Of a stretch of 64,000 bases of DNA, positions 1-64,000 are shown piece by piece. The stretch's first letter is position 1, and every line of letters starts with the position of its first letter. Both the position numbers and the translations under genes were made by a program. A model generated the notes under the pieces. The model did no database searches and was not told where the DNA came from. It saw only the letters and a program-made list of their open reading frames with translations. The stretch is from a bacterium. Its GTDB lineage: Bacteria > Patescibacteriota > Saccharimonadia > UBA4664 > JBBRNT01. The DNA lies in contig JAYUFZ010000008.1 in assembly GCA_043767845.1 (NCBI GenBank), positions 4,242 through 68,241 on the forward strand, in the 5' to 3' direction.

Positions 1-93
1 GACACAATCCAACCAAAGAATGAGCCCCCGACCGGACGGCAGCAACCACGCCCAGCTAAGCGCCATACGCGCCTTCAACGGATTAGCCGGCGG

Positions 94-3000
94 TTGAAAA
101 GCCTTATGGTGCATAGCCACTTCAAACCCTCACGACGCACCGTGGCTCTCACCCTGATTGCTGCCATGATGATTCCGCTCGTCACAGCGCTCATAGTCAC
201 AAAGCCTGCCCGAGCGTCTAGCACTGGCCTCATCTCGTCAGGCAAGGGCGTTCTTGCCTACGGCGACACCGGCAATGCCAACAACCCGCGAGTTAGGCCG
301 TGGGCGAGTGGCGCGACCAGCTTTGGTGCCGAGGGCGCGACTGCCTCTTCAATCACCCCGGCGCAAACCGTCATCAAGCAATCACCGACCAGAATCGATG
401 AGTGGATGATGGCGGTTGCCGACACCAGCGGCAACTTGCAGGTCCTCAAGTCGACAGATGGAGGAACCACTTGGTCTAGCGTCATATCCAGCTTCGCGAT
501 TGGCGGCACCGGTACTACCCGGCGGTTCGACTTAGCTTACGAAAGCAATAGCGGCGACGGCGTACTCATATACTCTAGGAACGCTACAACTAATGAGCTC
601 GGCTATCGCACCTGGGCCGGCTCCAGCTGGACCGCTGAAACCACCTACGACCCGGGCGGCACCGCCAATATCGTCACCTGGGTGGAGATAGGCGAACGAG
701 CCAATAGCGATGAACTTGCCGTCGCCTACCTCACCAATGGCGCGACTGATAACATTGGAGCCTTTATCTGGACCGGGAGTAGCAATACTCCGGGCAACGC
801 CACCGGGACAACCTTTGGAACCTGCGATCAGACGGCTGGTACTCCAGATGGCGTCGATAAATGCATGGACATAAACTACGAATCCGCCTCCGGCCGGCCT
901 GTGATGAGCTGGGGCATATCCAGTGCCGGCAATACCACAAACACTATCCGGGCCTCGCGCTGGGATGGATCGGCGTGGACCACCAATACGCTTAATATTG
1001 GTGCAACCGGTGACGACGGCACCTGGGTTGACTGCGAAAGCGACCCCGATCCGACCAGCTTAATTATCGCTTGCAGTAGTTTCGGGGCTTCGACCGCCGA
1101 CGTCCAGGCTTGGACGGTTAGCTCCGGCACGCTCGGGGTGGCCGGCATGGATATAGATACTGCCGCCCATGCTGCTTCTACCGGTCATGCCTACGTGGCG
1201 ACAACATACCTGTATAGCGGTAGTACGTACCGGGCAATTATGATGTATGCCGACGCCGCCGCCGATACGGGCTTTGACTACTCAACATTTAATGGAACGA
1301 CCTGGGCAGTTGAAGTGCAGGCAGCGGCCGGCTATGCCACCCAAGAAGAAAGTATGATTGCCGTCCGCAATGGAGCAACACCGTCCCAAGCATTAGTGCT
1401 CGTTACTGACGCCAGCAATGACCTCTACGCCGAAAAGATTGATATGGATTCCGCCGGCGTTGTGACCATCGCCCGGGCCGACAGCTCCGCCGCCCTGGAA
1501 ACTGTCGTACCCGCCACCCAAGGCTACCCAATGGACTTTGCTTTCGAGCCAGCGCGCCAATCGAGCGTCATCGACCAAAAAGGCTATATATTCGAAAATG
1601 ACGACGAAGATGTGGCTACAGGCGACGCCTACGATGAGAACACCCAACTGGCCGCCGGCAACACAGCAATGTCCATCCAGCAAGGCCGGCGCGTGAATAT
1701 CCGCGCCCAGCTCAACAATAGCGGCGGCGCGCTGGACGGCCACCCGGTCGGGCTATTTTATGACAAGAATGATGGCTATTGGAATAGAGTACGGACCACT
1801 GCCAAACCCAGGACTAGCGCAGGCAGCTGTGATAATACGTTATGGAACTGCAGTACAATCGATACGACGAATGGATCAGGATCAGAGACATCCGTTGCTA
1901 TCGATCCTAACGGTACACCTTGGATATCGAGCGTCGGCGTTGCAGGTGATAGTCTAGTGGTTGGTAAGTACGTGGGGTCTGGCGGAAGCGGTTGTGTTGC
2001 GGGCAATGGATGGCAATGCTTCCTGATAGATGCAGCGGTCAATACCGTGGGTGATAATTCCATAGCTATGGACTCCGCCGGTAACCCTTGGATTTCATAC
2101 TTTAAAGGCACAGGCACAGCCGCCACCTCTGGCTTGGATGTGGCGCGTTATGTTGGATCAGGCGGCACAGGCTGTTCTGGCACAGTCGCTTGGAGTTGTT
2201 CGATTGTTTTGTCAGGCAATACGACTGCTACAAAAAACTCATTGGCTTTTGATAGGCAAGGCAATGCCTGGGTAGCTTACGCCACGTCTCCCACAGGCAT
2301 TTCGGTTGCAAAGTACTCGATTCAAGCTGCAGCATGGACCAACACGCTCGTCGATGCGACTGTCACTGGTTTCAGCGATATTTCAATTGCTTTTGACAAT
2401 GCAGGCTTGCCCTGGATTGCTTACTATGACGCCAATGCCAGCGACTTGAACTTGCGAATTGCTAGAAACGTTGGCACGGGCGGTTCCGGTTGTACCGGTG
2501 GCTCGTCGGCTTGGACCTGCACTGCCATCGATACTACTGGTGATGTTGGTAAGAGCGCTTCAATAGCTATGGATCCCAACGGATATCCGTGGGTGGCCTA
2601 TGGGGACGTGACAAATACTTCGCTCAAGGTTGCCCGCTACGATCCGGCAGGCGGCTACTCGACATGTGCAGGCGGCGTAACCGACTGGGACTGCGTGACG
2701 GTCGATAACGGAGGCACGAACGGGGCCTATGCCTCTATTGCCTTTGATCCATCAGGCAAGGCCTGGATAGCCTATAACGACGATGGTTCGAACAATGATT
2801 TGTGGACAGCAAGATATGTGGGGGGTTCGGCGGGGACAGGCTGTACAAGCGGTTCGAATAATTGGACCTGTGCGTCGATCAATACCACAGGCTCGCAGGG
2901 TCATTATCCATCAATCGCTTTTGACCGTAACGGAAAAGCCACTATTTCCTACCAGGAATACACGTCAAACACCAACCTGCGGTTTGCCCAAATGGCTTAC

Positions 3001-5217
3001 AGCGGCGAAATTCTCATGGCGCCAACTATGGGAGCGGCGGCCGGTGACCCGCTGAACGAATCCCACGCTGATATGACAGCTACAACCGACACGACCAACC
3101 GTGATACAGCCAATTGTATTAGTACTGGCACTTGGAACAACGGGGCGGCCGATGGCGGCCGGGATGCGCTTACTACTTTGCGTGTGGGTGGAGGCACAGC
3201 CGGCAATGGTGGCTGTAGCGAGACCGAGTTTACTATTGATACTTCACAAGCCGTCGTAGGCACCACCTACCGCTTCGTGTTAGCCATTGACGACTCAAGT
3301 ACGAAAGAGAGGAGTCCTTGGCATGGGCCGTCGACCATAACCCAATATCCGACCATAACCGTAACCCCCGACGGCAGCGTCCGATACGGCAAATCGGCGC
3401 TGTATGAACCAGGCACGGCCGACTGTACGGCAGATACCAGTTGGACCTGTGGGCCAGTAAGTACTTGGTCCGGAACTTCTGCCTGGAATGAGCTCGCCTA
3501 TGATGCCCCTACGGATACACCATGGCTTGGCTATTACGCATTAAATGCTTCAGCTGCCAAATATGTCGGAGGGGGAACAGGTTCTGGCTGTGGGGCCAAC
3601 GGCTCGACCGACTGGCTATGCTGGTCGGTCGACGCCGGAGGACAGTACTTAAAGTCGGCGGTAGACCCGTCGGGAAATTTATGGATGGCATATTATACTG
3701 CCGGTACTGTTGCCAGCAAAAACTTGGGCGTTGCCAAATACGTCGGCGGGGGGAAGGGTACTGGTTGCTCGCTTTCCACCGACTGGACCTGCTGGCTGCC
3801 CGACCAGACCGGAGATGTCGGCAATACGCCAGCTATAACTTTCGGTCCGGATGGAAACCCAACCATTTCGGAGTTCGATGGTACCAATAACGCTGTCAAA
3901 GTAGTGCGTTATGTGGGTACGGGTGGCAACTGTGCGATCACTTCCTGGAGCTGCTACTCGATTGACGCGGCAACCAATAGTAATGGCCACCAAACTGGCG
4001 TCGTTTATGACGATGCCGGGACTGCCTGGATTGCCTACCGCAATAGTGCCGGTACTGGATTAAAAGTTGCCCAATTCGTTGGCGGAGGAGGAGCTGGATG
4101 CACGCTTACAGTTCAGTGGAATTGCGTAACTGTAGATACCAGTGTGGCACCAATAAATATGGGGATGGGAATGGGTCCGAATGGACCTGCTGTCACCTAT
4201 GGTAGTAGTGCCAATATCCTGCGTTACGCCAATTATGTTGGCTCCGGCGGGGGCTGTACTTCGGCAGCTTGGAACTGCATTAATGTTATGAATAACGGTG
4301 GCACATATGCTCAAAACGATACTAGCGTATCATTTGATGCTACAGGTAACCCCTGGATAGCCTTCTTTAGTACGGGGGTACCTAATAGCTCATTCCTCTA
4401 TGCTCGCTATCTGGGCGGTGCTACCACCGGCTCTGGCTGCGGTGGTGGCTTGACAACATGGAGCTGTGTGCCTGTAACTGGTGGCACGAACTCCTATGGG
4501 CAGTTCAGTAACATACTGTTTAATACTTCTGGTGAGCCGATGGTAGCCTACGGTTCGAGTGCGGGGCTGGGCACTATTTCGTTTGCCCGCAAGCGCAGCA
4601 ATATTACTAAGTCCTATTACGACGAAACATCGTCATTCACTCAGCATAATGGCGTCCGTTCCGATGGCCAGTGGCGACTGACGAGCGGGCGTTCACCAGC
4701 TACCTCGAGCGACCAACTCTGCGGCGGGGTGAGCGGCAACGCTGGATACTGCGCAGTCGGAACCGAAGATGGTAGCTATGATTCACTGACAGTTAAGGCC
4801 AAAGAAAAAGCCATGTACACCATGCGCTGGGAATATCCGGCCAACGCCGAAGCCCCAGGCGTGACCTGGGTCGGCAAGTCGACCCTAGCTCCAAGCACTG
4901 CCAGTACCGCCGGCGATTTAGCGCTCCAAGTCTACCGTTTCGGTACCACCAACGCCTGGGAGGATGTGGCAACTGATACTGCTAGCACAGATTGCACGGT
5001 CCGCTGTTCACTTACCGGTATGCCAGTCACGGGCGCAGTATCAGACTATTACGAAGCAAGCGGCTCGGTCTACTTCGCTTATTTCCGACTTATTCAACGC
5101 GAAACCACTGCCGCCTTCACACTCTCAACCGATAGCTTCAAAGCCGAGCAGACAGCCAAAGCCCTGCGCGGCGGCCAGTATTTCCGCGACGGCCAGAAGA
5201 CGCCGCTGAACTATTAA
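94..5217 (+). CDS. Giant secreted/cell-surface protein (1707 aa). It has an N-terminal signal/TM segment. At least 11 tandem ~70-aa repeats each carry a Cys pair ('YVGxGGxGC…WxC') and a beta-propeller-blade-like 'SIAxDxxGxPWIAY' motif.
   Basis: Long uninterrupted ORF with clear coding periodicity. The N-terminus MKSL…LTLIAAMMIPLVTALIV is hydrophobic. The motif YVG-GG-GC…W-C…D…G…SIA-D-G-PWIAY recurs about every 210 nt in the translation. No LPXTG motif is present at the C-terminus. Confidence 0.75.
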   Translation: MKSLMVHSHFKPSRRTVALTLIAAMMIPLVTALIVTKPARASSTGLISSGKGVLAYGDTGNANNPRVRPWASGATSFGAEGATASSITPAQTVIKQSPTRIDEWMMAVADTSGNLQVLKSTDGGTTWSSVISSFAIGGTGTTRRFDLAYESNSGDGVLIYSRNATTNELGYRTWAGSSWTAETTYDPGGTANIVTWVEIGERANSDELAVAYLTNGATDNIGAFIWTGSSNTPGNATGTTFGTCDQTAGTPDGVDKCMDINYESASGRPVMSWGISSAGNTTNTIRASRWDGSAWTTNTLNIGATGDDGTWVDCESDPDPTSLIIACSSFGASTADVQAWTVSSGTLGVAGMDIDTAAHAASTGHAYVATTYLYSGSTYRAIMMYADAAADTGFDYSTFNGTTWAVEVQAAAGYATQEESMIAVRNGATPSQALVLVTDASNDLYAEKIDMDSAGVVTIARADSSAALETVVPATQGYPMDFAFEPARQSSVIDQKGYIFENDDEDVATGDAYDENTQLAAGNTAMSIQQGRRVNIRAQLNNSGGALDGHPVGLFYDKNDGYWNRVRTTAKPRTSAGSCDNTLWNCSTIDTTNGSGSETSVAIDPNGTPWISSVGVAGDSLVVGKYVGSGGSGCVAGNGWQCFLIDAAVNTVGDNSIAMDSAGNPWISYFKGTGTAATSGLDVARYVGSGGTGCSGTVAWSCSIVLSGNTTATKNSLAFDRQGNAWVAYATSPTGISVAKYSIQAAAWTNTLVDATVTGFSDISIAFDNAGLPWIAYYDANASDLNLRIARNVGTGGSGCTGGSSAWTCTAIDTTGDVGKSASIAMDPNGYPWVAYGDVTNTSLKVARYDPAGGYSTCAGGVTDWDCVTVDNGGTNGAYASIAFDPSGKAWIAYNDDGSNNDLWTARYVGGSAGTGCTSGSNNWTCASINTTGSQGHYPSIAFDRNGKATISYQEYTSNTNLRFAQMAYSGEILMAPTMGAAAGDPLNESHADMTATTDTTNRDTANCISTGTWNNGAADGGRDALTTLRVGGGTAGNGGCSETEFTIDTSQAVVGTTYRFVLAIDDSSTKERSPWHGPSTITQYPTITVTPDGSVRYGKSALYEPGTADCTADTSWTCGPVSTWSGTSAWNELAYDAPTDTPWLGYYALNASAAKYVGGGTGSGCGANGSTDWLCWSVDAGGQYLKSAVDPSGNLWMAYYTAGTVASKNLGVAKYVGGGKGTGCSLSTDWTCWLPDQTGDVGNTPAITFGPDGNPTISEFDGTNNAVKVVRYVGTGGNCAITSWSCYSIDAATNSNGHQTGVVYDDAGTAWIAYRNSAGTGLKVAQFVGGGGAGCTLTVQWNCVTVDTSVAPINMGMGMGPNGPAVTYGSSANILRYANYVGSGGGCTSAAWNCINVMNNGGTYAQNDTSVSFDATGNPWIAFFSTGVPNSSFLYARYLGGATTGSGCGGGLTTWSCVPVTGGTNSYGQFSNILFNTSGEPMVAYGSSAGLGTISFARKRSNITKSYYDETSSFTQHNGVRSDGQWRLTSGRSPATSSDQLCGGVSGNAGYCAVGTEDGSYDSLTVKAKEKAMYTMRWEYPANAEAPGVTWVGKSTLAPSTASTAGDLALQVYRFGTTNAWEDVATDTASTDCTVRCSLTGMPVTGAVSDYYEASGSVYFAYFRLIQRETTAAFTLSTDSFKAEQTAKALRGGQYFRDGQKTPLNY

Positions 5218-5228
5218 TTTTTTAGGCC

Positions 5229-5723
5229 TCAGCGGCTCGTTTTGACGAACCCCCGTAGTATGGTCTTCATATCTTCGGTATCGATCCGGCCAGGATAATT
5301 AATAAGTACCCAGGTCTGGCCAGCAATGAGCGTAGCCGTGGTCCGATCTTCAAAAGTTACAATGTAGGCCTTGCCCAAGTCGGTCGTAAATTCCTCGTTG
5401 CCCTTGAGTGAACCATCATCAAAGTCCTTTGGATAGGCTTGCTCGGTAACAACTAGCAGATCTTGTGCGTTACTAGCAATCGAATAGACCACCACGCCTT
5501 TGCTACCATTCATTTGGCTCAATTCTAACTTATAGCCTGAAGGTAGCTTTTCGGGGAATAGGAGCGGAAAGCTGATAGTTTTTTGCACTTCGGTAAACAT
5601 CCGCCTCGATGTGCCGAGTGACCAGCGCCACCATAGGAGGCTGCCGATAAGACATATACCTGCCAGCAGGATCAAACTGTAGATTAGTTTTTTTGATAGC
5701 ACATGTTTCATCTGTTCTATCAT
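5229..5723 (-). CDS. Hypothetical membrane-anchored protein with an N-terminal TM segment and a DUF4367-like extracytoplasmic domain
   Basis: 164-aa ORF with the TM helix LIYSLILLAGICLIGSLLWW. Its C-terminal domain resembles the C-terminus of the 17809..19284 protein. It lies on the same strand as the adjacent queA. Confidence 0.45.
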   Translation of the reverse strand: MIEQMKHVLSKKLIYSLILLAGICLIGSLLWWRWSLGTSRRMFTEVQKTISFPLLFPEKLPSGYKLELSQMNGSKGVVVYSIASNAQDLLVVTEQAYPKDFDDGSLKGNEEFTTDLGKAYIVTFEDRTTATLIAGQTWVLINYPGRIDTEDMKTILRGFVKTSR

Positions 5724-5758
5724 AGCAAAGTATTGCTAGGCGATCGCCTGCTGCGGCA

Positions 5759-6787
5759 TTATTGGATGAACATACTATCGCCGTAAGATAAGAATCCGTA
5801 GTCCCCAGCCAGTGCCTCGGCATAAGCCTTTTGGAGATTTGGCCAGCCGGCAAAGGCGGCGGCCAACATCAGGACCGTTGACCTGGGGGCGTGGAAATTG
5901 GTAATCAATGCGTCTACAATCTGGAATTCGTAACCTGGGTACATGAATATATCGGCCTCACCGCTCAGCGAATCGCCCGGGAAGCGTAAGTCACCAACCG
6001 CATACTCCAGAGTACGGGCGACAGTGGTGCCAAGCGCCACTACCCGGCGACCCGTACCCTTGGCAAGAGCAATCTCATAGCGGGTCTCGGCTGGGATTAG
6101 ATAGAACTCAGCATGCATTTTGTGTGTCTTTAAGTCATCAACACGTATTGGTAAAAATGTGCCAAGCCCAACGTGCAGCGTGAGGTAGGAAATAATTACG
6201 CCCTTTGCTTCGAGCGCGGCGAGCAGTGCAGGTGTCATATTGAGCGAAGCAGTCGGCGCCGCAACTGATCCTGATTGCGTGGCAAATGTCGTTTGATAAC
6301 GAACCTCATCGTCGGCGGTGGCATCCCGCTTCATATAGGGTGGCAGGGGAGTGTGGCCGGCTTTTTCGGCGAGCGTGTATAAGTCAGTGTCTGATTCAAT
6401 CTCGGCCAGCCCGCCCGCTAATACTTTTTTGACGAGTATCTGCTGTCCTTCAATTGTTAGCTGATCTCCAACTTCTAATGAGCCTCGATAAATAACCTTG
6501 GCCCCCAAAACAGGCCCACTGTTACCATCATGCTTTTCGGTTAGTAGTAGCTCCTGGCTCATCCCGGCAGCATTTTTGGCAATCAGTCGGGCCTTGATCA
6601 CTTTGGTATCATTGAGCACCAGCACATCGCCTTCATCTAGTAGATCTAGCAGATTAGAGTAGCTTTGATGGCTTATTACTCCATCCCCACGTCCCAGTAC
6701 CAAAAGCTTAGCCTGACCACGGATGGCTGGAGGGTGAGTAGAGATCCGGTCCTTTGGTAAATGGTAATCAAAATCACTAGTAAGCAT
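5759..6787 (-). CDS. queA: S-adenosylmethionine:tRNA ribosyltransferase-isomerase
   Basis: The N-terminus MLTSDFDYHLPKDRI matches the QueA family start. Length is 342 aa and the C-terminal HAPRSTVLML block matches the family. Confidence 0.85.
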   Translation of the reverse strand: MLTSDFDYHLPKDRISTHPPAIRGQAKLLVLGRGDGVISHQSYSNLLDLLDEGDVLVLNDTKVIKARLIAKNAAGMSQELLLTEKHDGNSGPVLGAKVIYRGSLEVGDQLTIEGQQILVKKVLAGGLAEIESDTDLYTLAEKAGHTPLPPYMKRDATADDEVRYQTTFATQSGSVAAPTASLNMTPALLAALEAKGVIISYLTLHVGLGTFLPIRVDDLKTHKMHAEFYLIPAETRYEIALAKGTGRRVVALGTTVARTLEYAVGDLRFPGDSLSGEADIFMYPGYEFQIVDALITNFHAPRSTVLMLAAAFAGWPNLQKAYAEALAGDYGFLSYGDSMFIQ

Positions 6788-6851
6788 GATCCATAGTTTA
6801 GCCCATTACATGAGTCTCGTCACGACTCGGGTCATGGTGTATGATAGCAAT

Positions 6852-7442
6852 ATGTCAAAAACCGTACGTAACCCGAATAACCGCCCCCGACCCAGACCAG
6901 CTTTTGTGTTACTCATTGCGGCTGTGGCGGGATTGGTAGTTTGGCAGGTAGAAGGGAAGTCACCACTCGCCAGTAGCATAGCTAAGATTCAGCCAGGGAC
7001 ATATCTAGTGAGCTACGTGGACGATGGCGATACCATCCGGGTGCGCGACAGCCTCGGGCACGAAAACACTGTCCGGCTCATCGGCGTTGATACCCCCGAG
7101 GTTAAGGATCCTCGCAAGCCAGTGCAGTGTTTCGGCGAGGAGGCCAGCAACTTCACCAAGCGACAGCTTAGCGGACAGCGCATCCGGCTGGTAAGCGACC
7201 CGCTATCGGCCGACCGCGATAAATACAGCCGCCTGTTGCGCTACGTGTACCTAGGGGACGGCACCTTCTTCAACACCAAGCTGGTGGGCGATGGCTACGC
7301 CTTTGCCTATGTTGTCTTCCCAAACAGCCATCTAAGTGAATTTGTGGATCTGGAGCGCCAGGCGCGAGACCAAAATAAGGGGCTTTGGGCCGGCTGTGGT
7401 GTTAACGATAGCAGTAAGATCAAGCAGACAACTGGGCGCTAG
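6852..7442 (+). CDS. Membrane-anchored thermonuclease (staphylococcal-nuclease-like, SNase fold)
   Basis: Contains the motifs VDGDTIRV…RLIGVDTPE…RYVYL…GYA. An N-terminal TM segment follows a Pro/Arg-rich stretch. The ORF-track start at 6786 overlaps the divergent queA start, so the internal ATG at 6852 (MSKTV…) was chosen. Confidence 0.65.
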   Translation: MSKTVRNPNNRPRPRPAFVLLIAAVAGLVVWQVEGKSPLASSIAKIQPGTYLVSYVDDGDTIRVRDSLGHENTVRLIGVDTPEVKDPRKPVQCFGEEASNFTKRQLSGQRIRLVSDPLSADRDKYSRLLRYVYLGDGTFFNTKLVGDGYAFAYVVFPNSHLSEFVDLERQARDQNKGLWAGCGVNDSSKIKQTTGR

Positions 7443-7829
7443 TTAAGCTTCAGCCCCTGGTTTGCCAATTTTGGCCGAGATAACCACTTGGCGAATCTCG
7501 CCTTCACTATCTTTGATCTGGGTATCGTGGGTTTCATTGTAGTAGGTTACCAGGTGGTGGCTCATAATCTCGCCAAGGTCTTTGAGCTTAAACTTGATCT
7601 CATCCAACTCAGTGTTGATAACCTGGTAGTCTTTATCTTCTTCCAGAATTTTTTTGGCAGCAGTGCGTTTGAGCGTCAGTGTCTTGAGCTCTTCGGCTAT
7701 CGCCCGGTAATCATCATTTTGCTCCATAATATCCTTGAGATCCTGACCCATCCGCTTGGCCTTACCGCGAGTTTCAGAAATTTCGAGCATTAAGCGATGG
7801 ATAGCATCTATTGTCTTTTCGTCTTCCAT
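7443..7829 (-). CDS. Hypothetical coiled-coil protein (charged, Lys/Glu-rich)
   Basis: 128-aa ORF with heptad-like charged sequence. No recognisable catalytic motif. Confidence 0.45.
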   Translation of the reverse strand: MEDEKTIDAIHRLMLEISETRGKAKRMGQDLKDIMEQNDDYRAIAEELKTLTLKRTAAKKILEEDKDYQVINTELDEIKFKLKDLGEIMSHHLVTYYNETHDTQIKDSEGEIRQVVISAKIGKPGAEA

Positions 7830-8008
7830 GTATTCCTTCTTGGTTCTTAATTTGGTTTTACTTTCACTAATCTGTAGCCTATCAGGTGAGAGGGTAGGGC
7901 GTCAATAAGCATAAGAGTCTAAGGAATGAGGCGGAAGTCTACGATATGCGTATCCGCTTTGAAAGCTAGATTCTTATCCTGATTTGTAACAGCCTGTATA
8001 ATACGCAT

Positions 8009-8869
8009 ATGAACTCGATTCCCATTTATCAAACCCAAGGCCTCGGGGCACCACTTTTTCCAAAGGTGCTCTGGAACCGCCCAGTCAGCCGCCACAGCGG
8101 CGGGCGACTTTTGGTGGTCGGCGGACGGCCCGAAGGCGTAGCTCTACTGCAGACCATCTATAGCATGGCCGAAGCCTATGGCCTGGGTGCCTGCGAGCTG
8201 GTAGTGCCCGATGCCCTTACCCGGCTGCTGGCTTCCAGTGGCGTAGCGCACTTCGTGCCGTCAACTCCATCACACACCCTGGCCAAGATTGGCCTTGGCC
8301 AGATTCTCTACAAGGCCGAAGACTACGATGCTATGCTACTAGCGCCATCAGCCGGCAATAATAGCGAGACGTCACTGTTACTCGCAGCAATAATTGGCAA
8401 AACTAACTCCAGGTTGATCATCGCCGATGACGGCCTACCGACAGCTCTGCTTGACCCAACTACACTAGTCCGTCAGTCTCCGACGCTCCTCATACTCACT
8501 ATGCAGGAAGTTTTCAAGCTGGCTGGAGCGCTGAGCATTGGTATACACATTCGACCAGATGGGGGACTCATTAATAAGCTTGAAATAATCGAGGATATCG
8601 TGCGTGAATTGCCGGTCGATTACGTGATCTACGGCGGTACCGATCTAATAATTGCAGCCGGTGGCAACCTCTCGGTTACTAGTCTTATGGTGCCTATTCC
8701 GGGCGCTGCCATTGGCCTCTTCTCGGCCGCTTGGGTTCAAAACCCCTCTCAACCATTCGAAGGCCTAACGACCGCCGCCTATGTCCTAGCCAAAGCCCAA
8801 GCCCTGGCCGAATCGAACAACCCCACCGACCTGCGCAAAACTATCCCCAGGGCTCTGGAGATTGAGTAG
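8009..8869 (+). CDS. Degenerate YjeF C-terminal-like protein (NAD(P)HX dehydratase/carbohydrate kinase fold)
   Basis: Gly-rich blocks LLVVGGRPEG, LIIADDGLPTAL and VIYGGTDLIIAAGGN…PIPGAAIG are spaced like the YjeF_C family. The canonical GGxGD motif is degenerate. Confidence 0.3.
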   Translation: MNSIPIYQTQGLGAPLFPKVLWNRPVSRHSGGRLLVVGGRPEGVALLQTIYSMAEAYGLGACELVVPDALTRLLASSGVAHFVPSTPSHTLAKIGLGQILYKAEDYDAMLLAPSAGNNSETSLLLAAIIGKTNSRLIIADDGLPTALLDPTTLVRQSPTLLILTMQEVFKLAGALSIGIHIRPDGGLINKLEIIEDIVRELPVDYVIYGGTDLIIAAGGNLSVTSLMVPIPGAAIGLFSAAWVQNPSQPFEGLTTAAYVLAKAQALAESNNPTDLRKTIPRALEIE

Positions 8870-8910
8870 CGGCGGCAGCGACTAATAATTCTAATATTCC
8901 GAAAATTCTC

Positions 8911-8946
8911 AAAAAAAAAGGCCCAGGAGATAGCTCCTGGGCTTAA
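8911..8946. terminator. Bidirectional intrinsic terminator between convergent genes
   Basis: An A9 run, then GCCCAGGAG-atag-CTCCTGGGC (9-bp perfect stem), then TTAATT. Confidence 0.6.
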
Positions 8947-10455
8947 TTACCGAATCAGCTTGGCGGGCACTTGGCCTCGGCGCAAGACATCGCCGAAATG
9001 CGAGGTCAAGCCGACTTGCCCAATGAGCTTAATGCCAAAGCCCTCTAACCGGGCTGTGAGGCAAAGCGCACGCAATTTCTCCAACCCCTCTGAGGCGGCA
9101 AACGAGACCCAAGACGCCGGCTCTCCCGGATAGATGATGCTGCCGTAGGACTCCGACGCGCCGACGTGGAGCTGCAAAAGCCAAGCTTGCTGGCCGTCGA
9201 AAGCCCACTCGAAGCGAACTGGCCCATCGAACTTGCCAGTCAGACGCAGCCACAAGTCGTAAACCGCCAGCCTGACTTCTTCCGGCAGTTCAGCACTCGG
9301 CGGCGCGGCGCCTACCATGAAGTTGCTGCCCTCGCCAAGCTGGCCCTCGATCACCACTTCTCCACTGGTAGTAGTTAGCGCCGCCCCCGACCAGCGGCTA
9401 GCGATACCATCCTGGACTAGTATCGAGGCAATGCGCTCTCGATCGGGATCTTCACGAGCCATCAGCTCAAATGGGTCGAGCCAGCCACGCTTTGTAGTAA
9501 ACAATCCCGGTACTTGGACTCTCGGACAGGTTCTGACCCATCGATCGGTATCGGCATTTACTCGCAGGCCAAACTCGAAGTGGGGGACTGTGCGACCGAA
9601 AACGACAGTTCGCGGTACAGCAAACCCCTTCAAATAAGCCAGTAGGATGCCGTAGGCCTTATCGCCGAGGTACTGGCTATACAGATTCGGCCAGCGTGGC
9701 GGCTCAGGACGCGGGGGCAGCGAGCCGCTCAGTTCTTCGGCCTGCCAGATAAGCTGACGTTGAGCTAAGTAGCCAACCGGTCCAGGGTGTACCGAGAACT
9801 CAACCCGAACACTGGAAGCGTAAGGAATATCTAGGTTGAAACCGTAGACTGTGCGCACCAGGGCATGGGCCAAATCGCGACCAAGCACCGCCGTGCCTTC
9901 TTTCTCTACGCAACGCGGCGTGTCACAAGCGGCGAATTCGCACAGGTCTCCATACAATACGCCCGAGAAGCCACCGTCGTTTACATCTATGGTCTCATGG
10001 ATGATGATGTAGTAACCCTGCTGCATCATTTGCTGGGCTGTCTCTGCCGCCAGCTCAGGATTATCGGCACTAAAACCACAACTTGGCCCGTAGTAAAAGG
10101 GATTGCCGTCCGGCTGATCGGGTGTGAACGTCCGAATATTGACGTTGCTAGCACCACCGACATACAAGGCATTTACGGCATCAAGTGGCTGTGGCAGAGT
10201 CGAGTCGGACACTATGCCGCGAACGCGACTAAAGCGCTTGCTACCGTCTGGCGCGTACGACACAAACATGGCGACATTGCCACCACGGGTGGCCACCTGG
10301 TCGATAGCTTCATCTTTCAATACTTGCTGGTCGCTCACTTGCGCTCCTTTGTCGAGGTACAAACGGAATAGGCAGTAGGCTTTGCCTATGTCGTTCAATG
10401 TAACAATAAGGTTACAAAAGCGCAAACTAAACCAGCTTCGGCAAGGCTCACTCAA
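8947..10455 (-). CDS. Hypothetical 502-aa protein whose C-terminal half resembles a PEP/pyruvate-binding (PPDK_N, ATP-grasp-like) domain
   Basis: LGDKAYGILLAYLKGFAVPRTVVF resembles the lGGKaanL…G-PVP-gfvi block. EWAFDGQQAWLLQLH resembles the EWAid…l.ilQaRP block. The gene is GC-rich relative to its neighbours and lies next to tRNA-Leu. Confidence 0.4.
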   Translation of the reverse strand: MSEPCRSWFSLRFCNLIVTLNDIGKAYCLFRLYLDKGAQVSDQQVLKDEAIDQVATRGGNVAMFVSYAPDGSKRFSRVRGIVSDSTLPQPLDAVNALYVGGASNVNIRTFTPDQPDGNPFYYGPSCGFSADNPELAAETAQQMMQQGYYIIIHETIDVNDGGFSGVLYGDLCEFAACDTPRCVEKEGTAVLGRDLAHALVRTVYGFNLDIPYASSVRVEFSVHPGPVGYLAQRQLIWQAEELSGSLPPRPEPPRWPNLYSQYLGDKAYGILLAYLKGFAVPRTVVFGRTVPHFEFGLRVNADTDRWVRTCPRVQVPGLFTTKRGWLDPFELMAREDPDRERIASILVQDGIASRWSGAALTTTSGEVVIEGQLGEGSNFMVGAAPPSAELPEEVRLAVYDLWLRLTGKFDGPVRFEWAFDGQQAWLLQLHVGASESYGSIIYPGEPASWVSFAASEGLEKLRALCLTARLEGFGIKLIGQVGLTSHFGDVLRRGQVPAKLIR

Positions 10456-10481
10456 AAGCCCTCGAAGTTGACTCTGACACT

Positions 10482-10507
10482 AAAAACCACCCAAAGGGGT
10501 GGTTTTT
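10482..10507. terminator. Intrinsic terminator just downstream of the tRNA-Leu 3' end
   Basis: AAAAACCACCC-aaag-GGGTGGTTTTT, a perfect stem flanked by an A-run and a T-run. Confidence 0.6.
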
Positions 10508-10524
10508 ACTACTTCATAATCACA

Positions 10525-10610
10525 TGGTACCGCTGGTCGGAATCGAACCGACACGAGGTTGCCCTCACGAGATTTTGAGTCTCGCGTGTCTACCAATTCC
10601 ACCACAGCGG
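10525..10610 (-). tRNA. tRNA-Leu(CAA), class II with long variable arm, CCA encoded
   Basis: The reverse complement reads GCCGCTGTGGTGGAATTGGTAGACACGCGAGACTCAAAATCTCGTGAGGGCAACCTCGTGTCGGTTCGATTCCGACCAGCGGTACCA. It has a 7-bp acceptor stem, anticodon loop CTCAAAA with anticodon CAA, a long extra arm, and a GTTCGATTC T-loop. Confidence 0.85.
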
Positions 10611-10781
10611 CAAAGGAGCAGGAGAGTTACCATAACTTGTAAAACACTGCGAACTATGCTAGAATTACAGATTGCTGCAGTTCGACTTGGTCAAACTGCC
10701 TGGCATTCATAACCTACTCAGACTATCATATTTATAGCGCCTAGAACAGTCTTTTGCTCACACTAGGCCAGGGACGGTCAC

Positions 10782-11909
10782 ATGCAACAGCCCACCAAAT
10801 CACTTGATATCACACCTATTACGCCGGATCCAGTTGATCCGAGCTATTCGGCTACGCCAGCCCAACACACCCAACCAGCTAGCGAGCTATTTGCCGTAGA
10901 GGCCTACACCGACCGGCCAGAGCTCCACCAAGCACGGGCAGCTATTGCTTCGCTCCACGATGCCCACGGCTCTGTGCCAGCCACCCAGCTCCTCCCAAAC
11001 CAGATCGTCCGACCTATGGTAGCAGTTTCATCAATATCTGGCCCCAGCCTATCACCGCTGGCTAGCGCTACCGCTGGCGAGACACATTTCATGCCACTGA
11101 GCCAACCGACTTTCCCCAAGGCCACCCATCACGATAAGCGTCACGCCACCAAAAAGAACCGCGTCAAGCCGATCATAGCTGCTGTTGGCTCATTTGTGCT
11201 GTTGCTAGCACTTTTTAAGTCACAGATCATTTTCAGCCAGATCAGCTACCTCGGCCAAGCCAATAAAGCCTCAAGCAACGTGCCGGTCATTACCGGTAAT
11301 AACGAGCTTATTTCAGCAGACAGCGTCTTAAATATTCCCAAGATTAATGTCTCAGCGCCAATCGTATTCGTGCCCACGACCGAAGAATCCCAAATCCAAA
11401 AAGCACTCGAGGGAGGCGTTGTCCACTACGGGGGAACCGCCGAGCCAGGCCAAAAAGGCAATGCCGTTATCGTCGGCCATTCTTCGAACGACTGGTGGGA
11501 GCCAGGCAATTACAAATTTGTCTTCGTACTACTCGACAAATTGATCGTGGGCGACACATTTAGCCTGAATTACAAATCGACCAAATACGTCTACGAAGTA
11601 ACTGAGGTGAAAGTCGTGGAGCCAACCGAGCTTAGTGTACTGGCCCCAACCGCCGACCCGACTATTACGCTTATTACCTGCACACCCCCAGGAACCAGCT
11701 GGAAGCGCCTGGTTATTAAGGCTCGGCAAATTAGCCCTTCACCGACCAGCGCAGTGGCGACAACCACCACAGCCACCCCAACGCCAACCGGCGCCCTGCC
11801 CAGCAACCCACCAAGCTTCTTTGAGCAGATCGCCCAGTTCTTTGGCGGACTATTCGGCGGCAATAAAAAGAGTGAGACCCCTTCCGCAGGCAGCCTGCCC
11901 GGGCTTTAG
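10782..11909 (+). CDS. Sortase family transpeptidase with N-terminal Pro-rich region, TM anchor and Pro/Thr-rich C-terminal tail
   Basis: Contains the catalytic TLITC motif, HSSNDWW and a conserved Arg downstream, plus the TM segment IIAAVGSFVLLLALF. Confidence 0.7.
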   Translation: MQQPTKSLDITPITPDPVDPSYSATPAQHTQPASELFAVEAYTDRPELHQARAAIASLHDAHGSVPATQLLPNQIVRPMVAVSSISGPSLSPLASATAGETHFMPLSQPTFPKATHHDKRHATKKNRVKPIIAAVGSFVLLLALFKSQIIFSQISYLGQANKASSNVPVITGNNELISADSVLNIPKINVSAPIVFVPTTEESQIQKALEGGVVHYGGTAEPGQKGNAVIVGHSSNDWWEPGNYKFVFVLLDKLIVGDTFSLNYKSTKYVYEVTEVKVVEPTELSVLAPTADPTITLITCTPPGTSWKRLVIKARQISPSPTSAVATTTTATPTPTGALPSNPPSFFEQIAQFFGGLFGGNKKSETPSAGSLPGL

Positions 11910-11931
11910 TCGGACGCCGCGAGACACAGGG

Positions 11932-13368
11932 TTAATGTTTGGTCTCGATCGAAATAAGATCGGTTGTTTTCAGATCCGCCCCCAGCATCGGTAGCAGAAT
12001 GGCTTTTTGGTCGGCTGTCGAGTAACCTAGACCAGTCGTTTTTGCGAGATCTCGGGTATTAGCACCATCAAACTCGCTCCAGAACAGCTCACCATTTCTG
12101 GTAGTAAGCAAGTGGGCATTGTCAAACCAGCTGAGTCCGGTAACGCCAGTTCTCGAGTCAAAGGCATAGCTGCTACTCTTCTCCAGGTCATACACCCCAA
12201 CGCCATTCTCTGAGTAGTGTGACAAAAAGTGGCCATCAGCAGTAAAAGCCAAATGCAGCGCGTCTTTAGAAACAATTTTTGCCAGAGGGAAGCCGCTGGA
12301 TAGATCACTGTAGAGCGTGACAGTACGGGCCTTGGTTGGCAAAACGGCGAGCACATCCTGGTTCTTATAATTACTAAAAGCAATCTCGTAGCTATCGCTA
12401 TCAGCCAGCGCTTGCACGAGCTCTTTTTTATCTTTGCCGCTGTGGTCGATAGAGTATAAAGTTTTACCGAGCTTCGAGCTCTGGACGTAGAGTATTCGAT
12501 CAGCACCAAAAGCAAAGCTTGTGACACTCTCGGCAAGCACCGCCGAAACAGTCTGGGCATTGAGGTCTATTTTGCGTAGGCCTTCTGGGCTTACCCAGTA
12601 GAGCTCGCGCCAATTGCTGGGCGAGAATCGGAGGCTGGAGTTAAACTCATAGCGAAAAGTCTCGCTGAGGGCGATAGCCGCGCCAGGCGTGGTGGGGATG
12701 ATCTGATAATTGTTTCTCGGGCCAATGGTGGAATGTAGGAGCAGGTGCGAATTATCATCGGCCCAACTAACTTCGGCCAACACCTCAGCCGGAGTTTCGA
12801 CAACTTCGGGATTTATTGCAGTTTTGACCACCGCCGCCTTAGGCGTGTAAACCCGAGTCGGCTGGTGGCTGGTGGTGTCTAGGACCCATAGCCCAGCATC
12901 GTTACCGCTGGCCACGCTATAGGCAAACAGTTTATGGTCCTTAGAAGGCACAAGGCCGCTCATAGTCGGCTGGCTCAGCAGTGTGCTTGTTCGCAACTGG
13001 GAGGGGAGGAGCCAGATATACTGCACCCACACAACTTCCGAGGCTTTCACCTGGATTTGCTTCTGCCAAGGCTGGTAGCCGTCTTTGGTGACTGTATAAT
13101 TGTAGCTTTGGGCCTCGACTGTATTTCTAAATGGCGTCTTGCGATGGATATTCTTGCCGTTCTGCAGAATCGTCGCACCGGTCGGATAGGAGCCGATAAC
13201 CACCAGGCCGTTCAGCGTTGTACGGTGGTTTCTGAAGTCATAGCTGTAGCCACTGCCAATAGCCACAAGCACGATAGTACCGACAACGACGAAGCCGAAA
13301 CTACCGAAGAAGGATAGGATCGAGGCAATACGTTTCCAGCTGTTTTTTGGTTTTTTGCGAGGGCTCAT
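11932..13368 (-). CDS. PEGA-domain membrane protein with C-terminal beta-propeller-like region
   Basis: N-terminal TM segment. The PEGA-like block is GSYPTGATILQNGKNIHRKTPFRNTVEAQSYNYTVTKDGYQPW. Repeated W/D-containing blades follow. Confidence 0.55.
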   Translation of the reverse strand: MSPRKKPKNSWKRIASILSFFGSFGFVVVGTIVLVAIGSGYSYDFRNHRTTLNGLVVIGSYPTGATILQNGKNIHRKTPFRNTVEAQSYNYTVTKDGYQPWQKQIQVKASEVVWVQYIWLLPSQLRTSTLLSQPTMSGLVPSKDHKLFAYSVASGNDAGLWVLDTTSHQPTRVYTPKAAVVKTAINPEVVETPAEVLAEVSWADDNSHLLLHSTIGPRNNYQIIPTTPGAAIALSETFRYEFNSSLRFSPSNWRELYWVSPEGLRKIDLNAQTVSAVLAESVTSFAFGADRILYVQSSKLGKTLYSIDHSGKDKKELVQALADSDSYEIAFSNYKNQDVLAVLPTKARTVTLYSDLSSGFPLAKIVSKDALHLAFTADGHFLSHYSENGVGVYDLEKSSSYAFDSRTGVTGLSWFDNAHLLTTRNGELFWSEFDGANTRDLAKTTGLGYSTADQKAILLPMLGADLKTTDLISIETKH

Positions 13369-13498
13369 CGCAGCAATAATACTCCACCAGCGCTAAATTC
13401 TCAATCGACCAGCGGTCAGGTGCCTGGCTCCTCACAGGTTGGGTTCTGCTCGTTTCATGCTTCATGATTGACCCCAGGCTGCTATACTAGGGACAACT

Positions 13499-14506
13499 AT
13501 GTTTCAAAGACGAATTGCTATTGATCTGGGAACGGCCAACGTTTTGGTGTATGTGCCAAAGCGCGGTATTGTCGTAAACGAACCGAGCGTCGTGGCGCTC
13601 GATACTACCACCAATCGGATCCTGGCTGTCGGCACTGAAGCCAAAGAGATGCTCGGCCGCACACCGGAGACGATTGTGGCTTCGCACCCCCTGCGTGATG
13701 GCGTCATAGCCGACTACCGCATTACCCAAGCTATGATTAGGCATTATATAAACAAAGTCTCTAGCGGCTGGCGGATCACCCGGCCAGATGTCATGGTTTG
13801 CGTGCCCGCCGGTGCAACCTCTACCGAACGTCGGGCGGTCATCGATGCCACCCTAGCAGCCGGCGCGCGAGCAGCCTACATTATCAAAGAGCCAGTGGCG
13901 GCGGCTATCGGCGCCGGTATCCCAATCTCTTCGGCGGCCGGCAATATGGTTGTCGACATTGGCGGTGGCACCACCGAGATCGCTATATTATCGCTTGGCG
14001 GGATTGTAGCCTGGCATAGCGTCCGAGTCGGCGGCAATAAGATTGACGCGGCCATCGCCGACTTCATCCGCCGCAATTACGGGCTAGCCATTGGCGACCG
14101 AACGGCTGAAGAGATCAAGAAAGAATTGGGGAGTGCCTTACTGCTTACCAAGGACCGGCACATGGAAATCCGTGGCCGCGATGTGATCGCCGGGCTGCCA
14201 AAAACCATCACCATCCATGCCAATGAGATTACGACCGCCATTGGCGACGAGCTCGACAAAATAATCCTGGCTATCCGGACTGTGCTGGAGCAAACCCCGC
14301 CCGAACTATCGAGCGACATTATCGACAGGGGTATGGTACTCACCGGTGGCGGGGCATTACTCAAGAATCTCGACCGCTTACTATCCAATGTTACAGGCGT
14401 GCCCTGCGTCGTGGCCGAGGAGCCCTTACTCTGCGTGGCACGAGGCACCGGCATCGCCCTCGACAACCTGAACGACTACAAACGTAGTCTGGCAGGGATT
14501 CGCTAA
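13499..14506 (+). CDS. mreB: Rod-shape-determining actin homologue MreB
   Basis: Contains IAIDLGTANVLVYV, DIGGGTTEIAI and the phosphate-2/adenosine motifs typical of MreB. Confidence 0.9.
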   Translation: MFQRRIAIDLGTANVLVYVPKRGIVVNEPSVVALDTTTNRILAVGTEAKEMLGRTPETIVASHPLRDGVIADYRITQAMIRHYINKVSSGWRITRPDVMVCVPAGATSTERRAVIDATLAAGARAAYIIKEPVAAAIGAGIPISSAAGNMVVDIGGGTTEIAILSLGGIVAWHSVRVGGNKIDAAIADFIRRNYGLAIGDRTAEEIKKELGSALLLTKDRHMEIRGRDVIAGLPKTITIHANEITTAIGDELDKIILAIRTVLEQTPPELSSDIIDRGMVLTGGGALLKNLDRLLSNVTGVPCVVAEEPLLCVARGTGIALDNLNDYKRSLAGIR

Positions 14507-15796
14507 ATGGGTGAGCTGACTGACCAGCCGATCGGACCAGGTCAAAAACTTGCTCAGTTAGCCAGTAGCGGCTTATTACTACTCGTAGCCATCATGCCCT
14601 TCCACGCCTTCTTGACGGTCTGGGTGGCTAGTTTCATCAGCCATCGCAGCCTCCTCCAAAGCTGGAAAGAATTGGTGATCGTCATGCTTATGGGTCTCGC
14701 GGCCTGGCAGGTTTATAAGCACCCCAAAAACCATCTACCAAAGATGAGGCGCCGTTATGTCTACTTCACATTGGCTTACGTTATTTGGGCAGTTGGGCTA
14801 TCGCTTATCCGCTGGCCTGGGGCCGTAAGCTTCGCTTTCGGCATCAAAACCGACCTTTTGTTCTTGGGCCTACTGCTTGCGACCACAGTTTTGGCTACCA
14901 AAAAGCTGGCCTCTCGCGCGGCCACAGTCATTTTAGCCACGACCAGCATCGTTGTCGCTTTCGGAACCCTGCAGGCATATCTTCTGCCAAAGGATTTTTT
15001 GGTGCACTTTGGCTATGGGCCGAGCACCATTGCCCCCTACCTTGGCCTCACTGCCTACACCACAGCTTTTCGTATTTTAAGCACACTTGGCGGGCCGAAC
15101 CAGCTCGGTTGCTTTTTAATCTTGCCACTCTGCCTGCTGCTAGCATCTGCCATACATAAATTCAAATGGTGGCAACCACTAGTAATGCTCCTGGGGATCG
15201 TCACGCTCTGGCATACGTACTCACGCAGCGCTTGGATTGGCACAGCCGTCGCCCTAACGGCGACTATAATTCTATCCACCCCGAGCGCGCTGCGGCGCAG
15301 GGTAGCACTCACGACCGCAGGAGTTGTGCTAGTTCTGGCTGGCCTGACCTATTACAGTTTCCAGCGCAGCGCCAGCTTGCAGAATTTCCTCTTGCATGGC
15401 AACCTAGCCAACTATGGGCGCCTCAATACCTCCGACGGCCAGCGCCTTGATGCCCAAAACCACGCGCTCAGTGTTATCAAAAGCCATCCGTTGGGCTTGG
15501 GGCTTGGTACCGCCGGACCGGCCAGCTTCCATAGCCAGCAGCCGATAATTAGCGAGAACTATTACCTGCAAATCGCCATCGAGCTGGGGATCCCGGGGCT
15601 TGTACTATTCCTATGCCTCCTAACCAGCCTTGGCCGAGCTCTCTACCAATACTGCAACCGCCCACTCGCCGCTAGCGCCCTGGCCAGCCTCATCGGCATC
15701 AGTATCGTAAATCTATTCCTGCATGGCTGGGCGGATAGCTCGACGGCCCTTGTCTGGGCCATCGCGGCCGGCGCAAGCATGAGGCACCATGACTAA
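14507..15796 (+). CDS. Polytopic membrane protein, O-antigen ligase/polymerase (Wzy_C)-like
   Basis: About 10–12 predicted TM helices. The WHTYSRSAWIG motif is characteristic of the O-antigen ligase domain. Its start abuts the mreB stop. Confidence 0.5.
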   Translation: MGELTDQPIGPGQKLAQLASSGLLLLVAIMPFHAFLTVWVASFISHRSLLQSWKELVIVMLMGLAAWQVYKHPKNHLPKMRRRYVYFTLAYVIWAVGLSLIRWPGAVSFAFGIKTDLLFLGLLLATTVLATKKLASRAATVILATTSIVVAFGTLQAYLLPKDFLVHFGYGPSTIAPYLGLTAYTTAFRILSTLGGPNQLGCFLILPLCLLLASAIHKFKWWQPLVMLLGIVTLWHTYSRSAWIGTAVALTATIILSTPSALRRRVALTTAGVVLVLAGLTYYSFQRSASLQNFLLHGNLANYGRLNTSDGQRLDAQNHALSVIKSHPLGLGLGTAGPASFHSQQPIISENYYLQIAIELGIPGLVLFLCLLTSLGRALYQYCNRPLAASALASLIGISIVNLFLHGWADSSTALVWAIAAGASMRHHD

Positions 15797-16919
15797 AAAA
15801 GAACCGAAAGTAGCGCTAGTCCACGACTGGCTCAACACGAAGCTCGGTGGTGGGGAGCAAGTACTGCTCGACTTAGCCGAGCTTTACGCTGACGCCCCGA
15901 TCTACACCCTGTTGCTTGACGCAGACAAATACCGTGGCAAGCTCGACCTCTCACGCATCCGGACTTCAAATCTCCAAAAATGGCCAGCTGTCCTGCGAAA
16001 GCGTTCGCGCTATTTGCTACCCTTTGCCCCAAAGGCTATAGAGGGTTTTGACTTATCAGGCTACGACATCGTCATTTGTACTTCAAGCGCCTTTGCCGGG
16101 GGAGTTATTACTGGCCCCAAAACCTACCATCTCAGTTACTGCTTCTCGCCAATGCGTTATGTATGGGATTATTGGCCCCGCTACCTTCAGGAGCAGAACG
16201 TTGGTCCACTCCGGCGGGCGGCCATCCACTACCTCACCTCCAGACTGCGGTTATGGGACTACTACGCCTCCAAGCGAGTGAACAGCTTTGTGGCAATATC
16301 GCAAACCGTCAGTGCCCGTATTTATAAATATTATGGCCGACCGAGCCACATACTGTATCCGCCAGTTGACATCACGCCTTACGATATCAGCAATAAACAG
16401 GTCGGAGACTATTACGTCACCCTGGCCGCGCTAACCCCCTACAAAAAGATTGACTTGGCCATTGAAGCCTGCCAGGCCAGCGGCCGTAAACTGGTTGTCA
16501 TCGGCGAGGGGAGCGACCGCGCGCGCTTGGAGACCTTGGCTGGCCCGACAATACAGTTCGTCGGCCGAGTCTCAACCGAGGAGAAAGCAAGGCTCTTAAC
16601 GGCCGCCAAAGGGCTTATTTTTGCCAACGAGGAAGATTTTGGCATCGCCCCAGTCGAAGCCCTGGCCGCCGGCACGCCAGTTATCGCTTATAAGCGTGGG
16701 GGTGTCACCGAAACAGTCACCGACCGTGTTACCGGCTTATTCTTCTCTGAGCAGTCGACGGAAGCGCTGAAGCGTGCCCTTGATGAATTCGAAAAGCTCA
16801 CTTTCGACCCGAAGGTATTGCACAAATCGGCCGAAATCTACGACAGCCGGCAATTCGGAAGCAAATTTAGCAAGCTGGTAGAGAAGGGGTATCGTGAATA
16901 CATCAAGAAAAACAGCTAA
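15789..16919 (+). CDS. Glycosyltransferase family 4 (GT-B, group 1)
   Basis: C-terminal EDFGIAPVEALAAGTPVIA (the EX7E motif). Overlaps the upstream gene by 8 nt. Confidence 0.8.
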   Translation: MTKKEPKVALVHDWLNTKLGGGEQVLLDLAELYADAPIYTLLLDADKYRGKLDLSRIRTSNLQKWPAVLRKRSRYLLPFAPKAIEGFDLSGYDIVICTSSAFAGGVITGPKTYHLSYCFSPMRYVWDYWPRYLQEQNVGPLRRAAIHYLTSRLRLWDYYASKRVNSFVAISQTVSARIYKYYGRPSHILYPPVDITPYDISNKQVGDYYVTLAALTPYKKIDLAIEACQASGRKLVVIGEGSDRARLETLAGPTIQFVGRVSTEEKARLLTAAKGLIFANEEDFGIAPVEALAAGTPVIAYKRGGVTETVTDRVTGLFFSEQSTEALKRALDEFEKLTFDPKVLHKSAEIYDSRQFGSKFSKLVEKGYREYIKKNS

Positions 16920-17751
16920 TACCAGCTTTCGCATTCTGGGAGTTGAAGTCGACGCCCTCACTATCGAAGCGGCGATCACCCAGATTACCAGCAAAGCCCA
17001 GGATCCCACCAGCACCAGTAGCTATGTGGTAAAGCCCTATGTGGAATTCCTAGAAAGCTGCATAGCATTCCCCGAGCAGATCCAGCTCTTAAATAATGCC
17101 GAGTGGTGTTTGTCCGATGGCGTGGCGCTCAACTGGGCCGCTCACTACCTCTACGGCGGCCGGCACAATCCACTCCGCCTCATCCTTACTATCCTTGAAA
17201 TAATCGTTTACCCGCGGGCCATTCGGCGCCAGCTCCCGGAGCGTTTCGGGGGTATCAATTTTACCTGGCCACTACTAGAAGAGGCCGCAAGGCAGCAGCT
17301 GAGTGTTTATCTGATCGGTTCCCCGAAACATAACCCTATCAGCCGCACCGCGGAGGTGCTCACAAAAAGCATCCCCGGACTCAACATTGCCGGTTTTTAC
17401 AGTGGCTACCTGGATAAGCGCCTCGAAGCAAAGTTGCTGGCTGAACTGAGCCGGTTGCGTCCGGACATTATCCTAGTGGGCATGGGCTTCCCCAAGCAAG
17501 AGTTGCTTATGGAAAGGCTCACTAGCCAGCTTAACCATGGTATTTGTATCGGCGAAGGGGGGACTTTTGACTATCGGCAGTTTGGCGGAACCGCTCCGAA
17601 AGCTCCCCGCTTTTTGCAGATTATCGGCCTGGAATGGCTGTTTCGCCTGGTACTGGAGCCTAGCCGTGCCAAGCGACAGATGGCCATCCCACGCTTCATC
17701 TGGCATGTCTACCAGCAAGGATTAGAACAGAATCGTCGAAAAAACGCTTAA
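16894..17751 (+). CDS. WecB/TagA/CpsF-family glycosyltransferase (GT26)
   Basis: N-terminal ILGVEVDALTIEAAI plus ILVGMGFPKQE match conserved GT26 blocks. Overlaps the GT4 gene by 26 nt, indicating an operon. Confidence 0.7.
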   Translation: MNTSRKTANTSFRILGVEVDALTIEAAITQITSKAQDPTSTSSYVVKPYVEFLESCIAFPEQIQLLNNAEWCLSDGVALNWAAHYLYGGRHNPLRLILTILEIIVYPRAIRRQLPERFGGINFTWPLLEEAARQQLSVYLIGSPKHNPISRTAEVLTKSIPGLNIAGFYSGYLDKRLEAKLLAELSRLRPDIILVGMGFPKQELLMERLTSQLNHGICIGEGGTFDYRQFGGTAPKAPRFLQIIGLEWLFRLVLEPSRAKRQMAIPRFIWHVYQQGLEQNRRKNA

Positions 17752-17808
17752 ATTCACCTCTGGAAGGTTGCGGGCGGTCTTATCTTGATGTAGCATAACT
17801 AGTATAAA

Positions 17809-19284
17809 ATGGTGCAAAGCGTGCAGCAGTGCAATAAATGTGGTAAAACGGAGCGGGTGATTATTGGCAGCAAGCAATATTGCTCATATTGTGGCATGCT
17901 CCAACAAAGCGACGCGTCTCCCACACCGAGCGCCGCCCCCACCCCGCAGCCCGGCAAAGTGTTTAGCGATTTGCGAGCCCCCATGCCCGGTAGCCTGGTG
18001 GCGCCGGCAATAGCACCAAATGTTACGTTACCAAGCGCGCCTCCCCAGGCAGCAGTGGAGGTAGCCGTACCAATGCCAAAACACGCACCGCTGACGATGA
18101 GTTCGGTCGCACCACCTACACCCCCGGCCGATAAGCCAGCGCACCACGCGCACCAGCCTACCCACCATAAGACCACATCAACCCAAGACATCAAGCCGAT
18201 TTCTAGGCCAAACCCTGCCGCCCGCTTCCACGCCACGCCACGGCCCGCGAGCAAGCCATCCACGCTTGACCTTCGAGCTATCACTCCGACCCCGGCCTCT
18301 GCACCCATCCCAGCGCCTAAGCCTACAGCGGTCACCCCAACCGCCCAGGCGCCTGCAACGATACCCACCCCCAGCTCGACTCCGGCCGCCATCATTTCGC
18401 CTTTTGGGCGCACCCAGCAGCGTCTAGCCAAGGCGACGAACACCACCCAGAGTTCAGCGATATCCAAGTTTGGCCAAATGGTTGCCGCTCGGATTGCGCC
18501 GACGCCTGCCCCCGTAGCTACCCAACCCGCCTTTACCCAGCCCCAAACCAAGCCAACCGACTCACTTTCTGGCCTCATCAGGCCGAATTCTGTTCAGCCT
18601 CAGACCGTCCAAGCAGCGCCCCCGGCCGCAAGCGCGCAGCCATTAGTCATAAATCCGCTTCAGCAGGCAACTGTCCCACAGATCCAGCCGCAAACCACTT
18701 TTGCCTCGAAATTGCCAAATTCGGTGGTAAGCCAGATAGAGTCGCTCGCTAAGGCCGCCGGCCCGGCCATGGCCGCTCAGTCGGCAGTAGGCCAGAATGT
18801 CTCCACCACAAAACCAGCCTCCTCGCCAGCCATCAAGCCAGCGACAGTTGTAGCCGCGATAGTGGCCATCGCCATTATGGGTGGCTACACTTGGATTAAC
18901 AATTACCCGAAAATGACTGTCAAAACTGCCGCTAGTAAGGCTGGCATCGAGGCCAGCATTCCCAGCTATCTACCAGCTAACTACAGTCTGGGGAACGGGG
19001 TCAGTTTTGCGCCGGGCGAGATCAGCTTTAACCTGCACAATGCCCAAACCGGCGACGATGTGGCTATCAAACAGCGCACCACAAGCTGGGACTCGAGCTC
19101 ACTGCTCGAAAACTTTATTGCCAAAGACACCAGTCAATACTCGTCGGTCCAGGGCCAGGGCCTAACAATCTATCTGTACGACAATAACAAAGCCAGCTGG
19201 GTAAACCATGGCATTTGGTATAGTATTGATGCAACAAATAATTTGACCCGAGACCAACTGCTCAAGATCGCCTATAGCTTGTAA
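17809..19284 (+). CDS. Zinc-ribbon / Pro-Ala-rich linker / TM / DUF4367-like C-terminal domain protein (anti-sigma-factor-like architecture)
   Basis: CNKCGKT…CSYCG zinc ribbon, then a ~300-aa low-complexity PAPTP linker, then the TM segment VVAAIVAIAIMGGYTWI, then a globular C-terminus. The antisense ORF 17799..18578 was judged spurious. Confidence 0.5.
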   Translation: MVQSVQQCNKCGKTERVIIGSKQYCSYCGMLQQSDASPTPSAAPTPQPGKVFSDLRAPMPGSLVAPAIAPNVTLPSAPPQAAVEVAVPMPKHAPLTMSSVAPPTPPADKPAHHAHQPTHHKTTSTQDIKPISRPNPAARFHATPRPASKPSTLDLRAITPTPASAPIPAPKPTAVTPTAQAPATIPTPSSTPAAIISPFGRTQQRLAKATNTTQSSAISKFGQMVAARIAPTPAPVATQPAFTQPQTKPTDSLSGLIRPNSVQPQTVQAAPPAASAQPLVINPLQQATVPQIQPQTTFASKLPNSVVSQIESLAKAAGPAMAAQSAVGQNVSTTKPASSPAIKPATVVAAIVAIAIMGGYTWINNYPKMTVKTAASKAGIEASIPSYLPANYSLGNGVSFAPGEISFNLHNAQTGDDVAIKQRTTSWDSSSLLENFIAKDTSQYSSVQGQGLTIYLYDNNKASWVNHGIWYSIDATNNLTRDQLLKIAYSL

Positions 19285-19317
19285 GGGTCGCGCGCAATCA
19301 CTAGAAAGTGGGGGATT

Positions 19318-19665
19318 ATGGACTCAGACAAAGGATGGGAGCGGATAGTAGATGCCATCGACGAAAAATATGGTATCGCAAAGCATGGCCGCTACAAAGA
19401 GCCGCTGGAAGACAAGCCTGAACTCACGGCCGGTATCCAGTTCATAGAATTTAGCGCTAAGGGCAAAGACTTCCGCCTAGAGCGTGTTTCTAAGCCAGCC
19501 ATCATCGAGCGTAAGACTATTCACCACAAAGCAGCCAACTCCAGCGTGCGCTTTGAAAATATTTACGACCCGTCCGAAACCACCCACAAAACACTCTTCT
19601 TCGAACTGGTCGGCGGCGAGCAAAAGCCACTCAATCCCGAAGATATCGCCGCCACTCTTGCCTAA
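19318..19665 (+). CDS. Hypothetical protein (115 aa)
   Basis: ORF preceded by GGGGGA 5 nt upstream of the ATG. No recognisable motifs. Confidence 0.4.
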   Translation: MDSDKGWERIVDAIDEKYGIAKHGRYKEPLEDKPELTAGIQFIEFSAKGKDFRLERVSKPAIIERKTIHHKAANSSVRFENIYDPSETTHKTLFFELVGGEQKPLNPEDIAATLA

Positions 19666-19694
19666 TCAACCTAAGCAGGCTACGCTATAAGCCT

Positions 19695-21137
19695 ATGGCC
19701 TCCAAACACCCAGTCCGTGTCCGTTTCGCGCCGAGCCCAACCGGTTTTGCGCACGTCGGCGGCATACGGACAGTGCTTTTTAACTTCCTCCTAGCTCGCC
19801 AAACCGGCGGCACTTTTATCGTGCGCGTCGAGGATACCGACCGTGAACGGATGGTTGAAGGCGCGACTGAGCATTTGTTCAAGTCGCTAGAGTGGCTCGG
19901 CCTCACCCCCGACGAGGGCCCTGGCATAGGCGGCGATTTTGGCCCCTACACCCAGTCGGAGCGGCTGGATATTTACAAGTCTCATGCCGCCCAACTCGTA
20001 GCTGCCGGGGCGCTCTACCCCTGCTGGTGCAGCCCTGAACGGCTCGACGGCTTGCGTAAAGAAGCTGAGGCCGCTAAAACCGCCTTCAAGTACGACCGGC
20101 ACTGCCTCGAGCACCCAGGCGACCCAAAGCTTCCCCACGTCTTGCGTTTTCGGGTTCCAACCCAGCCAGATAGTGTCAGCTGGCAGGATAAGGTGTTCGG
20201 TGAGATGACGGTTCAAACCGCTGAGCTGGACGACTTCGTATGCCTCAAATCAGACAACTTCCCGACTTACCACTTTGCCAACATTGTCGATGACCACCTC
20301 ATGCAGATCACCCATGTCTTAAGGGCCGCTGAGTGGTTACCAAGCACACCCAAACACCTTTTGCTCTACCTGGCCTTTGGCTGGACACCACCAGAATTCG
20401 TACACCTGCCCCAAATCCTGGGACCGGATGGTAAACGCAAGCTTGGCAAACGCGACGGCGCCAAAGATATTCTCGACTACCAGAAAGAAGGCTACCTTGT
20501 CGACGCCTTAACAAACTTCCTGGCCACACTCGGTTGGAATGATGGCAGCGAGCAGGAAATCTTTAGCCGCCAGGAGTTGATAGAAAAATTCAGCATTGAG
20601 CGCGTCCAGCGCAGCCCAGCCGTTTTCGACGCCGAACGCCTAGACTGGATGAATGGCCTCTATATTCGCGAATTGTTCAAACAAGACCCTGACAAACTGC
20701 TCGCCGCCATGGAACCTTTTTGGCCGAAGTCAGCCTCCGGTAGTGCCAGGGAGTACAAGCGGGGAGTGCTGGAGCTGGAATATGAGCGTGCCAAAAAGCT
20801 GTCCGACCTCAGTGAGAGCACAGCCTTCTTCTTCACCGACCCTATGCCCGACAGAGACCTTATCATCGGCAAGCTGGATACGGAGACTGCTGCTGCCTAC
20901 CTTACGGCGACGATGGATACGCTCAGCTCGGCCGAATTCACCCACGACGGTCTAGAGCAACCACTCCGCTCGTTGGCTGAAAAGCTCGGTATCAAGGCCG
21001 GCCCGCTTTTCATGCTCATCCGTGTGGCAATTACTGGCCAAACCGCCACTCCCGGCCTCTTTGAAATGATGGCTCTTCTCGGTAGACAAACAATACTACG
21101 CCGGCTCAATTCAGCGCTAGCCACGCTAACAGATTGA
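19695..21137 (+). CDS. gltX: Glutamyl-tRNA synthetase
   Basis: RFAPSPTGFAHVGG (HIGH-region variant) and KLGKRDG (KMSKS-like) are present. Length 480 aa. Confidence 0.9.
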   Translation: MASKHPVRVRFAPSPTGFAHVGGIRTVLFNFLLARQTGGTFIVRVEDTDRERMVEGATEHLFKSLEWLGLTPDEGPGIGGDFGPYTQSERLDIYKSHAAQLVAAGALYPCWCSPERLDGLRKEAEAAKTAFKYDRHCLEHPGDPKLPHVLRFRVPTQPDSVSWQDKVFGEMTVQTAELDDFVCLKSDNFPTYHFANIVDDHLMQITHVLRAAEWLPSTPKHLLLYLAFGWTPPEFVHLPQILGPDGKRKLGKRDGAKDILDYQKEGYLVDALTNFLATLGWNDGSEQEIFSRQELIEKFSIERVQRSPAVFDAERLDWMNGLYIRELFKQDPDKLLAAMEPFWPKSASGSAREYKRGVLELEYERAKKLSDLSESTAFFFTDPMPDRDLIIGKLDTETAAAYLTATMDTLSSAEFTHDGLEQPLRSLAEKLGIKAGPLFMLIRVAITGQTATPGLFEMMALLGRQTILRRLNSALATLTD

Positions 21138-21219
21138 CAGCTTCCGGCTCGCGGGATATATTCAGTTCATGATTAGTAACGCCAGTAGACTCTAGAATAC
21201 CGGCATATAAGGGGAAGTC

Positions 21220-21420
21220 ATGTACGAATTTTATGATGTTAAGAGCCGCGAGAAAGTTAGCCTTGAGGCTAAAGATGTAGCCAAGGTTACTTACGAATCA
21301 ACAACCAAGTCGGGTAAAACCCAAGTTCGCTACGCCTTCCGTGGTAGCTACCAAGGCCGCAAACTGACCAAGTTTGTGAACCAAGCCACCTGGGAATCAG
21401 CAGCTGTCGCTAGCGAGTAG
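21220..21420 (+). CDS. Small basic hypothetical protein (66 aa)
   Basis: Good SD (AAGGGGAAG) 6 nt upstream. A terminator-like hairpin plus T-run follows at about 21430..21470. Confidence 0.4.
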   Translation: MYEFYDVKSREKVSLEAKDVAKVTYESTTKSGKTQVRYAFRGSYQGRKLTKFVNQATWESAAVASE

Positions 21421-21499
21421 TCGCCGCAGCTCTAGAAAAAGAGTCTCTAGGAGGCTCTTTTTTGTTTTATGACGTAATATTCGGGTATAATGCTTACGT

Positions 21500-22744
21500 A
21501 TGGACGATATCACGCCGAAATCAAAAGTTGCCAAGCCCTTCCCGGGTACGTCGACCGCTGGTGTCTCCGATCTTGGTACGGACGAGCGACCGGGCACCCT
21601 TGACGCCCACTTGGCCAGGTTAAAGTCTGTCGAAGCCGCCCCGGAGCAGATCCCGACTACACCTACAAAAGCCAAGCAACCAATGCTAAAAATTATCTTG
21701 ATAGCCGTCACAGTGCTTGGAATTGGTACCGGTGCCGCCTTTGGCTACATGAAACTACGCCCCAAGCAGTCGCCGGCTCCAACGGCTAGCCCCACGCCCC
21801 AAGCGTCACCCACGCCAGTACCCACACCAGCACCGACGCCAGTGCCGACCACCAAGGCTTCTCCGCTTACTGGCCTATTGGTGCCGATTGCAGCTGCCGA
21901 CCGACAGATAACCGCGGTAGTCATTGAGAACCACACCGATGCCCGGCCGCAGTCGGGGCTAGGCCAGGCCGGCGTCGTATATGAGGCATTGGCCGAGGGC
22001 GGCATTACCCGCTTCTTAGCCTTCTTTCTAGACAGCCGCCCGGCCTCGCTGGGACCAATCCGCAGCCTCAGAACCTACTTTATCGACTGGGCCAAGGAAT
22101 ACAACGCGCCGGTCGCCCATGTGGGCGGCAATGCCGACGCCCTAGACCTCGTTGGCCCGACCGGCCTGCGTGATATGAACCAGTTCTACAACAGCCCAGC
22201 CTTCTTCCGCACCACCGACCGCGTTGCGCCTCACAACATGTATTCCACCAGCGATCTGCTCGACGCCTTGGAACAAAAGCTCGGCTTCGCGACGCCGACT
22301 AGCTTTGTGCCGACCCCTCGCAAGGCAGACACCCCACAGGCTGCCCCCAGCCATCCCAAAGTCACCATCAACTACTCCTACAGTGGCTACAATGTCGAAT
22401 ACCGCTTTGACGCCGCCACGGACAGCTACCTGCGCTTTTTAGCCGGCGCCCCTCACATCGACCGCAATACCAATGCCCAGATCACGGTCAAAAACGTCGT
22501 TGTCGAATACATGCCCACTAGCTACGGCACCACCCGCATCGGCGAGCAGACAGTTATTATGACCACCGTCGGCAACGGCAAGGCCCTGGTATTCATCGAC
22601 GGGGGTGTCATCGAAGGCACTTGGCAGAAGACATCTCGCGAGACCCGTACCCGTATTCTTGATAGCACCGGTGCCGAGATCCAGCTCAATGCTGGTAATA
22701 CCTGGTATAGTATCGTGCCGGTCGGCAAATCGGTCGCCTACTAA
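21500..22744 (+). CDS. Secreted/membrane-anchored DUF3048 (YerB-like) protein with Pro-rich linker
   Basis: TAVVIENHTDARPQSGLGQAGVVYEALAEGGITRFLAFF resembles the DUF3048 core as recalled. There is a TM segment and a PTPxP linker. Confidence 0.45.
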   Translation: MDDITPKSKVAKPFPGTSTAGVSDLGTDERPGTLDAHLARLKSVEAAPEQIPTTPTKAKQPMLKIILIAVTVLGIGTGAAFGYMKLRPKQSPAPTASPTPQASPTPVPTPAPTPVPTTKASPLTGLLVPIAAADRQITAVVIENHTDARPQSGLGQAGVVYEALAEGGITRFLAFFLDSRPASLGPIRSLRTYFIDWAKEYNAPVAHVGGNADALDLVGPTGLRDMNQFYNSPAFFRTTDRVAPHNMYSTSDLLDALEQKLGFATPTSFVPTPRKADTPQAAPSHPKVTINYSYSGYNVEYRFDAATDSYLRFLAGAPHIDRNTNAQITVKNVVVEYMPTSYGTTRIGEQTVIMTTVGNGKALVFIDGGVIEGTWQKTSRETRTRILDSTGAEIQLNAGNTWYSIVPVGKSVAY

Positions 22745-22795
22745 GCGGCCCTGTTGACACAATGCTTATCCCGATGGCATACTAAAGCAAAGTCC

Positions 22796-23431
22796 ATGAA
22801 AACAAAAAAGTCCTTACATCACACTCTGACCAAAAAGAAAATCCTGAAGCGCAAGTCGTCTCGGAGGCTGGCGCGTGGCTTTTTCATCGTTGTTGCTGCC
22901 TTATGCACCGGCTCGCTGGCCGTTGCCTTGGCCGCCACCAAGCCCAGTAGTGCTAGCCTCTACGTACAGACTGACGCCCATCGCCCGGGATACCGCTTGG
23001 CCGGCGACCCCACGCCCGTTCCGCCCAACCCCGAAGGGACCCCCGACCAAGTCGGCACCGCATCCTGGTACGCCCTCGGCCTACCGTCGCCAGACAGCCT
23101 GACATGTGCTTCAACCCATTTTGGCCGGGGCACCTACCTCGATGTTAAGAACCTGCGCAATGGCAAACACGTCACCTGCCTGGTCAACGATTATGGTCCT
23201 GAGGCTTGGACCAACCGGGCCATCGACCTATCACGCGGCAGCTTCCGGGTCATCGACAGCCTCAGTTCCGGCACGACCAAGGTCGAAATTCGCGTTGTGT
23301 CGCGTCCAACAGGCCTCAATATCAACGCCGCCCAGCTACTGGGCACGCTCATGGGCTACAATCTATGCTCCCAAACCAATACGATGCAATTCTGCGAAAT
23401 CAATAAGCAAAGCAGCCTACAGCTCAAGTAG
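22796..23431 (+). CDS. RlpA-like double-psi beta-barrel (DPBB) protein with N-terminal TM/signal
   Basis: GTASWYALG…THFGRGTYLDVKNLRNGKHVTCLVNDYGPEA…RAIDLSRGSF matches the RlpA/DPBB_1 pattern. The ORF-track start is a TTG at 22754, so the ATG at 22796 was used. Confidence 0.6.
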   Translation: MKTKKSLHHTLTKKKILKRKSSRRLARGFFIVVAALCTGSLAVALAATKPSSASLYVQTDAHRPGYRLAGDPTPVPPNPEGTPDQVGTASWYALGLPSPDSLTCASTHFGRGTYLDVKNLRNGKHVTCLVNDYGPEAWTNRAIDLSRGSFRVIDSLSSGTTKVEIRVVSRPTGLNINAAQLLGTLMGYNLCSQTNTMQFCEINKQSSLQLK

Positions 23432-23505
23432 TCCAGTCATATTGCATATTCTGAAACTATATGTCATAGTAAGGCATCTTCGCACCTACAAGACCGGAGC
23501 TTATC

Positions 23506-23922
23506 ATGTCCACCGAGCTAACGTTACGCGACTGCCTGTATGCCACAGGCATTGTCGCCGCCATCTGCGTCATACTATGCATTGAGGTAGGAGGAACGAA
23601 CCCGATAGTCTACGGCTCGCTGCTCGCCAGCCTCACGTTGTCGCTAGCGGCGCACACCTGTAGTCGCTACTTGCGTCGTAAAATAGTGGATAGCAGCTAT
23701 CGTAGGCTGCTCAGTTCGGCCGAACTAGCATACCGCAAATACGACCACCGCCAAGACTTGAAGCCCATGCAACAGCTCGCCCTGCATGATTTGCGTCGAT
23801 CCATCTGGGACTTACGCCGAGAAATCTTGCTGGCAAATCCTTACGACCTGACCCATATTGCAAGCGAGCTTAGCCGGACTACAAACATTCTCGGCTTCAG
23901 CCTCCAGCAAGCCATGCGCTAA
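23506..23922 (+). CDS. Hypothetical small membrane protein
   Basis: Two hydrophobic helices near the N-terminus. Followed by a terminator. Confidence 0.4.
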   Translation: MSTELTLRDCLYATGIVAAICVILCIEVGGTNPIVYGSLLASLTLSLAAHTCSRYLRRKIVDSSYRRLLSSAELAYRKYDHRQDLKPMQQLALHDLRRSIWDLRREILLANPYDLTHIASELSRTTNILGFSLQQAMR

Positions 23923-23926
23923 CAGC

Positions 23927-23961
23927 AAAAGACCCCCGGATTCGAGGGTCTTTCTTTATTT
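23927..23961. terminator. Bidirectional intrinsic terminator
   Basis: AAAAGACCC-ccggattcga-GGGTCTTTCTTTATTT. Confidence 0.6.
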
Positions 23962-23973
23962 ACTAGACGAAAA

Positions 23974-24462
23974 CTATTCGACGCCGAGCAGCTCAACATC
24001 AAACTTCAGCGGCGAGTTGGGCGGGATCGAACCTTGGCCGCCGGCGCCGTAGGCCATCTCGGCTGGAATAGTTAGGGTGCGCTTGCCACCAACCTTCATG
24101 CCATCAAAGCCTTGGTCCCAGCCCTTGATAACCTGGCCTTGGCCAAGCGTGAAGCTAAATGGCTGGCCTCGATCGACCGAGCTATCAAACTTCGTGCCGT
24201 CAAGCAGACAGCCAGTGTAGTGGACGCTAATCTTTTTACCAGCCGTTGCTTCGGCGCCAGTACCGACTACCGTGTCGGTCTTTATGAGTTCAGTCACATT
24301 TTTATCTCCGTTAGTTGGTGTGCACGTGGCCGTGCGGGCCGTTGTTGTTGCCGTAGTTCCGGCAGTGGTCGATGAGTTCTGGTGACGCATCACCAGAAAA
24401 GTGCCTGTGCCGAGCGCCAAAGCTGCCAGAAGTGTTCCGATAGATATAAGTTTGCCATTCAT
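23974..24462 (-). CDS. FKBP-type peptidyl-prolyl cis-trans isomerase with lipoprotein/secretion-type N-terminus
   Basis: [10 protein letters not shown]…[11 protein letters not shown] is the FKBP signature. Confidence 0.8.
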
Positions 24463-24526
24463 AGCTGAAATTATACCAAACCCAGACCAAAGGTACTAGG
24501 CGAACGCCACACGAAGCATTAGAATA

Positions 24527-26080
24527 ATGTTGATGAAACATGATGATCGATTCCGCTACCACGCCTTGGCGCTGTTTTTCGCAGTTGCCTTATTCCCGGC
24601 CGTTACAGTCAGTACCTTGTGGTATGTACTGACCCGCGCCACCACCTCTGGGAGCCTGGTAAGCTATGGAATAGTTGTACTACCGATCGCCATTCTTGGC
24701 CTGGCACCGGCTCTAGTTCTAAGCTTTTTCTTCGTTGAACTACTGGTGCAGCCGATCCGCCGCCTCCACCAAGCGATCGATGAAATAAGCAAGGGTAATT
24801 TTAACTTCCGAAGCCATTTCAAGAAGGGGAGCGAGTTCTACGAAATGGCCGAGTCACTCAATGGTATATCAAGTACCATGGAAGAGATCCTCAGCCAAAA
24901 AAGCGGCGAGAACGAGTTAATCGTAGCCGAGCGCAACAAACTGCGAGCCGTCTTAGACTCTATGGAAGATGGCGTATTTGCTATCGACTCCAGCGGCCGC
25001 ATAATGCTGTTCAATAAAGCCGCCCAGGAGATTACTGGCCGCTCGATAACCGAGGTTGCTGGACAGCTCTCAGAGAAAGTCATGCCACTACGCCGTGGCG
25101 AAGAATTGGTAATGGCCAGCTGGCTTGCCGATCGGCGGGTTGCCAAGCGCGAACTAGGCGAATGGCGCAACCTTACACTCTACCGAGCCGATGGCGATAA
25201 GCTCTTCGTCGATGTTCGAGCTATCAAACTCCCCAGCGACCCGAACGGTATCCAGGCCCTAGTGACCTTCCACGATCTTACCAAGAGCCACAATCTGGAG
25301 GAAATGAAGGTCGACTTCGTGTCTCTGGCGGCTCACGAACTGCGGACACCACTGACCGCTATAAAAGGCTATCTAGACGTGCTCGAAACCGAGACAGAGG
25401 GGGAGCTGTCGGTCGACCAGCAGCAAATCCTAGCCCGCACCATCATTAGCGCCCGGCAGCTCTCTGGAGTGGTTAATAATATATTAAACGTCTCCCGTAT
25501 TGAGCGCGGCGAACTGGCCCTGAACTTCGAGATTATTGACCCCAAAGCACTCGTCCACAACCTAAAGATCGACTATGATGTTCGCGCCCAGCAACAAAAC
25601 CGCCAGCTCGAAGTCCACTACGGCAGCCACTTGCCGGCGATAAACGTCGATCTGGTGGGTATTACCGAAGTCATGAATAACCTCGTCGATAACGCCATCA
25701 ACCATACCGAACCGGGCGGCAAGATCGATATCAAACTTAGCTTCATCAAAGACAATCAGGAATTGGAAATAATCGTCACCGATGACGGCCACGGCATACC
25801 AAAAGCCGCCATTCCCAAATTATTCACCAAGTTCTACCGGGTCGAGGGCCTACACACCACCAAGGGCACTGGCCTCGGCCTCTTCATCTCCAAATCGATT
25901 CTCGAAGCATTCGGCGGCCGCATTTGGGTAGAGTCCGAGGAGGGCCACGGCGCGAGTTTTAGCTTACGGATCCCAGCGGCGCAGCTAGTTGCAGAGAAAG
26001 AACATGCGTCGCATAATAGTAGAACAAGTGGCTCAATGAAAGGAACTCATGGCTGGATCAAAGACCATTCTATTCGCTGA
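24527..26080 (+). CDS. Sensor histidine kinase (2 TM, HAMP, PAS, HisKA, HATPase_c)
   Basis: H-box LAAHELRTPLTAIKGY, plus N-box and G-boxes (DDGHGIP, GTGLGL). Confidence 0.8.
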   Translation: MLMKHDDRFRYHALALFFAVALFPAVTVSTLWYVLTRATTSGSLVSYGIVVLPIAILGLAPALVLSFFFVELLVQPIRRLHQAIDEISKGNFNFRSHFKKGSEFYEMAESLNGISSTMEEILSQKSGENELIVAERNKLRAVLDSMEDGVFAIDSSGRIMLFNKAAQEITGRSITEVAGQLSEKVMPLRRGEELVMASWLADRRVAKRELGEWRNLTLYRADGDKLFVDVRAIKLPSDPNGIQALVTFHDLTKSHNLEEMKVDFVSLAAHELRTPLTAIKGYLDVLETETEGELSVDQQQILARTIISARQLSGVVNNILNVSRIERGELALNFEIIDPKALVHNLKIDYDVRAQQQNRQLEVHYGSHLPAINVDLVGITEVMNNLVDNAINHTEPGGKIDIKLSFIKDNQELEIIVTDDGHGIPKAAIPKLFTKFYRVEGLHTTKGTGLGLFISKSILEAFGGRIWVESEEGHGASFSLRIPAAQLVAEKEHASHNSRTSGSMKGTHGWIKDHSIR

Positions 26081-26426
26081 AGATGATCGCTTTATTAGCG
26101 AAATGTATTCGCGCGTTCTCCAAAAAGCAGGCTACACCGTAGACTTCGCCTACACCGGCTCCGAAGCCCTCAAAAAGGCTCAAGGTGGCAAATTCGACCT
26201 TATCCTGCTCGACATCATGATGCCCGAGAAAACCGGCATTGAAATCCTTGAGGAGCTGCGTGGTGCCGACGGCAAGGGCGCGCCAGATACCAAGATTATT
26301 ATTCTCACCAATCTAGCTCAAAACGTCGCTAGCCAAGACCAGCTCAAGGCTTTGGCCGATGGCTACCTTATAAAAGCCGACATCGTACCCAGTAAGCTGG
26401 TAGAGCTTATCAACGGACTCTGGTAA
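26049..26426 (+). CDS. Stand-alone response-regulator receiver domain (CheY-like, no output domain)
   Basis: ILFAEDD…DLILLDIMMPEKTG…K carries the Asp pocket and phospho-acceptor Asp. Length 125 aa. Confidence 0.8.
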   Translation: MAGSKTILFAEDDRFISEMYSRVLQKAGYTVDFAYTGSEALKKAQGGKFDLILLDIMMPEKTGIEILEELRGADGKGAPDTKIIILTNLAQNVASQDQLKALADGYLIKADIVPSKLVELINGLW

Positions 26427-26538
26427 GTCAGTATTATTCTACAAATTTTAGAGCCAACCAAGACGTTTATACTACTTATGCTATTGACAATATCTTGCCT
26501 CTACGTAAGAATAATAGGTAACTAACCAAAAAGAAAAA

Positions 26539-27693
26539 ATGCCTACAAAAAAGTCCACTAAAAGCAAAACACCAACAGCCACTCGTTCGCGCGTTGCTCA
26601 TGCTAAGCCAGTCATCGCTACCGAGTCCGGCTGGGCGAAACGCAATCTATTGATTATGGCAGGGGTAGCAGTTTTGGCAGTTGCCGTGGCAGCCAGTGCC
26701 TACATCTACACGACCAAGCACAAGACTGTCACCAAGACGCCTGTCACACTGACTAAGGTCAAGGTCAAGCTCAAGTGGCTCCACAACGCCCAGTTTGCCG
26801 GCCTCTACTATGCCAAAGAAAAGGGTTATTTCGCAGCTGAAGGCTTGGACGTGAGTTTTGAAGAGTGGTCGAGTACCCGTAGTTCGGCAACCAAGATCGT
26901 TGATGCCAAAGAAGCAGATTTCGGTGTTTCAACTGGTACCGATATCATCAACGCCAGAGCCAACTCCGGCCGCAAGGTCGTTGGACTGGCCACTGTCTTC
27001 CAGCATGACCCTGAAGGCTATGTAGCCCTCAAATCATCAGGCATTACTGACCTCAAAAGCGTTGCCGGCCATAATGTTGGGCTCTTCCCTGGAAAGACTA
27101 CGACTATATGGAATGCTATGCTCAAGGCCCAAAACCTATCAAGCCTTAGCTTCAAGCAGACGAATATGGACTTCAGCAAACTGCCCAAGCCTGAGACTAA
27201 GGTCTTGACTGACAAAACAGTTGATGTCTACGCCACCTTCCTGACCGACCAAGCCGTCCGTCTCAAGGCTGACCTAGCGGCCAGTGGCTCGAGCGACGAG
27301 ATCGTGACCTTCAACCCCTACGACTATGGTATTGCCAACTACAATGACACACTCTTCACCTACGATGATATGGTTAAAAACAATCCGGCTCTGGTTCAGA
27401 AATTCGTCAACGCCGCAGTCAAAGGTTGGCATGACGCTATAGCTGACCCGACCGGCGCAGTCACCGCCATCCACGCCTACGACGGTGCCGACTATAAGCC
27501 CTACGAAGCCGCTATTTTCAAGGCCGAAGTGCCTTTCATCCAGACCAACGATGTGCCTCTGCTCTGGACCGATGGTGCAGTCTGGAAGGGTATGTATTCG
27601 ATGATCAACGCTACTGGCTCGCTCAAGACCCAGATCGACGTTACAGCCGCCTACGACTCAAAGTTTGTCCGCAACTACTACAACATCAAGTAA
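26539..27693 (+). CDS. NMT1/THI5-like periplasmic substrate-binding protein (nitrate/sulfonate/bicarbonate/HMP family) with N-terminal TM anchor
   Basis: LKWLHNAQFAGLYYAKEKGYF is the family hallmark. There is a TM anchor. No permease or ATPase genes are adjacent; the protein sits between the kinase genes. Confidence 0.6.
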   Translation: MPTKKSTKSKTPTATRSRVAHAKPVIATESGWAKRNLLIMAGVAVLAVAVAASAYIYTTKHKTVTKTPVTLTKVKVKLKWLHNAQFAGLYYAKEKGYFAAEGLDVSFEEWSSTRSSATKIVDAKEADFGVSTGTDIINARANSGRKVVGLATVFQHDPEGYVALKSSGITDLKSVAGHNVGLFPGKTTTIWNAMLKAQNLSSLSFKQTNMDFSKLPKPETKVLTDKTVDVYATFLTDQAVRLKADLAASGSSDEIVTFNPYDYGIANYNDTLFTYDDMVKNNPALVQKFVNAAVKGWHDAIADPTGAVTAIHAYDGADYKPYEAAIFKAEVPFIQTNDVPLLWTDGAVWKGMYSMINATGSLKTQIDVTAAYDSKFVRNYYNIK

Positions 27694-27711
27694 TAGCTAG
27701 AGAGATCACCA

Positions 27712-29565
27712 ATGAAGCTGGCTAATAGGAGTTCGCTTAGCACCAAGCTAACCGTGTACTTCCTAATAGCCGCTTTGTTGCCGGTTGGCATTGCAGGCGT
27801 GTTGATACTGAGAGTAGCCCAGAAAAACATCGACACATTGACCTTTTCAAACTTAGAACTAGCCAGAAACCTCAAAATCAACCAGATCAATCTATTGATA
27901 GAAAAAGAATCTGAGGTAGTAAATGCACTATCTAAAACCCAGACGGTTCAAGATAGTGCCATGAGCTTAAAAAACAAGCAGCCCCTCAGCCCTGCGCAAT
28001 TGTCTGCTTATAAGCCGCTCGTTGAAGTCGAGGGTGAATTCATTGAGGTTTTTCTCATAGATAGTGAAACGGCTAAGGTTTATGCATCAAGCAATACGGC
28101 CGAACTTACAAAAAACAAACAACTTGATGAATCGTTCGTACGTGGCAAGCAGGCGCTATTTGTACAAGATTTATATTTCGACTACTCTAATTTTGTACCG
28201 CGATATACTATCACCACTCCAATCATTATCGGCGGCCAATTGGTGGGTGTCTTCGGTGCTCATCTCGAACTCGATGCCATCGACCAGATCATGGCCGAGC
28301 CCCTAGGTATTGGCGATACCAGCGAGACATATTTAATTAATAAAGCGCATCAGTTCGTCTCAGACAGTCGCTTCGATCCGAATTCCAAATTCAATCTAGG
28401 TCTCAATACGGCACAGTCGGAGTCGGTATTGGCGGGCAAGGAAGGAAAAGGAATTTACAAGAATTACCGCGGCAAACTCGTGTATGGGAACTACGTCTAC
28501 ATTCCTGAGAGACACCTAGCAATCTTCGCCGAAGTTGAGCAACACGAAGCACTGGCCTCACTCCGTGAATTTGAACGGCTTATCTTGTATGCAGCTCTGG
28601 CTAGCTGCCTCTTTCTCGTCCTACTCACGCGCTTGTTTACCAACCAATTCTTAAAGCCGATAAGAAAGCTAACCGAGGGCGTAGAAGCCTTCGGCCGTGG
28701 CCAGCTGACGACGCGTATTAGTATTACTTCCAAAGATGAGGTCCGCAAGCTAGCTGAAACCTTCAATAGCATGGCCCAGTCGGTCCAAGACAGCATTACC
28801 AAGCTGCGCGAGCTGGATAAACTCAAATCCGAGTTCCTAGCCATTGCCTCGCACAACCTACGCACACCGCTGTCGGTCATCATGGGCTACGCCGATGGTA
28901 TGCGCGATGCTAACAATAAGCTCAATAAAGATGCCGCTATCATTGGCTCCTACGCCCAGCGACTCAACGTCTTTGCTGAAGATATGCTACTAATCTCTGA
29001 AATTGAGATTGGCGGCAATCTGGCCACCGTTACTCAAAAAACGCCGACCGACATCACTACGCTCATCGGGGAGATAGCTACGCAGATTACCCCGATGGTC
29101 TCAGAGAAGAAGCTATCTCTAGGAGTAGTAGCCGCCAAAAAAATCCCGATGGTCAATATTAATAAGCAATATGTTAAAGATGCCATTTGGAATATCCTCG
29201 ATAACGCTATAAAATTCACCGGCGAGAACGGCATTATCACCATGACGGCCAAGCCGGTCAAGGACAAAGTGACGGTCACTATTGCCGATACTGGAGCGGG
29301 TATCGCCAAGGAAGAGCTACCAATGCTCTTTACCAAATTCCACCGCGGGACTAGCACTATGGTTTACAACTACGAGGGCACCGGTCTCGGTCTGTACGTC
29401 GCTAAGCTGATTGTGGAGAGTAATGGGGGGCAGATAGAGGTTGAAAGCGTCGAAGGTAAAGGAACGACAGTGACGCTTATGTTCCCCGTAGCGCCAGTCG
29501 AGCCAAAGTCCAAGGACGCCCTCACCCCCAAAGCTGTCAAAACCATCGCCGACACATTGGAGTAG
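27712..29565 (+). CDS. Sensor histidine kinase with extracytoplasmic Cache-like domain, HAMP, HisKA, HATPase_c
   Basis: H-box IASHNLRTPLSVIMGY. G-boxes DTGAGI and GTGLGL. Two TM segments flank a ~250-aa sensor domain. Confidence 0.75.
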   Translation: MKLANRSSLSTKLTVYFLIAALLPVGIAGVLILRVAQKNIDTLTFSNLELARNLKINQINLLIEKESEVVNALSKTQTVQDSAMSLKNKQPLSPAQLSAYKPLVEVEGEFIEVFLIDSETAKVYASSNTAELTKNKQLDESFVRGKQALFVQDLYFDYSNFVPRYTITTPIIIGGQLVGVFGAHLELDAIDQIMAEPLGIGDTSETYLINKAHQFVSDSRFDPNSKFNLGLNTAQSESVLAGKEGKGIYKNYRGKLVYGNYVYIPERHLAIFAEVEQHEALASLREFERLILYAALASCLFLVLLTRLFTNQFLKPIRKLTEGVEAFGRGQLTTRISITSKDEVRKLAETFNSMAQSVQDSITKLRELDKLKSEFLAIASHNLRTPLSVIMGYADGMRDANNKLNKDAAIIGSYAQRLNVFAEDMLLISEIEIGGNLATVTQKTPTDITTLIGEIATQITPMVSEKKLSLGVVAAKKIPMVNINKQYVKDAIWNILDNAIKFTGENGIITMTAKPVKDKVTVTIADTGAGIAKEELPMLFTKFHRGTSTMVYNYEGTGLGLYVAKLIVESNGGQIEVESVEGKGTTVTLMFPVAPVEPKSKDALTPKAVKTIADTLE

Positions 29566-29644
29566 TACACTTGATAAATTGCCTGAAAGTAGGTAAAATA
29601 TCCTAGTCCAAAAGGGTAGCTGTCTCTCGACCAGGCTATCAGTG

Positions 29645-29719
29645 CGGTCCCATCGTCTAACGGTTAGGACACCGGATTCTCATTCCGACAATCGGGGTTC
29701 GATTCCCCGTGGGACTACC
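29645..29719 (+). tRNA. tRNA-Glu(CUC), CCA encoded
   Basis: GGTCCCATCGTCTAACGGTTAGGACACCGGATTCTCATTCCGACAATCGGGGTTCGATTCCCCGTGGGACTACCA. Acceptor 7 bp (one G-U pair). Anticodon loop UUCUCAU. Resembles the bacterial tRNA-Glu consensus TCGTCTA…AGGACACCG. Confidence 0.8.
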
Positions 29720-29727
29720 ACAGAAAA

Positions 29728-29751
29728 CGCCTCACTTTTGTGGGGCTTTTT
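29728..29751 (+). terminator. Intrinsic terminator after tRNA-Glu
   Basis: GCCTCAC-tttt-GTGGGGC followed by TTTTT. Confidence 0.5.
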
Positions 29752-29756
29752 CTATT

Positions 29757-29812
29757 CAGGAAGTTACTAAGCCAGAACTTACAAAAAACAGCCCCACCGC
29801 CAGGTCCCAGGA
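29757..29812 (-). repeat. Copy A of a ~50-nt terminator-like element
   Basis: Minus-strand reading: CCCCACCACC-TATCCCCTCCTGGGACCT-GGCGGTGGGG-CTGTTTTTT. About 85% identical to copy B at 31258..31312. Each copy sits 50–65 nt past a minus-strand stop codon. Confidence 0.6.
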
Positions 29813-29855
29813 GGGGATAGGTGGTGGGGCGAAGGAGTCGCTAGACAAAGCTAGC

Positions 29856-31235
29856 TCAGGCAGGCAGGGCTTTAGGCCATTTGATGTTACGAATGTGGCC
29901 AGTGCGGTCGATCTCACCGTCGAGATGTTGGGACTTATGGAGCTGGTCCCAAACGTTTTGCTGCAAGCTACGGGTGTAGCTTTTGGCGTTATCGGCGCTG
30001 AGCGTTACAGTATAGCTTTGGTCGGTGCGGCCGCTGAGACGGTGGCTGGCATCAATGCCCTTGAAATCGGGCCAATGCGGATTATCGAGCTCTCCACCGT
30101 GGCCACCGGCTACTTCCCAGTGGTCGGAAGCCCAACGTTCAATGTCGTAGCGATACTTGGTCGCGTAGACCGGATCGTTGCGATAAACCGGGTCATTGCT
30201 ATAGGTGTAGTACACTTCGGTGCGCGTCTTGGACCGGCTACCAGTACATTGCTTTGTTCGCTCAGTGAAGGTGCCGTTGCCATTGCTAACCGTCTCAGAC
30301 CCGCAGTCATAGGTGTAATTTTCCGTGCCATCGGGAACGTCGCGTGCGTGACTATGGCTATTGGTTTCGTAGTGGTCAACGACCTTATTGTATCGAAAAA
30401 CCGCCGGGTAGTTACTCGTTTCGCGGCCTCCAGCCGGAACCGTCCAATCCTCTTCATGGAAAGTCTGGATTGATTCGACTTCCACCTGACGCTGCCAATT
30501 GAGCTCGCTAACTGTAAGAGCCAGAGGCTTGGTAGAAAGGAACAGGAAGTGGACGACCATATAGGTGAGCAGCAGCGTCAGGATCACACCAGCGGCAATA
30601 AACTCCCACCGGTATTGCCGATAGGCCTCACCGATATTCTTTGGCTTAGCCTTGTAACTTTCGACGCGAGTAGCGATCTGTCCAGTGCGGGGGATCTGCG
30701 AGCCTCGATGGGTGTAGTGTTCGGCGGTGCGGACATCGTCACTGTGCCCGGTTATGAGCCTTTCGCCCTCAACGAGCGGGTCGGGCAAGAGTCTTTCGAT
30801 GCGAGCGTCGGCTTCGACCGTATCTTTGTCGAAATGAACGCCCTTGGCGTAGTCACCAGTGACGTATCTGGCTACTGGAGCCGTGAAATCGTCGCCGTCG
30901 CGCTTTTGCCCACAATGCTGACAAAATTTCTGGTTGCCTTGATTAGTAGTGCCGCAGTGGCCGCAATTCCATTCCGCACCGGCGTTTGCCAGTGCAAGCT
31001 CGGCGGCATCCGTAATCTCTCGGGCACCGCGCGGTAGGTATGGCGCTTCTTCGGGAGTCAACGTCACATTGCGCGGATCGTGGCAGTTTGGGCATGTTGT
31101 CGTTAACCCAGGGATGCCAGTAGTGAGACAGTTCGAACAATCCCACATGCCTTCGAGAGTTTTCAATCGTACCTCCGGTAATTGTAGGAACATATCAAGG
31201 TGCCGGCATATTATGAAACTATTCTTACTAAACAT
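29856..31235 (-). CDS. Hypothetical protein with two N-terminal zinc ribbons, one TM, and a ~230-aa extracytoplasmic C-terminal domain
   Basis: CSNC…CPNC and CGHCG…CQHCG zinc-ribbon pairs. TM segment FIAAGVILTLLLTYMVVHFLFL. The C-terminal domain is rich in Tyr, Asn, Thr and Ser. The ORF track starts on a TTG at 31238, so the adjacent ATG was used. Has its own terminator and is GC-rich. Confidence 0.5.
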   Translation of the reverse strand: MFSKNSFIICRHLDMFLQLPEVRLKTLEGMWDCSNCLTTGIPGLTTTCPNCHDPRNVTLTPEEAPYLPRGAREITDAAELALANAGAEWNCGHCGTTNQGNQKFCQHCGQKRDGDDFTAPVARYVTGDYAKGVHFDKDTVEADARIERLLPDPLVEGERLITGHSDDVRTAEHYTHRGSQIPRTGQIATRVESYKAKPKNIGEAYRQYRWEFIAAGVILTLLLTYMVVHFLFLSTKPLALTVSELNWQRQVEVESIQTFHEEDWTVPAGGRETSNYPAVFRYNKVVDHYETNSHSHARDVPDGTENYTYDCGSETVSNGNGTFTERTKQCTGSRSKTRTEVYYTYSNDPVYRNDPVYATKYRYDIERWASDHWEVAGGHGGELDNPHWPDFKGIDASHRLSGRTDQSYTVTLSADNAKSYTRSLQQNVWDQLHKSQHLDGEIDRTGHIRNIKWPKALPA

Positions 31236-31257
31236 CAATATTATTATTTCAACAATA

Positions 31258-31312
31258 AAAAACAGCCCCGTAGCCAGGTCCCAAGAGGGGATAGGCAGTG
31301 GGGCTTGGGCCG
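31258..31312 (-). repeat. Copy B of the terminator-like element
   Basis: Shares the loop TATCCCCTC(T/C)TGGGACCTG, the GGGGC…GCCCC arms and the T-run with copy A. Confidence 0.6.
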
Positions 31313-31370
31313 CGGATGGCGGCTAGGGGATGTGCAGTAGCACATGGTAATCGGCAGGGATTGGACGGGG

Positions 31371-32570
31371 TCAAATCTGAGTCAGAACTCTTAGGATCAT
31401 GCCGACCATCGACCAATCGACTGTTTCGGCCTCGAGTATTTGGCCCAGGGTGGCGACTTCGACATAGGTGCGTTCGGTGCTGCCGGGGGCGCCGTGCGGC
31501 TGGCCGTATTGACCCTTGAGGTAGGTGATTTCGGTGTCGGTCAGGTCGACGGCGAAAAGGGTGGCTTTGTGGGCCGAGAAAGTGGCCATAAGCTGCCTTT
31601 GGCCACAGGGGACAAAGCGCTCAAAGGCCAGGTCCAAGCCCGTTTCTTCCTGGCATTCGTGCTTGGCAACCAAGCGCGGATCGGTGACCATCTGTGGATC
31701 GGAGCCTCCGGGCAATTCCCAGACATACCCAGAATCGTTGGAGACCGAGGGGCGGAACTCCCGGATCAGCACCACGGTACTGTCGTTGATCGGTACTGCC
31801 CTACGATAGAGCATCACGGCCGAAATGTCCGGCCTGGAAAGCACGATCTCATTGGTCTTGGAACGGCCTTCGGCGGCGATGTAGACCTCGACGTGCAGGG
31901 CCCACAAGTAAACCCTTTGCAGCTGAGGCCCTTTACGCACCGTCGTAAGCACGCGGGCATGCTCCAGCGTATTACCCGCTGCCTTGAGGGCTCGATACCA
32001 GCTCTGGAAATGCGTGGTCCGCCAGATGTAGAGCGGCACTTCGCGCTCGCCGTCACTACGCCAGCTGCCTTCGCCAAGTAGCTCAATGGCCCTAGCAACG
32101 GTGCCGGCCGGCGTGTCAGAGAATGGTACCTGGAATTTTTCGGCCTTGTACCCTAGATAGCGGTTTTTGACGCTTTCGTAGGGAAATCCCAGCACGATTT
32201 TGCCGGAGTCTTCCCATTCGCCCCACTCCACATTGGTCGTAAAGCCGGGCATGGTTTCCAGGTCGCGTGGCACCCAGGCAAGGATCACATCGGCCAAGTG
32301 CAAGCAGGTTGTTTCCCACTTCACTTGGTCGAGGTACTCACCGCGGTAGGTGGTGACGCCGTTGGAGTCGGGCCGGTCTTCGGGCACAAAAACCACGCCG
32401 TCGTAGCCGAGCATGGCCAGGTAACGCAGGGCCTCGGGCCGCCAGGAAGTTACACCCTCATGCCGCGGTGTCGGGCCAAGCAGGAAAATCGATTTTGCAT
32501 AGCTAGCCGGTGGTTCTTCGCGAGCGTAAACAATTGTCATAGTACGAGGTGGTGCAGTGGCCTCAGTCAT
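31371..32570 (-). CDS. Fusion protein: N-terminal nucleoside 2-deoxyribosyltransferase-like (NDT/DNPH1/Rcl-type Rossmann-like) domain plus C-terminal Nudix hydrolase domain
   Basis: N-terminal IFLLGPTP…GYDGVVFVPED…ADVILAWVP is an NDT-like pattern. The Nudix box is ELPGGSDPQMVTDPRLVAKHECQEETGL (GX5EX7REUXEEXGU). About 60–70% GC in sampled stretches, against about 47% in the flanking kinase genes. Minus-strand -35/-10 candidates lie at about 32610..32640. Confidence 0.6.
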   Translation of the reverse strand: MTEATAPPRTMTIVYAREEPPASYAKSIFLLGPTPRHEGVTSWRPEALRYLAMLGYDGVVFVPEDRPDSNGVTTYRGEYLDQVKWETTCLHLADVILAWVPRDLETMPGFTTNVEWGEWEDSGKIVLGFPYESVKNRYLGYKAEKFQVPFSDTPAGTVARAIELLGEGSWRSDGEREVPLYIWRTTHFQSWYRALKAAGNTLEHARVLTTVRKGPQLQRVYLWALHVEVYIAAEGRSKTNEIVLSRPDISAVMLYRRAVPINDSTVVLIREFRPSVSNDSGYVWELPGGSDPQMVTDPRLVAKHECQEETGLDLAFERFVPCGQRQLMATFSAHKATLFAVDLTDTEITYLKGQYGQPHGAPGSTERTYVEVATLGQILEAETVDWSMVGMILRVLTQI

Positions 32571-32742
32571 GGCTAGCCTCTCGGGGGTAGAAAAACTTTT
32601 CAGAACTCTGTTGTTATATCATCGAGCTGCAGGCTTTACAAGCATCAGCTGACTTTTGATTAAAACATCGCTACAAAATCTGCAAATAATTTGTAAACTT
32701 TGTGGTGCGTCCCGCCGATGGCGGGACTGTGGGGCAGAGCCC

Positions 32743-33045
32743 CTAGGTGGTCACAATGTGGAAGATTATGGCCAGCCCGGAGACGATGCCCATGACGTAG
32801 AGCAGGAGCAACAGTATGGCAATGGTTTCGCCGCGGCCGTTGCCGTTGAGGCGGGAGAGCTTGTAGAGGCTGGTGACCCCGAGTAGGAACACAGCGGCGG
32901 TCAGCCTGAGCGCTTCGCTCGATTGGGCACCCGGCAGATGGCTGGAGAGCCACCACAAGGTCAGCGCGGCCGTGGCCACGAAGCAGACGGTGGAGAGCTT
33001 GCCCCAGACCTGGGCGCGGCTCGGCGAGTAGGTCGACATTGTCAT
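32743..33045 (-). CDS. Small 3-TM membrane protein (~100 aa)
   Basis: Three hydrophobic helices. GGAGGA SD 5 nt upstream of the ATG at 33045 (the ORF-track TTG is at 33057). The perfect hairpin GTCCCGCC-gat-GGCGGGAC lies just downstream at 32714..32732. Confidence 0.45.
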   Translation of the reverse strand: MTMSTYSPSRAQVWGKLSTVCFVATAALTLWWLSSHLPGAQSSEALRLTAAVFLLGVTSLYKLSRLNGNGRGETIAILLLLLYVMGIVSGLAIIFHIVTT

Positions 33046-33233
33046 CTGATCCTCCAAGGATCGTGTGGGTACGGCTACTTAACCTAGCAGATGAGGATCC
33101 TTCAATGGATGTACTATTGTATTACTTTACTGTACTTTTGTCAATATTATCAATCATCGAGCCGATCCCGTCCCTAGGATAGGCTTTTAGATTGAAATAT
33201 TGCCCCCGACGCTGCATAATAAGCGTAACAACG

Positions 33234-35108
33234 ATGGTGGAGATGGCGGACCAAAAGGATCGAAATCTCAATATTCTAGCGGCCGTCCAGGCAGCCCTGG
33301 GGGCGCTTATTAGTAGTATCATCCTGATTCTTTTCAAACTCAACCCCAACTATTTGCGTGATGCTGGACTGAGCTGGGTGGTGGTGATACTCGGCTTCAC
33401 CGTGGTCGGGTATTTCCTGAGCGCGCACCAACTGATTCGCTACTTCAGTACTTCTATATCGGTCTTTATTATGTCCTGCATCAGCATTGCCAACCTGGTG
33501 CTCGTCATTGCCCAAACCGGTGGCCTCGACTCGCCCTACAATGCTTTTTTGATACTTGCGTTGGTAACCACTGGGTTGTTTAGTCTGGTAGCGACGATCA
33601 TTGGGCTCACGGCCCTCATAACCTACTATGTCGTTGCTTTTGCCCAACACCATTTCGAGTCCAGCTTTTTGGCGGCACACCTTATCCAGTTCGTCATGAT
33701 GCTCTCGGCCGGGGGCCTAGCACTGTGGGTACATAACCGTGGGCGCAAAACAGTCGCTCAAACCCAGCAAATGGCTAGCCTTTCTGGGCAGCTCGGCGAA
33801 GAGCAGCTTAAAGCCCAAGTACTCATGAATAGTATGGGTGAGGGGGTAGTAGTGGTAAACACCAGCCGCCACGTCCAGCTCTTCAACCCGGCGGCCCAAG
33901 CGCTCACCGGCTGGGACGCGGCCACAGCCCAAAACTTGAACTATCTGACCATCATGGGGCTCAAGAAAAACAACGACAGCGATGTGACCGACGCCGACGA
34001 CCCCTTCCTCCAAGCTTGGGAGAAAAAAGCCACTGTAATACGTAGCGACCTGATACTCGGCACCAAGTCCGGACGCAAAGTCGCCCTGACCATGACAGTT
34101 TCACCAATTTATGACGGAAATAACAATATCTCCGGCGGTATTGCCCTTTTCCGTGATATATCGCAGGAAAAAGAGGTTGAGCGCCAACGCAACGAATTTA
34201 TTTCCACTGCTAGCCATGAAATGCGCACCCCGGTGGCCGCAATCGAAGGCTACATAGCTCTAGCCATGAACCCAGATATCTCCACCATCGATGAGCGGGC
34301 GCGCGGTTTTCTGGGCAAAGCCCATGATAGCATCCAGCATCTTGGCGCGCTGTTTAAAGACTTGCTCTCGGTCACCAAGGTCGAGGAGGGGAAGATCGGC
34401 GGCGCCATTGAGCCAGTCGAAATCGGCAAGATGGTGCGCGAAGTGGTCAGTGACATGCAGTTTAATGCTCAGAAGAAGAACCTGACGCTGCTGTTGCAAT
34501 CCGGGGGCATGACCTTGGGCGACAAAGACGTCATGCCCCTCTTCATGGTCAAGGGCAATGGCGAGCGGCTGCGGGAAGTGACCATGAACTTAATCGAAAA
34601 CGCCCTTAAATACACCCAGCAAGGAGGCATAACCGTCGACGTCTCCGGGACAAAGGACTTAGTGACAGTGAAGGTCATCGACACCGGCGTCGGGATTGCC
34701 GCCGAAGACATTACCCATTTGTTCCAGAAATTCTACCGTGTCGATAGTACTGCCACCCGCACTATTGGCGGCACCGGTCTAGGCCTCTACTTGGTACGCA
34801 CCATTATCGAGTACTTCAACGGCCGCGCTTGGGTGGAAAGCATACTCGGCCGGGGTAGTACTTTTGCCTTTAGCCTACCACGCGTCGCCAACGACGCCAC
34901 CGCTGCCAGCCTCAACGATGCGGCAGCAGCCACGGCTCAAGCGCCAGGTTCGATTCTTCCGTCACCCTCGCCCAAGCCTGCACCAGCTCCCACCGAAACC
35001 ATCATTCATCCCGTCGTCGTGGCGGCTCCAGCAGTGCAGGAAATGCCCGTCCCGGCCAGTATGCAGAGCACACCACTCCCAGAGAGCAGCCTTGCCAAGC
35101 CAGTGTAA
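33234..35108 (+). CDS. Sensor histidine kinase (multi-TM N-terminal region, PAS, HisKA, HATPase_c) with Pro-rich C-terminal tail
   Basis: H-box FISTASHEMRTPVAAIEGY and G-boxes. About 5 TM helices at the N-terminus. The ORF-track start is a TTG at 33192, so the ATG at 33234 was preferred. Confidence 0.75.
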   Translation: MVEMADQKDRNLNILAAVQAALGALISSIILILFKLNPNYLRDAGLSWVVVILGFTVVGYFLSAHQLIRYFSTSISVFIMSCISIANLVLVIAQTGGLDSPYNAFLILALVTTGLFSLVATIIGLTALITYYVVAFAQHHFESSFLAAHLIQFVMMLSAGGLALWVHNRGRKTVAQTQQMASLSGQLGEEQLKAQVLMNSMGEGVVVVNTSRHVQLFNPAAQALTGWDAATAQNLNYLTIMGLKKNNDSDVTDADDPFLQAWEKKATVIRSDLILGTKSGRKVALTMTVSPIYDGNNNISGGIALFRDISQEKEVERQRNEFISTASHEMRTPVAAIEGYIALAMNPDISTIDERARGFLGKAHDSIQHLGALFKDLLSVTKVEEGKIGGAIEPVEIGKMVREVVSDMQFNAQKKNLTLLLQSGGMTLGDKDVMPLFMVKGNGERLREVTMNLIENALKYTQQGGITVDVSGTKDLVTVKVIDTGVGIAAEDITHLFQKFYRVDSTATRTIGGTGLGLYLVRTIIEYFNGRAWVESILGRGSTFAFSLPRVANDATAASLNDAAAATAQAPGSILPSPSPKPAPAPTETIIHPVVVAAPAVQEMPVPASMQSTPLPESSLAKPV

Positions 35109-35185
35109 TCTTGTTAAGCTAACACTAGAAATTGGTTCCAAGTACCAGATGTGACGCGATAGAGTAATTAAATAGGTAATCCACC

Positions 35186-35908
35186 ATGCCAAAACTGCTG
35201 CTCGTCGAAGATGACATTAATTTGCGAGATATCTACTCGGCCCGCTTCATGGCTGAGCAGTACACTGTCATCACCGCCGCCGACGGCGAGGAAGCCCTAG
35301 CGACAGCTGTTCGTGAACGCCCCGACTTAATTATTCTCGATGTCATGATGCCGAAGATAAGTGGCTTCGATGTCCTAGACATTCTGCGTTCGACACCCGA
35401 GACCAAAGAAACCAAGATCATCATGATGACCGCTCTTTCCCAAGAAACAGACAAGGCTCGTGGCGAAGCATTGGGCGTTAATAAGTACCTCATCAAGTCC
35501 CAAGTGACCCTAGAGGACGTCGTCAGCTCGGTCAAAGAAATCCTCGGCGGGAGCACTGTGCCAGCTGGTGTCGTCACGAGCCCTGTTGTCGCACCAAGCT
35601 CACCCACAGCCACCAACGCACTGGCCGAGCCCGAAGTTACCGCCCCACAAGTCACGCCAGGTGCCGATGCAGCAGTAACCACTGAGCCCGAAACCGCAGT
35701 CACAGAGCCTGATTCGAGCACTACTTCAGCTGATATGGATGAGCCAAAGATGGCTACTAGCCCAACAGAACCTGCTATCACTACTGCCAGTATCGCCGCA
35801 GCACCTGCTAGCAGTAATGACAGCCAAGCCTCTACTGGCTCGTCGTCGAGCGCCCCGAGTGAGCCAACACCTGGCGCCGATACCAGCTCCAGCGAAGCAA
35901 TCCTCTAA
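35186..35908 (+). CDS. Response-regulator receiver domain fused to a ~120-aa Ser/Thr/Pro/Ala-rich disordered tail (no DNA-binding output)
   Basis: LLLVEDD…DLIILDVMMPKISG…K receiver motifs, then the low-complexity tail VVAPSSPTATNALAEP…. Confidence 0.7.
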   Translation: MPKLLLVEDDINLRDIYSARFMAEQYTVITAADGEEALATAVRERPDLIILDVMMPKISGFDVLDILRSTPETKETKIIMMTALSQETDKARGEALGVNKYLIKSQVTLEDVVSSVKEILGGSTVPAGVVTSPVVAPSSPTATNALAEPEVTAPQVTPGADAAVTTEPETAVTEPDSSTTSADMDEPKMATSPTEPAITTASIAAAPASSNDSQASTGSSSSAPSEPTPGADTSSSEAIL

Positions 35909-35920
35909 ATCTAGCTTACT

Positions 35921-36610
35921 ATGAATTACCAAGTCGCCGTTCTGAATTTCGAAGGACCGCTCGATTTGTTACTTCAGCTTGTCGAAAAGTCCCAGCTGGA
36001 AGTGACGGCAATTTCGTTAGCCGAGCTGACCGAGCAGTATCTGGCCTACCTCGACAAACTCCAGGCCATCAGTACTAAGGATTTACACCAGTTTATAGAA
36101 CTAGCCAGCCGGCTGGTCTACATAAAAAGCCTGGCTCTTTTGCCAGACAGTAGGCTCGAGAGCGACCCAGGCGTACGAGAGCTACGCGAGCAATTGGCCA
36201 CCTACCAGCGCTACCACGCGGCCGCCAAATATCTGAGTGACTTACTTGGTGGCGGCCGCAGTTTCCGTCGACCTTCGGTTAAGGTCCAGGCCAGTCCTAC
36301 CACTCCCATGCCGCATATGGAACTCAACGAACTAAGCGCGGTTTTCCGCCAACTACTGGCCAAAATGCCTAAGCCAGGCACCGAGCTTCAGGTCACCCCG
36401 ACCATTACACTCGAAGATATGATTAAGCAGCTCAGCAACTTCATGCAGCACAGCCACGCCAAGCTGGAGGATTTCCTAGGCAATCTTAGTAGCCGGCTGG
36501 AGCTCATCATCGCTTTTCTAGCCACACTGGAGTTAGTCAAAAGCGGTTGGCTAGTGGTCACCCAAGACCAACAGTTTGGGACCATTACCCTCCAAAAGGC
36601 TGCAGTATGA
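35921..36610 (+). CDS. scpA: Segregation and condensation protein A
   Basis: LNFEGPLDLLLQLVEKSQLEVTAISLAELTEQYLAYL is the ScpA N-terminal signature. Confidence 0.8.
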   Translation: MNYQVAVLNFEGPLDLLLQLVEKSQLEVTAISLAELTEQYLAYLDKLQAISTKDLHQFIELASRLVYIKSLALLPDSRLESDPGVRELREQLATYQRYHAAAKYLSDLLGGGRSFRRPSVKVQASPTTPMPHMELNELSAVFRQLLAKMPKPGTELQVTPTITLEDMIKQLSNFMQHSHAKLEDFLGNLSSRLELIIAFLATLELVKSGWLVVTQDQQFGTITLQKAAV

Positions 36611-37134
36611 GCAATTTAGAATTATCGGCACAGATTGAAGCCTTGCTGTTTGTTTCGGGTCGTCCACTGAGCCCCAGCGACCTCGCGATCTATGCCGGCT
36701 CATCGGTCTCCGACGTCGAAGCTGCCCTGCTAAAACTAGCAGGGCAGCTAGCAGATCATGGCTTAAGTTTGATCTGCCACAAGGGCGAATACGAGCTAGC
36801 AACGCACCCAGCCGCTAGAGAAGCAATCGAGCGACTCCAAAACTCCGAGGTCAAGTCCGAGCTGAGCAAGCCGGCCTTGGAGACATTGGCTATCATCGCC
36901 TACAAGCAGCCAATCAGCCGGAGTGGTATCGAAGAAATCCGCGGCGTAGCCAGTGAGCAAAGCATTAAGAATCTTTTGCTACGTGGCTTGGTCGTGGAAG
37001 CTGGCAAATCCAAGGAGCCTGGCAAGCCGACGCTGTACGCTACCAGTCACAGTTTTTTGCGCCATTTTGGCCTTACCACAGCTGCCCAACTACCAGCACT
37101 TGATAATTTTGAGGTCAATCACCATGCGGCTTAA
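36607..37134 (+). CDS. scpB: Segregation and condensation protein B
   Basis: MSNLELSAQIEALLFVSGRPLS, and a winged-helix pair. Overlaps the scpA stop (ATGA). Confidence 0.8.
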   Translation: MSNLELSAQIEALLFVSGRPLSPSDLAIYAGSSVSDVEAALLKLAGQLADHGLSLICHKGEYELATHPAAREAIERLQNSEVKSELSKPALETLAIIAYKQPISRSGIEEIRGVASEQSIKNLLLRGLVVEAGKSKEPGKPTLYATSHSFLRHFGLTTAAQLPALDNFEVNHHAA

Positions 37135-37795
37135 TCAATATATAGCTGGCGCCTCCGAGCTCTCCAGACGCTCGGCCGATGCTGCTATCGCCGAGGGCCG
37201 GGTGAAGGTCAATGGCGGAACACCGACTGCCGGCCAACAAATAGCAACCGGCGATGCGGTAACGCTCGACGATAAGCTATTGGCACTTGACACCAGGCTG
37301 CTCTACGTCGCCTTCAACAAGCCGCCAAAATATGTCACTAGTCGCAAACGCCAAGGCAATAATCCAACTATCTATGAGATATTGCCGGACGAATACCAGC
37401 ACCTGCAAGCGGTTGGACGGCTCGATAAAGACAGCTCCGGACTACTCTTACTCAGCAATGATGGCCAGTTCACCCTGCAAGCGACCCACCCCAGCTTCGG
37501 CAAAGAAAAGCGCTACTACGTTGAGACTAGCCCAGCGCACATTGCCCATGCCACCGCCAGACTAGAGGCAGTTATCGAGCTCGAAGATGGGCCTAGCCAG
37601 ATGTACGAGGTCAAACGGGTGGGCCGAGGAGTTGAGGTGACTCTGCGTGAAGGCCGCAATCGGCAAATCCGCCGGGCATTTGCCGCAATCGGTTACAGTG
37701 TCACCAAGCTTCACCGCCTGCGTTTCGGCAAACTGCTGCTCGGCGACCTGGCCATTGGTCAAACCCGGCTGGTCAGACCAGAGGATGTGCTGTGA
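37124..37795 (+). CDS. rluB: Pseudouridine synthase, RsuA/RluB family, with S4 domain
   Basis: S4-like N-terminus (RLNQYIA…SRR…I..G.V.VNG). Catalytic GRLDKDSSGLLLLSNDG motif. Confidence 0.75.
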   Translation: MRLNQYIAGASELSRRSADAAIAEGRVKVNGGTPTAGQQIATGDAVTLDDKLLALDTRLLYVAFNKPPKYVTSRKRQGNNPTIYEILPDEYQHLQAVGRLDKDSSGLLLLSNDGQFTLQATHPSFGKEKRYYVETSPAHIAHATARLEAVIELEDGPSQMYEVKRVGRGVEVTLREGRNRQIRRAFAAIGYSVTKLHRLRFGKLLLGDLAIGQTRLVRPEDVL

Positions 37796-38703
37796 AAGGC
37801 GCCATCACGACGCTGTTGCTGATTATGCAGCTTACCGGCTTAAGCCGCGTTATTCCGACAGGCGGCCTAGAAAAAGCCGTACTACCCAGCTCTATGGTCG
37901 AGATTAAGCCCAGGCAAAGCCTTGATATACTCACCAGCTCCAGGCCGCAGGCCGTGGCAACTAATCCCGTTTTCAGCCTTAAGGCGGCCAGTGTCTACGC
38001 CCTGGACCGCGAAAGCGGGGTAGTGCTCTATAGCCAGAATGCTGGCCAGGAGCGGCCAATAGCCTCGATCACCAAGCTGATGAGCCTCTTAGTGCTCCTG
38101 CGAGGCCACCAACCCGCAGAAAGCATCACAATCAAAAGCCTTCCTAGCTACAACCCCGAAGACGCCAAGCTTGGCCTAATAAATGGGCAGCAGTTTAGCT
38201 TTTCGGACCTACTCGCGGCCATGCTCATAAAGTCGGCCAACGACTCGGCCGATGCTCTGGCCATCCACGACTCGGGTAGTCTCGAGGCCTTCACCGTGAA
38301 GATGAATAGCCTGCTCAACGAGTGGGGGATAGAGCACAGCCACTTTGCCGCCCCCAGTGGGCTAGTCGATAATAATAACTTTTCTACAGCAGAGAGCTTG
38401 GCTAAAATCGCTGCCTTGGCGCTATCCAATAGTAGTGTCCGGGAACTAGTAAACACCGAGTCAAAAGTGATCCACGATACCAGTGGCAAGCCTTACTCGC
38501 TAGAAACCACCAATCTTCTCTTGAAAGATAATCGTTTTCATGGTATAAAAACAGGATACACGCTGGCCGCTGGACAATCTGTCGTCGCCCTGGCCAGTAT
38601 TAAAGGCCACGACGTCATTACCGTAGTCCTCGGCAGTCCCGACCGCTTCGGTGAAACCACGCAATTAGTAAACTACCTCGAAGGAGCCTATACATGGCAA
38701 TAA
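37792..38703 (+). CDS. Serine-type D-Ala-D-Ala carboxypeptidase (PBP5/DacA-like low-molecular-weight PBP)
   Basis: SITK (SxxK), SAND (SxN) and KTGYT (KTG) motifs. GTG start overlapping the rluB stop. Confidence 0.75.
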   Translation: MKGAITTLLLIMQLTGLSRVIPTGGLEKAVLPSSMVEIKPRQSLDILTSSRPQAVATNPVFSLKAASVYALDRESGVVLYSQNAGQERPIASITKLMSLLVLLRGHQPAESITIKSLPSYNPEDAKLGLINGQQFSFSDLLAAMLIKSANDSADALAIHDSGSLEAFTVKMNSLLNEWGIEHSHFAAPSGLVDNNNFSTAESLAKIAALALSNSSVRELVNTESKVIHDTSGKPYSLETTNLLLKDNRFHGIKTGYTLAAGQSVVALASIKGHDVITVVLGSPDRFGETTQLVNYLEGAYTWQ

Positions 38704-40034
38704 ACCCTACCTCAACCCGCCTGCCTGTCGTTGCCATCGTCGGCCGCGCCAATGTTGGCAAATCAAGCTTATTTAACCGACTTATAGGCCGTCGCCAGGC
38801 CATAACCGACGATAACGCCGGTACCACCCGCGACGCCGTCGGGGCCACCGTCAACTGGAACCGCCACGACTTCCGCTTGCTCGATACCGCTGGGCTGGAA
38901 CAGCCAGGCTCGGAGCTCGAGGAGCAGGTCCAGGAACAAGTTAGCGCCGCCGCCGAGATGGCCGATGTTATCCTGGTAGCCGTTGATGCTGCCACCATTA
39001 TTACCGACCAGGATAGGGAGGCCGCCAAGCGTGCCCTACGCACCAAGAAGCCAGTTATTTTGGTACTCAATAAGGTTGATACTCTGGGTCGCGACTTACC
39101 GGAAGGCTTCGAACGCCTCGGTATCAAAGAAATGATTGGCGTCTCCTCGGCCCATGGTATCGGCACCGGCGACCTGCTCGACGCCATTGTACGCTATCTG
39201 CCCGAGATTCACGCCGATGACCTCGAGCAACCGATCCGATTCGCGCTTATTGGACGCCCAAATGTCGGTAAGTCCAGCTTGCTCAATAGTCTCGCCGGCA
39301 AACAGCAAGCAGTCGTCTCACCAGTCGCCGGAACCACCCGCGACGTTCGCGAGATAGCCATGCGTGCCCACAATAAAGATATAGTTTTAGTTGATACAGC
39401 CGGACTGCGCCGCCGCGGCAAGATTGAAGCCGGGGTCGAAAAGTACAGCGCCTCTAGGACCGCCGCCGCTATCGAATCCAGCGACGTTTGCGCGCTCATC
39501 ATCGATGCCACCGAACCTTCGGTATCTGGCGACCAGCACCTTGGCGGTATGATCCGCGAAGCTGGCAAAGGCATGATTATTGTTATAAACAAATGGGACT
39601 TGGTCGAGAAGGATGATAAAACCCAGTCTGATTTTCTCAAAAAACTGACCGTCGACTTCGCCTTTGCCCCGTGGGCACCGGTGGTCTTTACTTCAGCTGT
39701 AACCGGCCTACACGTCACAGAGCTTCTTAAGCTGGTCACCGAGATCGCTGTCCGCCGCCAGACCCGCATTCCCACCCACGCCTTCAACACTTGGCTGGAG
39801 CGCGTCACGGCCGAGCACCCGCCGTCAGGCAAGGGCAACCGCCACCCAAAGATGAAGTACGGCCTGCAAATCGACTCCAATCCACCGCGCTACGCGCTCT
39901 TTACTACACATTCCGACATCATCCACTTCTCCTACCGCCGCTACCTAGAGAATAGCCTACGCAAAGACTTTGATTTCATTGGCACGCCAATCGAGATCGA
40001 GTATCGAGCCAAGAAAGAGAATGAGAAAGAATGA
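38694..40034 (+). CDS. der: Ribosome-biogenesis GTPase Der (EngA), tandem GTPase domains plus KH-like domain
   Basis: Two G1 motifs (GRANVGKSSLFN and GRPNVGKSSLLN), DTAG motifs, and a KH-like C-terminus. Confidence 0.9.
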   Translation: MAINPTSTRLPVVAIVGRANVGKSSLFNRLIGRRQAITDDNAGTTRDAVGATVNWNRHDFRLLDTAGLEQPGSELEEQVQEQVSAAAEMADVILVAVDAATIITDQDREAAKRALRTKKPVILVLNKVDTLGRDLPEGFERLGIKEMIGVSSAHGIGTGDLLDAIVRYLPEIHADDLEQPIRFALIGRPNVGKSSLLNSLAGKQQAVVSPVAGTTRDVREIAMRAHNKDIVLVDTAGLRRRGKIEAGVEKYSASRTAAAIESSDVCALIIDATEPSVSGDQHLGGMIREAGKGMIIVINKWDLVEKDDKTQSDFLKKLTVDFAFAPWAPVVFTSAVTGLHVTELLKLVTEIAVRRQTRIPTHAFNTWLERVTAEHPPSGKGNRHPKMKYGLQIDSNPPRYALFTTHSDIIHFSYRRYLENSLRKDFDFIGTPIEIEYRAKKENEKE

Positions 40035-40603
40035 AGCTCATAATCGGCCTCGGCAATCCCGGCAGCGAGTATGACCTGACCCGTCACAATTTCGGCTACG
40101 CTGTCCTTGATAGCCTTGCCAGCTCACTTGAAGCGCCGGCTTTTAAACCGAATAAGAAGTTTACTGCCGATATCTGCGAAGTATCACACCGCGGCGACAA
40201 ATTGATTTTGGCTAAACCAACAACTTACATGAATCTCAGCGGTACATCCGTTGGTGGCCTTGTGCAATTCTACAAAATTGCCGCACGAGATGTCTGGGTC
40301 ATCCACGACGAGCTCGACTTGCCATTTGGCGTGATGCGTGTCAAGCAAGGGGGGAGTGATGCCGGCCACAACGGCCTGAAGTCTATATCGAGCGCTATCA
40401 CGCCCGATTACTGGCGTTTCCGCCTTGGTATAGCTAATTCAACGCTACGCAGCCCTGTACCCGCGGTAGATTTTGTGCTGCAAAAATTCAACGGCCATGA
40501 GCAAGAAAAGCTCGAACTAGCCACCGCCAAAGCAACAGATCAAATCCTGCTCTGCCGCAAAACCCCAGCCAGTCTGCACGTACCCGAAATCAAACTTTTT
40601 TAA
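40031..40603 (+). CDS. pth: Peptidyl-tRNA hydrolase
   Basis: MKLIIGLGNPG…YxxTRHNxG. Overlaps the der stop. Confidence 0.9.
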   Translation: MKLIIGLGNPGSEYDLTRHNFGYAVLDSLASSLEAPAFKPNKKFTADICEVSHRGDKLILAKPTTYMNLSGTSVGGLVQFYKIAARDVWVIHDELDLPFGVMRVKQGGSDAGHNGLKSISSAITPDYWRFRLGIANSTLRSPVPAVDFVLQKFNGHEQEKLELATAKATDQILLCRKTPASLHVPEIKLF

Positions 40604-41086
40604 CCTAAGGCTCGGTCCGCATCAGACCCAGCTATCGTCACCCTGAACTTGCCTGCCACGCATCGTTGCAGTGCGTAGGATTCTGGATAAGACTTAGTTC
40701 TCATAGACATATCCCGGATCAAGTCCGGGATGAATACTAAAACGTTTAGAAAGAGAAGGTTACCTTCTCACGCAGAAGAAAGGTAACCTTCTCTTTACTT
40801 TCGGTATTTGTTTGGTATAATGAATTTGTAGAAAATAAAAACCCCCTCGTGATAGGTGGATATCAGTTGGAGGTTTTTATTACACCCTTCAATACACGCA
40901 CGAGGGCGTTTGCCCGGTCACGCAATATATAAATGGTGCCGTTGATTGAAGGGATTAATCCGCCTGTGATTTTGATCTAAAGGAGGGTGCATTTAGACGA
41001 GTCGCAGGCAGGTTAATTTGAGTTTTTGTAATTGTTTAAAGAACGGTTTTTGTGTATGCTCACTAGACTAACACACTTTGTTATTA
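40604..41086 (+). promoter_or_regulatory. 474-nt AT-rich structured intergenic region with several terminator-like hairpins, an extended -10 promoter, and a possible small RNA
   Basis: Four elements. (1) IR TCCCGGA-tcaag-TCCGGGA at 40712..40730. (2) A 13-bp perfect stem AGAGAAGGTTACC…GGTAACCTTCTCT with T-rich tail at 40752..40800. (3) TGgTATAAT at 40813..40821. (4) CCCTTCAAT…ATTGAAGGG enclosing GGGC-gttt-GCCC at about 40885..40963. Confidence 0.4.
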
Positions 41087-41953
41087 ATGTCAACAATAAT
41101 TATGCAAATCTCTGAAATTAGTTATCAATCAAATGACTTCCCAGATAGGCTTCATGAAATTGCAAGCCCTCCAAAGCAGTTGTTTTGCATAGGAACATTG
41201 CACAATGACTCACCTCATGTGGCGATAGTAGGCAGCCGTAAGGTCACCGAGTATGGTCGCGAAACTACCTACCAGCTGTCTTTTGAACTAGCCAAAGCCG
41301 GTATTGTTATTGTAAGTGGGCTAGCACAGGGCGTAGACGGTATTGCCCATCAGGCCGCGATAGATGCCGGAGGATTAACTCTTGCCGTACAAGCTTGTGG
41401 CCTCGATCAAATTTATCCCACCAAACACCGACCACTAGCTAAACAAATATTAGCTAGTGGGGGAGCGATCATCACAGAATATCCTTTTGAAACGATCCCT
41501 TTCAAAAGCAATTTCCCGGCCCGTAACCGCATCATTGCTGGGCTTAGCTTAGCAGTCATCGTCACCGAAGCTGATGCCTCAAGCGGATCACTCATCACCG
41601 CCAACTTTGCGCTGGAGCAAAACCGCCTGGTACTGGCCGTACCAGGCAATATCACCAGCCCTCGCAGTGCTGGGCCAAACAACTTATTACGCTCGGGCGC
41701 TATCCCCGTCACCAATGCCAGCGATGTGCTCGAGGCGCTTGATCTGGAAGCTGGCCAGCCGATGGTCAAAGTCAGGGCTGAGAGCGCCGAAGAAGCTCTG
41801 ATCTTGAAGCTCCTGGCCGAAGGCCACCGCACCAGCCAGACCTTGATAGAGCACAGTCACCTCAGCGCCGGTCGTTTTGCCACCATCATCAGCCTCATGG
41901 AAATCACCGGCAAAGTCCGCAACCTCGGTGCCGGCCACTGGGCCCCACGGTAG
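41087..41953 (+). CDS. dprA: DNA-processing protein A (Smf)
   Basis: VAIVGSRKVTEYG…IVSGLAQGVDGIAHQAAIDAGG…LAVPGNITSP…NLL is the DprA Rossmann-like core. The ORF-track start is a TTG at 41078, so the ATG at 41087 was used. Confidence 0.75.
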   Translation: MSTIIMQISEISYQSNDFPDRLHEIASPPKQLFCIGTLHNDSPHVAIVGSRKVTEYGRETTYQLSFELAKAGIVIVSGLAQGVDGIAHQAAIDAGGLTLAVQACGLDQIYPTKHRPLAKQILASGGAIITEYPFETIPFKSNFPARNRIIAGLSLAVIVTEADASSGSLITANFALEQNRLVLAVPGNITSPRSAGPNNLLRSGAIPVTNASDVLEALDLEAGQPMVKVRAESAEEALILKLLAEGHRTSQTLIEHSHLSAGRFATIISLMEITGKVRNLGAGHWAPR

Positions 41954-42000
41954 CTTTTGTAACAATTTGTACTATAATACGCCGTGTGACCGCACCTACG

Positions 42001-42600
42001 ATGACCAAATCCCTTCTCAACCATGATGGAACTCCGATGTCGCCTGAGCAGCATGATCGGGTGCTAGAATCCAATGCAAAATCGCTGTTATCGATCACAC
42101 ACAAGGCCGCAGGCCGAGGTGGTCAGAAGCGAGCTCGCGGCGGCGCCGAACGAACAACCCAAGACTATGAAGAGAAGAACGCCCATCAAGGAGAAGCCTG
42201 TCGTGATTTTAAAAGCTTGTTTGCGCCACTCGGCCAGACTCCTTACCCCTTCAGCAATGCCGATCGGCGGCTCAGAGCTGCGGCGTATGAGATCTACCGA
42301 AACGCCCGAGTTCCGCTATGGCTCAAAACATCAGTGTCTTCGGGTCTGGTACTCGCGACCGATAGCCGGCCTCTTCTAACTATCTTAGGGCGGCAAGCTT
42401 GCGTCACCGACCACTTCATGCCACGAGGTTACTTTGTTCGAATCCGTAGCGACGTGCTTTTTGACGCCATCGCTGGAGACACTCACAAAGCAAGCTTCTT
42501 TTTCAAGCAAGAGGCAACGTATCCTAGGCTCCAATTCATTCCTTGGTCAGACGACTTTGAGCCGCTGCTTGAGGCCTTGCAGCAGACCATTATTATCTAG
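42001..42600 (+). CDS. Hypothetical protein (~200 aa)
   Basis: The ORF has a GTG at 41986. The TATAAT at 41973..41978 suggests a leaderless or short-leader start at the ATG at 42001. A hairpin (42613..42634) and terminator follow. Confidence 0.4.
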   Translation: MTKSLLNHDGTPMSPEQHDRVLESNAKSLLSITHKAAGRGGQKRARGGAERTTQDYEEKNAHQGEACRDFKSLFAPLGQTPYPFSNADRRLRAAAYEIYRNARVPLWLKTSVSSGLVLATDSRPLLTILGRQACVTDHFMPRGYFVRIRSDVLFDAIAGDTHKASFFFKQEATYPRLQFIPWSDDFEPLLEALQQTIII

Positions 42601-42664
42601 ATAGATCGGCGACCTTTGTGATTACTCACAAAGGAGTAGTGACAAGATATAACGCCCGCCAAAA

Positions 42665-42696
42665 CCCCGCCCGCATAGCCCAATGCGGGTTTTTTG
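42665..42696 (+). terminator. Intrinsic terminator
   Basis: CCCGCAT-agccca-ATGCGGG followed by TTTTTT. Confidence 0.65.
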
Positions 42697-42758
42697 AACC
42701 CGTAGAACAACAAATTAGCTTGACTAAAAGTGCCTCGTCATAGACTGTATATATTTGT

Positions 42759-45074
42759 ATGGCAAAAAATCTCGTTATCGTTGAGTCGCCTGCCAAGGCC
42801 AAAACAATCGAAAAATTCCTCGGTAAGGACTATACGGTCGTTGCCAGTTTCGGCCATGTCCGCGACCTGCCCAAAAAAGGCATGAGCATTGATATAGAGC
42901 ACGGCTTCGCCCCACAGTACGAGGTCAGCCCGGATAAGAAAAAAGTGATTGCCGAGCTCAAACGCCTGGCCAAAGCCGCCGACAATGTCTGGCTCGCAAG
43001 CGATGAAGACCGAGAAGGGGAGGCCATTGCCTGGCACTTGTCCCAGGCCCTATCGCTCCCCAAGGACACCAAGCGCATCGTCTTCCACGAAATCACCATA
43101 GGAGCCATTACCGACGCCCTCAAAACCCCGCGGATTGTTGATCAAAACCTGGTCGATGCCCAGCAAGCCCGCCGTATCCTAGACCGCCTTGTGGGTTATG
43201 AACTCTCTCCAGTCCTTTGGAAGAAAGTCCGCACTGGCCTCTCGGCCGGCCGTGTCCAATCCGTCGCCGTCCGCCTCATAGTGGAACGCGAACGCGAGAT
43301 CGAAGGCTTTATGTCAACTGGGAAATTCAGAATCAAGGCCGAATTTAGCCTCGACGGGGGAGTAACGCTCGATGCCGAGCTACCCAAAAAGTTCGATACA
43401 ATCGAGCTGGCCGAAGCCTTTTTAAAGAAATGCCTAGGCGCCGATTTTACTATCACTTCGGTCGAGACGAAGCCCGCGAAAAAGTCGCCTACCGCCCCAT
43501 TTACCACCTCAACCCTTCAGCAAGAAGCTAGCCGCAAGCTTGGTTTTTCGGTGAAACAAACCATGGTGCTTGCACAAAAGCTTTATGAGACCGGTGCTAT
43601 TACCTACATGCGTACCGACTCGGTACACCTCAGCGCAACAGCCATAGACGGCGCTATCAGCCACATCCAGAGCACCTATGGCAAAGAATACGTCCAAACC
43701 CGCCAGTTCAAGACCAAGTCGGCTGGCGCCCAAGAGGCCCATGAGGCTATCCGCCCAACGAATTTTAATCACCAGTCAGCTGGCGCCGACAGCGGCCAAA
43801 AACGGCTCTACGAGCTCATTTACAAGCGCACGATTGCCTCACAAATGGCCGAAGCCAAACTTGATAAGACAAAAGTTGAAATCACCATCTCGACCACTCC
43901 CGAAAAACTCATTGCCGAAGGGGAAGTCATAGTCTTTGACGGTTTTTTGAAAGTCTATCTCGAAGGCACCGACCACGAAGACAGCGCGGCCGAGGCCAAG
44001 ATGTTGCCACCACTCAAGATGGGCGAGAAGTTGGACTTGACTCAGATGCAGGCTATCGAATCGTTTGATCGACCCAAGCCACGCTACACCGAGGCCAGCC
44101 TAGTGAAGGCCCTCGAAGAAATGGGCATTGGCCGGCCATCGACCTACGCCCCGACCATCTCCACAGTCCAAGACCGTGGCTACGTTGAAAAAGCCGATAT
44201 GGAAGGCGTGGAGCGAAATGTTCGCACCCTGACTTTAGCCAAAGGCCAGATCAAGCCTGCCGAAAGTACCGAGATCACCGGCGCCGAGCGTTCCAAACTC
44301 TTCCCAACCGATATCGGCAGCATTGTGACTGATTTTTTAGTCAAACACTTCCCTAGCATTGTTGACTTTCACTTTACAGCCAAAGTCGAAGGCCAGTTCG
44401 ATGAAATCGAAGACGGCAAACAAACCTGGACCAAGATGATTGGTGACTTCTACAATCCTTTTCACAAAACTGTCCAAGAAGCTGAAGGGATTAGCAGGGA
44501 AGAGGCCTCAGGTGCCAAAGACATCGGGATAGATCCTAAATCCGGTAAGCCTATTATTGCCCGTATGGGCCGCTTTGGCGCCATGCTACAGCTCGGTAGC
44601 GCCGAAGACGAGGAAAAGCCGAAGTTCGCGCCCCTGCCAGCTGGAAAGAAAATTGATACAGTCACCCTCGAAGAAGCCCTTGAGCAATTCAAGCTACCGC
44701 GTGTTCTCGGCCAAACCGCCGCCGGCGACGATATTAAAGCAAATATTGGCCGTTTTGGACCCTACGTCCAATACGCCGGCAAATACGTCTCTATCAAGCC
44801 CGATGATCCCTTCACTATCACCCTGGAACGAGCGCTGGAACTGATTGCGGCCAAAGAAAAGACCGATGCCGAAAAGACTATCCAGTACTTCGAGAAAGAG
44901 GGGATTAGCGTACTCAACGGTCGCTACGGCCCCTACATTACCAACGGCAAGAAGAATGCCAAGATCCCCAAAGATGTCGAGCCCAAGAAACTGACCCTTA
45001 AGCAGTGCAAGGAATTGCTCGAAGTAGCCCCCGCCGCCGGCAAACGCAAGCGCTTCGTCCGCAAGCGCAGCTAG
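42759..45074 (+). CDS. topA: DNA topoisomerase I
   Basis: TOPRIM start MAKNLVIVESPAKAKTIEKFLG. The active-site Tyr region and C-terminal zinc-ribbon-less Lys-rich tail are present. Confidence 0.9.
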   Translation: MAKNLVIVESPAKAKTIEKFLGKDYTVVASFGHVRDLPKKGMSIDIEHGFAPQYEVSPDKKKVIAELKRLAKAADNVWLASDEDREGEAIAWHLSQALSLPKDTKRIVFHEITIGAITDALKTPRIVDQNLVDAQQARRILDRLVGYELSPVLWKKVRTGLSAGRVQSVAVRLIVEREREIEGFMSTGKFRIKAEFSLDGGVTLDAELPKKFDTIELAEAFLKKCLGADFTITSVETKPAKKSPTAPFTTSTLQQEASRKLGFSVKQTMVLAQKLYETGAITYMRTDSVHLSATAIDGAISHIQSTYGKEYVQTRQFKTKSAGAQEAHEAIRPTNFNHQSAGADSGQKRLYELIYKRTIASQMAEAKLDKTKVEITISTTPEKLIAEGEVIVFDGFLKVYLEGTDHEDSAAEAKMLPPLKMGEKLDLTQMQAIESFDRPKPRYTEASLVKALEEMGIGRPSTYAPTISTVQDRGYVEKADMEGVERNVRTLTLAKGQIKPAESTEITGAERSKLFPTDIGSIVTDFLVKHFPSIVDFHFTAKVEGQFDEIEDGKQTWTKMIGDFYNPFHKTVQEAEGISREEASGAKDIGIDPKSGKPIIARMGRFGAMLQLGSAEDEEKPKFAPLPAGKKIDTVTLEEALEQFKLPRVLGQTAAGDDIKANIGRFGPYVQYAGKYVSIKPDDPFTITLERALELIAAKEKTDAEKTIQYFEKEGISVLNGRYGPYITNGKKNAKIPKDVEPKKLTLKQCKELLEVAPAAGKRKRFVRKRS

Positions 45075-45203
45075 TCCTAACCACCTAGGCTAGCCCAAAT
45101 CTCTTGCCCGCTACTCCTGAAAATGGTATAAAACAGTCGAAGATACTGCTGGGTTGTGCTGTTTTGCGCTCTCTATTATTCAAAGTCCTAAGGGTGGACC
45201 CTC

Positions 45204-47528
45204 ATGTCCAAGAAAAAGCGTCGCCATCATAAGAAAAAATTCCAGCCCATCGCTTTTCACGAGAGCCTAGCTGTTTTCGCGCCCGAGCCAGCCAGCTTGA
45301 CGCTGCAAATGCCGTTCCTCGAGGAATCGCTAGCTATTGGCTATGACATCTTTAGCACCTGGGCTCGGCCAAGACTGGAAATCGCCAGCCTATACACTGT
45401 TGCCACCTGGCACGACACGCGCATGGTGATCCGGCCGTTTTTTGCTGCCTTCAAAGCCAAGCGCTTGATTATTGCCTTTGTATTACTGAGTGTCATCGGC
45501 GCTAGTGGTACTGGCGTCTTTGCCTATCGGATGGCCCAAGCCACCATCGCCAAGTACCAATCTCAGATAACTAGCCCAAATATTCTGCTGAACGTTAACC
45601 GCAAGGGTACAACCATCACCGACCGTGACGGCCAAATCCTGTACCAAGGTTATGGCGCGACTGAGCAGGTGCCTGTCAAAATTGATGACCTGCCACCAGC
45701 GCTCATCCAGGCCACGCTGGCCGCCGAAGATCCGAGCTTCTACGACCATGCCGGCTTCTCCTGGAAAGGAACAGCCCGGGCGATATTTGAAGACATCAAA
45801 GCCCATGGCAAAGTCCAGGGTGGTTCGACTATCACCCAGCAACTTATCAAGAACAGTCTATTAACCTCCCAAAAAAGCTACCAGCGCAAATTTGAAGAAA
45901 TAGTCATGTCGGTGGTCCTCGAGCAGCGCTATAGCAAACGCCAGATACTGGAAATGTACCTCAACAAAGTCTACTACGGGCAGGGGAGCTACGGAGTAGG
46001 TAGCGCCGCACAAACCTATTTCCATAAAAACGCCAAGGATTTGACGCTCGATGAGTCGGCCTTACTGGCTGGCCTACCGCTGGGGCCTAGCCGCTTCGAC
46101 CCCAGCCTCAGCCCCAGTGCCGCCAAAGCCCGCCGCGACTTCGTGCTAGAGGAAATGGTCGGCGACGGCTTCATCACGACTGCCCAATCGCACGCCGCTA
46201 CGGCAAAGACTGTGACGGGCTACGAGCGCGTAGTGGCTATCAAGTCCCCACACTTCGTGTTTTATGTCCTTTCCGAGCTGCGCCGGCTCTACGGCGACAA
46301 AGCTGTCGAGGAGGGAGGCATCCTCGTCAAAACTTCGCTCAGCTCCGCCGATCAAGCATTGGGGGAACGACTGGTAGCCGAGCAAGTCGCCCGGATTAGT
46401 GCCGCGCATCACGCCACCAACGGCGGCCTCATATCACTTGATCCCAAGACTGGGGATATTTTGGCTATGGTTGGTAGTATCGACTACAACTATCCAGGCT
46501 TCGGTTCAGTCAATGTCACCACCTCCAAGCTCCAGCCTGGCTCAAGCTTTAAACCCATCGGTTATGCCGCGGCCATGAAAAAAGGCTGGAACGGCGCGAC
46601 GCTCATCGATGACTCACCATTCCAGATAACCCAGCCAGACGGCACAATCTATCGCCCCGCCGACTACGATGGGCGTTTCCGTGGCAAGGTTTTATTGCGC
46701 CGGGCCCTCGGTAACTCACTGAACATCCCTGCCCTCCACGCCATTCAGTTTGCCGGCATTGAATCAGTCATATCAACGGCTAGCGACCTCGGTATTACCA
46801 CGCTTGGCGACAGCTCCAACTATGGCATTAGCCTCATCTTGGGTAGCGCCGAGGTCAAACCCCTCGATATGGCGGCGGTTTATGCCACATTTGCCACTGG
46901 CGGTCTCAGGGTGTCACCAAACGGCATTTTGCAGGTGCTCGACCGCAACGGCAAAGACATTACCAAGCCCAGAGCAGCAGCGGTCCAAGTCCTCGACCCA
47001 CGGATTGTCGGCATGCTCACCGATATCTTGAGCGACAATAATGCCCGCATCGAGGAGTTTGGCCCCAATTCACCGCTCAAGCTCTCAAGGCCAGTGGCCG
47101 CCAAAACCGGCACCACTAACGATTTCCGTGACAACTGGACAGTCGGCTACACCCCCAACCTGGTAACGGCCGTCTGGGTAGGCAATAACGACCACACGCC
47201 AATGATCAGTATTGATGGTATAACAGGCGCGGCGCCAATCTGGCATGATTATATGGAAGCTGTCCTCGCTTCAATGCCGCTTCTGGGTTTCGAGAAACCG
47301 GCCGGGCTCGTCCAGCTCCAGATCTGTGCTAGCGATGGCGGCCTGGCCAACCCCTGGGACCCAAAGACAGGGGAGTGGTTTATTACCGATAACCTACCCA
47401 CCAAGCAATGTAGTACCAAGGAACCGGCTAAGCCCGCCGATCCAGCGCCAATCGAACCCATTATTGTGCCTATCCAATCAGGAAAACCAGGTAAACAGTC
47501 AGGTTTCTGGCCCCCGGGCTTAAATTGA
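45204..47528 (+). CDS. Class A penicillin-binding protein (bifunctional glycosyltransferase/transpeptidase, PBP1A-type)
   Basis: GT51 motifs EDPSFYDHAGF and GGSTITQQL. Transpeptidase motifs SSFKP, SLN and KTGTT. N-terminal TM. Confidence 0.85.
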   Translation: MSKKKRRHHKKKFQPIAFHESLAVFAPEPASLTLQMPFLEESLAIGYDIFSTWARPRLEIASLYTVATWHDTRMVIRPFFAAFKAKRLIIAFVLLSVIGASGTGVFAYRMAQATIAKYQSQITSPNILLNVNRKGTTITDRDGQILYQGYGATEQVPVKIDDLPPALIQATLAAEDPSFYDHAGFSWKGTARAIFEDIKAHGKVQGGSTITQQLIKNSLLTSQKSYQRKFEEIVMSVVLEQRYSKRQILEMYLNKVYYGQGSYGVGSAAQTYFHKNAKDLTLDESALLAGLPLGPSRFDPSLSPSAAKARRDFVLEEMVGDGFITTAQSHAATAKTVTGYERVVAIKSPHFVFYVLSELRRLYGDKAVEEGGILVKTSLSSADQALGERLVAEQVARISAAHHATNGGLISLDPKTGDILAMVGSIDYNYPGFGSVNVTTSKLQPGSSFKPIGYAAAMKKGWNGATLIDDSPFQITQPDGTIYRPADYDGRFRGKVLLRRALGNSLNIPALHAIQFAGIESVISTASDLGITTLGDSSNYGISLILGSAEVKPLDMAAVYATFATGGLRVSPNGILQVLDRNGKDITKPRAAAVQVLDPRIVGMLTDILSDNNARIEEFGPNSPLKLSRPVAAKTGTTNDFRDNWTVGYTPNLVTAVWVGNNDHTPMISIDGITGAAPIWHDYMEAVLASMPLLGFEKPAGLVQLQICASDGGLANPWDPKTGEWFITDNLPTKQCSTKEPAKPADPAPIEPIIVPIQSGKPGKQSGFWPPGLN

Positions 47529-47537
47529 AAAATACTG

Positions 47538-47566
47538 TTGACACAGCTTATGACTTATTTTATAAT
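47538..47566 (+). promoter_or_regulatory. Near-consensus sigma70-type promoter
   Basis: TTGACA, 17 nt, TATAAT, located 35 nt upstream of the GTG start at 47602. Confidence 0.5.
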
Positions 47567-47601
47567 TCTATACAGTCAATAGAGGGGTAGAAGGTAATTA
47601 C

Positions 47602-48636
47602 GTGTCCCAATCAACTACAGCTACGACAACTAAAATAGATTACAAGCAAGCAGCTCAATCCGCCCTCAAGCTCCTACGCCGTGATCGCGACCGCCAAATC
47701 CTAGCCAAGCGCTTCGGGTTTGGTCTCATTAAACGCCAAACTCTTGAAAAGATCGGGCGTGATTTCGGTATCACCCGTGAGCGTGTCCGCCAGATTGAAA
47801 AAGCTGCGCTAGCCAAGCTCAAAACCGGTGCTGCCAGCGAAATCACTAGCACGTCAACGGCTATTAAGTCGGTCGTTGCCGACCACGGCGGCATTGCGCC
47901 ACTAGAAGTCATCGCCACAGCCCTTGGCGCCACCAACCCGGGTGAACAAGCCTACATCGTCTTTCTAGCCGAATTGTCACCAGAAGTTGAAGTTATTGAA
48001 GAAAACGACTACTTACGACCCGGCCTCGGACTTTTGCCCAGTATTACCGAAAAAGCCACCCGCCGCTGGTCAGCAGCCCTAGCCGACATCGTCACCGAGA
48101 TTGGTAAGCCCACCACCCTGGCCAAAATCGCCGCCAAAACCGACATCCCCCTCGAACCGAAAGCACTCTCGAACCTGGCCAAAATGAGCAAAGCACTAGC
48201 AGAGCTCGATGGCAAATGGGGACTCATGAGTTGGCCAGAGGTCAATCCCAAGAGCATCCGCGACAAAACCTACCTAGTGCTACACAAACATGGCCGCCCA
48301 TTGCATTTCTCTGACATCGCCACCCACATCCACAAAACTGGCCTGAATAAGCGCCAGGTCACTGTCCAAGCAGTCCACAACGAACTCATCAAAGATGGTC
48401 GCTTCGTGCTTATTGGCCGCGGCATCTACGCCCTGGCCGACTGGGGATACACTCCCGGCACCGTAGCCGATATTATTGCTGACATCTTGCGTGATGAAGC
48501 CCCACTGCACAAAGACGAAATCGTCCGCCGGGTGCTCATCAAACGCCAGGTCAAGACCACTACCATTATATTAAATCTACAGGAGAAACAGCAGTTCGTT
48601 AGGGTCGCCAAAGCCACTTATACACTGGCCGTCTAA
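47602..48636 (+). CDS. DNA-binding protein with N-terminal sigma-70 region-4-type HTH (no region 2) and ~270-aa C-terminal extension
   Basis: LAKRFGFGLIKRQTLEKIGRDFGITRERVRQIEKAALAKL is a region-4 / LuxR-type HTH. The stop overlaps the start of the next gene (TAATG). Confidence 0.55.
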   Translation: MSQSTTATTTKIDYKQAAQSALKLLRRDRDRQILAKRFGFGLIKRQTLEKIGRDFGITRERVRQIEKAALAKLKTGAASEITSTSTAIKSVVADHGGIAPLEVIATALGATNPGEQAYIVFLAELSPEVEVIEENDYLRPGLGLLPSITEKATRRWSAALADIVTEIGKPTTLAKIAAKTDIPLEPKALSNLAKMSKALAELDGKWGLMSWPEVNPKSIRDKTYLVLHKHGRPLHFSDIATHIHKTGLNKRQVTVQAVHNELIKDGRFVLIGRGIYALADWGYTPGTVADIIADILRDEAPLHKDEIVRRVLIKRQVKTTTIILNLQEKQQFVRVAKATYTLAV

Positions 48637-51611
48637 TGGATCTGGTTCTCTCTCTTCTTTCTAGCATTATCCAACTGATCGGTCTCATCCTCTTCAAATT
48701 CTACGGATGGGTCGTTGTGGTTGCTGTACTTGGTTATTTAATCTGGCAAAATCGCCGTCGGGAGGTTTGGGTGAACGGTAGCGAATACACACTCTTAAAA
48801 ATAGGCGTGCCTCGTGAGAACGAGAAGAAGGAATTATCGGCCGAGCAAATGTTCGCCAGTTTGCACGGCATTTTGCGTTCGGCCGAAGAGTTAGCCAAGG
48901 ATGGCGCTCTCCAAGATCATCTTAGTTTCGAGATCGCCTCGATCAAAAACCAGATTCAATTCTATGTCTGGACGCCAAAACACCTCAAAGACTTCGTGGT
49001 CGGCCAGATCTATGCCCAATACCCCAGTGTGCATATTGAAGAGGACGCAGTCGACTATACCACCCCCGAGCCGGGCCAAAACCACAGCCTGGGAACCGAA
49101 CTCAAACTCGTCAAGAATGAAGTATTGCCAATAAAAGTTTTTGCCTCTTTCGAAGTCGACCCGCTGGCCGGCATTACTGCCGTGATGGCCAAGCTCGACC
49201 AGCAAAGTGAAGAAATGTGGGTTCAAATCCTGGCCCGCCCAACCGACGACGCTTGGCGTGACCGGGGGCTCAAATACATCGACGAGCTCAAGAGTGGCAA
49301 GAAGACAAGTATTATGGATCAGCTTATCAAGATGCTCATCGACCTGCCAATGCACGTATTAAGCAACCTGTTCAGCGGACTGGCTACGCCACCCGAAGCC
49401 AAGAAGGAAGAGAAAAAAGAAGAAAAGAAAGAATTATCCATCGGCCAGGCGTCGCTAGCCAAGGGCGCTGAAGAGAAAATCAATAAGCTTGGCTTTGAGA
49501 TCAAGATCCGCATAGCCTACATGGGGCCAGACGAAACCCTCGCCAAACAACGTATCCAGGCTATCGTAGGCGGCTTCAAACAATTCAACACCAATAACCT
49601 CAATGGCTTTACCTCAAGCGGTATGAACACTACCCAGAGCTTCATCGACGACTACCGAGCCCGGCTCTTTCTCGATGACGGCTATGTCTTAAACATTGAG
49701 GAATTAGCTGGCCTCTACCATTTGCCGCACAAAAGCGTCGAAACGCCAAACCTGGCCTGGGCAACGAGCAAAAATGCCGAGCCTCCATTTACATTGCCAG
49801 GCGAGGGGAGTGTGCCAGACGCCGAGCTGAGCTTGATAGGCCTCACCAACTTCCGTGGCCACCAGATCAAATTCGGTATTAAGCGAGCGGATCGTGGTCG
49901 CCATCTCTACATTATCGGCCAGACCGGAACCGGTAAGTCTTTCTTACTGCAATTGTTGATGCTTTCTGACCTGTACCACAATGTTGGTATGGCCGTCGTC
50001 GATCCCCACGGTGATCTCGCAACCGATATCATGCGATATATCCCTGAGCATCGGCTTAAGGATGTCGTCTATTTCAACCCGGCCGATCGCGATTTCCCGA
50101 TCGCCTTCAACCCGATGGAAGTCACTGACCCAAACTTCAAGAATATGATCTCCTCAGAGCTTGTCGGCGTGCTCAAGCGGCTCTTTGAGTCCTGGGGCCC
50201 TAGGTTGGAGTACATCCTGCGGTTCACCATACTAGCGCTACTTGATTATCCAAATGCCACGATGCTCGGCATTACCCGGATGTTGACCGAGAAGAATTTC
50301 CGCAACCGAGTTATCAAGCAGATCAAAGACCCGATCGTCAAAAACTTCTGGGTTACTGAGTTTGCTTCATGGAACGATAAGTTTGCCTCCGAAGCTGTTG
50401 CCCCGGTACTCAATAAAGTCGGCGCTTTCACCGCCAATCCACTCGTCCGCAACATCATTGGCCAGCCGAAGAGTGGCGTGAACCTACGTAAAATTATGGA
50501 CGAGGGCAAGATCCTAGTAGTCAACTTATCAACTGGTCTCGTGGGCGAAGACAATGCCGGCATCCTCGGAGCCCTGATGGTCACCAAGATCCAGCTGGCT
50601 GCTATGAGCCGGGCCGATATCGTTGATAAGAATATGCGCCGCCCATTCTACCTTTATGTTGATGAGTTCCAGAACTTTGCCACCGACTCATTTGCGGTCA
50701 TCCTGTCGGAGGCTCGTAAGTATGGGCTCAATCTAACAGTCGCCAACCAATATGTCTCACAGATGCCTGAAACAGTCCGCGATGCGGTCTTTGGTAACGT
50801 CGGTTCAATGATCAGCATGCGCGTTGGTGCCGCCGATGGCACAATCTTGGGCAAATACTTTGAGCCAACCTTTTTGGCCAACGACCTCATAACCCTCAAC
50901 AATCAAAATTGTCTGATAAGCATGAGTATCGACGGTGAGAAAACCACGCCGTTTAGTGCTGTAACTTTGCGCATGCCAACGCCGAGTGCCGACCATACCG
51001 ACCAGATTATCGCCCTTACTCGTGAGAAATTTGCTTCCAGCCGGGCAGAGGTTGAGGACAAAATTGCCAAATGGACCGAGGGTGCCGATGACCAAGCCGA
51101 GAGTGGCGAGCCAGCCGACGGTGCAGCAGCCGATCCAACAGATAAGCCCAATCTGTTGATAACTGAGCAAAAACCGAACAATCCATTTCTGGCTGGGCTC
51201 AAGAACCCCGAAGCTGGCAGTATCCCAGCCCCAACCATAAGTGAGAACAGGGGAGGCCAGGGGAGTAATCGGCCGGTTTCTAAGAATGTGAATGATGTCT
51301 ATCGGCCGGCCGAGCATCGACGTGAGAACACTCCTTCGAACGCGCCAGCCCCGGCCACAAGCTATGTCGAAGACCGCAGTCAAGCAGCAGCGGCAGTTCC
51401 AACGCAAGCGGCCCCGCAATACATCGAGCAAGTGCCAACCCAGCAGCCCACAAGCACCCCATTCCTGCATAACGCCGACGAGTTAGCCCTTATAGAAGCC
51501 ACCCGGCGGGCTATCGCCAACTTGCCGACGCTAGAAAGCCCTCTCAACGCCCCTCAGCAGCCTGTGGCCGCTGGCAACATTCATGACGGGCAATCAACCA
51601 ACTTGCGTTAG
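48636..51611 (+). CDS. Membrane-anchored FtsK/HerA-superfamily P-loop ATPase (VirD4/TraG coupling-protein-like or HerA-like), 991 aa, with Lys/Glu-rich insert and Pro/Gln-rich C-terminal tail
   Basis: N-terminal TM. Walker A LYIIGQTGTGKSF followed by VVDPHGDL. Walker B FYLYVDEFQNF. The SEARKYGLNLTVANQ Arg/Gln motifs are typical of TraD/VirD4/HerA. Confidence 0.6.
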   Translation: MDLVLSLLSSIIQLIGLILFKFYGWVVVVAVLGYLIWQNRRREVWVNGSEYTLLKIGVPRENEKKELSAEQMFASLHGILRSAEELAKDGALQDHLSFEIASIKNQIQFYVWTPKHLKDFVVGQIYAQYPSVHIEEDAVDYTTPEPGQNHSLGTELKLVKNEVLPIKVFASFEVDPLAGITAVMAKLDQQSEEMWVQILARPTDDAWRDRGLKYIDELKSGKKTSIMDQLIKMLIDLPMHVLSNLFSGLATPPEAKKEEKKEEKKELSIGQASLAKGAEEKINKLGFEIKIRIAYMGPDETLAKQRIQAIVGGFKQFNTNNLNGFTSSGMNTTQSFIDDYRARLFLDDGYVLNIEELAGLYHLPHKSVETPNLAWATSKNAEPPFTLPGEGSVPDAELSLIGLTNFRGHQIKFGIKRADRGRHLYIIGQTGTGKSFLLQLLMLSDLYHNVGMAVVDPHGDLATDIMRYIPEHRLKDVVYFNPADRDFPIAFNPMEVTDPNFKNMISSELVGVLKRLFESWGPRLEYILRFTILALLDYPNATMLGITRMLTEKNFRNRVIKQIKDPIVKNFWVTEFASWNDKFASEAVAPVLNKVGAFTANPLVRNIIGQPKSGVNLRKIMDEGKILVVNLSTGLVGEDNAGILGALMVTKIQLAAMSRADIVDKNMRRPFYLYVDEFQNFATDSFAVILSEARKYGLNLTVANQYVSQMPETVRDAVFGNVGSMISMRVGAADGTILGKYFEPTFLANDLITLNNQNCLISMSIDGEKTTPFSAVTLRMPTPSADHTDQIIALTREKFASSRAEVEDKIAKWTEGADDQAESGEPADGAAADPTDKPNLLITEQKPNNPFLAGLKNPEAGSIPAPTISENRGGQGSNRPVSKNVNDVYRPAEHRRENTPSNAPAPATSYVEDRSQAAAAVPTQAAPQYIEQVPTQQPTSTPFLHNADELALIEATRRAIANLPTLESPLNAPQQPVAAGNIHDGQSTNLR

Positions 51612-51639
51612 AATGGCCCTTAAAACGGCTGCAAGTGTC

Positions 51640-51677
51640 AAAATACCCCCCAAGCAATGCAAGGCGGGTATTTTGTA
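51640..51677 (+). terminator. Intrinsic terminator
   Basis: AAAATACCC-…-GGGTATTTTGTAT. Confidence 0.55.
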
Positions 51678-51857
51678 TCTGTCCTACAGATGGGATCATG
51701 CCAACACTTTTATCCAGCGTGGAGATTGATAACACCTGCACACTCAACCGTCAAAGACTAGTTCGGTTTTTGTTTGCTAGGCAGAAAGCGTTTGGTGCAT
51801 TTACAAACGATGCAATATGACGTCTAGAGCCAGGGGACAACGTGGGATACAGCAAGG

Positions 51858-51930
51858 ATAACAAAACACCGGAGACTACATAGAAATTACTCAAGAGTGG
51901 GGCAATTGCACTTCTCCGGTGTTTTGTTAT
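51858..51930. repeat. Perfect 17-bp inverted repeat with 39-nt spacer
   Basis: ATAACAAAACACCGGAG…CTCCGGTGTTTTGTTAT. No T-run on either side. Confidence 0.7.
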
Positions 51931-52275
51931 TAGTGTCGCACAATGTATATTTTGCGTCTTAGTAAATAGATAAGCAAAGACGACTAGTAGTGCCTCTCAT
52001 GGCCATGTCGCATGCTGTATTATACCTGTTGCAAGCCATTATTCGTGCATTTTAGAAAACACTATAAGTATTTGTTAAGTCGCTAAAACACCATTTAAGC
52101 GACTAAATTGACGCTGGAGCCAGGCCCGTCAAAATATCGCTTTTCATTTGAGAATTCTGATATTTGGAATGAGTATTATTTACCACGGCCATAATGATTT
52201 TGCGATATGCCATGACTCTAAGAACAAATACCGAACAGTAGGGAGGAGTACCCGAACGCCGATTTGGGCTGGCAT

Positions 52276-53097
52276 TTACTTGTAGTAGGCTTTGCCGGCA
52301 ATACGGAGGTCGATGTACTCACTTGGCGGGGGCTTCTTAAGTCTGGCCAGCTCGGCCAGCACCCGGTTGAGGCTGGCTAAAGCATCCTGGACGCTACGCG
52401 TCGTATCAAATTTTACAACATAGCCTTTTGATGTTGTAACATAAACTTCTGTCGTAGTGTCTGGGATGCGCATGCCGGTAATTCCCAGGCCGGTTTGGCC
52501 AACCATGGCCTGCACTAGGCCTGTACAAAATTCCACGAACCTCGCCCCCACTACCCGCTCCCCAACCTTCACTGGTAGGTTTGTCCCATCGAGAACCACG
52601 GGGAGCTTACTCCCCTCCCCTGCTACCTCGGCTATGACGGTGCCATCAATATCCAGCTGGTAACTTTTGTTTGCCGATTTCCAGATCAGGCTCGGTATCC
52701 GTTCGGTCACCCGCAGCTCGAGGCCATTAGGCCACAACCGCCCGACCTCAACAGATTTGATCAGTAGCAAATGTTCCTGCAACTGTTTGGCTAACTGATC
52801 GGTATCTACAGTCGTGATATTGCCCGACCAGAGGCTTTTTTGCAATTCACTGCGAGTGGCGCTCTCGAGCTGGGCAGTTTCGATGCTTTTATTGCCTTTA
52901 ATAACAATTCGCCGAATACTGAACAGCTGTGACCAGCCGATACAGACCAGGAGGGTCACAAAAGCCGCCAAACTCCAGCGTAGATTAAGCCTTGGTAATC
53001 TATGACTCCGGCGGTTGCTCGGCCTGTTCTGGCGGCCGTACATCGACGTCGAGGCTGGCCGACGCATATTTACTACCTTGCGCCGACTCTCACTCAT
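52276..53097 (-). CDS. ftsQ: Cell-division protein FtsQ/DivIB-like (TM plus POTRA)
   Basis: TM segment LAAFVTLLVCIGW followed by RIVIKGNKSIETAQLE, a POTRA-like block. The ORF-track start at 53214 would overlap murG by 125 nt, so the internal ATG at 53097 was chosen. Confidence 0.5.
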   Translation of the reverse strand: MSESRRKVVNMRRPASTSMYGRQNRPSNRRSHRLPRLNLRWSLAAFVTLLVCIGWSQLFSIRRIVIKGNKSIETAQLESATRSELQKSLWSGNITTVDTDQLAKQLQEHLLLIKSVEVGRLWPNGLELRVTERIPSLIWKSANKSYQLDIDGTVIAEVAGEGSKLPVVLDGTNLPVKVGERVVGARFVEFCTGLVQAMVGQTGLGITGMRIPDTTTEVYVTTSKGYVVKFDTTRSVQDALASLNRVLAELARLKKPPPSEYIDLRIAGKAYYK

Positions 53098-54310
53098 GGT
53101 GGTCACCGCTACGCTCCCCACTGCCCTCCTCATCCACTGCTTTCGGCTGCTTATCGGCGCGGGCATTGTCGACCAATAGCTGCGCCAGGTCGCGAGCAGC
53201 ATTAGGACGAGCAAAGTTCGCTATATGTTCGGCTAGTCGCTCCATCTCAGCGCTGTCCCCACTAATCTTGCGCAATTCAGCAGTCAAAGACCGGGGTGAG
53301 AGCTTGTCTTCACCGAGGACACGTACTGCCCCGGCCCGGCCAAGCATTCGGGCATTCTCGGTCTGATGGCCACCGGTCAGGCGATGGTTTGGCACCAGGA
53401 TTGTCGGCTTTGCCAGAGAGGCCAGCTCGGCTATGGTATTGGCCCCGGCCCTGGCCACGACAATGTCAGCCGCGGCTAGAGCCAGCCCCATGTCGTTGGT
53501 CAAGAAGGAAAAAGCTTGGTAGCGCTTCGGATATTTTAGCTTGAGCCGGCTTACTTCGAAGCGTACTTGCTCAATTTCTTTTTCTCCAGTGTGGTGGATT
53601 ACTTGAAAATACTGCGTGAGCTCCGGCAAGGCTCCAACAACGGCCTGGTTAATAGCATGCGCGCCTTGGCTACCACCGGTGACGAAAATAATTGGCAGAT
53701 CGGCCTGGAGACCGAAATGTGCTAGCCCCTCCAGGCGATGGACGGTCAACAGTTCGCTACGCACCGGATTGCCGACATACTCAAGTTTACTTGCCGGAAA
53801 AACCGGGCCATACTTATCAATTGGAAACCCAGTAGCTATCTTGGTCGCCCGCTTGGCCAGTATTCGGTTGGCAAGCCCCGGCAGGGTGTCCGATTCGTGG
53901 ATAACGTATGGTATGCGCATAACCCCAGCGGCAATTCCCAGAGGCAAACCGACATATCCACCCTTGAGAAAAATGATGTTTGGCTTAAAGCGGCGCAATA
54001 TACCAAAAGCCTGGAAAATACCGCGCGCAACCCGAAATAGATCGCGGATGTTTAGAAACAACGTCTCGAGGTCGAAGATATTGGCCAGCAAATGCCGGTT
54101 GTGATAGCGGCGTATTTTGCCGGATGTGACTGTGTCAAAACGAAAACCAGCCGCCTGGGCGATCTTTTGTTCCATACTGCCCTTGCCACCGACATAGAGA
54201 ATGTCGGCCGACTTATCGAGCCGCTTTAACTGTTCGACTGTAGCGAGGATCGGCGAGATATGACCCGCTGTCCCCCCGCCGGAGACGAGAATTCGCATCT
54301 TTGGCCTCAT
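53090..54310 (-). CDS. murG: UDP-GlcNAc:undecaprenyl-PP-MurNAc-pentapeptide GlcNAc transferase
   Basis: ILVSGGGTAGHISP…GGSQGA. Has a C-terminal acidic extension. Confidence 0.85.
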   Translation of the reverse strand: MRPKMRILVSGGGTAGHISPILATVEQLKRLDKSADILYVGGKGSMEQKIAQAAGFRFDTVTSGKIRRYHNRHLLANIFDLETLFLNIRDLFRVARGIFQAFGILRRFKPNIIFLKGGYVGLPLGIAAGVMRIPYVIHESDTLPGLANRILAKRATKIATGFPIDKYGPVFPASKLEYVGNPVRSELLTVHRLEGLAHFGLQADLPIIFVTGGSQGAHAINQAVVGALPELTQYFQVIHHTGEKEIEQVRFEVSRLKLKYPKRYQAFSFLTNDMGLALAAADIVVARAGANTIAELASLAKPTILVPNHRLTGGHQTENARMLGRAGAVRVLGEDKLSPRSLTAELRKISGDSAEMERLAEHIANFARPNAARDLAQLLVDNARADKQPKAVDEEGSGERSGDHHE

Positions 54311-55442
54311 AGGTTGTGTATTTTGATATGTTCACCAGAATGCCAATAGCAAACATGCTCATGACCAGGCTCGAGCCACCGTAACTAATGTACGGCAGCG
54401 GGATGCCTGTCAACGGAATCAGCGATAGCATTGCGCCTATGTTTATTATAGCCTGGAACATCAACCATATGCCAATTCCAGTGGCCACCAGCCGCCCGAA
54501 TGTGTCCGGCGCCTTGCGGGCAATGCGAAAAGCCCGCCAGACCAATAGCCCGAACAGGATAATCAGCATCACCGAGCCGATCATGCCAAACTCTTCAGCA
54601 ATTATGGCGAATATTGAGTCGTTCGGCGCCTCTGGCAGGTAGCCATAGACTTGCACGCTGCGGCCCAGACCAACGCCAAAAAGTCCACCACTACCCACAG
54701 CTATCAGTGCCTGCTGAATGTGATAGCCGGTGTCCGAACTGTCTCGGCTAGGGTCAAGAAAGGTCAAAAGCCGCTCCATGCGATGCGGAAAAAGAATAAT
54801 CGCAAGCCATCCCGCTGCCAATCCCGAGCCGATCATGCCCAGAAAATGGCGTGGTCGGACGCCGGCTACCCACAGCATGCCGAGCGCTAGGCCGGCTAGT
54901 ACTAGCATTGTTCCCATGTCACGCTGGAAAACGACGATCACCAGGCTTATCAAAGCCATCATTACCCCAAACGGGATTATCGCCTCCGACAGCGAGCTAA
55001 TATCCTTGCCTTTTTTCTCGAACCAATTGGCCAAATACAATACCAGCGCCAGTTTCATGAGTTCGGCTGGCTGGAATGACACCGGGCCGAGCTTCAGCCA
55101 ACGGGTGGCGCCGTTTTTAGCAAAACTCAGACCTGGCACCATGATCACCAGCAGCGCGAAGATAGCCACCAGCATGATACGCGGCGCCCACTTACGCCAG
55201 GTAGTGTAGCGAATCTGGCTGGCCACAATCCAGCAGACCAGACCTATGCCAACATTTACCAGGTGATTGTAAAAGTAAAAATTCCGACTGGCACTACCGA
55301 CCAGTTTTTGGCTCTGGATCGGGCTAATCGAGTACATCACGATCAACCCGATGGCTACGAGCACAAAAGTTAGCAAGATCAAGCCGTAATCGGCGGCATG
55401 CGAACGCCGGACTACCTCACCCGCCCCGGTAGTACCCGCCAC
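54213..55442 (-). CDS. ftsW: SEDS-family peptidoglycan glycosyltransferase FtsW/RodA
   Basis: Ten TM helices and the PLPYISYGGSS SEDS motif. GTG start. The Arg-rich C-terminal tail overlaps the murG start. Confidence 0.8.
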   Translation of the reverse strand: MAGTTGAGEVVRRSHAADYGLILLTFVLVAIGLIVMYSISPIQSQKLVGSASRNFYFYNHLVNVGIGLVCWIVASQIRYTTWRKWAPRIMLVAIFALLVIMVPGLSFAKNGATRWLKLGPVSFQPAELMKLALVLYLANWFEKKGKDISSLSEAIIPFGVMMALISLVIVVFQRDMGTMLVLAGLALGMLWVAGVRPRHFLGMIGSGLAAGWLAIILFPHRMERLLTFLDPSRDSSDTGYHIQQALIAVGSGGLFGVGLGRSVQVYGYLPEAPNDSIFAIIAEEFGMIGSVMLIILFGLLVWRAFRIARKAPDTFGRLVATGIGIWLMFQAIINIGAMLSLIPLTGIPLPYISYGGSSLVMSMFAIGILVNISKYTTYEAKDANSRLRRGDSGSYLADPRYSRTVKAAR

Positions 55443-56477
55443 CTAGCGTTTATTCCCAATGAGCGCCAGTATCAGTCCTATCGTGCCAACGATTTGGCCA
55501 ACAACCCACAGCCGCATAGTTACCTTGGTTTCTGGCCACCCTAGCGCCTCAAGATGATGATGCAGCGGCGCTGAAATGAAGATTTTACGCTTAAAGACTT
55601 TCTTGGAGAAAATCTGCAATACGCTTGAAGCAGCTTCCACCACAAAGACTGCCGCAATAATCGGTAATACAAAAACAGTATTAGTAAGCATTGCCACCAC
55701 CCCAAGTGTTGTACCTAAGGCGAAAGAGCCGCTGTCGCCCATGAAGAACCGCGCTGGATAGATATTGAACCAGGTATAAGTCAGCATTGCTCCAACAACC
55801 GTGGCGCAGAAGCCGGCCAGCCCAAAGCTGCCCTGGAAATAGGCAATTACCGCGTAGGCTCCAAAGGCTATGGACAGCAAACCACCCGACAGCCCGTCGA
55901 GGCCATCTGTGATATTGACGGCGTTGGCTGTGGAAACCACCACGCTAATGAATAGTGGTACGTATAGCCAGCCAATATTAATATCGCCGTAAGCAGGTAT
56001 GTGGATGAGGCTGTAGCCGAGTTTGTAGTAGAAATAGAGCGCTCCAGCCAGGGCAATTCCAGAAATCAGCGAAAACTTGATCTTACCACGCATCCCAGCA
56101 ATCCCCAGCCCCTCGCTGCGGATATTGAGAAAGTCGTCAAACAGGCCTACGACACCAGCCGCCACCAGCACAAAAAGTGGCAAATAGGTCTGCGAGCGGC
56201 TCAGGTTGAAAATTACGGTCACCAGCGTAATGGCCAAAATCATGATCAAGCCACCCATCGTTGGAATGTTACGCTTGTGTTTCTCGGCGTGTAGCTTGGC
56301 GTAGACTGTGGCCTTCTCGCCAGTTATGGCATCGGTACGGGGACGTTTCCAGAGCTTGTATTTGAAAGCGAAGTGGGTGTAGATCGGGGTAATAGCCATG
56401 GCCACTAAAAAGCCAAGCGAAGCCTCAGCAAATATATGTGAGAGCGGGATGATGGTTGACTGGTGTAAGAGTGTCAT
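55443..56477 (-). CDS. mraY: Phospho-N-acetylmuramoyl-pentapeptide transferase
   Basis: NAVNITDGLDGL…FMGDSGS motifs. Confidence 0.9.
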   Translation of the reverse strand: MTLLHQSTIIPLSHIFAEASLGFLVAMAITPIYTHFAFKYKLWKRPRTDAITGEKATVYAKLHAEKHKRNIPTMGGLIMILAITLVTVIFNLSRSQTYLPLFVLVAAGVVGLFDDFLNIRSEGLGIAGMRGKIKFSLISGIALAGALYFYYKLGYSLIHIPAYGDINIGWLYVPLFISVVVSTANAVNITDGLDGLSGGLLSIAFGAYAVIAYFQGSFGLAGFCATVVGAMLTYTWFNIYPARFFMGDSGSFALGTTLGVVAMLTNTVFVLPIIAAVFVVEAASSVLQIFSKKVFKRKIFISAPLHHHLEALGWPETKVTMRLWVVGQIVGTIGLILALIGNKR

Positions 56478-56529
56478 GGGGTTTACTTCTTTGGGTTATT
56501 GTAGCATATCTGGGTTCGCTGAGGCGCTG

Positions 56530-58278
56530 CTAACTACTCGGTGGTATCGCATAGTAACGCAGCAGCCACTGGGTGATGTTGGCAAAAATCGGCACCGTCG
56601 TCGACTCGGCGAAGCCACTGGTTTTTGGCTCATTGACGCGTACCATCATCACAAAACGTGGCTTTTCGACCGGTGCCAGGCCAATGAATGAACCAATGTT
56701 TTTACCCTCCTCATAGCCTTGGCCGTCGGCTCGCGGGATCTGGGCGGTACCGGTTTTGCCGGCAATCTTATAGCCTGGGATCTTAGTGAGATACCCCGAC
56801 CCGTGCTCGACTACTTGGATAAGCATCTGGACCAGGTCACTTGCCGCCTGGCTAGTGATAACCTGCTTATTAACCACTCGTGGTTCGTGGCTCACGGTAG
56901 TGCCATCGGGCTTAATAATTTTGTCGATAATGTATGGCTGGTAGAGTGTGCCGCCGTTGGCAATGGCCGACATGGCCGAGACCATCTGCAACATTGTCAC
57001 CGAAATACCTTGGCCGAAGCTCATATTGGCGTAGTTCACATCGGGTGTCGAAGGGGCGTTAACCGCCCCGCTGGCCTCCCCCGCGACCTCGATGCCAGTC
57101 TTGATACCAAAGCCAAAACGCTTGGTAAGATAATCATAATAGAGTTTCTTGCCCGCCTGCGTGATCCGTGTCGGATCACCACCAAGACTCTTAAGCACAA
57201 AAATAACACCAGTATTGAGTGATTTCTGAATGACATCGGTCATGGTCTGGATCCCAAACTTGTGGCCCTCGGCGTTGCGGATCACCCGGCCGCTGACCTC
57301 TTCCTGGCCGGTATCGTTATAGGTTGTGGCCACCTGGACTTTGCCACTATCGAGGCCGGCGGCCATGGTAAAGGCCTTAAAGCCTGAGCCGGGCTCGAAA
57401 TTGTCGCTGACCACCGAGTTACTAAACTGACTGTAGTCGGTAACCTTGGTATAGTCGTTGGGGTCGTAGGTTGGGTAGTTGGCCATAGCCAGCACTGCCC
57501 CGCTACTGGGGTCCACAATTACCACACTACCGGATTTGGCACCGACCGCCTCGACGCCGCTTTTTAGAAATTTTTCGGCTTGCGACTGGATATTTCTGTC
57601 AATGGTAATCACGTAGCTCGAGCCGTCAACTGGTAGCTTGAGCAAGTTGTCGGCGGTGGCGATAGGTATCCCACGAGTGTCAGTTTTGGCTTTGAGGAGG
57701 CCCGGTTTACCAGTAAGCTCACCATTGAGATAACCCTCAAGGCCGTATTGGCCTTGGCCATCGGCATTGACGAAGCCAGTGATCTGGCTGGCCAGTGAGC
57801 CCTCCGGGTATACGCGGTAGGTTTCATCGACCATTCCAACCCCAGCCAAATTCAGGGCGCTAACCTTGGTAGCGACATCGCTGGTGAGCTTGTTTTCCAG
57901 CGCCACATACTCCCCGCCTTTGCCGAGCAAGTCGTAGTATTTGGTGGCCGAGCCGCCAGTCACCTCGGCCAGTGCTCGGGCGGTCTTCACCTTATCACTT
58001 ATAAAGCTGGGGTCGGCGTAGAGCAGCTTGAGGGTCTGGTTGAGTACCAGCGGCGAGGTGTCATCGTGATCATGCATATAGATCTCCCCACGCTGGGCCG
58101 GCACCTCATACTTACGCTGGTGAATATTAGCCCCCAGTGCCTGATAGCGATCGTGCTCGAGTATTTGGATTTGAAATAGCCGGATCGTAAAAATTAGGCC
58201 AACGCCAAGCAGACTGGCCATCAGCCAGCCCAACCGAGCTTTCGGTGTAAGTTGATCGCTATAGGTAGTGGTACTCAA
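56530..58278 (-). CDS. ftsI: Class B penicillin-binding protein (FtsI/PBP2-type transpeptidase)
   Basis: SGFK (SxxK), SxN and KTGTA motifs. N-terminal TM. The start is apparently a TTG. Confidence 0.8.
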   Translation of the reverse strand: MSTTTYSDQLTPKARLGWLMASLLGVGLIFTIRLFQIQILEHDRYQALGANIHQRKYEVPAQRGEIYMHDHDDTSPLVLNQTLKLLYADPSFISDKVKTARALAEVTGGSATKYYDLLGKGGEYVALENKLTSDVATKVSALNLAGVGMVDETYRVYPEGSLASQITGFVNADGQGQYGLEGYLNGELTGKPGLLKAKTDTRGIPIATADNLLKLPVDGSSYVITIDRNIQSQAEKFLKSGVEAVGAKSGSVVIVDPSSGAVLAMANYPTYDPNDYTKVTDYSQFSNSVVSDNFEPGSGFKAFTMAAGLDSGKVQVATTYNDTGQEEVSGRVIRNAEGHKFGIQTMTDVIQKSLNTGVIFVLKSLGGDPTRITQAGKKLYYDYLTKRFGFGIKTGIEVAGEASGAVNAPSTPDVNYANMSFGQGISVTMLQMVSAMSAIANGGTLYQPYIIDKIIKPDGTTVSHEPRVVNKQVITSQAASDLVQMLIQVVEHGSGYLTKIPGYKIAGKTGTAQIPRADGQGYEEGKNIGSFIGLAPVEKPRFVMMVRVNEPKTSGFAESTTVPIFANITQWLLRYYAIPPSS

Positions 58279-58369
58279 AACATATCCAGTTTAACATTCT
58301 TTCTATCCGAGGTGCCCGAAGAAGCTCTCTATCTGAGCAACCAGCTGCAGAGATCAATGATTGCGCCGG

Positions 58370-58687
58370 CTACTTGGCGTAGCTCACTGGCCCTTCGATA
58401 ACCATACTGGCCACTACCGGCGAGGCTTGAACCTGCTGGATCGACTGCAAACGAGCGGCTTCCACTTCCAACTCTTGCTTCATATTCACTGCCTTATCGC
58501 GCTGCCTCGATAATTCGGTTGATTTATAGCCATAAATACTCGTCTTGGTGATCTGGTTTAGGTACAGTAGCGCAAGTACGCTGATGGCGAGCATAGTTAA
58601 GATACTGGCTGACACTGGACCTAACTGGACCTTGGTTTTTTCTCGATATAGATTTTGATTGCGTCGTATGGCTATGGCTGTTGACAT
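58370..58687 (-). CDS. ftsL: FtsL-like small bitopic division protein
   Basis: 105 aa: a cytoplasmic tail, one TM (ILTMLAISVLALLYL), and a coiled-coil periplasmic segment. AGGAGG SD. Position between rsmH and ftsI. Confidence 0.55.
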   Translation of the reverse strand: MSTAIAIRRNQNLYREKTKVQLGPVSASILTMLAISVLALLYLNQITKTSIYGYKSTELSRQRDKAVNMKQELEVEAARLQSIQQVQASPVVASMVIEGPVSYAK

Positions 58688-58803
58688 AAGCCCTCCTGAA
58701 ATTTTTTTGTATTTTTGTTTTTGTTTTACGAGTCGGCACGGTTTAGGTGGTGCAGCACGCTCATCTCGGGAACCGAAAGTTCCGCGCGCTGCACCAGGCT
58801 AAA

Positions 58804-58869
58804 CTATTTCTTGACGTTGACTTTGATTCGTCTCGCGCCGCGTGATAGATTCTTGACTACTACAGTCAT
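58804..58869 (-). CDS. 21-codon micro-ORF (MTVVVKNLSRGARRIKVNVKK) translationally coupled to the rsmH stop
   Basis: AAGGAG SD (formed by the last two rsmH codons), then 5 nt, then ATG. It is too short for the ORF track and its coding status is unproven. Confidence 0.25.
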   Translation of the reverse strand: MTVVVKNLSRGARRIKVNVKK

Positions 58870-58871
58870 CG

Positions 58872-59804
58872 CTACTCCTTTGTTTTTGGTTTTAGTTTTA
58901 CGACGGCCCTGAGCGTTGCACTCCGAGCGCGCGGGTTAAAAACATCATTATCTTTGCCCAAGATCGGTTTTTTGGTAATCCTAGCCAGTGTTGCCAGGTG
59001 GTCGCAGGTGCAAACCGGTTGTTTGGGCGGGCAAATACAGTCCTTACTTTCTCGTTCAATAAATTGCTTCACGATCCGGTCTTCAAGTGAATGGAAGCTG
59101 ATAACTGCTAGTCGCCCGTCAGTGTCGAGTAACTCGACAAGCAGGGGGAGAACTTTGGCTAATACTTCCAACTCACGGTTAACCGCTATGCGGATACCCT
59201 GAAAACTGCGTGTGGCGGGGTCGATGTCCCCGCTACGGCCCACTACGCCCCGGATCGTCGCGGCCAGCGCGGCGGTGGAGGCGAAGGGTCGTCCGGCTAC
59301 TATCGCCCTGGCAACTGCCCTTGATTTGCGCTCTTCCCCGTATTCATAGATTACCTGGGCAAGCTGGGTCTCGGGCCAATTATTGACTACTTCGTCGGCA
59401 CTCAGTTCACTCCGCGTGTTCATACGCATGTCGAGCGGACCATCGTGCTTAAACGAAAAGCCTCGAACTGGGTTGTCAATTTGTGGTGAAGATACACCGA
59501 GATCGAGTAAGATCAGGTCAAATTGCGCGCCTTCATCGACTAACCCCTGCGCCGCTTCCAAGAAATTTGCTTGGATAAGTCGGGCCTTAGGGAAAAGCTT
59601 AGAAAGGCTTGCGATTGCCTCTGGATCTTGATCGATCAATACTGTTTCGGCCTCCGCCTGAGTTCTTGCTAAGATCTCAAGTGCGTGTCCACCGAAGCCG
59701 GCTGTTCCGTCGAGATAGCGCTGTCCTATTTTTGGATCTAATACGTCTATAACCTCTTGGAGCAGAACCGGGATATGTTTGTGGTGATTGTTTTTGTTTT
59801 TCAT
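58872..59804 (-). CDS. rsmH: 16S rRNA (cytosine1402-N4)-methyltransferase
   Basis: HIPVLLQEVIDVL…DGTAGFGGHA is the MraW signature. Confidence 0.9.
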   Translation of the reverse strand: MKNKNNHHKHIPVLLQEVIDVLDPKIGQRYLDGTAGFGGHALEILARTQAEAETVLIDQDPEAIASLSKLFPKARLIQANFLEAAQGLVDEGAQFDLILLDLGVSSPQIDNPVRGFSFKHDGPLDMRMNTRSELSADEVVNNWPETQLAQVIYEYGEERKSRAVARAIVAGRPFASTAALAATIRGVVGRSGDIDPATRSFQGIRIAVNRELEVLAKVLPLLVELLDTDGRLAVISFHSLEDRIVKQFIERESKDCICPPKQPVCTCDHLATLARITKKPILGKDNDVFNPRARSATLRAVVKLKPKTKE

Positions 59805-60126
59805 TTCAAGGTCACCTATTTAGCAGCCAGCTTTTTGTTTGATAATTTTTGTTTTTTGTTTTACCGGCACTTCTGACGTGTGATCAGAAGTGAAAGTGGA
59901 GTTTGTGGCAAGGAATTAGGTTATAATTCCTTGTTTGGGTCCCACGCTTAAGGCGGGACGAACGTTTTTGTGAGGTGGAGTTTTTGTGACTAAGGTACAA
60001 GGGCTGGTTAAAGCGTGCCCCGCTGGTACCGCTGTGCTGACTGCCAAATAGCTGCTTTGAAATGGTTGATTACAAGTTTTCAATGTACCAAAAATTTACG
60101 ATTGGACTGCGCGCCTACCAGTAGAG

Positions 60127-60486
60127 TTACTCTTTGGCGCTGAGGCGCCAGTATTCTCCTGCTCGGACGGCTACAATGTCTTTTTCGATACCGGCGTAAC
60201 TCAACAAGTGCTGCTCAAGGGTGATGCGGCCTTGTTTGGAGTCCATGTTCGCTATAGTCTTACCCGTACGGAAACGTACGTTTAAGTCAGCGATTCGCTC
60301 ATCGAGGATGTCTCCTTTGAGCGCGCTTTCCATGCGCTCATTCCAGACCCCTTCGGTGTAGCAGTGAAGGTACTTGCCAAACCCTCTAGTGATGATGACG
60401 CTACCCGCTTGGAATTCATGACGCAGTTCGGCTGGGATGGTTAGCCGGTTTTTGTCGTCTAGTTTTCTTTCGAAGTAGTCGGTCAT
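60127..60486 (-). CDS. mraZ: Transcriptional regulator MraZ (short, 119 aa)
   Basis: KLDDKNRLTIPAELR plus a second SpoVT/AbrB-like half (DSKQGRITLEQHL). Confidence 0.75.
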   Translation of the reverse strand: MTDYFERKLDDKNRLTIPAELRHEFQAGSVIITRGFGKYLHCYTEGVWNERMESALKGDILDERIADLNVRFRTGKTIANMDSKQGRITLEQHLLSYAGIEKDIVAVRAGEYWRLSAKE

Positions 60487-60901
60487 TTTTTGCTGCAGTC
60501 AGATTTTTGTGACTGCATCCTTAGACTTTTATGGTTTGTGTTTTGCCCTCTCACTGAACTCAGTATACTACCCACTTCTACCCACACGCAATAGTATTTT
60601 TGTAGAATTAACCCACATTCTCAAAAATACAAATAACGGCTTTCTCAAGCCGTTATTTGATACCCTATTGTCGACTAACCGGCTGGGCGAATGGCCCGCT
60701 TAGGAGCGATCAACTCCACAGCCTACCGATTATCCACAGTGTACTAGCGAGGACCCGAAACGAAAAACAACCTTTGTACACTTTCATCATACCGAACGTA
60801 TACCAAACATGCAAGCCTAATATTATTGACAAATCAAAGCACTTATGCTAATATGTTCCATTCCCTGAGAAACACTCAGGGTCGTTCCCGAAGGACATCC
60901 T

Positions 60902-61213
60902 ATGAAGACCGCAGCCCCGACCATGCGCTTCACCAACTCGTCTGCTCTGCTGAGCTACGCCGACACCGACCTCATCGGCTTCGACTTCGATGCTACTACC
61001 CTGACCCTCTCCGTCCACGACGGAATCGACCCTGACCTGTTGGCCGACGAGCAGTACCTGGCCTGTGGACCACGAATCTTCGACCCCTTCTCCGCACCGC
61101 CGGCCAGCACGACACGCCCACGGACGACTCGTCTGCTCGCCGCACCGCTCAACCCCGACCTCTGCCTCAAGGCCCGCTACTTCGGCCGCAACCCAGCGGG
61201 CTACGCGGCCTAG
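60902..61213 (+). CDS. Hypothetical protein (103 aa), GC-rich
   Basis: AAGGA SD. Followed by a strong terminator at 61305..61351. The antisense ORF 60848..61321 was judged spurious. Confidence 0.4.
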   Translation: MKTAAPTMRFTNSSALLSYADTDLIGFDFDATTLTLSVHDGIDPDLLADEQYLACGPRIFDPFSAPPASTTRPRTTRLLAAPLNPDLCLKARYFGRNPAGYAA

Positions 61214-61304
61214 CCGCGCGCTTACTAAGCACCCAGTACCAAGCTGTACCTTCGACGAACTTTCCACAGCACCTGCCACGCACATTGTCCAACAAGCACT
61301 TTGG

Positions 61305-61351
61305 CCCCGGCCTCTCTCCATTACAGGAAAGAGCCGGGGTTAGTTTTTTTA
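61305..61351 (+). terminator. Intrinsic terminator
   Basis: CCCCGGCCTCTCTCC-attacag-GGAAAGAGCCGGGG followed by TTAGTTTTTTT. Confidence 0.6.
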
Positions 61352-61373
61352 CTCACCAACTCTCGGTACAAAT

Positions 61374-61402
61374 ATTGACATTGGTGCTTTTTGGTGCTAT
61401 TA
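61374..61402 (+). promoter_or_regulatory. Sigma70-type promoter
   Basis: TTGACA, 17 nt, TATTAT(AAT). Confidence 0.5.
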
Positions 61403-61445
61403 TAATCCGGTTCTTGTCCTTTGACCTCAACGCCTAGGAGTTGCA

Positions 61446-61982
61446 GTGCCACATCTCCCCCGCTACATGCCGAGTCCCGAAATAGCGCTCATGGCCGCGG
61501 CTGTCGTCGTTGCCCTGGTTGGTACCATCTACCGCACTGTCTCCATCAAGGGGGCGACCTATCGACGGCAAATATCGGCTGTATTCGTTGCTGTCCCAAT
61601 CGGCTTGATGCTGGCCTTGGCCGTCACGGCCCAGCTGGGTAGCGTCGGACTTACTACAAATAGTGTAGCTCCGCAGACCGCGAGCAAAAGTACTGTAGTA
61701 CTCAAAGCCACGCACATCGATTCCCAGATCTATGGGATGAATATCCCGTTGTACGCGCTGCAGGGTATCGAAACCAGCACTCCGCCCAACCCTGTCGACA
61801 CCTGCCGCTTGGCAATCCTCGACAGCGTCCTCCCAGAGGAAAGCATTTTCAGGATCACAGAGGCCCAGGCTAAGACGATCTGCGGCCCGAAGATCTGGAG
61901 CGACTTGCAGCCTTGCTACGCCCCAGGCCCGATCTTCGACGCCGCCATCACCGGCGACACTACCCGACCCGACTGTGCCTAG
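61446..61982 (+). CDS. Hypothetical membrane protein (2 TM plus Cys-containing extracytoplasmic domain)
   Basis: GTG start with AGGAG SD. Hydrophobic helices AAAVVVALVGTIY and VFVAVPIGLMLALAV. Confidence 0.45.
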   Translation: MPHLPRYMPSPEIALMAAAVVVALVGTIYRTVSIKGATYRRQISAVFVAVPIGLMLALAVTAQLGSVGLTTNSVAPQTASKSTVVLKATHIDSQIYGMNIPLYALQGIETSTPPNPVDTCRLAILDSVLPEESIFRITEAQAKTICGPKIWSDLQPCYAPGPIFDAAITGDTTRPDCA

Positions 61983-62370
61983 GAGAATTGTGGATATATT
62001 CCAACGCATTGGTAACGAACCGCTGATCGTCATTGCGATCATCTGTTTGCTCGCAGTCCTCAGCTACTTGAAGATCGCAGCAAACGGCCCGATCACCAAA
62101 TGGCTCGATGGCTACTTCCTCGGCCTCTTCCTCCTACCTGTGATGATAGCTACCGTGTCGCTAACCGGGGTCATGGTCAACGTGACACATCGCATCGACC
62201 AGCAGCGTCTCGACCAGGTCAATCAAGACCGCATCGACAAAGCGCTGATTGCCGATTACATCAAACTGGCCGACACTATCAAGACTGGCGCCGAGCCTGC
62301 CAACACCCGCCCACTCCGGCCAATGACCGACTCGCCGGCCTACAAAAAGGCCGCAGGGATCCAACCCTGA
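61975..62370 (+). CDS. Hypothetical small membrane protein (2 TM)
   Basis: Overlaps the upstream gene by 8 nt. Helices LIVIAIICLLAVL and FLGLFLLPVMIATVSL. Confidence 0.45.
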   Translation: MPRRIVDIFQRIGNEPLIVIAIICLLAVLSYLKIAANGPITKWLDGYFLGLFLLPVMIATVSLTGVMVNVTHRIDQQRLDQVNQDRIDKALIADYIKLADTIKTGAEPANTRPLRPMTDSPAYKKAAGIQP

Positions 62371-62388
62371 CCCCCGAAGCGCTCAACT

Positions 62389-62416
62389 GAGACCCCTTCG
62401 GGGGTCTCTTCATTTC
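62389..62416 (+). terminator. Intrinsic terminator
   Basis: GAGACCCC-ttcg-GGGGTCTC followed by TTCATTT. Confidence 0.65.
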
Positions 62417-62459
62417 TACATATGAGTCGGCACAAGCTATACTCCATAGAGGAGGTTCC

Positions 62460-62981
62460 ATGCATCTAATTACCACTTTCGATCAAAAAATTATCAAATT
62501 CGTCCAATCTTTTCAGCTCATATGGTTTGGCAAACTAATGGCGGCATCGACTTTTGCCGGTAACGGCCCAACCTTAGCCGTGCTTGGGTTGGGAGTCGGC
62601 AGTTATTCGTATTTCACCGGCAATACCGCAGCACCTAAACAGTTTGCCGCGGTACTAGCACTGATACTCGGCTACAACGCCATCAAAATATTCTTTCGTC
62701 GTAAACGTCCGGAAAATGCCTATTCGGCGCTCATTAAGTCATCAAGCTTTCCGAGCGGCCATAGCGCAGGCTCGGCTACGGCTTATGGATACATGGCCTA
62801 CATACTAGCGAACCGATCTTCCGCAGGATTAGGCCTCCTGCTGCTGGCAATTGGTGCGCTTATCTCCTTGCTGATTGGCATTTCCAGGGTATATTTAGGA
62901 GCCCACTACCCTAGCGATGTCGTAGCCGGCTGGCTACTGGGACTTACAGGCCTTTTGGCTGTTATCCGTTTTTTGGGCTAG
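62460..62981 (+). CDS. PAP2-family membrane phosphatase (undecaprenyl-diphosphatase/PgpB-like)
   Basis: KxxFRRKRP…PSGH…SRVYLGAHYPSDV are PAP2 motifs 1–3. Confidence 0.7.
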   Translation: MHLITTFDQKIIKFVQSFQLIWFGKLMAASTFAGNGPTLAVLGLGVGSYSYFTGNTAAPKQFAAVLALILGYNAIKIFFRRKRPENAYSALIKSSSFPSGHSAGSATAYGYMAYILANRSSAGLGLLLLAIGALISLLIGISRVYLGAHYPSDVVAGWLLGLTGLLAVIRFLG

Positions 62982-63506
62982 CTACGGCTTGGTAGTTGAT
63001 AGGTCGGCACTTTTTACGTAAGCATCATTCACTAATACGTATTCTGGCATATAGCCACCGGGCTGGCAGTAGGAGCTCAGTTGTTGGCCGTAGGCGAAAG
63101 TAATGACTGGCGTCCATTGGTTTGGAGCTTTGTAGGAACCTGCCGTGCCATTCTTATTCGATACCCAGACAGTGACATTGGCCTGCCCAGTACAGTCTGC
63201 GGCCTTGTAGGGTGTAACATTTGGCTTCGGGGTTGGGACGGGGGTGGGCGCCTTAGTAGGGACCGGCGTAGGCGTCGCGGTGGCTACTGGAGTGGCGGTT
63301 GGCGTGACATTTGGCGCCGGGGTAGGCGTCTTTTTCTTGGGCGTAGCTGTATTCGCGCTTTGCTCTATGGCCAACGCTTTCTTGTTATCGCTGGCTTGCT
63401 TGGAGCGGACCGCGGCGTAAGCACCGACGCTCAGGACAAGGCCGACGAGCATTATGACTAATATGAGCGCAAAGCCGGACTGATTGTTATTAGTTGTGCG
63501 AGCCAT
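62982..63506 (-). CDS. Pilin-like or pseudopilin-like secreted protein with Pro/Thr-rich linker and Cys-containing C-terminal domain
   Basis: The N-terminus MARTTNNNQSG|FALILVIMLVGLV resembles a class III (prepilin) leader but lacks Glu at +5. A TPTPAP linker follows. Confidence 0.35.
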   Translation of the reverse strand: MARTTNNNQSGFALILVIMLVGLVLSVGAYAAVRSKQASDNKKALAIEQSANTATPKKKTPTPAPNVTPTATPVATATPTPVPTKAPTPVPTPKPNVTPYKAADCTGQANVTVWVSNKNGTAGSYKAPNQWTPVITFAYGQQLSSYCQPGGYMPEYVLVNDAYVKSADLSTTKP

Positions 63507-63689
63507 AATTTTCTTCTTTAATTCTTATGGTTGTATTGTGCGCCTCCTGCCATATTTGTCAAGATTGCTCCGGCCAATACCGAAAGTATACAAAATTCTT
63601 CCTTATTTCGATAATGCGGCGTATGCTGGTGAGGGAATTTTGGCTTCGCTATAGCAGTATTGGCCCGTCGACCGAGACGAGGAACATGT

Positions 63690-64000
63690 ATGACAATGGA
63701 TAAGCTAGTAGCCTACGACCATAAGGTTATCGCCCGTATCGAATGCCGGGATCACGCGGCTTGGCTCAACAAGCTCATGAGACTTTCGACCAGAGCCGGC
63801 AGCACCTTCACACTCGGCCCGCTGTGCACCGGTCTATGGCTGCTGTTTACCTTGGTGCATAATGTCGCACTCGCCCGAGCTTATGCAGTGGTGATAGTAG
63901 TAATGATTTGCTACAACGCCTTCAAGACCTGCTTCCGGCGCCAACGTCCACAGAACGCCTACTCGGCCGGCATGAAGTCATCTAGCTTTCCTAGCGGACA
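63690..64000 (+). CDS. PAP2-family phosphatase paralogue (5' partial, runs off the window end)
   Basis: KTCFRRQRPQNAYSAGMKSSSFPSG parallels KIFFRRKRPENAYSALIKSSSFPSGH in the 62460 gene. Confidence 0.55.
   Translation, partial: MTMDKLVAYDHKVIARIECRDHAAWLNKLMRLSTRAGSTFTLGPLCTGLWLLFTLVHNVALARAYAVVIVVMICYNAFKTCFRRQRPQNAYSAGMKSSSFPSG

Follow-up and report, generated by a model that had tools for sequence, protein, structure and literature searches.

Gene and domain organization

The window, i.e. the complete stretch of 64,000 nucleotides analysed here, contains close to its left end an open reading frame for a giant protein of 1707 amino acids, as described in the initial annotation (Table 1). 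The reading frame is open upstream to position 1, and the NCBI model of the same gene (P0001) comprises 1743 amino acids, which places the start codon about 14 nucleotides to the left of the window. Alternatives to the TTG at position 94 are the ATG at nucleotide 106 and the upstream ATG beyond the window assumed in the NCBI model. The protein is rich in Thr, Ser, Gly and Ala, and all of its 36 Cys residues are arranged in close pairs (18 pairs). MreB encoded in the window is about 85% identical to its closest named relatives from Saccharimonadales/Saccharibacteria, in agreement with the small-genome organism assumed initially; the source is probably a Saccharibacteria genome. The immediate neighbours, QueA, a nuclease and a small membrane protein (opposite strand), provide no functional hint. 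Envelope genes for sortase (10782–11909), PEGA, MreB and Wzy_C are located at 10.8–15.8 kb and three histidine kinase genes at 24.5–35.1 kb of the window. The upstream neighbour is a giant surface ORF of fibre-like character in 7 of the 17 related loci.

Table 1. Features of the ORF; propellers and smaller domains are given as predicted, and residues are counted from the TTG codon.
Feature	Residues	Nucleotides	Strand	Basis or remark
Whole ORF	1707 aa	94–5217	+	TTG at 94
Hydrophobic helix near N-terminus (TVALTLIAAMMIPLVTALIVT), then KPARA/SS	16–36	139–201	+	sequence; AF2 helix 18–34
Propeller 1, non-repetitive	~45–490	226–1563	+	AF2, Foldseek, homologue identity
Linker domain (GYIFENDDED...LFYDKNDGYW)	~493–570	1570–1803	+	predicted
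Propeller 2, seven blade units and closing strand	571–967	1804–2994	+	repeat profile, AF2, Foldseek
Units of propeller 2	571–617, 618–677, 678–736, 737–783, 784–840, 841–899, 900–959			no Cys pair in 737–783
Closing strand of propeller 2	960–967			LRFAQ
Inter-propeller insert (135 aa)	968–1102	2995–3399	+	one Cys pair, 1008/1041
Propeller 3, seven Cys-pair blade units and closing strand	1103–1500	3400–4593	+	repeat profile, AF2, Foldseek
Units of propeller 3	1103–1148, 1149–1207, 1208–1264, 1265–1319, 1320–1372, 1373–1430, 1431–1495
Closing strand of propeller 3	after unit 1431–1495			ISFARK
C-terminal domain	1501–1707	4594–5214	+	structured part ~1560–1685; two Cys pairs

The hydrophobic helix near the N-terminus corresponds to a Sec signal peptide or else to a membrane anchor at the N-terminus; in homologues, the equivalent helix is preceded by a basic N-terminal region of 40–90 residues. 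Neither Pfam nor NCBIfam detects a prepilin motif (TIGR02532 / PF07963) in the protein, and a prepilin N-terminus was ruled out as the GFxxxE motif is missing. Sortase anchoring was likewise discarded, since the C-terminus (...KALRGGQYFRDGQKTPLNY) contains no LPXTG motif and no hydrophobic tail.

Three smaller segments complete the predicted architecture. The linker domain is modelled with low to moderate confidence as a small β-sandwich, and its motif LFYD[RK]NDG is kept in all 17 related loci. The inter-propeller insert carries the conserved motifs ESHADM..TDT..RD.A.C and C.E..F.IDTS.A..G.TYRF and is modelled by AF2 with pLDDT values of 22–56. The structured part of the C-terminal domain (pLDDT 53–77) is all-β by prediction, probably a sandwich or jelly-roll, and is closed by a conserved tail (LRGGQYF...P). 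Full-length homologues (P0002, P0005 and P0007) share this conserved domain.

The blade repeat and its Cys pair

The initial annotation proposed at least 11 tandem repeats of about 70 residues running through most of the protein. A MAFFT alignment reveals 14 units, which are arranged in two blocks of exactly seven rather than in one long array. The repeat as such is real, but its units are shorter than supposed (46–65 residues, typically 55–60, about 57) and cover only about 47% of the chain. Its periodicity is highly significant: an HMM trained on block 2 alone picks up all seven units of block 1 with 288.7 bits, compared to a top score of 5.2 bits among 200 shuffles of block 1. The unit profile finds no match in the N-terminal 570 residues, in the 135-residue inter-block insert or in the C-terminal 207 residues, and when all six frames of the 64 kb window were searched with this profile, no second carrier gene emerged. 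At the DNA level no tandem repeat is detectable in the array, which indicates that it is old and diverged and rules out a recent duplication or an assembly artefact.

Each unit contributes four strands with the patterns ..SIAFD.., ..PWISY.., ..LKVARYVG and W-x-C-TTVD, and the loops at unit positions 29–34, 36–38, 53–55 and 1–3 are variable. A Gly-rich insertion of 8–12 residues sits in the hairpin joining strands 3 and 4. The two Cys residues flanking this loop were initially considered invariant, which holds for 13 of the 14 units; the unit 737–783 lacks both Cys as well as the loop. Among the units of 114 Cys-type proteins, 1254 contain both Cys, 23 neither and only 11 a single one, and the commonest spacing is C-x6-C. 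Joint gain or loss of the two residues fits with a disulfide, and the Cys of the insertion is, judged from these sequence patterns, probably bonded to that of W-x-C in the fourth strand.

Predicted fold

AF2 predicts four β-strands for each unit, with pLDDT values mostly between 60 and 89 in the propeller parts; the repeat model was calculated from an alignment of only 8 sequences and reaches a mean pLDDT of 64.6 and a pTM of 0.45. Among the compact matches in Foldseek, seven-bladed propellers come first for this model, headed by the Photorhabdus PLL/PHL lectins with a target-normalised TM-score of 0.68–0.71 (E = 5e-12). The initial reading of the unit as a propeller blade thereby gains support, and as to the alternatives of a multi-propeller or a β-solenoid, the models favour propellers. 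A β-solenoid was ruled out, because strand pattern, multiples of seven and Foldseek matches all point to closed propellers. Propellers 2 and 3 are predicted to consist of seven four-stranded sheets each, set in a ring as in the seven-bladed fold. Each block opens with a lone fourth (W-x-C) strand and closes with an extra third strand (LRFAQ or ISFARK), a sequence arrangement which probably reflects a Velcro-style closure of each ring. The non-repetitive N-terminal 450 residues are predicted to form a third propeller, referred to as propeller 1, whose model contains about 30 strands (mean pLDDT 74, pTM 0.75).

Family membership and distribution

As anticipated in the initial annotation, the protein cannot be assigned to a named repeat family; when its entire length was compared with Pfam and NCBIfam, nothing reached threshold (NCBIfam returned nothing). 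The suspected likeness to Reg_prop (PF07494) is reflected in a common hairpin pattern, but the score of 14.6 bits (E = 0.039) is below the gathering cut-off of 20.4 bits, and none of the individual stretches passes it; the close relative P0083 passes both Reg_prop and SBBP on summed score. Searches of the PDB sequences with the protein, the unit profile and a profile of the N-terminal domain gave only chance-level or short-motif matches, namely CIAO1, Pizza6 and a proteasome subunit.

A profile search for the blade family retrieved 16,635 cluster representatives, and the unit counts over the family peak at 7, 14, 21 and 28. The full architecture is rare, with 15 homologues in a word search of 5.8 billion proteins and 17 loci in 185,579 species genomes. 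Fourteen units recur in most of the related GTDB loci (in four of them upon summing adjacent ORF fragments), and five loci contain 7–13 units. The Cys-stapled propeller also occurs in other contexts: as a single copy behind prepilin N-termini which pass TIGR02532, in P0084 (a metagenomic cluster) and P0100 (a Terrybacteria-containing cluster), at the N-terminus of the teneurin/RHS-like toxins P0076 and P0085, which further contain PKD, TTR, NHL, YD-shell and PT-HINT, and elsewhere in combination with TIG and PKD domains.

Across homologues, blades at the same position are 35–41% identical and those at other positions 34–39%. Position-specific blade orthology, which would suggest an asymmetric, enzyme-like specialisation, was thus tested for and not found. 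Judged from these comparisons, the scaffold alone is conserved and the loops appear free to diverge.

Comparison with known propellers

The PLL/PHL lectins of Photorhabdus (PDB 5c9o, 5mxg, 6rg2, 8q81) are the best structural match for all three predicted propellers. They are seven-bladed lectins for fucose and O-methyl sugars and, like the propellers of the window protein, built of seven near-identical four-stranded blades. In PLL, such a blade arrangement provides each ring with several binding sites (Kumar et al. 2016; PMC5122772). The likeness is one of fold between a predicted model and experimental structures, with 13–15% identity in the structural alignment, and neither phmmer nor profile searches of the PDB sequences returned a PLL/PHL chain. 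In contrast to the window protein, which is larger and carries the Gly-rich Cys-stapled loop, PLL/PHL are soluble and small (about 340–350 residues) and devoid of this loop.

At the sequence level, the blade is clearly homologous to a 47-residue Cys-less family (consensus NGDLKYAHKNGSSWSIETVDSAGDVGKYTSLALDASGNPHISYYDST; e.g. P0114 and P0155), which shares the strand pattern and the organization in multiples of seven but lacks the insertion and the Cys pair. Profile–profile comparison with hhalign (probability 99%, E = 3e-18) opens a gap at the loop, about 10 residues long; the Cys-type unit thus corresponds to the Cys-less blade plus an insertion of this size bearing the first Cys. Blades of the Reg_prop, SBBP (PF06739) and NHL types share with the unit the hairpin S-hydrophobic-A-hydrophobic-D-x-x-G-x-hydrophobic-W-hydrophobic, although only 14 of 57 positions align. 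The unit profile hits the NHL-type designer propeller Pizza6 with 27 bits, but NHL/Pizza propellers have six blades instead of seven.

Outside the cell, seven-bladed propellers are also present in the pilus adhesins PilX2 of the cultivated Saccharibacteria strain TM7x and PilY1 of Pseudomonas, to which the window protein may be likened. It differs from both by the absence of the prepilin GFxxxE motif, by three propellers and by a size of more than 1700 residues, and the blades of PilX2 are of the RCC1 type. PilX2, a pilin with this different seven-bladed propeller, is required for efficient host binding (PMC11623550).

Functional implications

With a probability of roughly 0.55, we consider the protein as an extracytoplasmic three-propeller protein with small β domains, which is held at the cell surface and serves in binding or adhesion. 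β-Propellers are generic scaffolds, and the adhesion or ligand-binding role is inferred from the architecture. An extracellular binding role is suggested by the N-terminal hydrophobic helix, by the occurrence of the propeller module on prepilins, on RHS-like toxins and next to TIG and PKD domains, by the lack of position-specific blade orthology, by the giant fibre-like ORF upstream in several loci and by the requirement of the PilX2 propeller pilin for host binding in TM7x. In such a scenario, the N-terminal helix would hold the protein at the cell surface, and the disulfide staples might confer rigidity and protease resistance outside the cell. Propellers 2 and 3, both nearly symmetrical, could act as multivalent binding platforms, either lectin-like as in PLL/PHL or protein-binding, with the variable unit loops setting the specificity. 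For an epibiotic Saccharibacterium, the likely ligand would be a component of the host-cell or matrix surface.

Propeller 1 deserves separate consideration, as its conserved polar residues could form a catalytic instead of a binding site. It is the most conserved region of the protein (49–54% identity in four of five homologues, 35% in P0007), contains many invariant Asp, Glu and Arg residues and two Cys pairs, and carries one Asp-box-like motif, STDGGTTW (residues ~121–128); Asp-box repeats are absent from the 14 repeat units. Its Foldseek matches include sialidases, GH74, GH145 and PL25, and the repeat model matches GH145 (BT3686) and PL42 (FoRham1) after the lectins. Moreover, the Cys-less relatives, and only these, attain a BNR_4 (PF15892) score through summed weak matches. 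Propeller 1 might accordingly be a glycoside hydrolase or polysaccharide lyase acting on host envelope glycans, with propellers 2 and 3 as carbohydrate-binding or spacer modules of a surface-bound enzyme. We regard this as unlikely, because the TM-scores of propeller 1 to the enzymes (0.2–0.5) are lower than those to the PLL/PHL lectins (0.60–0.67), the catalytic residues could not be aligned, and no CAZy-related sequence match was obtained in Pfam, NCBIfam or the PDB even with profiles; BNR_4 itself does not match the window protein even at E = 10.

The very large size and the Thr/Ser/Gly/Ala-rich composition would also suit a structural envelope component, such as an S-layer part or a basal element of a surface fibre, whose propellers are rigid blocks or oligomerisation hubs without a specific ligand. 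The adjoining fibre-like ORF in related loci and the nearby sortase, PEGA, MreB and Wzy_C genes are consistent with such a role. Nevertheless, the small number of homologues and loci fits better with an accessory than with a core envelope protein, and the occurrence of the module on pilins and toxins points to recognition, so that we consider a purely structural function unlikely. An extracellular sensor, whose propellers bind a signal and relay it to the cell, appears very improbable. The weak similarity to Reg_prop, the propeller of two-component sensors, and the three histidine kinases in the window hint in this direction, but Reg_prop stays under the cut-off, the kinase genes, at a distance of 20 kb, are not conserved neighbours, and the protein has no cytoplasmic signalling domain, with at most about 50 basic residues preceding the helix.

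To our knowledge, host recognition and attachment by ultrasmall episymbiotic bacteria are largely unknown, and only type IV pili, including a propeller-bearing pilin, have been implicated. Read as a surface-held binding protein, the window protein becomes a candidate that can be tested for a second recognition device besides the pili. It provides a useful lead, although the system as such is not of a new kind; as the fold itself is ordinary, the value is practical and not conceptual. The large repeat family defined here has neither a Pfam or NCBIfam model nor a solved structure, and one Cys-stapled subfamily recurs on pilins and polymorphic toxins. With a named profile for the blade, thousands of giant surface proteins listed as “hypothetical” could be annotated better.

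More speculatively, the Cys-stapled seven-bladed propeller might serve episymbiotic Patescibacteria as a host-recognition module that is portable and evolves fast, mounted on membrane-anchored giants, pilus tips and RHS-type toxins and exchanged with host Actinomycetota. We assign this extended proposal a low likelihood; if true, the window protein would determine host range. The 14-blade architecture is also present in genome bins of Acidimicrobiales and Solirubrobacteraceae, where the contigs are 196 kb and 385 kb long.

Repeat architecture and predicted fold

Motif searches and a MAFFT alignment revealed 14 repeat units in the window protein, arranged as two blocks of seven (see table). The units are 46–65 aa long, typically 55–60 aa and thus shorter than the ca. 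70 aa of the initial annotation, which rightly recognized a real repeat of at least 11 tandem Cys-pair units. The pattern Y-V-G-x-G-G-x-G-C-x(4-9)-W-x-C is present in 13 of the 14, the exception being the unit at aa 737–783, which is devoid of the Gly-rich loop and both Cys. A profile built solely from block 2 retrieves all seven units of block 1 with 288.7 bits, compared with at most 5.2 bits for 200 shuffled versions of block 1, and the suspected periodicity is therefore far above chance; the same profile found no match in the N- and C-terminal regions. As Tandem Repeats Finder detected no repeat at the DNA level in the array and the units share a mean identity of 35%, the array is ancient, and an assembly artefact is ruled out as its origin.

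The open reading frame was found as originally described. It stays open back to window position 1, and the 100% identical NCBI model (P0001) comprises 1743 aa, which places the annotated start ca. 14 nt past the window's left edge; a third candidate start is an ATG at nt 106. Gly, Thr, Ala and Ser account for ca. 46% of the polypeptide, and its 36 Cys all lie within 18 close pairs.

Both blocks open with a lone W-x-C strand and are closed after unit seven by an extra L-[KR]-x-A strand (LRFAQ, aa 960–967; ISFARK, aa 1495–1500), the pattern expected of the Velcro closure of a propeller. The AlphaFold2 model of the repeat-bearing part (aa 540–1707, 8-sequence alignment) displays four strands per unit with pLDDT values mostly of 60–89 within the two blocks; poor prediction of the insert between the blocks and of the extreme C-terminus brings the whole model to a mean pLDDT of 64.6 and a pTM of 0.45. 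In a Foldseek comparison with the PDB seven-bladed propellers rank first, led by the Photorhabdus lectins PLL, PLL2-5 and PHL (E 5e-12 to 1e-10, target-normalised TM 0.66–0.71, identity 13–15%), so that the earlier view of the units as propeller blades is borne out at the level of predicted structure. The N-terminal part (aa 1–570; mean pLDDT 74, pTM 0.75) was modelled as a helix (aa 18–34) followed by ca. 30 strands, with PHL/PLL once more heading its compact matches (TM 0.60–0.67). With the same lectins as best matches of both models and the 7+7 block organisation, one long array was set aside in favour of three predicted propellers.

A blade family with a Cys-bearing insertion

The window protein is captured by no named family: the Pfam scan yielded only Reg_prop with 14.6 bits, under the cut-off of 20.4, and the NCBIfam scan no match, in line with the initial impression of an unnamed repeat. 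Some relatives attain BNR_4, SBBP or Reg_prop only via summed weak partial matches. Run against PDB sequences, the unit profile matched only the NHL-derived Pizza designer propellers, over a hairpin motif of 14 residues (27 bits); GH145 chains scored E > 0.1.

Exhaustive scoring of 1.84 billion cluster representatives with the 57-position unit profile produced 16,635 matching proteins at E ≤ 1e-3, 8,724 at ≤ 1e-10 and 1,634 at ≤ 1e-30. In the best 150 of the 16,635, the units per protein peak sharply at 7 (26 proteins) and 13–14 (85 proteins), then at ca. 20–21 and 28. Lower-scoring matches carry a 47-aa blade without the Cys loop (consensus NGDLKYAHKNGSSWSIETVDSAGDVGKYTSLALDASGNPHISYYDST). 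Profile-profile alignment relates the Cys-type and Cys-less blades with a probability of 99% (E 3e-18), and its gap of ca. 10 residues coincides exactly with the Gly-rich Cys loop; the "Cys-pair insert" of the initial annotation is thus an insert in the literal sense, placed in a blade of older origin. In 114 Cys-type proteins from the profile search both Cys are present in 1254 units, neither in 23 and one only in 11, with C-x6-C as dominant spacing and a tail reaching 17 residues. Such coupled gain and loss is what a structural disulfide would predict, in agreement with the bond presumed at the outset, though it falls short of proof. Comparison of the model strands with the sequence places the first Cys in the loop that joins strands three and four, and the second in strand four.

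Relatives of the full architecture are rare: a word-indexed search of 5.8 billion proteins provided only 15, all nameless or "hypothetical", and 17 related loci were found among 185,579 species genomes. Patescibacterial carriers belong to Saccharibacteria/Saccharimonadia, Lloydbacteria, Terrybacteria, Levyibacteriota, Paceibacterota and one unclassified Patescibacterium; the others are one Omnitrophota bin and Acidimicrobiales and Solirubrobacteraceae bins. Most of the 17 loci and four full-length homologues again contain 14 units, a total which in four loci is the sum over adjacent ORF fragments; five loci have 7–13 units. In L010, L011, L013 and L017 two overlapping ORFs share the homologous gene between them (3+11, 4+10, 4+10 and 9+5 units), which points to frameshifts, caused either by errors in sequencing or by pseudogenisation. 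The Actinomycetota bins with the 14-blade architecture are Acidimicrobiales (L006; L008 and L009 on contigs of 19 and 196 kb) and Solirubrobacteraceae (L011, 385 kb), where it lies on long contigs with a GC content of 57–61%. The known hosts of cultivated Saccharibacteria are Actinomycetota; these occurrences may reflect either horizontal transfer or mis-binning.

Genomic setting and probable anchoring

Features of the window protein, its neighbourhood and related loci (nt positions in the window unless stated otherwise)
Feature	Position	Strand	Remarks
Window protein	94..5217	+	1707 aa, counted from TTG
Block 1	aa 571-959		seven units
Block 2	aa 1103-1495		seven units
Small membrane protein	5229-5723	-	directly downstream; 164 aa, N-terminal membrane helix, no family match
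QueA		-	between small membrane protein and nuclease
SNase (staphylococcal-nuclease homologue)	6786-7442	+	secreted-type; N-terminal hydrophobic segment
Sortase	10782-11909		cell-envelope cluster (10782-15796)
PEGA-domain protein	11932-13368	-	cell-envelope cluster
MreB	13499-14506		cell-envelope cluster
Wzy_C/O-antigen-ligase-like protein	14507-15796		cell-envelope cluster
HAMP/PAS histidine kinases (3)	24527-26080, 27712-29565, 33192-35108		span 11 kb
NMT1/THI5-like binding protein	26539-27693		among the histidine kinases
Fibre-like upstream ORFs	L002:3-3185, L003:2168-6049, L014:881-6310, L017:1-5118		also L010, L012, L016

MreB of the window is nearest to metagenomic proteins (up to 92% identity) and, among named relatives, to Candidatus Saccharimonadales/Saccharibacteria (ca. 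85%), in agreement with the small-genome organism assumed initially. The remainder of the window holds housekeeping genes and the three histidine kinases, much sensing capacity for a reduced genome.

The window protein has neither an LPXTG signal nor a prepilin motif; lacking the former, it is no obvious substrate of the sortase encoded in the window, and only the hydrophobic helix at its N-terminus is evident as a feature that could retain it. The 40–90 basic residues ahead of this helix in homologues make a membrane anchor seem likelier than a cleaved signal peptide. A giant fibre-like ORF of 1000–1800 aa, rich in Thr, Ser, Gly and Ala and with a conserved C-terminal domain of its own (PEYPGA..MTSDFC..HNYY.W...GEIR.DY), lies directly upstream on the same strand in seven of the 17 related loci, which indicates that the gene tends to occupy a surface-protein locus; the corresponding position here falls past the window's left edge.

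Proposed function

A single Cys-type seven-blade propeller follows prepilin N-termini passing TIGR02532 (P0084 and P0100, the cluster of the latter including Terrybacteria members), or stands at the N-terminus of giant teneurin/RHS-like, polymorphic-toxin-like proteins (P0076, P0085) with PKD, TTR, NHL, YD-shell and PT-HINT domains; elsewhere it accompanies TIG or PKD domains. All these settings serve display or delivery outside the cell, where recognition is normally the task of the variable module. Blades of orthologues are 35–41% identical at the same position versus 34–39% at any other; the blade scaffold alone is constrained and the loops are free to diverge. The most variable profile positions are 29–34, 36–38, 53–55 and 1–3, plus 18–21 within the Cys loop.

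We therefore propose, with a probability of about 0.55 for the functional part, a membrane-tethered surface protein stiffened by disulfides, whose two near-symmetrical propellers would serve as multivalent binding platforms; for an epibiotic Saccharibacterium the target would probably be a host-surface component. The only experimental parallel is an indirect one: in TM7x, the pilin PilX2, which likewise bears a seven-bladed propeller but one of RCC1 repeats, is required for efficient host binding (PMC11623550).

Further Foldseek matches of the repeat-bearing model are GH145 BT3686 and relatives, the putative neuraminidase BACOVA_03493 and the PL42 lyase FoRham1, and lower-ranked ones of the N-terminal model include sialidases and GH74 besides the fungal six-bladed fucose lectins AofleA and FleA/AFL. 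A carbohydrate-active enzyme with the conserved propeller at the N-terminus as its core is considered unlikely. A structural component of the envelope or of a fibre base, conceivable next to fibre-like genes, appears equally doubtful, and a sensor very improbable.

The fold and the general concept of a propeller-bearing surface protein are already known; the modestly new aspects are a large nameless family of blades, none of which has a solved structure as judged by sequence, its Cys-stapled insertion subfamily and a conserved triple-propeller architecture in Patescibacteria. In three homologues (P0003, P0004 and P0010, the latter from L017) the N-terminal propeller is broken by a nested insert of ca. 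340 aa with 7–8 copies of a second Cys-pair repeat (GIIYRC.TSSGCD..GDWTT.YDT.E..I.SL..D..N.VLYAG), which looks like a propeller within a propeller.

Follow-up and report, generated by a model that had tools for sequence, protein, structure and literature searches.

A small mosaic accessory islet of three functionally unlinked genes probably fills an ancestral tRNA-Glu(CTC)/HK2-RR2 junction at ~29757-33180 of the window, a 64-kb stretch of a Saccharimonadia (TM7/CPR) genome. At 3.4 kb and with three unrelated minus-strand genes, it looks like an ordinary acquired accessory patch, and like neither a new mobile element nor a new defence system. The anatomy of the islet was observed directly, and its arrangement was reproduced by an independently assembled 5.7-kb Logan contig (L001) that crosses both junctions. 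A first-pass annotation had placed three minus-strand genes beside tRNA-Glu; the ORFs were recovered at 29856-31193/31238, 31371-32570, and 32743-33045/33057. The features of the region, by position in the window, are:

26539-27693, plus strand: NMT1/THI5-type binding protein, left part of the variable segment (Pfam NMT1)
27712-29565, plus strand: HK1, orphan histidine kinase, left part of the variable segment (Pfam HAMP/HisKA/HATPase_c)
29646-29720, plus strand: tRNA-Glu (anticodon CTC), conserved anchor of the site (ARAGORN; Rfam tRNA, 58.7 bits)
29729-29755, plus strand: intrinsic terminator of the tRNA, left islet boundary (terminator scan)
29783-29830, minus strand: copy A of a 48-nt hairpin and U6 element, terminator of the ZnR gene (direct repeat D1)
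29856-31193 (ORF to 31238), minus strand: zinc-ribbon membrane protein, ZnR (ORF; sub-threshold DZR/Zn_Ribbon matches)
31210-31238, minus strand: promoter-like site of the ZnR gene, TTGATG-17-CATAAT, 9/12 (scan)
31257-31304, minus strand: copy B of the 48-nt hairpin and U6 element, terminator of the NDT-Nudix gene (direct repeat D1)
31371-32570, minus strand: NDT-Nudix, an NDT-like (DrHyd/ARC-type) N-terminal domain and an ADP-ribose-pyrophosphatase-type Nudix domain
32709-32743, minus strand: two GC-rich hairpins without a U-run where the miniprotein gene ends (fold -25.7 kcal/mol, z -4.6)
32743-33045 (ORF to 33057), minus strand: orphan 100-aa miniprotein with three hydrophobic segments, GGAGGA ahead (ORF)
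33116-33144, minus strand: near-consensus promoter of the miniprotein gene, TTGACA-17-TACAAT, 11/12 (scan)
33192-33220, plus strand: HK2 promoter TTGAAA-17-CATAAT, right islet boundary (promoter scan, alignment)
33234-35108, plus strand: HK2, PAS-HisKA-HATPase kinase, PhoR/VicK-like (Pfam)
35186-35908: RR2, response regulator downstream of HK2

The cargo begins ~36 nt past the 3' end of the tRNA, after the tRNA's own terminator. In an alignment with the closest relative (L013, 61% HK2 identity), conservation extends just past this terminator, through GCCTCA...TGGGGCTTTTTCTAT (to ~29756); the sequences are unrelated beyond, and homology restarts at the HK2 promoter, which is conserved in both L013 and L014. 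The L013 locus is otherwise collinear (DUF3048-DPBB-FKBP-HK0-RR0 ... tRNA-Glu(CTC) ... HK2-RR-ScpA-ScpB-RluB); its tRNA-HK2 interval is occupied by HD, a 139-aa gene, and CNNM. Histidine kinases had been reported on both sides of the islet, and Pfam matches for HK1 and HK2 agree. The islet had also been said to interrupt a block of two-component genes; there is no such unit, and HK1 and its binding protein are themselves lineage-specific, with no ortholog in L013 or in 80 metagenome loci. The region left of the tRNA varies as well. The GC content of this segment (26539-29565) is 48-52%.

HK2 is conserved across Saccharimonadia (homologs 47-62% identical, all named ones labelled Saccharimonadia). 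The comparison drew on 82 HK2 loci, each with at most 10 kb of flanking sequence per side. In 74 of them an RR2-like gene follows HK2, and the operons are therefore orthologous. The tRNA-Glu(CTC) was found upstream of the HK2 ortholog in 45/82 loci, with diverse cargo between the two in 21. It abuts the HK2 gene (<=350 nt) in 24/82, three of these having the tRNA in the orientation seen in the window, so that the empty site anticipated by the first-pass annotation does occur. None of the three islet genes was present in any of the 82 loci within the sequence compared. The variability of the site was observed directly: many relatives have an empty site, others one filled with unrelated genes, and the comparison of HK2 loci supports insertion or replacement. 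At ~61% HK2 identity, gene-order decay could explain the differing content without a discrete transfer, and the difference could reflect gain here or loss elsewhere. Saccharimonadia widely retain the tRNA-Glu(CTC)/HK2-RR2 junction as a landmark with varying occupancy, which makes it handy for studying gene gain in reduced genomes.

The islet had been described as GC-rich and compositionally distinct, a description that sliding windows did not sustain for the islet as a unit. With the 64-kb window as the only baseline, its GC content is 56.4% against a mean of 53.3% (sd 1.8% for 3.3-kb windows; +1.7 sd), the 15-21 kb part of the window is equally GC-rich (56.0-56.5%), and the tetranucleotide distance of the islet to the window (0.17-0.21) is average (mean 0.183). 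The reported contrast of 73% to 47% GC was a product of picking extreme 60-nt windows: those in the islet have a mean GC of 56.5%, those in HK2 also peak at 75%, and HK1, at 47.9%, is itself unusually low. GC3 is 0.603 in the zinc-ribbon gene, 0.695 in NDT-Nudix, and 0.876 in the miniprotein gene (window mean 0.608 +/- 0.059). Skewed composition is therefore retained for two genes, mildly for NDT-Nudix (+1.5 sd) and clearly for the miniprotein gene, the sole outlier (+4.5 sd), whose codon composition is foreign. It does not hold for the zinc-ribbon gene, which is compositionally native and has no compositional trace of foreign origin.

The three genes are separate transcription units. The claim that each has its own promoter and terminator stood for part of the signals: the scan detected promoters for two of the three genes and a hairpin with U6 for two of three, but the weaker promoter-like site of NDT-Nudix was identified by eye, and the miniprotein hairpins have no U-run. 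Copies A and B of the 48-nt element are 88% identical, and the element was not found elsewhere. Copy A folds at -27.4 kcal/mol (z -4.0) and is followed by UGUUUUUU; copy B folds at -22.7 kcal/mol (z -3.2). Integron attC cassettes were considered and rejected: AAAAAAC bounds the 48-nt hairpins, which lack GTTRRRY and end in U6, and there is no integrase.

ZnR is a rare single-pass membrane protein with an uncertain start (31193, the 436-aa NCBI call, or 31148). Its two CxxC...CxxC zinc ribbons, disordered linker, single TM helix, and C-terminal domain of ~220 aa match the earlier zinc-ribbon/TM/extracytoplasmic reading; the ribbons are predicted to be cytoplasmic and the beta-rich domain extracytoplasmic. 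The Pfam DZR score (21 bits) is below the threshold of 27.3. Over 21 homologs, the four cysteines of the second ribbon and the motifs DHYET, DNGNGTFTE, and PVYATKY are invariant, and the four cysteines of the first ribbon are kept in at least 90%. The ectodomain was modelled by AF2 with pLDDT 81-94. The third gene encodes a hydrophobic protein with three hydrophobic segments, consistent with its annotation as a 3-TM miniprotein. Both NCBI and Logan call it as 100 aa, and a search of 1.84 billion representatives returned no homolog.

An NDT-like–Nudix domain structure had been proposed for the second gene and was confirmed by a PF15891 (Nuc_deoxyri_tr2) match at residues 26-128 (36.5 bits, cutoff 30), a weak NUDIX match below the Pfam gathering cutoff (17.6, cutoff 21.1), and an AF2 model that shows both domains. 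In the model, the NDT half folds as an N-deoxyribosyltransferase-like Rossmannoid in which an acidic residue past the central strand is conserved, and the Nudix half has the Nudix alpha/beta/alpha fold with an N-terminal beta domain as in ADPRases. The family consensus for the Nudix box is GGS...LAAxExxEETGL (canonical: GX5EX7REUXEEXGU), in which E305, E309, and G311 are invariant and E308 is nearly so; the Glu of TTNxExG is also invariant in the family. The canonical first Glu and Arg are not conserved, in which the family differs from ADPRase/NDP-sugar Nudix enzymes (E. coli NudF 1g0s, YffH 3o61, human NUDT5); identity to these is only 14-20%, and here the Nudix domain is joined to another domain that itself looks catalytic. 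Set against NDT/DNPH1/MilB-type N-glycosidases of the DrHyd superfamily, the PF15891 half may be a transferase, a hydrolase, or a mere binding domain. The fusion itself is not new. Bacillus phage G gp334 (AEO93593.1), which Iyer et al. (2021, PMC7824862) already name among fusions of an ARC-superfamily domain to Nudix, is 46% identical over residues 11-397 (97% of the length), and it and the jumbo-phage fusions have the same layout, with an N-terminal NDT/DrHyd/ARC-like Rossmannoid and a C-terminal Nudix domain.

The NDT-Nudix family is widespread in jumbo-phage contigs, Actinobacteria, and CPR bacteria (1821 homologs; 138 IMG/VR matches), and other Saccharibacteria carry it in unrelated contexts. 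Relatives with 58-61% identity are located on an actinophage-like contig, where the gene sits between ThyA and, two small ORFs further, DHFR, on a contig with a large serine recombinase ~7 kb away, and on an actinobacterial chromosome. In a rough NJ tree without support values, the window copy groups with the actinobacterial chromosomal and actinophage-like copies, and the family tree departs from taxonomy. The horizontal origin suggested earlier for the islet gains partial support here, since the nearest NDT-Nudix relatives have phage-like or mobile surroundings or come from Actinobacteria.

It is unlikely that nothing was acquired and that the islet consists of old resident genes, from which relatives differ through loss and shuffling. 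The native GC3 and codon use of the ZnR gene, the average tetranucleotide profile, the frequency of NDT-Nudix in CPR bacteria, and the distance of the nearest sampled relatives all fit such a history; the presence of islet genes in 0/82 orthologous loci, the miniprotein GC3 4.5 sd above the window mean, the unrelated contexts of NDT-Nudix in other Saccharibacteria, and a rough tree at odds with taxonomy, with 58%-identical copies in Shimazuella and an actinobacterial chromosome, argue against it. Quite unlikely, too, is a decayed integrase-mediated island at the tRNA-Glu 3' end that has since lost its integrase and att repeats. It would account for cargo starting ~36 nt beyond the tRNA, for an interval that is filled oftener when the tRNA 3' end faces it (10/13 vs 11/32, Fisher p = 0.019, phylogeny ignored), and for the NDT-Nudix relative near a serine recombinase. 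However, Pfam annotation of the genes at 21.5-36.6 kb revealed no integrase, transposase, or recombinase, and 36.6-40.6 kb is collinear with L013 core genes, so that the reported lack of integrase and transposase holds, by L013 synteny, to ~40.6 kb. A scan of the 64 kb allowing <=3 mismatches gave no second copy of the terminal 18 or 29 nt of the tRNA, so that the partial tRNA-Glu 3' repeat suspected earlier was not found, and 29-34 kb contains no flanking direct repeat. The boundary lies past the conserved terminator and not within the tRNA, the segment left of the tRNA is also variable, and no recombinase is found among the 25 commonest of 52 cargo Pfam families in 21 other lineages. Horizontal acquisition, as claimed in the first-pass annotation, thus keeps its lineage-specific cargo, its site empty in many relatives, and a raised GC3 in two of three genes, and loses the classic tRNA-island footprint, there being neither an integrase nor a repeat of the tRNA 3' end. 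Variable lineage-specific cargo within conserved bounds, beside a tRNA and empty in many relatives, is shared with tRNA-linked islands and recombination hotspots; the islet differs from these in that it has no integrase, att duplication, or mobility genes, comprises only 3.4 kb and three genes, and is mostly native in composition.

For an acquired accessory patch, the reading preferred here, we infer that the cargo most likely entered by DNA uptake followed by recombination through the conserved flanks, because the flanks are conserved and mobility genes are absent, which is the whole basis for this route. Insertion into the tRNA by an integrase is the less likely route. Incoming cargo would replace earlier cargo, e.g., the CNNM/HD set of the nearest relatives. 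The three genes were probably gained at separate times: amelioration is complete in the zinc-ribbon gene but not in the miniprotein gene.

A single functional module (e.g., for defence or signalling), in which ZnR senses, NDT-Nudix acts on nucleotides, and the miniprotein acts on the membrane, is very improbable. The genes are adjacent and on the same strand within one islet, those for ZnR and NDT-Nudix share the paralogous 48-nt terminator found nowhere else, and NAD/ADP-ribose conflict systems do include NDT/DrHyd-type and Nudix domains (PMC9503650, PMC7824862). However, co-occurrence was absent. Among the NDT-Nudix loci examined, 5 cellular and 80 viral, none had a homolog of ZnR or the miniprotein, and none of 3 cellular and 4 viral ZnR loci had NDT-Nudix (tblastn, E <= 1e-3). 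The suggested joint receptor and nucleotide-enzyme system was therefore absent from all of these loci, and the module is largely refuted by this missing co-occurrence. The miniprotein without homologs, the promoter-like and terminator signals of individual genes (two of three each by scan), and the differing codon composition of the three genes argue in the same direction. No protein matched PADLOC-DB 2.0 at E <= 0.01, in agreement with the earlier view that this is not a known defence gene set, and there was no NCBIfam or informative PHROG match. It is also decidedly unlikely that NDT-Nudix, perhaps with the miniprotein, was captured from a high-GC actinobacterial host or its phage, with the enzyme degrading host nucleotides, or metabolites derived from NAD/ADP-ribose, where host and epibiont meet. 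Such an origin is considered because of the rough-tree grouping and the raised GC3; if true, a conflict or scavenging enzyme would have passed from host to epibiont.

The islet alone matters little, as the NDT-Nudix fusion family was known before and already flagged by comparative genomics, and the islet is one more accessory islet at a variable chromosomal site. With many members in CPR bacteria, Actinobacteria, and jumbo phages, the family is a reasonable target for enzymology relevant to nucleotide scavenging or ADP-ribose metabolism in organisms unable to make nucleotides. From its sequence and model, we infer that NDT-Nudix may be a two-step nucleotide-processing enzyme. The Nudix half would cleave a nucleoside-diphosphate-X substrate, e.g., ADP-ribose or an NAD-derived metabolite, and the NDT/DrHyd half would split or exchange the bond joining base and sugar in the Nudix product, in a putative role in nucleotide scavenging or in clearing ADP-ribose-type metabolites. 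The phage neighbours (dNMP kinase, ThyA, DHFR, and DNA methylases) suggest work on the dNTP pool, whereas a PARG neighbour and the ADPRase fold suggest work on ADP-ribose.

The stretch between tRNA-Glu(CTC) and the histidine kinase HK2 is a small accessory islet of mosaic make-up, at a junction whose content varies, and is of a familiar kind; it is neither a classical tRNA island nor a functional three-gene system. It holds a member of an enzyme family that has been flagged but is biochemically uncharacterised, a rare membrane protein, and an orphan.

Features of the islet and its flanks
26539-29565, left of the tRNA: NMT1/THI5-type binding protein and orphan kinase HK1
29646-29720, plus strand: tRNA-Glu(CTC) (ARAGORN and Rfam)
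29729-29755: hairpin with T-run after the tRNA (terminator scan)
29783-29830 and 31257-31304: two copies of a 48-nt element, hairpin and U6 on the minus strand
29856-31193 (up to 31238), minus strand: zinc-ribbon protein ORF (445 aa in the Logan call, 436 aa in the NCBI call)
31371-32570, minus strand: NDT-Nudix ORF (399 aa)
32743-33045, minus strand: miniprotein ORF (100 aa, counted from the ATG behind GGAGGA)
33192-33220, plus strand: HK2 promoter, TTGAAA-17-CATAAT (promoter scan, alignment with the relatives L013 and L014)

The first-pass annotation had described three minus-strand genes after tRNA-Glu with kinases on either side, and ORF calls, ARAGORN, Rfam, and Pfam agree on this layout; Pfam identified histidine kinases on both sides. 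A search of 29-34 kb against Rfam (E ≤ 1) found the tRNA alone. Since an independently assembled 5.7-kb contig (L001) covers both junctions at 99.5-100% identity, the arrangement is not an assembly chimera. The domain reading was also supported by Pfam: the NDT-Nudix protein matched PF15891 (Nuc_deoxyri_tr2) at 36.5 bits (cutoff 30) and NUDIX weakly (17.6 bits, cutoff 21.1), and zinc-ribbon matches of the membrane protein were below threshold. No Pfam match was detected for the miniprotein or for the alternative ORFs beneath it. The claim that each gene carries its own promoter and terminator holds in part. Promoter-like sites were found by scan for the miniprotein (11/12 consensus positions, with a GGAGGA Shine-Dalgarno sequence) and for the zinc-ribbon gene (9/12), and terminators were found for two genes, but the promoter candidate of NDT-Nudix (TTGTAA-17-TATAAC) is weaker and was read by eye. 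The TTG at 33192, the mechanical ORF start of HK2, is the -35 box of a promoter kept in L013 and L014; the real start of HK2 therefore lies near 33234-33243, at about 33234 in the NCBI call or at 33243 (MADQ), which agrees with the family consensus.

A scan of GTDB species genomes with HK1 for an empty site returned only four distant paralogs from unrelated phyla. The empty-site test was based on homologs of HK2 together with a metagenome scan using an HK2 alignment. The best homologs were 61-62% identical; the best 120 matches span 47-62%, and every named source among them is Saccharimonadia, Saccharibacteria or Patescibacteria. The comparison set comprised 80 metagenome loci plus L013 and L014 (82 in all). 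An RR2-like response regulator gene directly follows HK2 in 74 of these, indicating an orthologous operon. tRNA-Glu(CTC) was found upstream of HK2 in 45/82 loci, and in 24 of the 45 it lies within 350 nt, on the opposite strand in 21 and on the same strand as in the window in three (L045, L082, L089). The empty site proposed in the first-pass annotation, with the tRNA directly adjoining the kinase, is thus present in 24/82 loci. In the other 21 a gap of 0.4-8.5 kb holds ordinary varied cargo, including ABC transporters, CYTH, cyclopropane synthase, an HtrA-type protease, SAM synthetase, a class I W/Y (TrpRS/TyrRS-type) tRNA synthetase, CNNM, and HD; no recombinase was present among the 25 most frequent of the 52 Pfam families in this cargo. 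None of the three islet proteins had a homolog in any of the 82 loci, over up to 10 kb on either side. Given the linkage in 45 loci, the abutting genes in 24, and the absence of the three genes from all 82, the junction is ancestral and frequently unoccupied, and the three genes that fill it here are specific to this lineage. The gap was filled more often where the 3′ end of the tRNA points toward HK2 (10/13 vs 11/32, Fisher p = 0.019, kinship ignored), which is only a hint because the loci are not phylogenetically independent. The association of tRNA-Glu(CTC) with HK2-RR2 (PhoR/VicK-like) was observed across Saccharimonadia, and the strand of the tRNA flips between lineages.

The nearest locus, L013 (GCA_038230095.1), is collinear with the window on both sides of the site: DUF3048, DPBB, FKBP, HK0, and RR0 on the left and HK2, RR, ScpA, ScpB, RluB, peptidase S11, Der, and Pth on the right, with a same-strand tRNA-Glu(CTC) between these blocks. 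The cargo differs. L013 has a 378-aa DUF8173 protein ahead of the tRNA; behind it come HD, a 139-aa gene, and CNNM. None of these had a match in the window, where the NMT1-type binding protein and HK1 precede the tRNA and the islet genes follow it. CNNM is next to HK2 in L014 as well. DNA alignment with L013 showed conservation through the tRNA and its terminator to about 29756, loss of similarity beyond this point, and its return at the HK2 promoter (33192-33220). The NMT1/THI5-type protein and HK1 were absent from L013 and from all other HK2 loci compared, so the variable segment extends over approximately 26.5-33.2 kb with the tRNA in its middle. The NMT1/THI5-HK1 part has the lowest GC content of the region (48-52%) and a raised tetranucleotide deviation. 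A single discrete transfer and slower turnover are not separable here, as the relatives sampled are remote, at 61% identity or less.

The islet had been described as compositionally distinct, with sampled 60-nt windows reaching about 73% GC against about 47% in the adjacent kinase genes. This contrast is an artefact of extreme 60-nt windows: over all its 60-nt windows the islet averages 56.5%, peaks of 75% occur in HK2 too, and HK1 is unusually low at 47.9%. The claim was inflated; the observation itself is real. The GC content of the islet (56.4%, compared with 53.3% for the window, sd 1.8% for 3.3-kb windows) is at the top of the distribution, yet the region at 15-21 kb likewise reaches 56.0-56.5%, and the tetranucleotide distance of the islet to the window (0.17-0.21) is average (mean 0.183 ± 0.028). 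The most deviant tetranucleotide stretches were 1-2.4 kb and 25.5-27 kb; the strongest deviation was observed at 1-2400, within a 1707-aa ORF (94-5217), with L1 of 0.26-0.28 against a mean of 0.18. Gene by gene, the islet is a mosaic. Relative to the 53 ORFs of these 64 kb (mean GC3 0.608 ± 0.059), the zinc-ribbon gene is typical (0.603), NDT-Nudix is 1.5 sd above the mean (0.695), and the miniprotein 4.5 sd above (0.876, the next highest value in the window being 0.705).

The mobility signatures expected of a classic tRNA-island footprint, as the first-pass annotation had called it, were not found. As had been noted, no integrase or transposase is annotated from 21.5 to about 40.6 kb. The last 29 or 18 nt of the tRNA have no second copy in the window at up to three mismatches, including near 33.1 kb where a check for a 3′ repeat had been suggested, and no direct repeat brackets the islet. 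One structured repeat was detected, the 48-nt element, whose copies flank the zinc-ribbon gene on both sides. They are 88% identical, the loop being almost the same and the stems different. Predicted hairpin energies are -27.4 kcal/mol (29783-29830) and -22.7 kcal/mol (31257-31304), and each hairpin is followed by U6 on the minus strand; the first copy therefore terminates the zinc-ribbon gene and the second the NDT-Nudix gene. No further copy was found in the window, in 97 loci or in IMG/VR. An integron attC site was rejected, as core sites are missing and a U-run is present. We read the element as a terminator that was duplicated, and it may record how the zinc-ribbon gene was inserted. Horizontal acquisition retains partial support, from the site comparison, from two of the three genes, and from the mobile habits of the NDT-Nudix family, but not in the form of a classical tRNA island.

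Only 37 homologs of the zinc-ribbon protein were found, the best 39% and 36% identical on short contigs, with a set at about 29% from Agathobacter/Eubacterium rectale; IMG/VR contributed four more. The three-TM miniprotein, searched against 1.84 billion cluster representatives, matched itself and two spurious multi-stretch sequences only. The strong GC bias at its third codon positions suggests that the frame is truly coding and that its origin is foreign or highly unusual. The three proteins did not co-occur in the cellular or viral loci examined. NDT-Nudix homologs in other Saccharibacteria (L002, L004) have unrelated neighbours, and NDT-Nudix was not found near the zinc-ribbon homologs of three loci (L010-L012) or in the four viral zinc-ribbon loci. 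Of the viral loci of the NDT-Nudix family, 80 were kept; about 50 encode full-length fusions and the remainder the NDT-like domain only. Neither a zinc-ribbon protein nor a miniprotein homolog was detected in them. The islet proteins had no match in PADLOC or NCBIfam and a single weak match of unknown function in PHROGs, in agreement with the earlier statement that this is no known defence gene set. With no co-occurrence in these loci and nothing in PADLOC or NCBIfam, a functional three-gene system was rejected.

The NDT-Nudix family has 1821 members (E ≤ 0.001); the best 120 are mostly full length at 48-64% identity, and named sources include Saccharibacteria, Parcubacteria, Shimazuella (Bacillota), and Magnetospirillaceae. 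A 61%-identical copy directly follows thymidylate synthase (ThyA) on a 65%-GC contig (L095, 1-21287), with DHFR two small ORFs downstream. This contig looks like an actinophage, since it carries RNR with an intein, WhiB, MazG, Macro, and RNase H; a TnpB-like gene is also present. Near a 60%-identical copy are Fic, 3 kb away, and a large serine recombinase, at about 7 kb; a 58%-identical copy is on an actinobacterial chromosome with PknB/PASTA and Rv2175c. Of 138 matches in IMG/VR, many lie on contigs 200-600 kb long. Among the IMG/VR loci, dNMP kinase and DNA methyltransferases are the commonest neighbours; Ro60/vWA also recurs, and PARG and RNA ligase occur as single cases. The gene is GC-richer than its surroundings in L002 (8001-9164, 63.5 vs 55.6%), L004 (8001-9215, 60.5 vs 51.1%), and L096 (8881-10056, 52.9 vs 36.1%), which hints at repeated transfer from GC-rich donors. 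In a rough NJ tree the copy in the window grouped with actinobacterial and actinophage-like copies; this grouping and the GC excess both fit repeated horizontal transfer, but as evidence they are weak.

The match to Bacillus phage G gp334 (AEO93593.1, annotated "NUDIX hydrolase") has 46% identity and covers 97% of the length. Iyer et al. (2021; PMC7824862) cite this phage protein as a new ADP-ribosyl-cyclase superfamily member. The family was thus already flagged. A literature search on PF15891/Nuc_deoxyri_tr2 found no paper. PADLOC, NCBIfam, and PHROGs were uninformative, as was a PDB sequence search (chance-level matches only), and structure prediction was needed; the AF2 model has a pLDDT of 89 and a pTM of 0.83. 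Invariant residues are T111-T112-N113-x-E115-x-G117 and, in the Nudix helix, E305, E309, and G311; E308 is almost invariant. Conservation in the family does not extend to the first Glu or to the Arg of the canonical Nudix box. We infer a two-step enzyme: an NDP-X compound would be cut by the Nudix half, and the product would then be attacked at its N-glycosidic bond by the NDT-like half. Saccharibacteria depend on nucleotide salvage. In such a bacterium the predicted activity would fit nucleotide scavenging or the disposal of an ADP-ribose-type metabolite; an alternative to the ADP-ribose role would be one in the deoxynucleotide pool, to which the ThyA/DHFR and dNMP kinase/methyltransferase neighbours point.

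Follow-up and report, generated by a model that had tools for sequence, protein, structure and literature searches.

What a protein that joins a nucleoside 2-deoxyribosyltransferase (NDT)-like domain to a Nudix domain does for the cell is the question raised by a gene at positions 31371..32570 (minus strand) of the 64,000-nucleotide stretch of Patescibacteria DNA analysed here (the window). The initial annotation had proposed an enzyme degrading dNTPs or dNDP-X compounds via dNMP to the free base. The reading we favour, to which we give a probability of roughly 60%, is that the fusion is a bifunctional enzyme recycling the by-products of NAD consumption.

The open reading frame encodes a 399-aa protein with an NDT-like N-glycosidase domain followed by an ADPRase-type Nudix domain, and it is a genuine gene in which both domains were confirmed. 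A 79.8-kb NCBI contig in a public collection encodes an identical protein; 1821 homologues were found at E ≤ 1e-3, the best 120 of them nearly all full length, and the AlphaFold model of the 399-aa protein has a mean pLDDT of 89.9. Reading of the sequence gave a Shine-Dalgarno-like GAGAGG 6 nt 5' of the ATG (32577..32582, minus strand) and, about 65 nt past the stop codon, a GC hairpin followed by a T-run (31257..31304, minus strand), which from its shape is a candidate terminator. This hairpin is one copy of a 48-nt direct repeat with two matches in the window against none expected by chance; the second copy (29783-29830), with 88% identity, follows the next gene. Upstream lies a hydrophobic ORF of 100 aa (32743..33045, minus strand; GGAGG and an ATG at 33045), preceded by a promoter-like site matching at 11 of 12 positions (33144-33116), and this ORF and the fusion gene are possibly co-transcribed. 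A 100-aa gene is called at the same position on the contig encoding the identical fusion protein; the ORF had no match in Pfam, PHROG or PADLOC and is not kept beside fusion homologues in the sampled loci. An integrated island beside tRNA-Glu is possible, although its GC content does not stand out from that of the right flank.

The 399-aa protein had no match in NCBIfam, PHROGs or PADLOC, and we found no published characterisation or description of an NDT-like/Nudix fusion, in agreement with the initial annotation, which had not recognised it as a characterised family. The fusion is an uncharacterised, strongly conserved two-domain enzyme family. It is compact, with 907 representative clusters at E ≤ 1e-30, and its relatives occur in 574 of 185,579 species genomes and give 138 matches in predicted phage contigs. 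Members were found in bacteria of the candidate phyla radiation (CPR), actinomycetes, myxobacteria, Shimazuella and giant phages, among the last as gp334 of Bacillus phage G.

The N-terminal domain (aa 11-165; 32076..32540, minus strand) has a flavodoxin-like fold and matches PF15891 above the curated threshold, with profile and fold in agreement; the NDT/DNPH1-like fold first suggested for this half was borne out. A residue census and alignments place a candidate catalytic glutamate in a loop-helix motif that follows the fourth strand, T111-T-N-V-E115-W-G117 (32220..32240, minus strand), of which T111, T112, N113, E115 and G117 are invariant or near-invariant over 125 fused and 29 stand-alone copies. 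E115 itself is missing from a single fused copy (124/125) and from no stand-alone one (29/29), and E115, R36 and T111/T112/N113 are each kept in at least 123 of the 125 and in all 29. The aligned segment of 4mcj is TLLEMGL, whose Glu falls at E115. Alignment by hhalign of the N-domain profile with rat Rcl (2khz) was non-significant (E 0.041, probability 1.3%) and served as a motif register only; it places the E115 motif on GVGYELG of Rcl, in which E93 is the nucleophile. In that register the near-invariant R36 (in GPTPR) and T111/T112 may correspond to GSIRGG and S87 of Rcl, and they could bind a 5'-phosphate as in the monophosphate-specific members of the superfamily. We take the N-domain to be a genuine, conserved NDT-like catalytic domain with E115 as its candidate Glu. 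It is joined to the second domain by a helical linker (aa 166-198; 31977..32075, minus strand), delimited from the secondary structure of the model and the residue census, in which G174, P179, W183, F188 and W191 are invariant; this segment is missing in stand-alone N-domain proteins.

The C-terminal half (aa 199-399; 31374..31976, minus strand) contains the Nudix alpha/beta/alpha fold that the initial annotation had assigned to it, preceded in the model by three long strands (201-213, 219-231 and 236-245). The beta-sheet extension that they form is packed on the Nudix core, the arrangement by which the dimer-swap domain of the ADP-ribose/NDP-sugar class is recognised. In a structure search 166-176 residues aligned with 1viq, 1viu and 5c7q, and the best structural matches were ADP-ribose/NDP-sugar hydrolases and NrtR rather than MutT-type NTPases, which lends no support to the dNTP or dNDP-X substrate originally envisaged. 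By structure the domain falls in the ADP-ribose/NDP-sugar class and not the MutT class. A BFVD fold search gave generic Nudix matches only. In a single-sequence PDB search a match to emerin LEM was dismissed as spurious, the remaining matches being only marginal Nudix ones.

The Nudix box, by contrast with its earlier description as canonical, is degenerate (GGSDPQMVTDPRLVAKHECQEETGL, aa 288-312; 31635..31709, minus strand, from the residue census). The three metal-binding glutamates are kept among the 125 copies (E305 in 125, E308 in 123 and E309 in 125), but the signature Arg (position 304, occupied by E52/D21/H17/A10/K5) and the first signature Glu (position 296, variable) are not conserved. 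Spacing deviates by 1-2 residues, and of the full signature GX5EX7REUXEEXGU only E-x2-E-E-x-G-U is present (E305, E308, E309, G311 and L312). For PF00293 the window protein scored 17.6 bits against a gathering cut-off of 21.1; a precomputed PF00293 match is recorded for 7 of the 120 listed homologues. Classical ADPRases are marked by a proline about 15 residues after the Nudix box, a marker that Dunn et al. are said to have described in 1999. This proline is absent here, positions +15/+16 being L327 and M328, and the family consensus in the region reads R325-Q326-x3-T330-x-S332-x-H334. Elsewhere in the C-domain E234, R236, K238, R246, E271, R273, Q326, E366 and D385 are invariant or nearly so in the 125 copies. 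In the NrtR family, perturbed Nudix signatures accompany loss of ADPRase activity (PMC2330246), and with a degenerate box the Nudix half of the fusion could therefore be a poor catalyst or serve to sense a ligand. The objection that the protein might be an ADPRase with an unrelated N-terminal extension applies to one half only: the Nudix domain is ADPRase-like, but the N-terminal part is genuinely NDT-like.

Phages also carry the N-domain on its own or joined to a metallophosphoesterase, and at eight phage loci a metallophosphoesterase, fused or adjacent, takes the place of the Nudix domain. This exchange of partners fits a cleavage of phosphoanhydride or diester bonds coupled to base removal, and it reinforces the two-step scheme that had been proposed, a diphosphatase followed by an N-glycosidase yielding base and pentose-5-phosphate, which we retain. 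The stand-alone N-domain genes were rejected as split fusions because no separate C-domain homologue was found near them in the phage loci.

The genomic neighbourhoods point to the pathway. Among the best 80 of the 574 genome loci, 25 have NAD genes within 8 kb of the fusion gene; these loci span many CPR classes and differ in gene order, and the NAD-salvage partners in CPR are NrtR, PncA, PncB, NadD, NadE and NadK. Full operons of the form NrtR-NadE-(radical SAM)-fusion-PncA-PncB-(NadA)-NadD were present at eight loci (L025, L026, L066, L037, L038, L058, L014 and L006). Confirmed neighbours are NAPRTase, NAD synthase, NAD kinase and NrtR_WHD with NUDIX, together with a nicotinamidase (NF008623, E 6.5e-50) and an ADPR-responsive repressor (NF050029, E 8e-49). 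At L038, L058, L037 and L049 a gene for an ADP-ribosylglycohydrolase (PF03747, E 1e-43 to 1e-52), an enzyme whose product is free ADP-ribose, abuts or overlaps the fusion gene. No PncC- or Apt-like small genes were found in the CPR operons, whose ORFs of about 165 aa are cytidylyltransferase-like or belong to no family. The other 55 of the 80 loci, among them every one from Actinomycetes, Myxococcota and Shimazuella, have no NAD neighbours; in Actinomycetes the gene is vertically syntenic beside der/cmk. The radical SAM gene is an unexplained partner of the fusion gene.

A palindrome found de novo in these loci, TAGTGTA-N5-TACACTA, contains GT-N7-AC, the published core of the NrtR operator (PMC2330246). 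Some 1.2 Mb of genome loci contain 36 copies with no more than two mismatches, including 10 perfect ones, where chance was estimated to give about 4 and 0.005; about 1.2 Mb of viral loci held a single site. The sites lie just 5' of nadE, nadK, pncA, pncB, nadD and nrtR, and 2-112 bp upstream of the fusion gene at L037 (38 bp), L046 (112 and 38 bp), L045 and L081, while at L032 the site is upstream of a radical SAM-fusion pair. We regard it as a candidate NrtR operator for Patescibacteria.

In the window itself no homologue of PncA, PncB, NadD, NadE, NadK or NrtR was found across the 64 kb, and the NrtR-type palindrome had no site at up to three mismatches. Though it stands apart from NAD genes, it presumably does the same job as its relatives in the operons. 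The earlier idea of nucleotide scavenging by a symbiont had the right direction, given a Patescibacteria window and the link to NAD salvage, but the pathway is better described as recycling of pyridine nucleotides or ADP-ribose. Anti-phage defence, also proposed, found no such footing: PADLOC-DB gave no match at E ≤ 0.1 for the fusion protein or its two neighbours, and the conserved neighbours of the family are NAD-salvage and ADP-ribose genes, not defence or dNTP genes. A defence island was likewise rejected, as no neighbour is of a defence type.

On the NAD-recycling reading, the Nudix domain would cleave the diphosphate of free ADP-ribose, or less probably of a closely related NAD-derived dinucleotide, to a nucleoside 5'-monophosphate and ribose-5-phosphate. 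The N-domain, through E115, would then release the base from a nucleoside 5'-monophosphate by breaking its N-glycosidic bond; candidate substrates are AMP from the first step and NMN produced by NAD-dependent DNA ligase. The end products would be adenine or nicotinamide as the free base and another ribose-5-phosphate, and these could feed PRPP-dependent PncB or NAMPT, and PncA. Within this reading the sequential route from ADP-ribose through AMP to adenine and two molecules of ribose-5-phosphate is put forward tentatively, NMN as the substrate is a little more doubtful still, and other NAD-derived ribonucleotides are unlikely. For phages the NMN variant is weakened, since at two loci (L156 and L096) NAMPT is encoded near the family gene and hydrolysis of NMN beside it would be futile. 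It is possible, at odds well short of even, that the NDT-like domain is the long-sought N-ribosidase for nucleoside monophosphates in the pyridine nucleotide cycle, either the NMN nucleosidase (EC 3.2.2.14), for which to our knowledge no gene has yet been assigned, or a nucleosidase dedicated to AMP and coupled to the diphosphatase acting on ADP-ribose.

The phage neighbourhoods, sampled as the best 80 of 138 IMG/VR loci, some of them redundant, are mixed and bear on two other explanations. At least one NAD or ADP-ribose gene lies near the family gene at 29 of the 80 loci (NrtR-like at 12, PARG at 7, NAMPT and ARH at 5 each, PARP at 4), but the commonest immediate neighbour, at 13 loci, is a dNMP-kinase-like P-loop protein (PF21448, E 2.6e-5, below its cut-off); adenylate-kinase-like P-loop proteins, adenylosuccinate synthetase and Ro60/TROVE also occur, and in Bacillus phage G the gene sits among replication genes, with DNA polymerase and ribonucleotide reductase. 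PDB searches with two frequent phage neighbours, the dNMP-kinase-like protein and a GIY-YIG fusion, gave nothing useful. The kinase-like neighbour and the phage G setting, together with the DNPH1/MilB fold and Glu motif of the N-domain, would suit an enzyme that sanitises or depletes dNTPs or modified dNTPs for defence or pool cleaning, the Nudix domain converting (d)NTP to (d)NMP and the DNPH1-like domain dNMP to base and deoxyribose-5-phosphate; with a Nudix domain nearest the ADP-ribose class, we think this very unlikely. We give similarly poor odds to a role in conflict, in which the protein would destroy NAD or immune signals derived from ADP-ribose, for example countering TIR/Thoeris-type signalling or acting as a toxin-like NADase followed by ADPR clean-up. 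The frequency of the family in predicted phage contigs and in phage G, and the PARP, PARG, ARH and NAMPT neighbours, would accord with such a role, as would the kinship of the NDT fold to TIR and ADP-ribosyl cyclase NADases, to which a single weak ThsB match (E 0.73) may be added. Against it, the cellular gene is housekeeping in style, lying in NAD biosynthesis operons with a putative NrtR operator or in vertical synteny with der/cmk, and neither a PADLOC match nor a toxin/antitoxin-like pairing was found.

The remaining alternatives concern what each domain does. The degenerate Nudix domain might bind ADP-ribose or NAD as in NrtR and switch the N-glycosidase on or off, leaving the NDT-like domain as the only catalyst. 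This is unlikely, as the near-invariance of E305, E308, E309 and many charged C-domain residues is more typical of an active site, and its replacement in phage fusions by a metallophosphoesterase, a catalytic domain, suggests a catalytic partner. Classical NDTs are transferases using the same Glu-based chemistry, and the NDT-like domain could in principle exchange the base of a ribosyl-5-phosphate donor instead of hydrolysing it, as in a switch between nicotinamide and nicotinate on NMN/NaMN. The fusion gene does lie beside PncA and PncB, and CD38 is reported to exchange the base of NMN to give NaMN (PMC11903787). Yet DNPH1 and MilB, the members of the fold that act on monophosphates, are hydrolases, and conversion of nicotinamide to NaMN is already covered by PncA and PncB of the same operon; we consider a transferase highly improbable.

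If the NAD-recycling reading is correct, one protein family fills a step of NAD turnover, which decides what becomes of free ADP-ribose and of NMN or AMP. If, beyond that, the NDT-like domain is the NMN or AMP nucleosidase considered above, the fusion would define an unrecognised branch of NAD recycling, from ADP-ribose/NMN to free base and ribose-5-phosphate. Such a branch would be common to CPR bacteria, actinomycetes, myxobacteria and giant phages, and the phage copies would help to rebuild NAD after NAD-depleting immunity. The step in NAD turnover would count above all for CPR symbionts, with their minimal metabolisms, and for giant phages with their own NAD-rebuilding genes, and the family is a testable candidate for an orphan N-ribosidase activity.

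Among known systems, the N-domain is comparable to the nucleoside-5'-monophosphate N-glycosidases DNPH1/Rcl and MilB/BlsM but has no significant sequence similarity to them by hhalign, and those enzymes act on dNMP/hmdUMP or CMP/hmCMP, have no Nudix fusion and lie outside NAD operons. Its PF15891 relative 4mcj (BDI_0649 of Parabacteroides distasonis; 'Nucleoside 2-deoxyribosyltransferase like') is a stand-alone protein of 150 aa whose deposition labels it uncharacterised, and no function can be transferred from it. Metallophosphoesterases of the ADPRibase-Mn type are a functional analogue of the alternative phage partner, kinship being established at the level of the Pfam superfamily (Metallophos_2/Metallophos). 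The classical ADP-ribose/NDP-sugar pyrophosphatases (E. coli NudF, 1viq, and YffH/NudK, 1viu; Bdellovibrio NudF, 5c7q; T. thermophilus Ndx2; human NUDT5) are stand-alone proteins with the full GX5EX7REUXEEXGU box and, in the ADPRases, the downstream proline, both of which are missing in the fusion family. The NadM-Nudix proteins, which unite NMN adenylyltransferase with ADP-ribose pyrophosphatase (Synechocystis slr0787 and Francisella; 2qjo, 2qjt), differ in that the partner there is a nucleotidyltransferase and here an NDT-like N-glycosidase, and in that the Nudix box of the fusion family is without the signature Arg and first Glu; if our reading holds, the fusion would join NadM-Nudix as a second case in which an ADPRase domain has been enlisted for NAD homeostasis.

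The initial annotation had placed a fusion of a nucleoside 2-deoxyribosyltransferase (NDT)-like domain with a Nudix hydrolase at 31371–32570, and the ORF listing returned exactly this frame: a minus-strand gene with an ATG start, encoding 399 aa (stop codon counted in the coordinates) and preceded at 6 nt by a ribosome-binding site, GAGAGG, seen on inspection of the sequence. The public protein collection already contains an identical protein, encoded on a 79.8-kb NCBI contig. Of the two proposed domains, the N-terminal one was recovered by Pfam as PF15891 (Nucleoside 2-deoxyribosyltransferase like; aa 26–128) at 36.5 bits, above the gathering score of 30, whereas the NUDIX match (aa 258–322) reached 17.6 bits, below its gathering score of 21.1; NCBIfam, PHROGs and PADLOC gave no match for the fusion protein. 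Comparison of domain profiles with the PDB upheld the NDT-like fold of the N-domain (4mcj, E 1.9e-9) and related the C-domain to NudK, ADPRase and NUDT5 (E 2e-3 to 8e-3). In a confident AlphaFold model built with 30 homologues as input (mean pLDDT 89.9, pTM 0.84), three long strands (aa 201–245) ahead of the Nudix core match the ADPRase N-terminal extension.

Residue conservation was assessed in 125 non-redundant full-length fused copies, which were compared with stand-alone copies of the N-domain. L30, G32, P33, R36, W43, P63, W85, R102, T111, T112, N113, E115 and G117 (numbering of the window protein) were invariant or nearly so, and were kept in both fused and stand-alone copies. E115 falls on the Glu of 4mcj's TLLEMGL motif; in rat Rcl (the sequence used being identical to 2khz_A) it pairs with the GVGYELG Glu in an hhalign alignment that was non-significant (E 0.041). 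Since the PF15891 threshold is passed and the candidate catalytic Glu is kept, the N-domain of the fusion belongs to the PF15891 NDT-like family. The Nudix box, GGSDPQMVTDPRLVAKHECQEETGL, had been described as canonical, but its fit to the signature is limited to the E-x2-EE-x-G-U part: the metal-site Glu residues are retained (E305 in 125, E308 in 123 and E309 in 125 of the 125 copies), the signature Arg position is taken by E, D, H, A or K, and the position of the first signature Glu is variable. Classical ADPRases carry a proline downstream of the Nudix box, which in this family is replaced by R-Q-x3-T-x-S-x-H. Because both the strict signature and the ADPRase proline failed, the protein was not filed as a classical ADPRase.

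A word-indexed search found 1821 related proteins at E ≤ 1e-3, the best 120 of which were nearly all full-length fusions of 337–428 aa with 48–64% identity. A profile search of 1.84 billion representatives gave 2175 relatives at E ≤ 1e-3 and 907 at E ≤ 1e-30, almost all of ~380–405 aa. In a 185,579-species genome set, 574 stretches encoded a relative, the hosts being many Patescibacteria/CPR classes, Actinomycetes (Actinomadura, Spirillospora, Thermomonospora, Glycomyces, Dactylosporangium), Myxococcota, Shimazuella and some MAGs labelled Gammaproteobacteria or Planctomycetota. IMG/VR added 138 such stretches, and the cultured giant Bacillus phage G (497 kb) has a full-length member, gp334 (NC_023719.1, 244460–245650; locus L163; 46% identity), annotated only as 'NUDIX hydrolase' and neighboured by replication genes, including split DnaE-like polymerase genes, and a homing endonuclease.

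In 80 genome loci (the best 80 of the 574), the ORFs up to 5 kb away from the gene were clustered, and recurrent neighbour clusters were named by Pfam and NCBIfam and then mapped across the whole loci. NAD genes were present in 25 of the 80, all CPR-type or MAG; by our rough estimate a random gene has a ~2% chance of being found no more than 8 kb from such an operon. PncA-type nicotinamidase (NF008623, E 6.5e-50) and PncB (NAPRTase) each occurred in 16 loci, glutamine-dependent NadE in 13, NadD-like proteins and NrtR (Nudix plus NrtR_WHD; NF050029, E 8e-49) in 11 each, NAD kinase in 8 and NadA in 7. A complete salvage operon, its gene order varying among lineages, encloses the fusion gene in loci L025, L026, L066, L037, L038, L058, L014 and L006, and ADP-ribosylglycohydrolase genes (PF03747) abut or overlap it in L038, L049, L058 and L037. 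In 10 genome loci the fusion gene is directly adjoined by a gene for a radical SAM protein of ~291 aa (L066:5140–6015, L025:7048–7920, L023:14–325, L032, where it lies upstream, L071 and five others), which has no family assignment and only weak similarity to MoaA, viperin and NrdG. This gene lies within NrtR-type NAD operons, and in L071 stands without any other NAD gene; no obvious part in NAD salvage suggests itself for a radical SAM enzyme. The quinolinate synthase NadA is found in CPR salvage operons (L025:11388–12557, L026, L066 and four other loci) and neither NadB nor NadC was seen in the CPR stretches examined alongside it, an odd partial de novo pathway.

When short inverted repeats were counted upstream of the labelled genes, one palindrome was outstanding, TAGTGTA-N5-TACACTA, with 36 sites at no more than two mismatches and 10 perfect sites in the ~1.2 Mb of genome loci, against ~4 and ~0.005 expected by chance on our own estimate; an equally large viral set held a single match. 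Most sites immediately precede nadE, nadK, pncA, pncB, nadD or nrtR, and for about a dozen the nearest 400 bp contain no labelled gene start; the genome loci bearing them include L011, L023, L025–L027, L030, L032, L035, L037, L038, L043, L045, L046, L049, L058 and L066. L037, L045, L046 and L081 each have the palindrome directly ahead of the fusion gene, L046 with two sites, and in L032 it precedes the radical SAM–fusion pair. Its centre, GT-N7-AC, is the core reported for most NrtR operators, and ADP-ribose was shown to release NrtR from DNA (Rodionov et al., PMC2330246); clustering of nrtR with draG was noted in the same work. As judged from sequence, the palindrome is a candidate NrtR operator of Patescibacteria, and its position upstream of the fusion gene makes the family a predicted member of an ADP-ribose-responsive NAD regulon in several CPR lineages. 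In the window the palindrome was not found, nor does any NAD gene lie within its 64 kb; the operon evidence extends to this copy by way of orthology, at 48–55% identity to the copies embedded in operons.

About 65 nt downstream of the window gene is a GC-rich hairpin with a T-run (31257–31304, minus strand), the first copy of a 48-nt direct repeat; the second (29783–29830, minus strand; 88% identity) carries the same hairpin and T-run after a gene for a 460-aa protein. With two copies in the window against none expected by chance, it resembles a small repeat element or an intrinsic terminator used more than once; the terminator scan missed it because the loop is long. The 460-aa protein (29856–31238, minus strand) has N-terminal zinc-ribbon motifs and a hydrophobic segment and no family match (DZR, Zn_Ribbon and HypA-like matches were weak, all below cut-off); its exact sequence is absent from the protein collection, and its gene is not kept beside homologues of the fusion gene. 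These two genes and a 100-aa membrane ORF form a minus-strand block (29856–33057) that is directly preceded by tRNA-Glu(CTC) (29646–29720) and flanked by plus-strand histidine-kinase genes (27712–29565 and 33192–35108). The block could be a small acquired islet; its GC content is indistinct from that of the right flank. Two-component genes are dense on both sides (24527–29565 and 33192–35908), with three HAMP/PAS histidine kinases, an NMT1/THI5-like binding protein and a response regulator, and scpA, scpB, rluB, dacB and der come after this run. The closest relatives of the window Der GTPase are proteins named from Parcubacteria, Saccharimonadales and Patescibacteria (55–63% identity), which suggests that the window comes from a Patescibacteria genome. 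The fusion gene's homologues in Actinomycetes come straight after cmk-der, and proximity to der thus recurs in very distant lineages.

Among 80 IMG/VR loci (the best 80 of the 138, partly redundant), 50 carried the full fusion and 30 the N-domain only, as proteins of ~150–170 aa with 37–50% identity, near which no separate C-domain homologue was found. In five loci a calcineurin-like metallophosphoesterase takes the place of Nudix and is joined to either end of the N-domain (Metallophos_2; L138:7443–8447, L139:7440–8432, L149:6675–8282, L154 and L157), and a metallophosphoesterase gene is adjacent to the N-domain gene in L151, L158 and L162. At least one NAD/ADP-ribose neighbour was present in 29 of the 80: NrtR-like Nudix+WHD proteins in 12, microbial PARG in 7, and NAMPT and ADP-ribosylglycohydrolase in 5 each. 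Four loci encode WGR–PARP_reg–PARP proteins, and in two of these the gene immediately follows an N-only gene (L155:8468–9973; L162, 58 bp downstream). PARG, ADP-ribosylglycohydrolase and NAMPT recur across giant-phage-like contigs. Other recurrent neighbours were dNMP-kinase-like P-loop proteins (13 loci), adenylate-kinase-like proteins (8) and Ro60/TROVE (10), with vWA proteins and adenylosuccinate synthetase likewise. The phage neighbourhoods gave a mixed picture.

The ADPRase-type fold of the Nudix half, the abutting ADP-ribosylglycohydrolases, the predicted ADP-ribose-responsive operator and the NAD-salvage partners together point to a function in NAD/ADP-ribose turnover, to which we assign a probability of roughly 0.6. 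The repeated pairing of the N-glycosidase domain with one or the other of two unrelated phosphoanhydride/diester hydrolases is suggestive of a reaction in two successive steps. In the most coherent scheme, the Nudix domain would convert ADP-ribose to AMP and ribose-5-phosphate, and the NDT-like domain would then strip the base from a nucleoside 5'-monophosphate, giving ribose-5-phosphate for PRPP-dependent PncB or NAMPT, plus free base. AMP as the second substrate fits every context and entails no futile cycle. With NMN as that substrate, the close association with PncA would be explained and the orphan NMN nucleosidase step would gain an enzyme; beside a phage NAMPT, NMN hydrolysis would be futile.

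The initial annotation had instead proposed that dNTPs are converted via dNMPs to free base. The dNMP-kinase-like neighbours in phage loci would suit such a substrate; the NAD/ADP-ribose neighbours and the ADPRase-class Nudix fold favour the other reading, and dNTPs appear improbable. Loss of the signature Arg and first Glu would be consistent with a degenerate Nudix domain acting as a sensor, which the near-complete retention of the metal-site Glu residues makes unlikely. PARP-like genes beside phage copies might hint at a role in conflict or in degrading a signal; set beside the salvage operons of cellular loci, this seems about as improbable as the dNTP model. Base exchange by a transferase would accord with the NDT-like fold; the characterised members of the fold that act on monophosphates, DNPH1 and MilB, are hydrolases, and base exchange seems highly improbable.

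The proposed NAD/ADP-ribose turnover is a familiar metabolic theme and the family is assembled from known folds; it is also widespread and strongly conserved, its context is informative and its function directly testable. The literature searched, with subscription journals outside the search, contained no description of the fusion, in agreement with the initial annotation, which did not recognise it as a characterised family. In logic, the closest characterised analogue is NadM–Nudix, which joins an ADPRase to an NAD enzyme and belongs to NrtR regulons; in fold, NudF-type ADPRases and 4mcj, an uncharacterised PF15891 protein, come closest.
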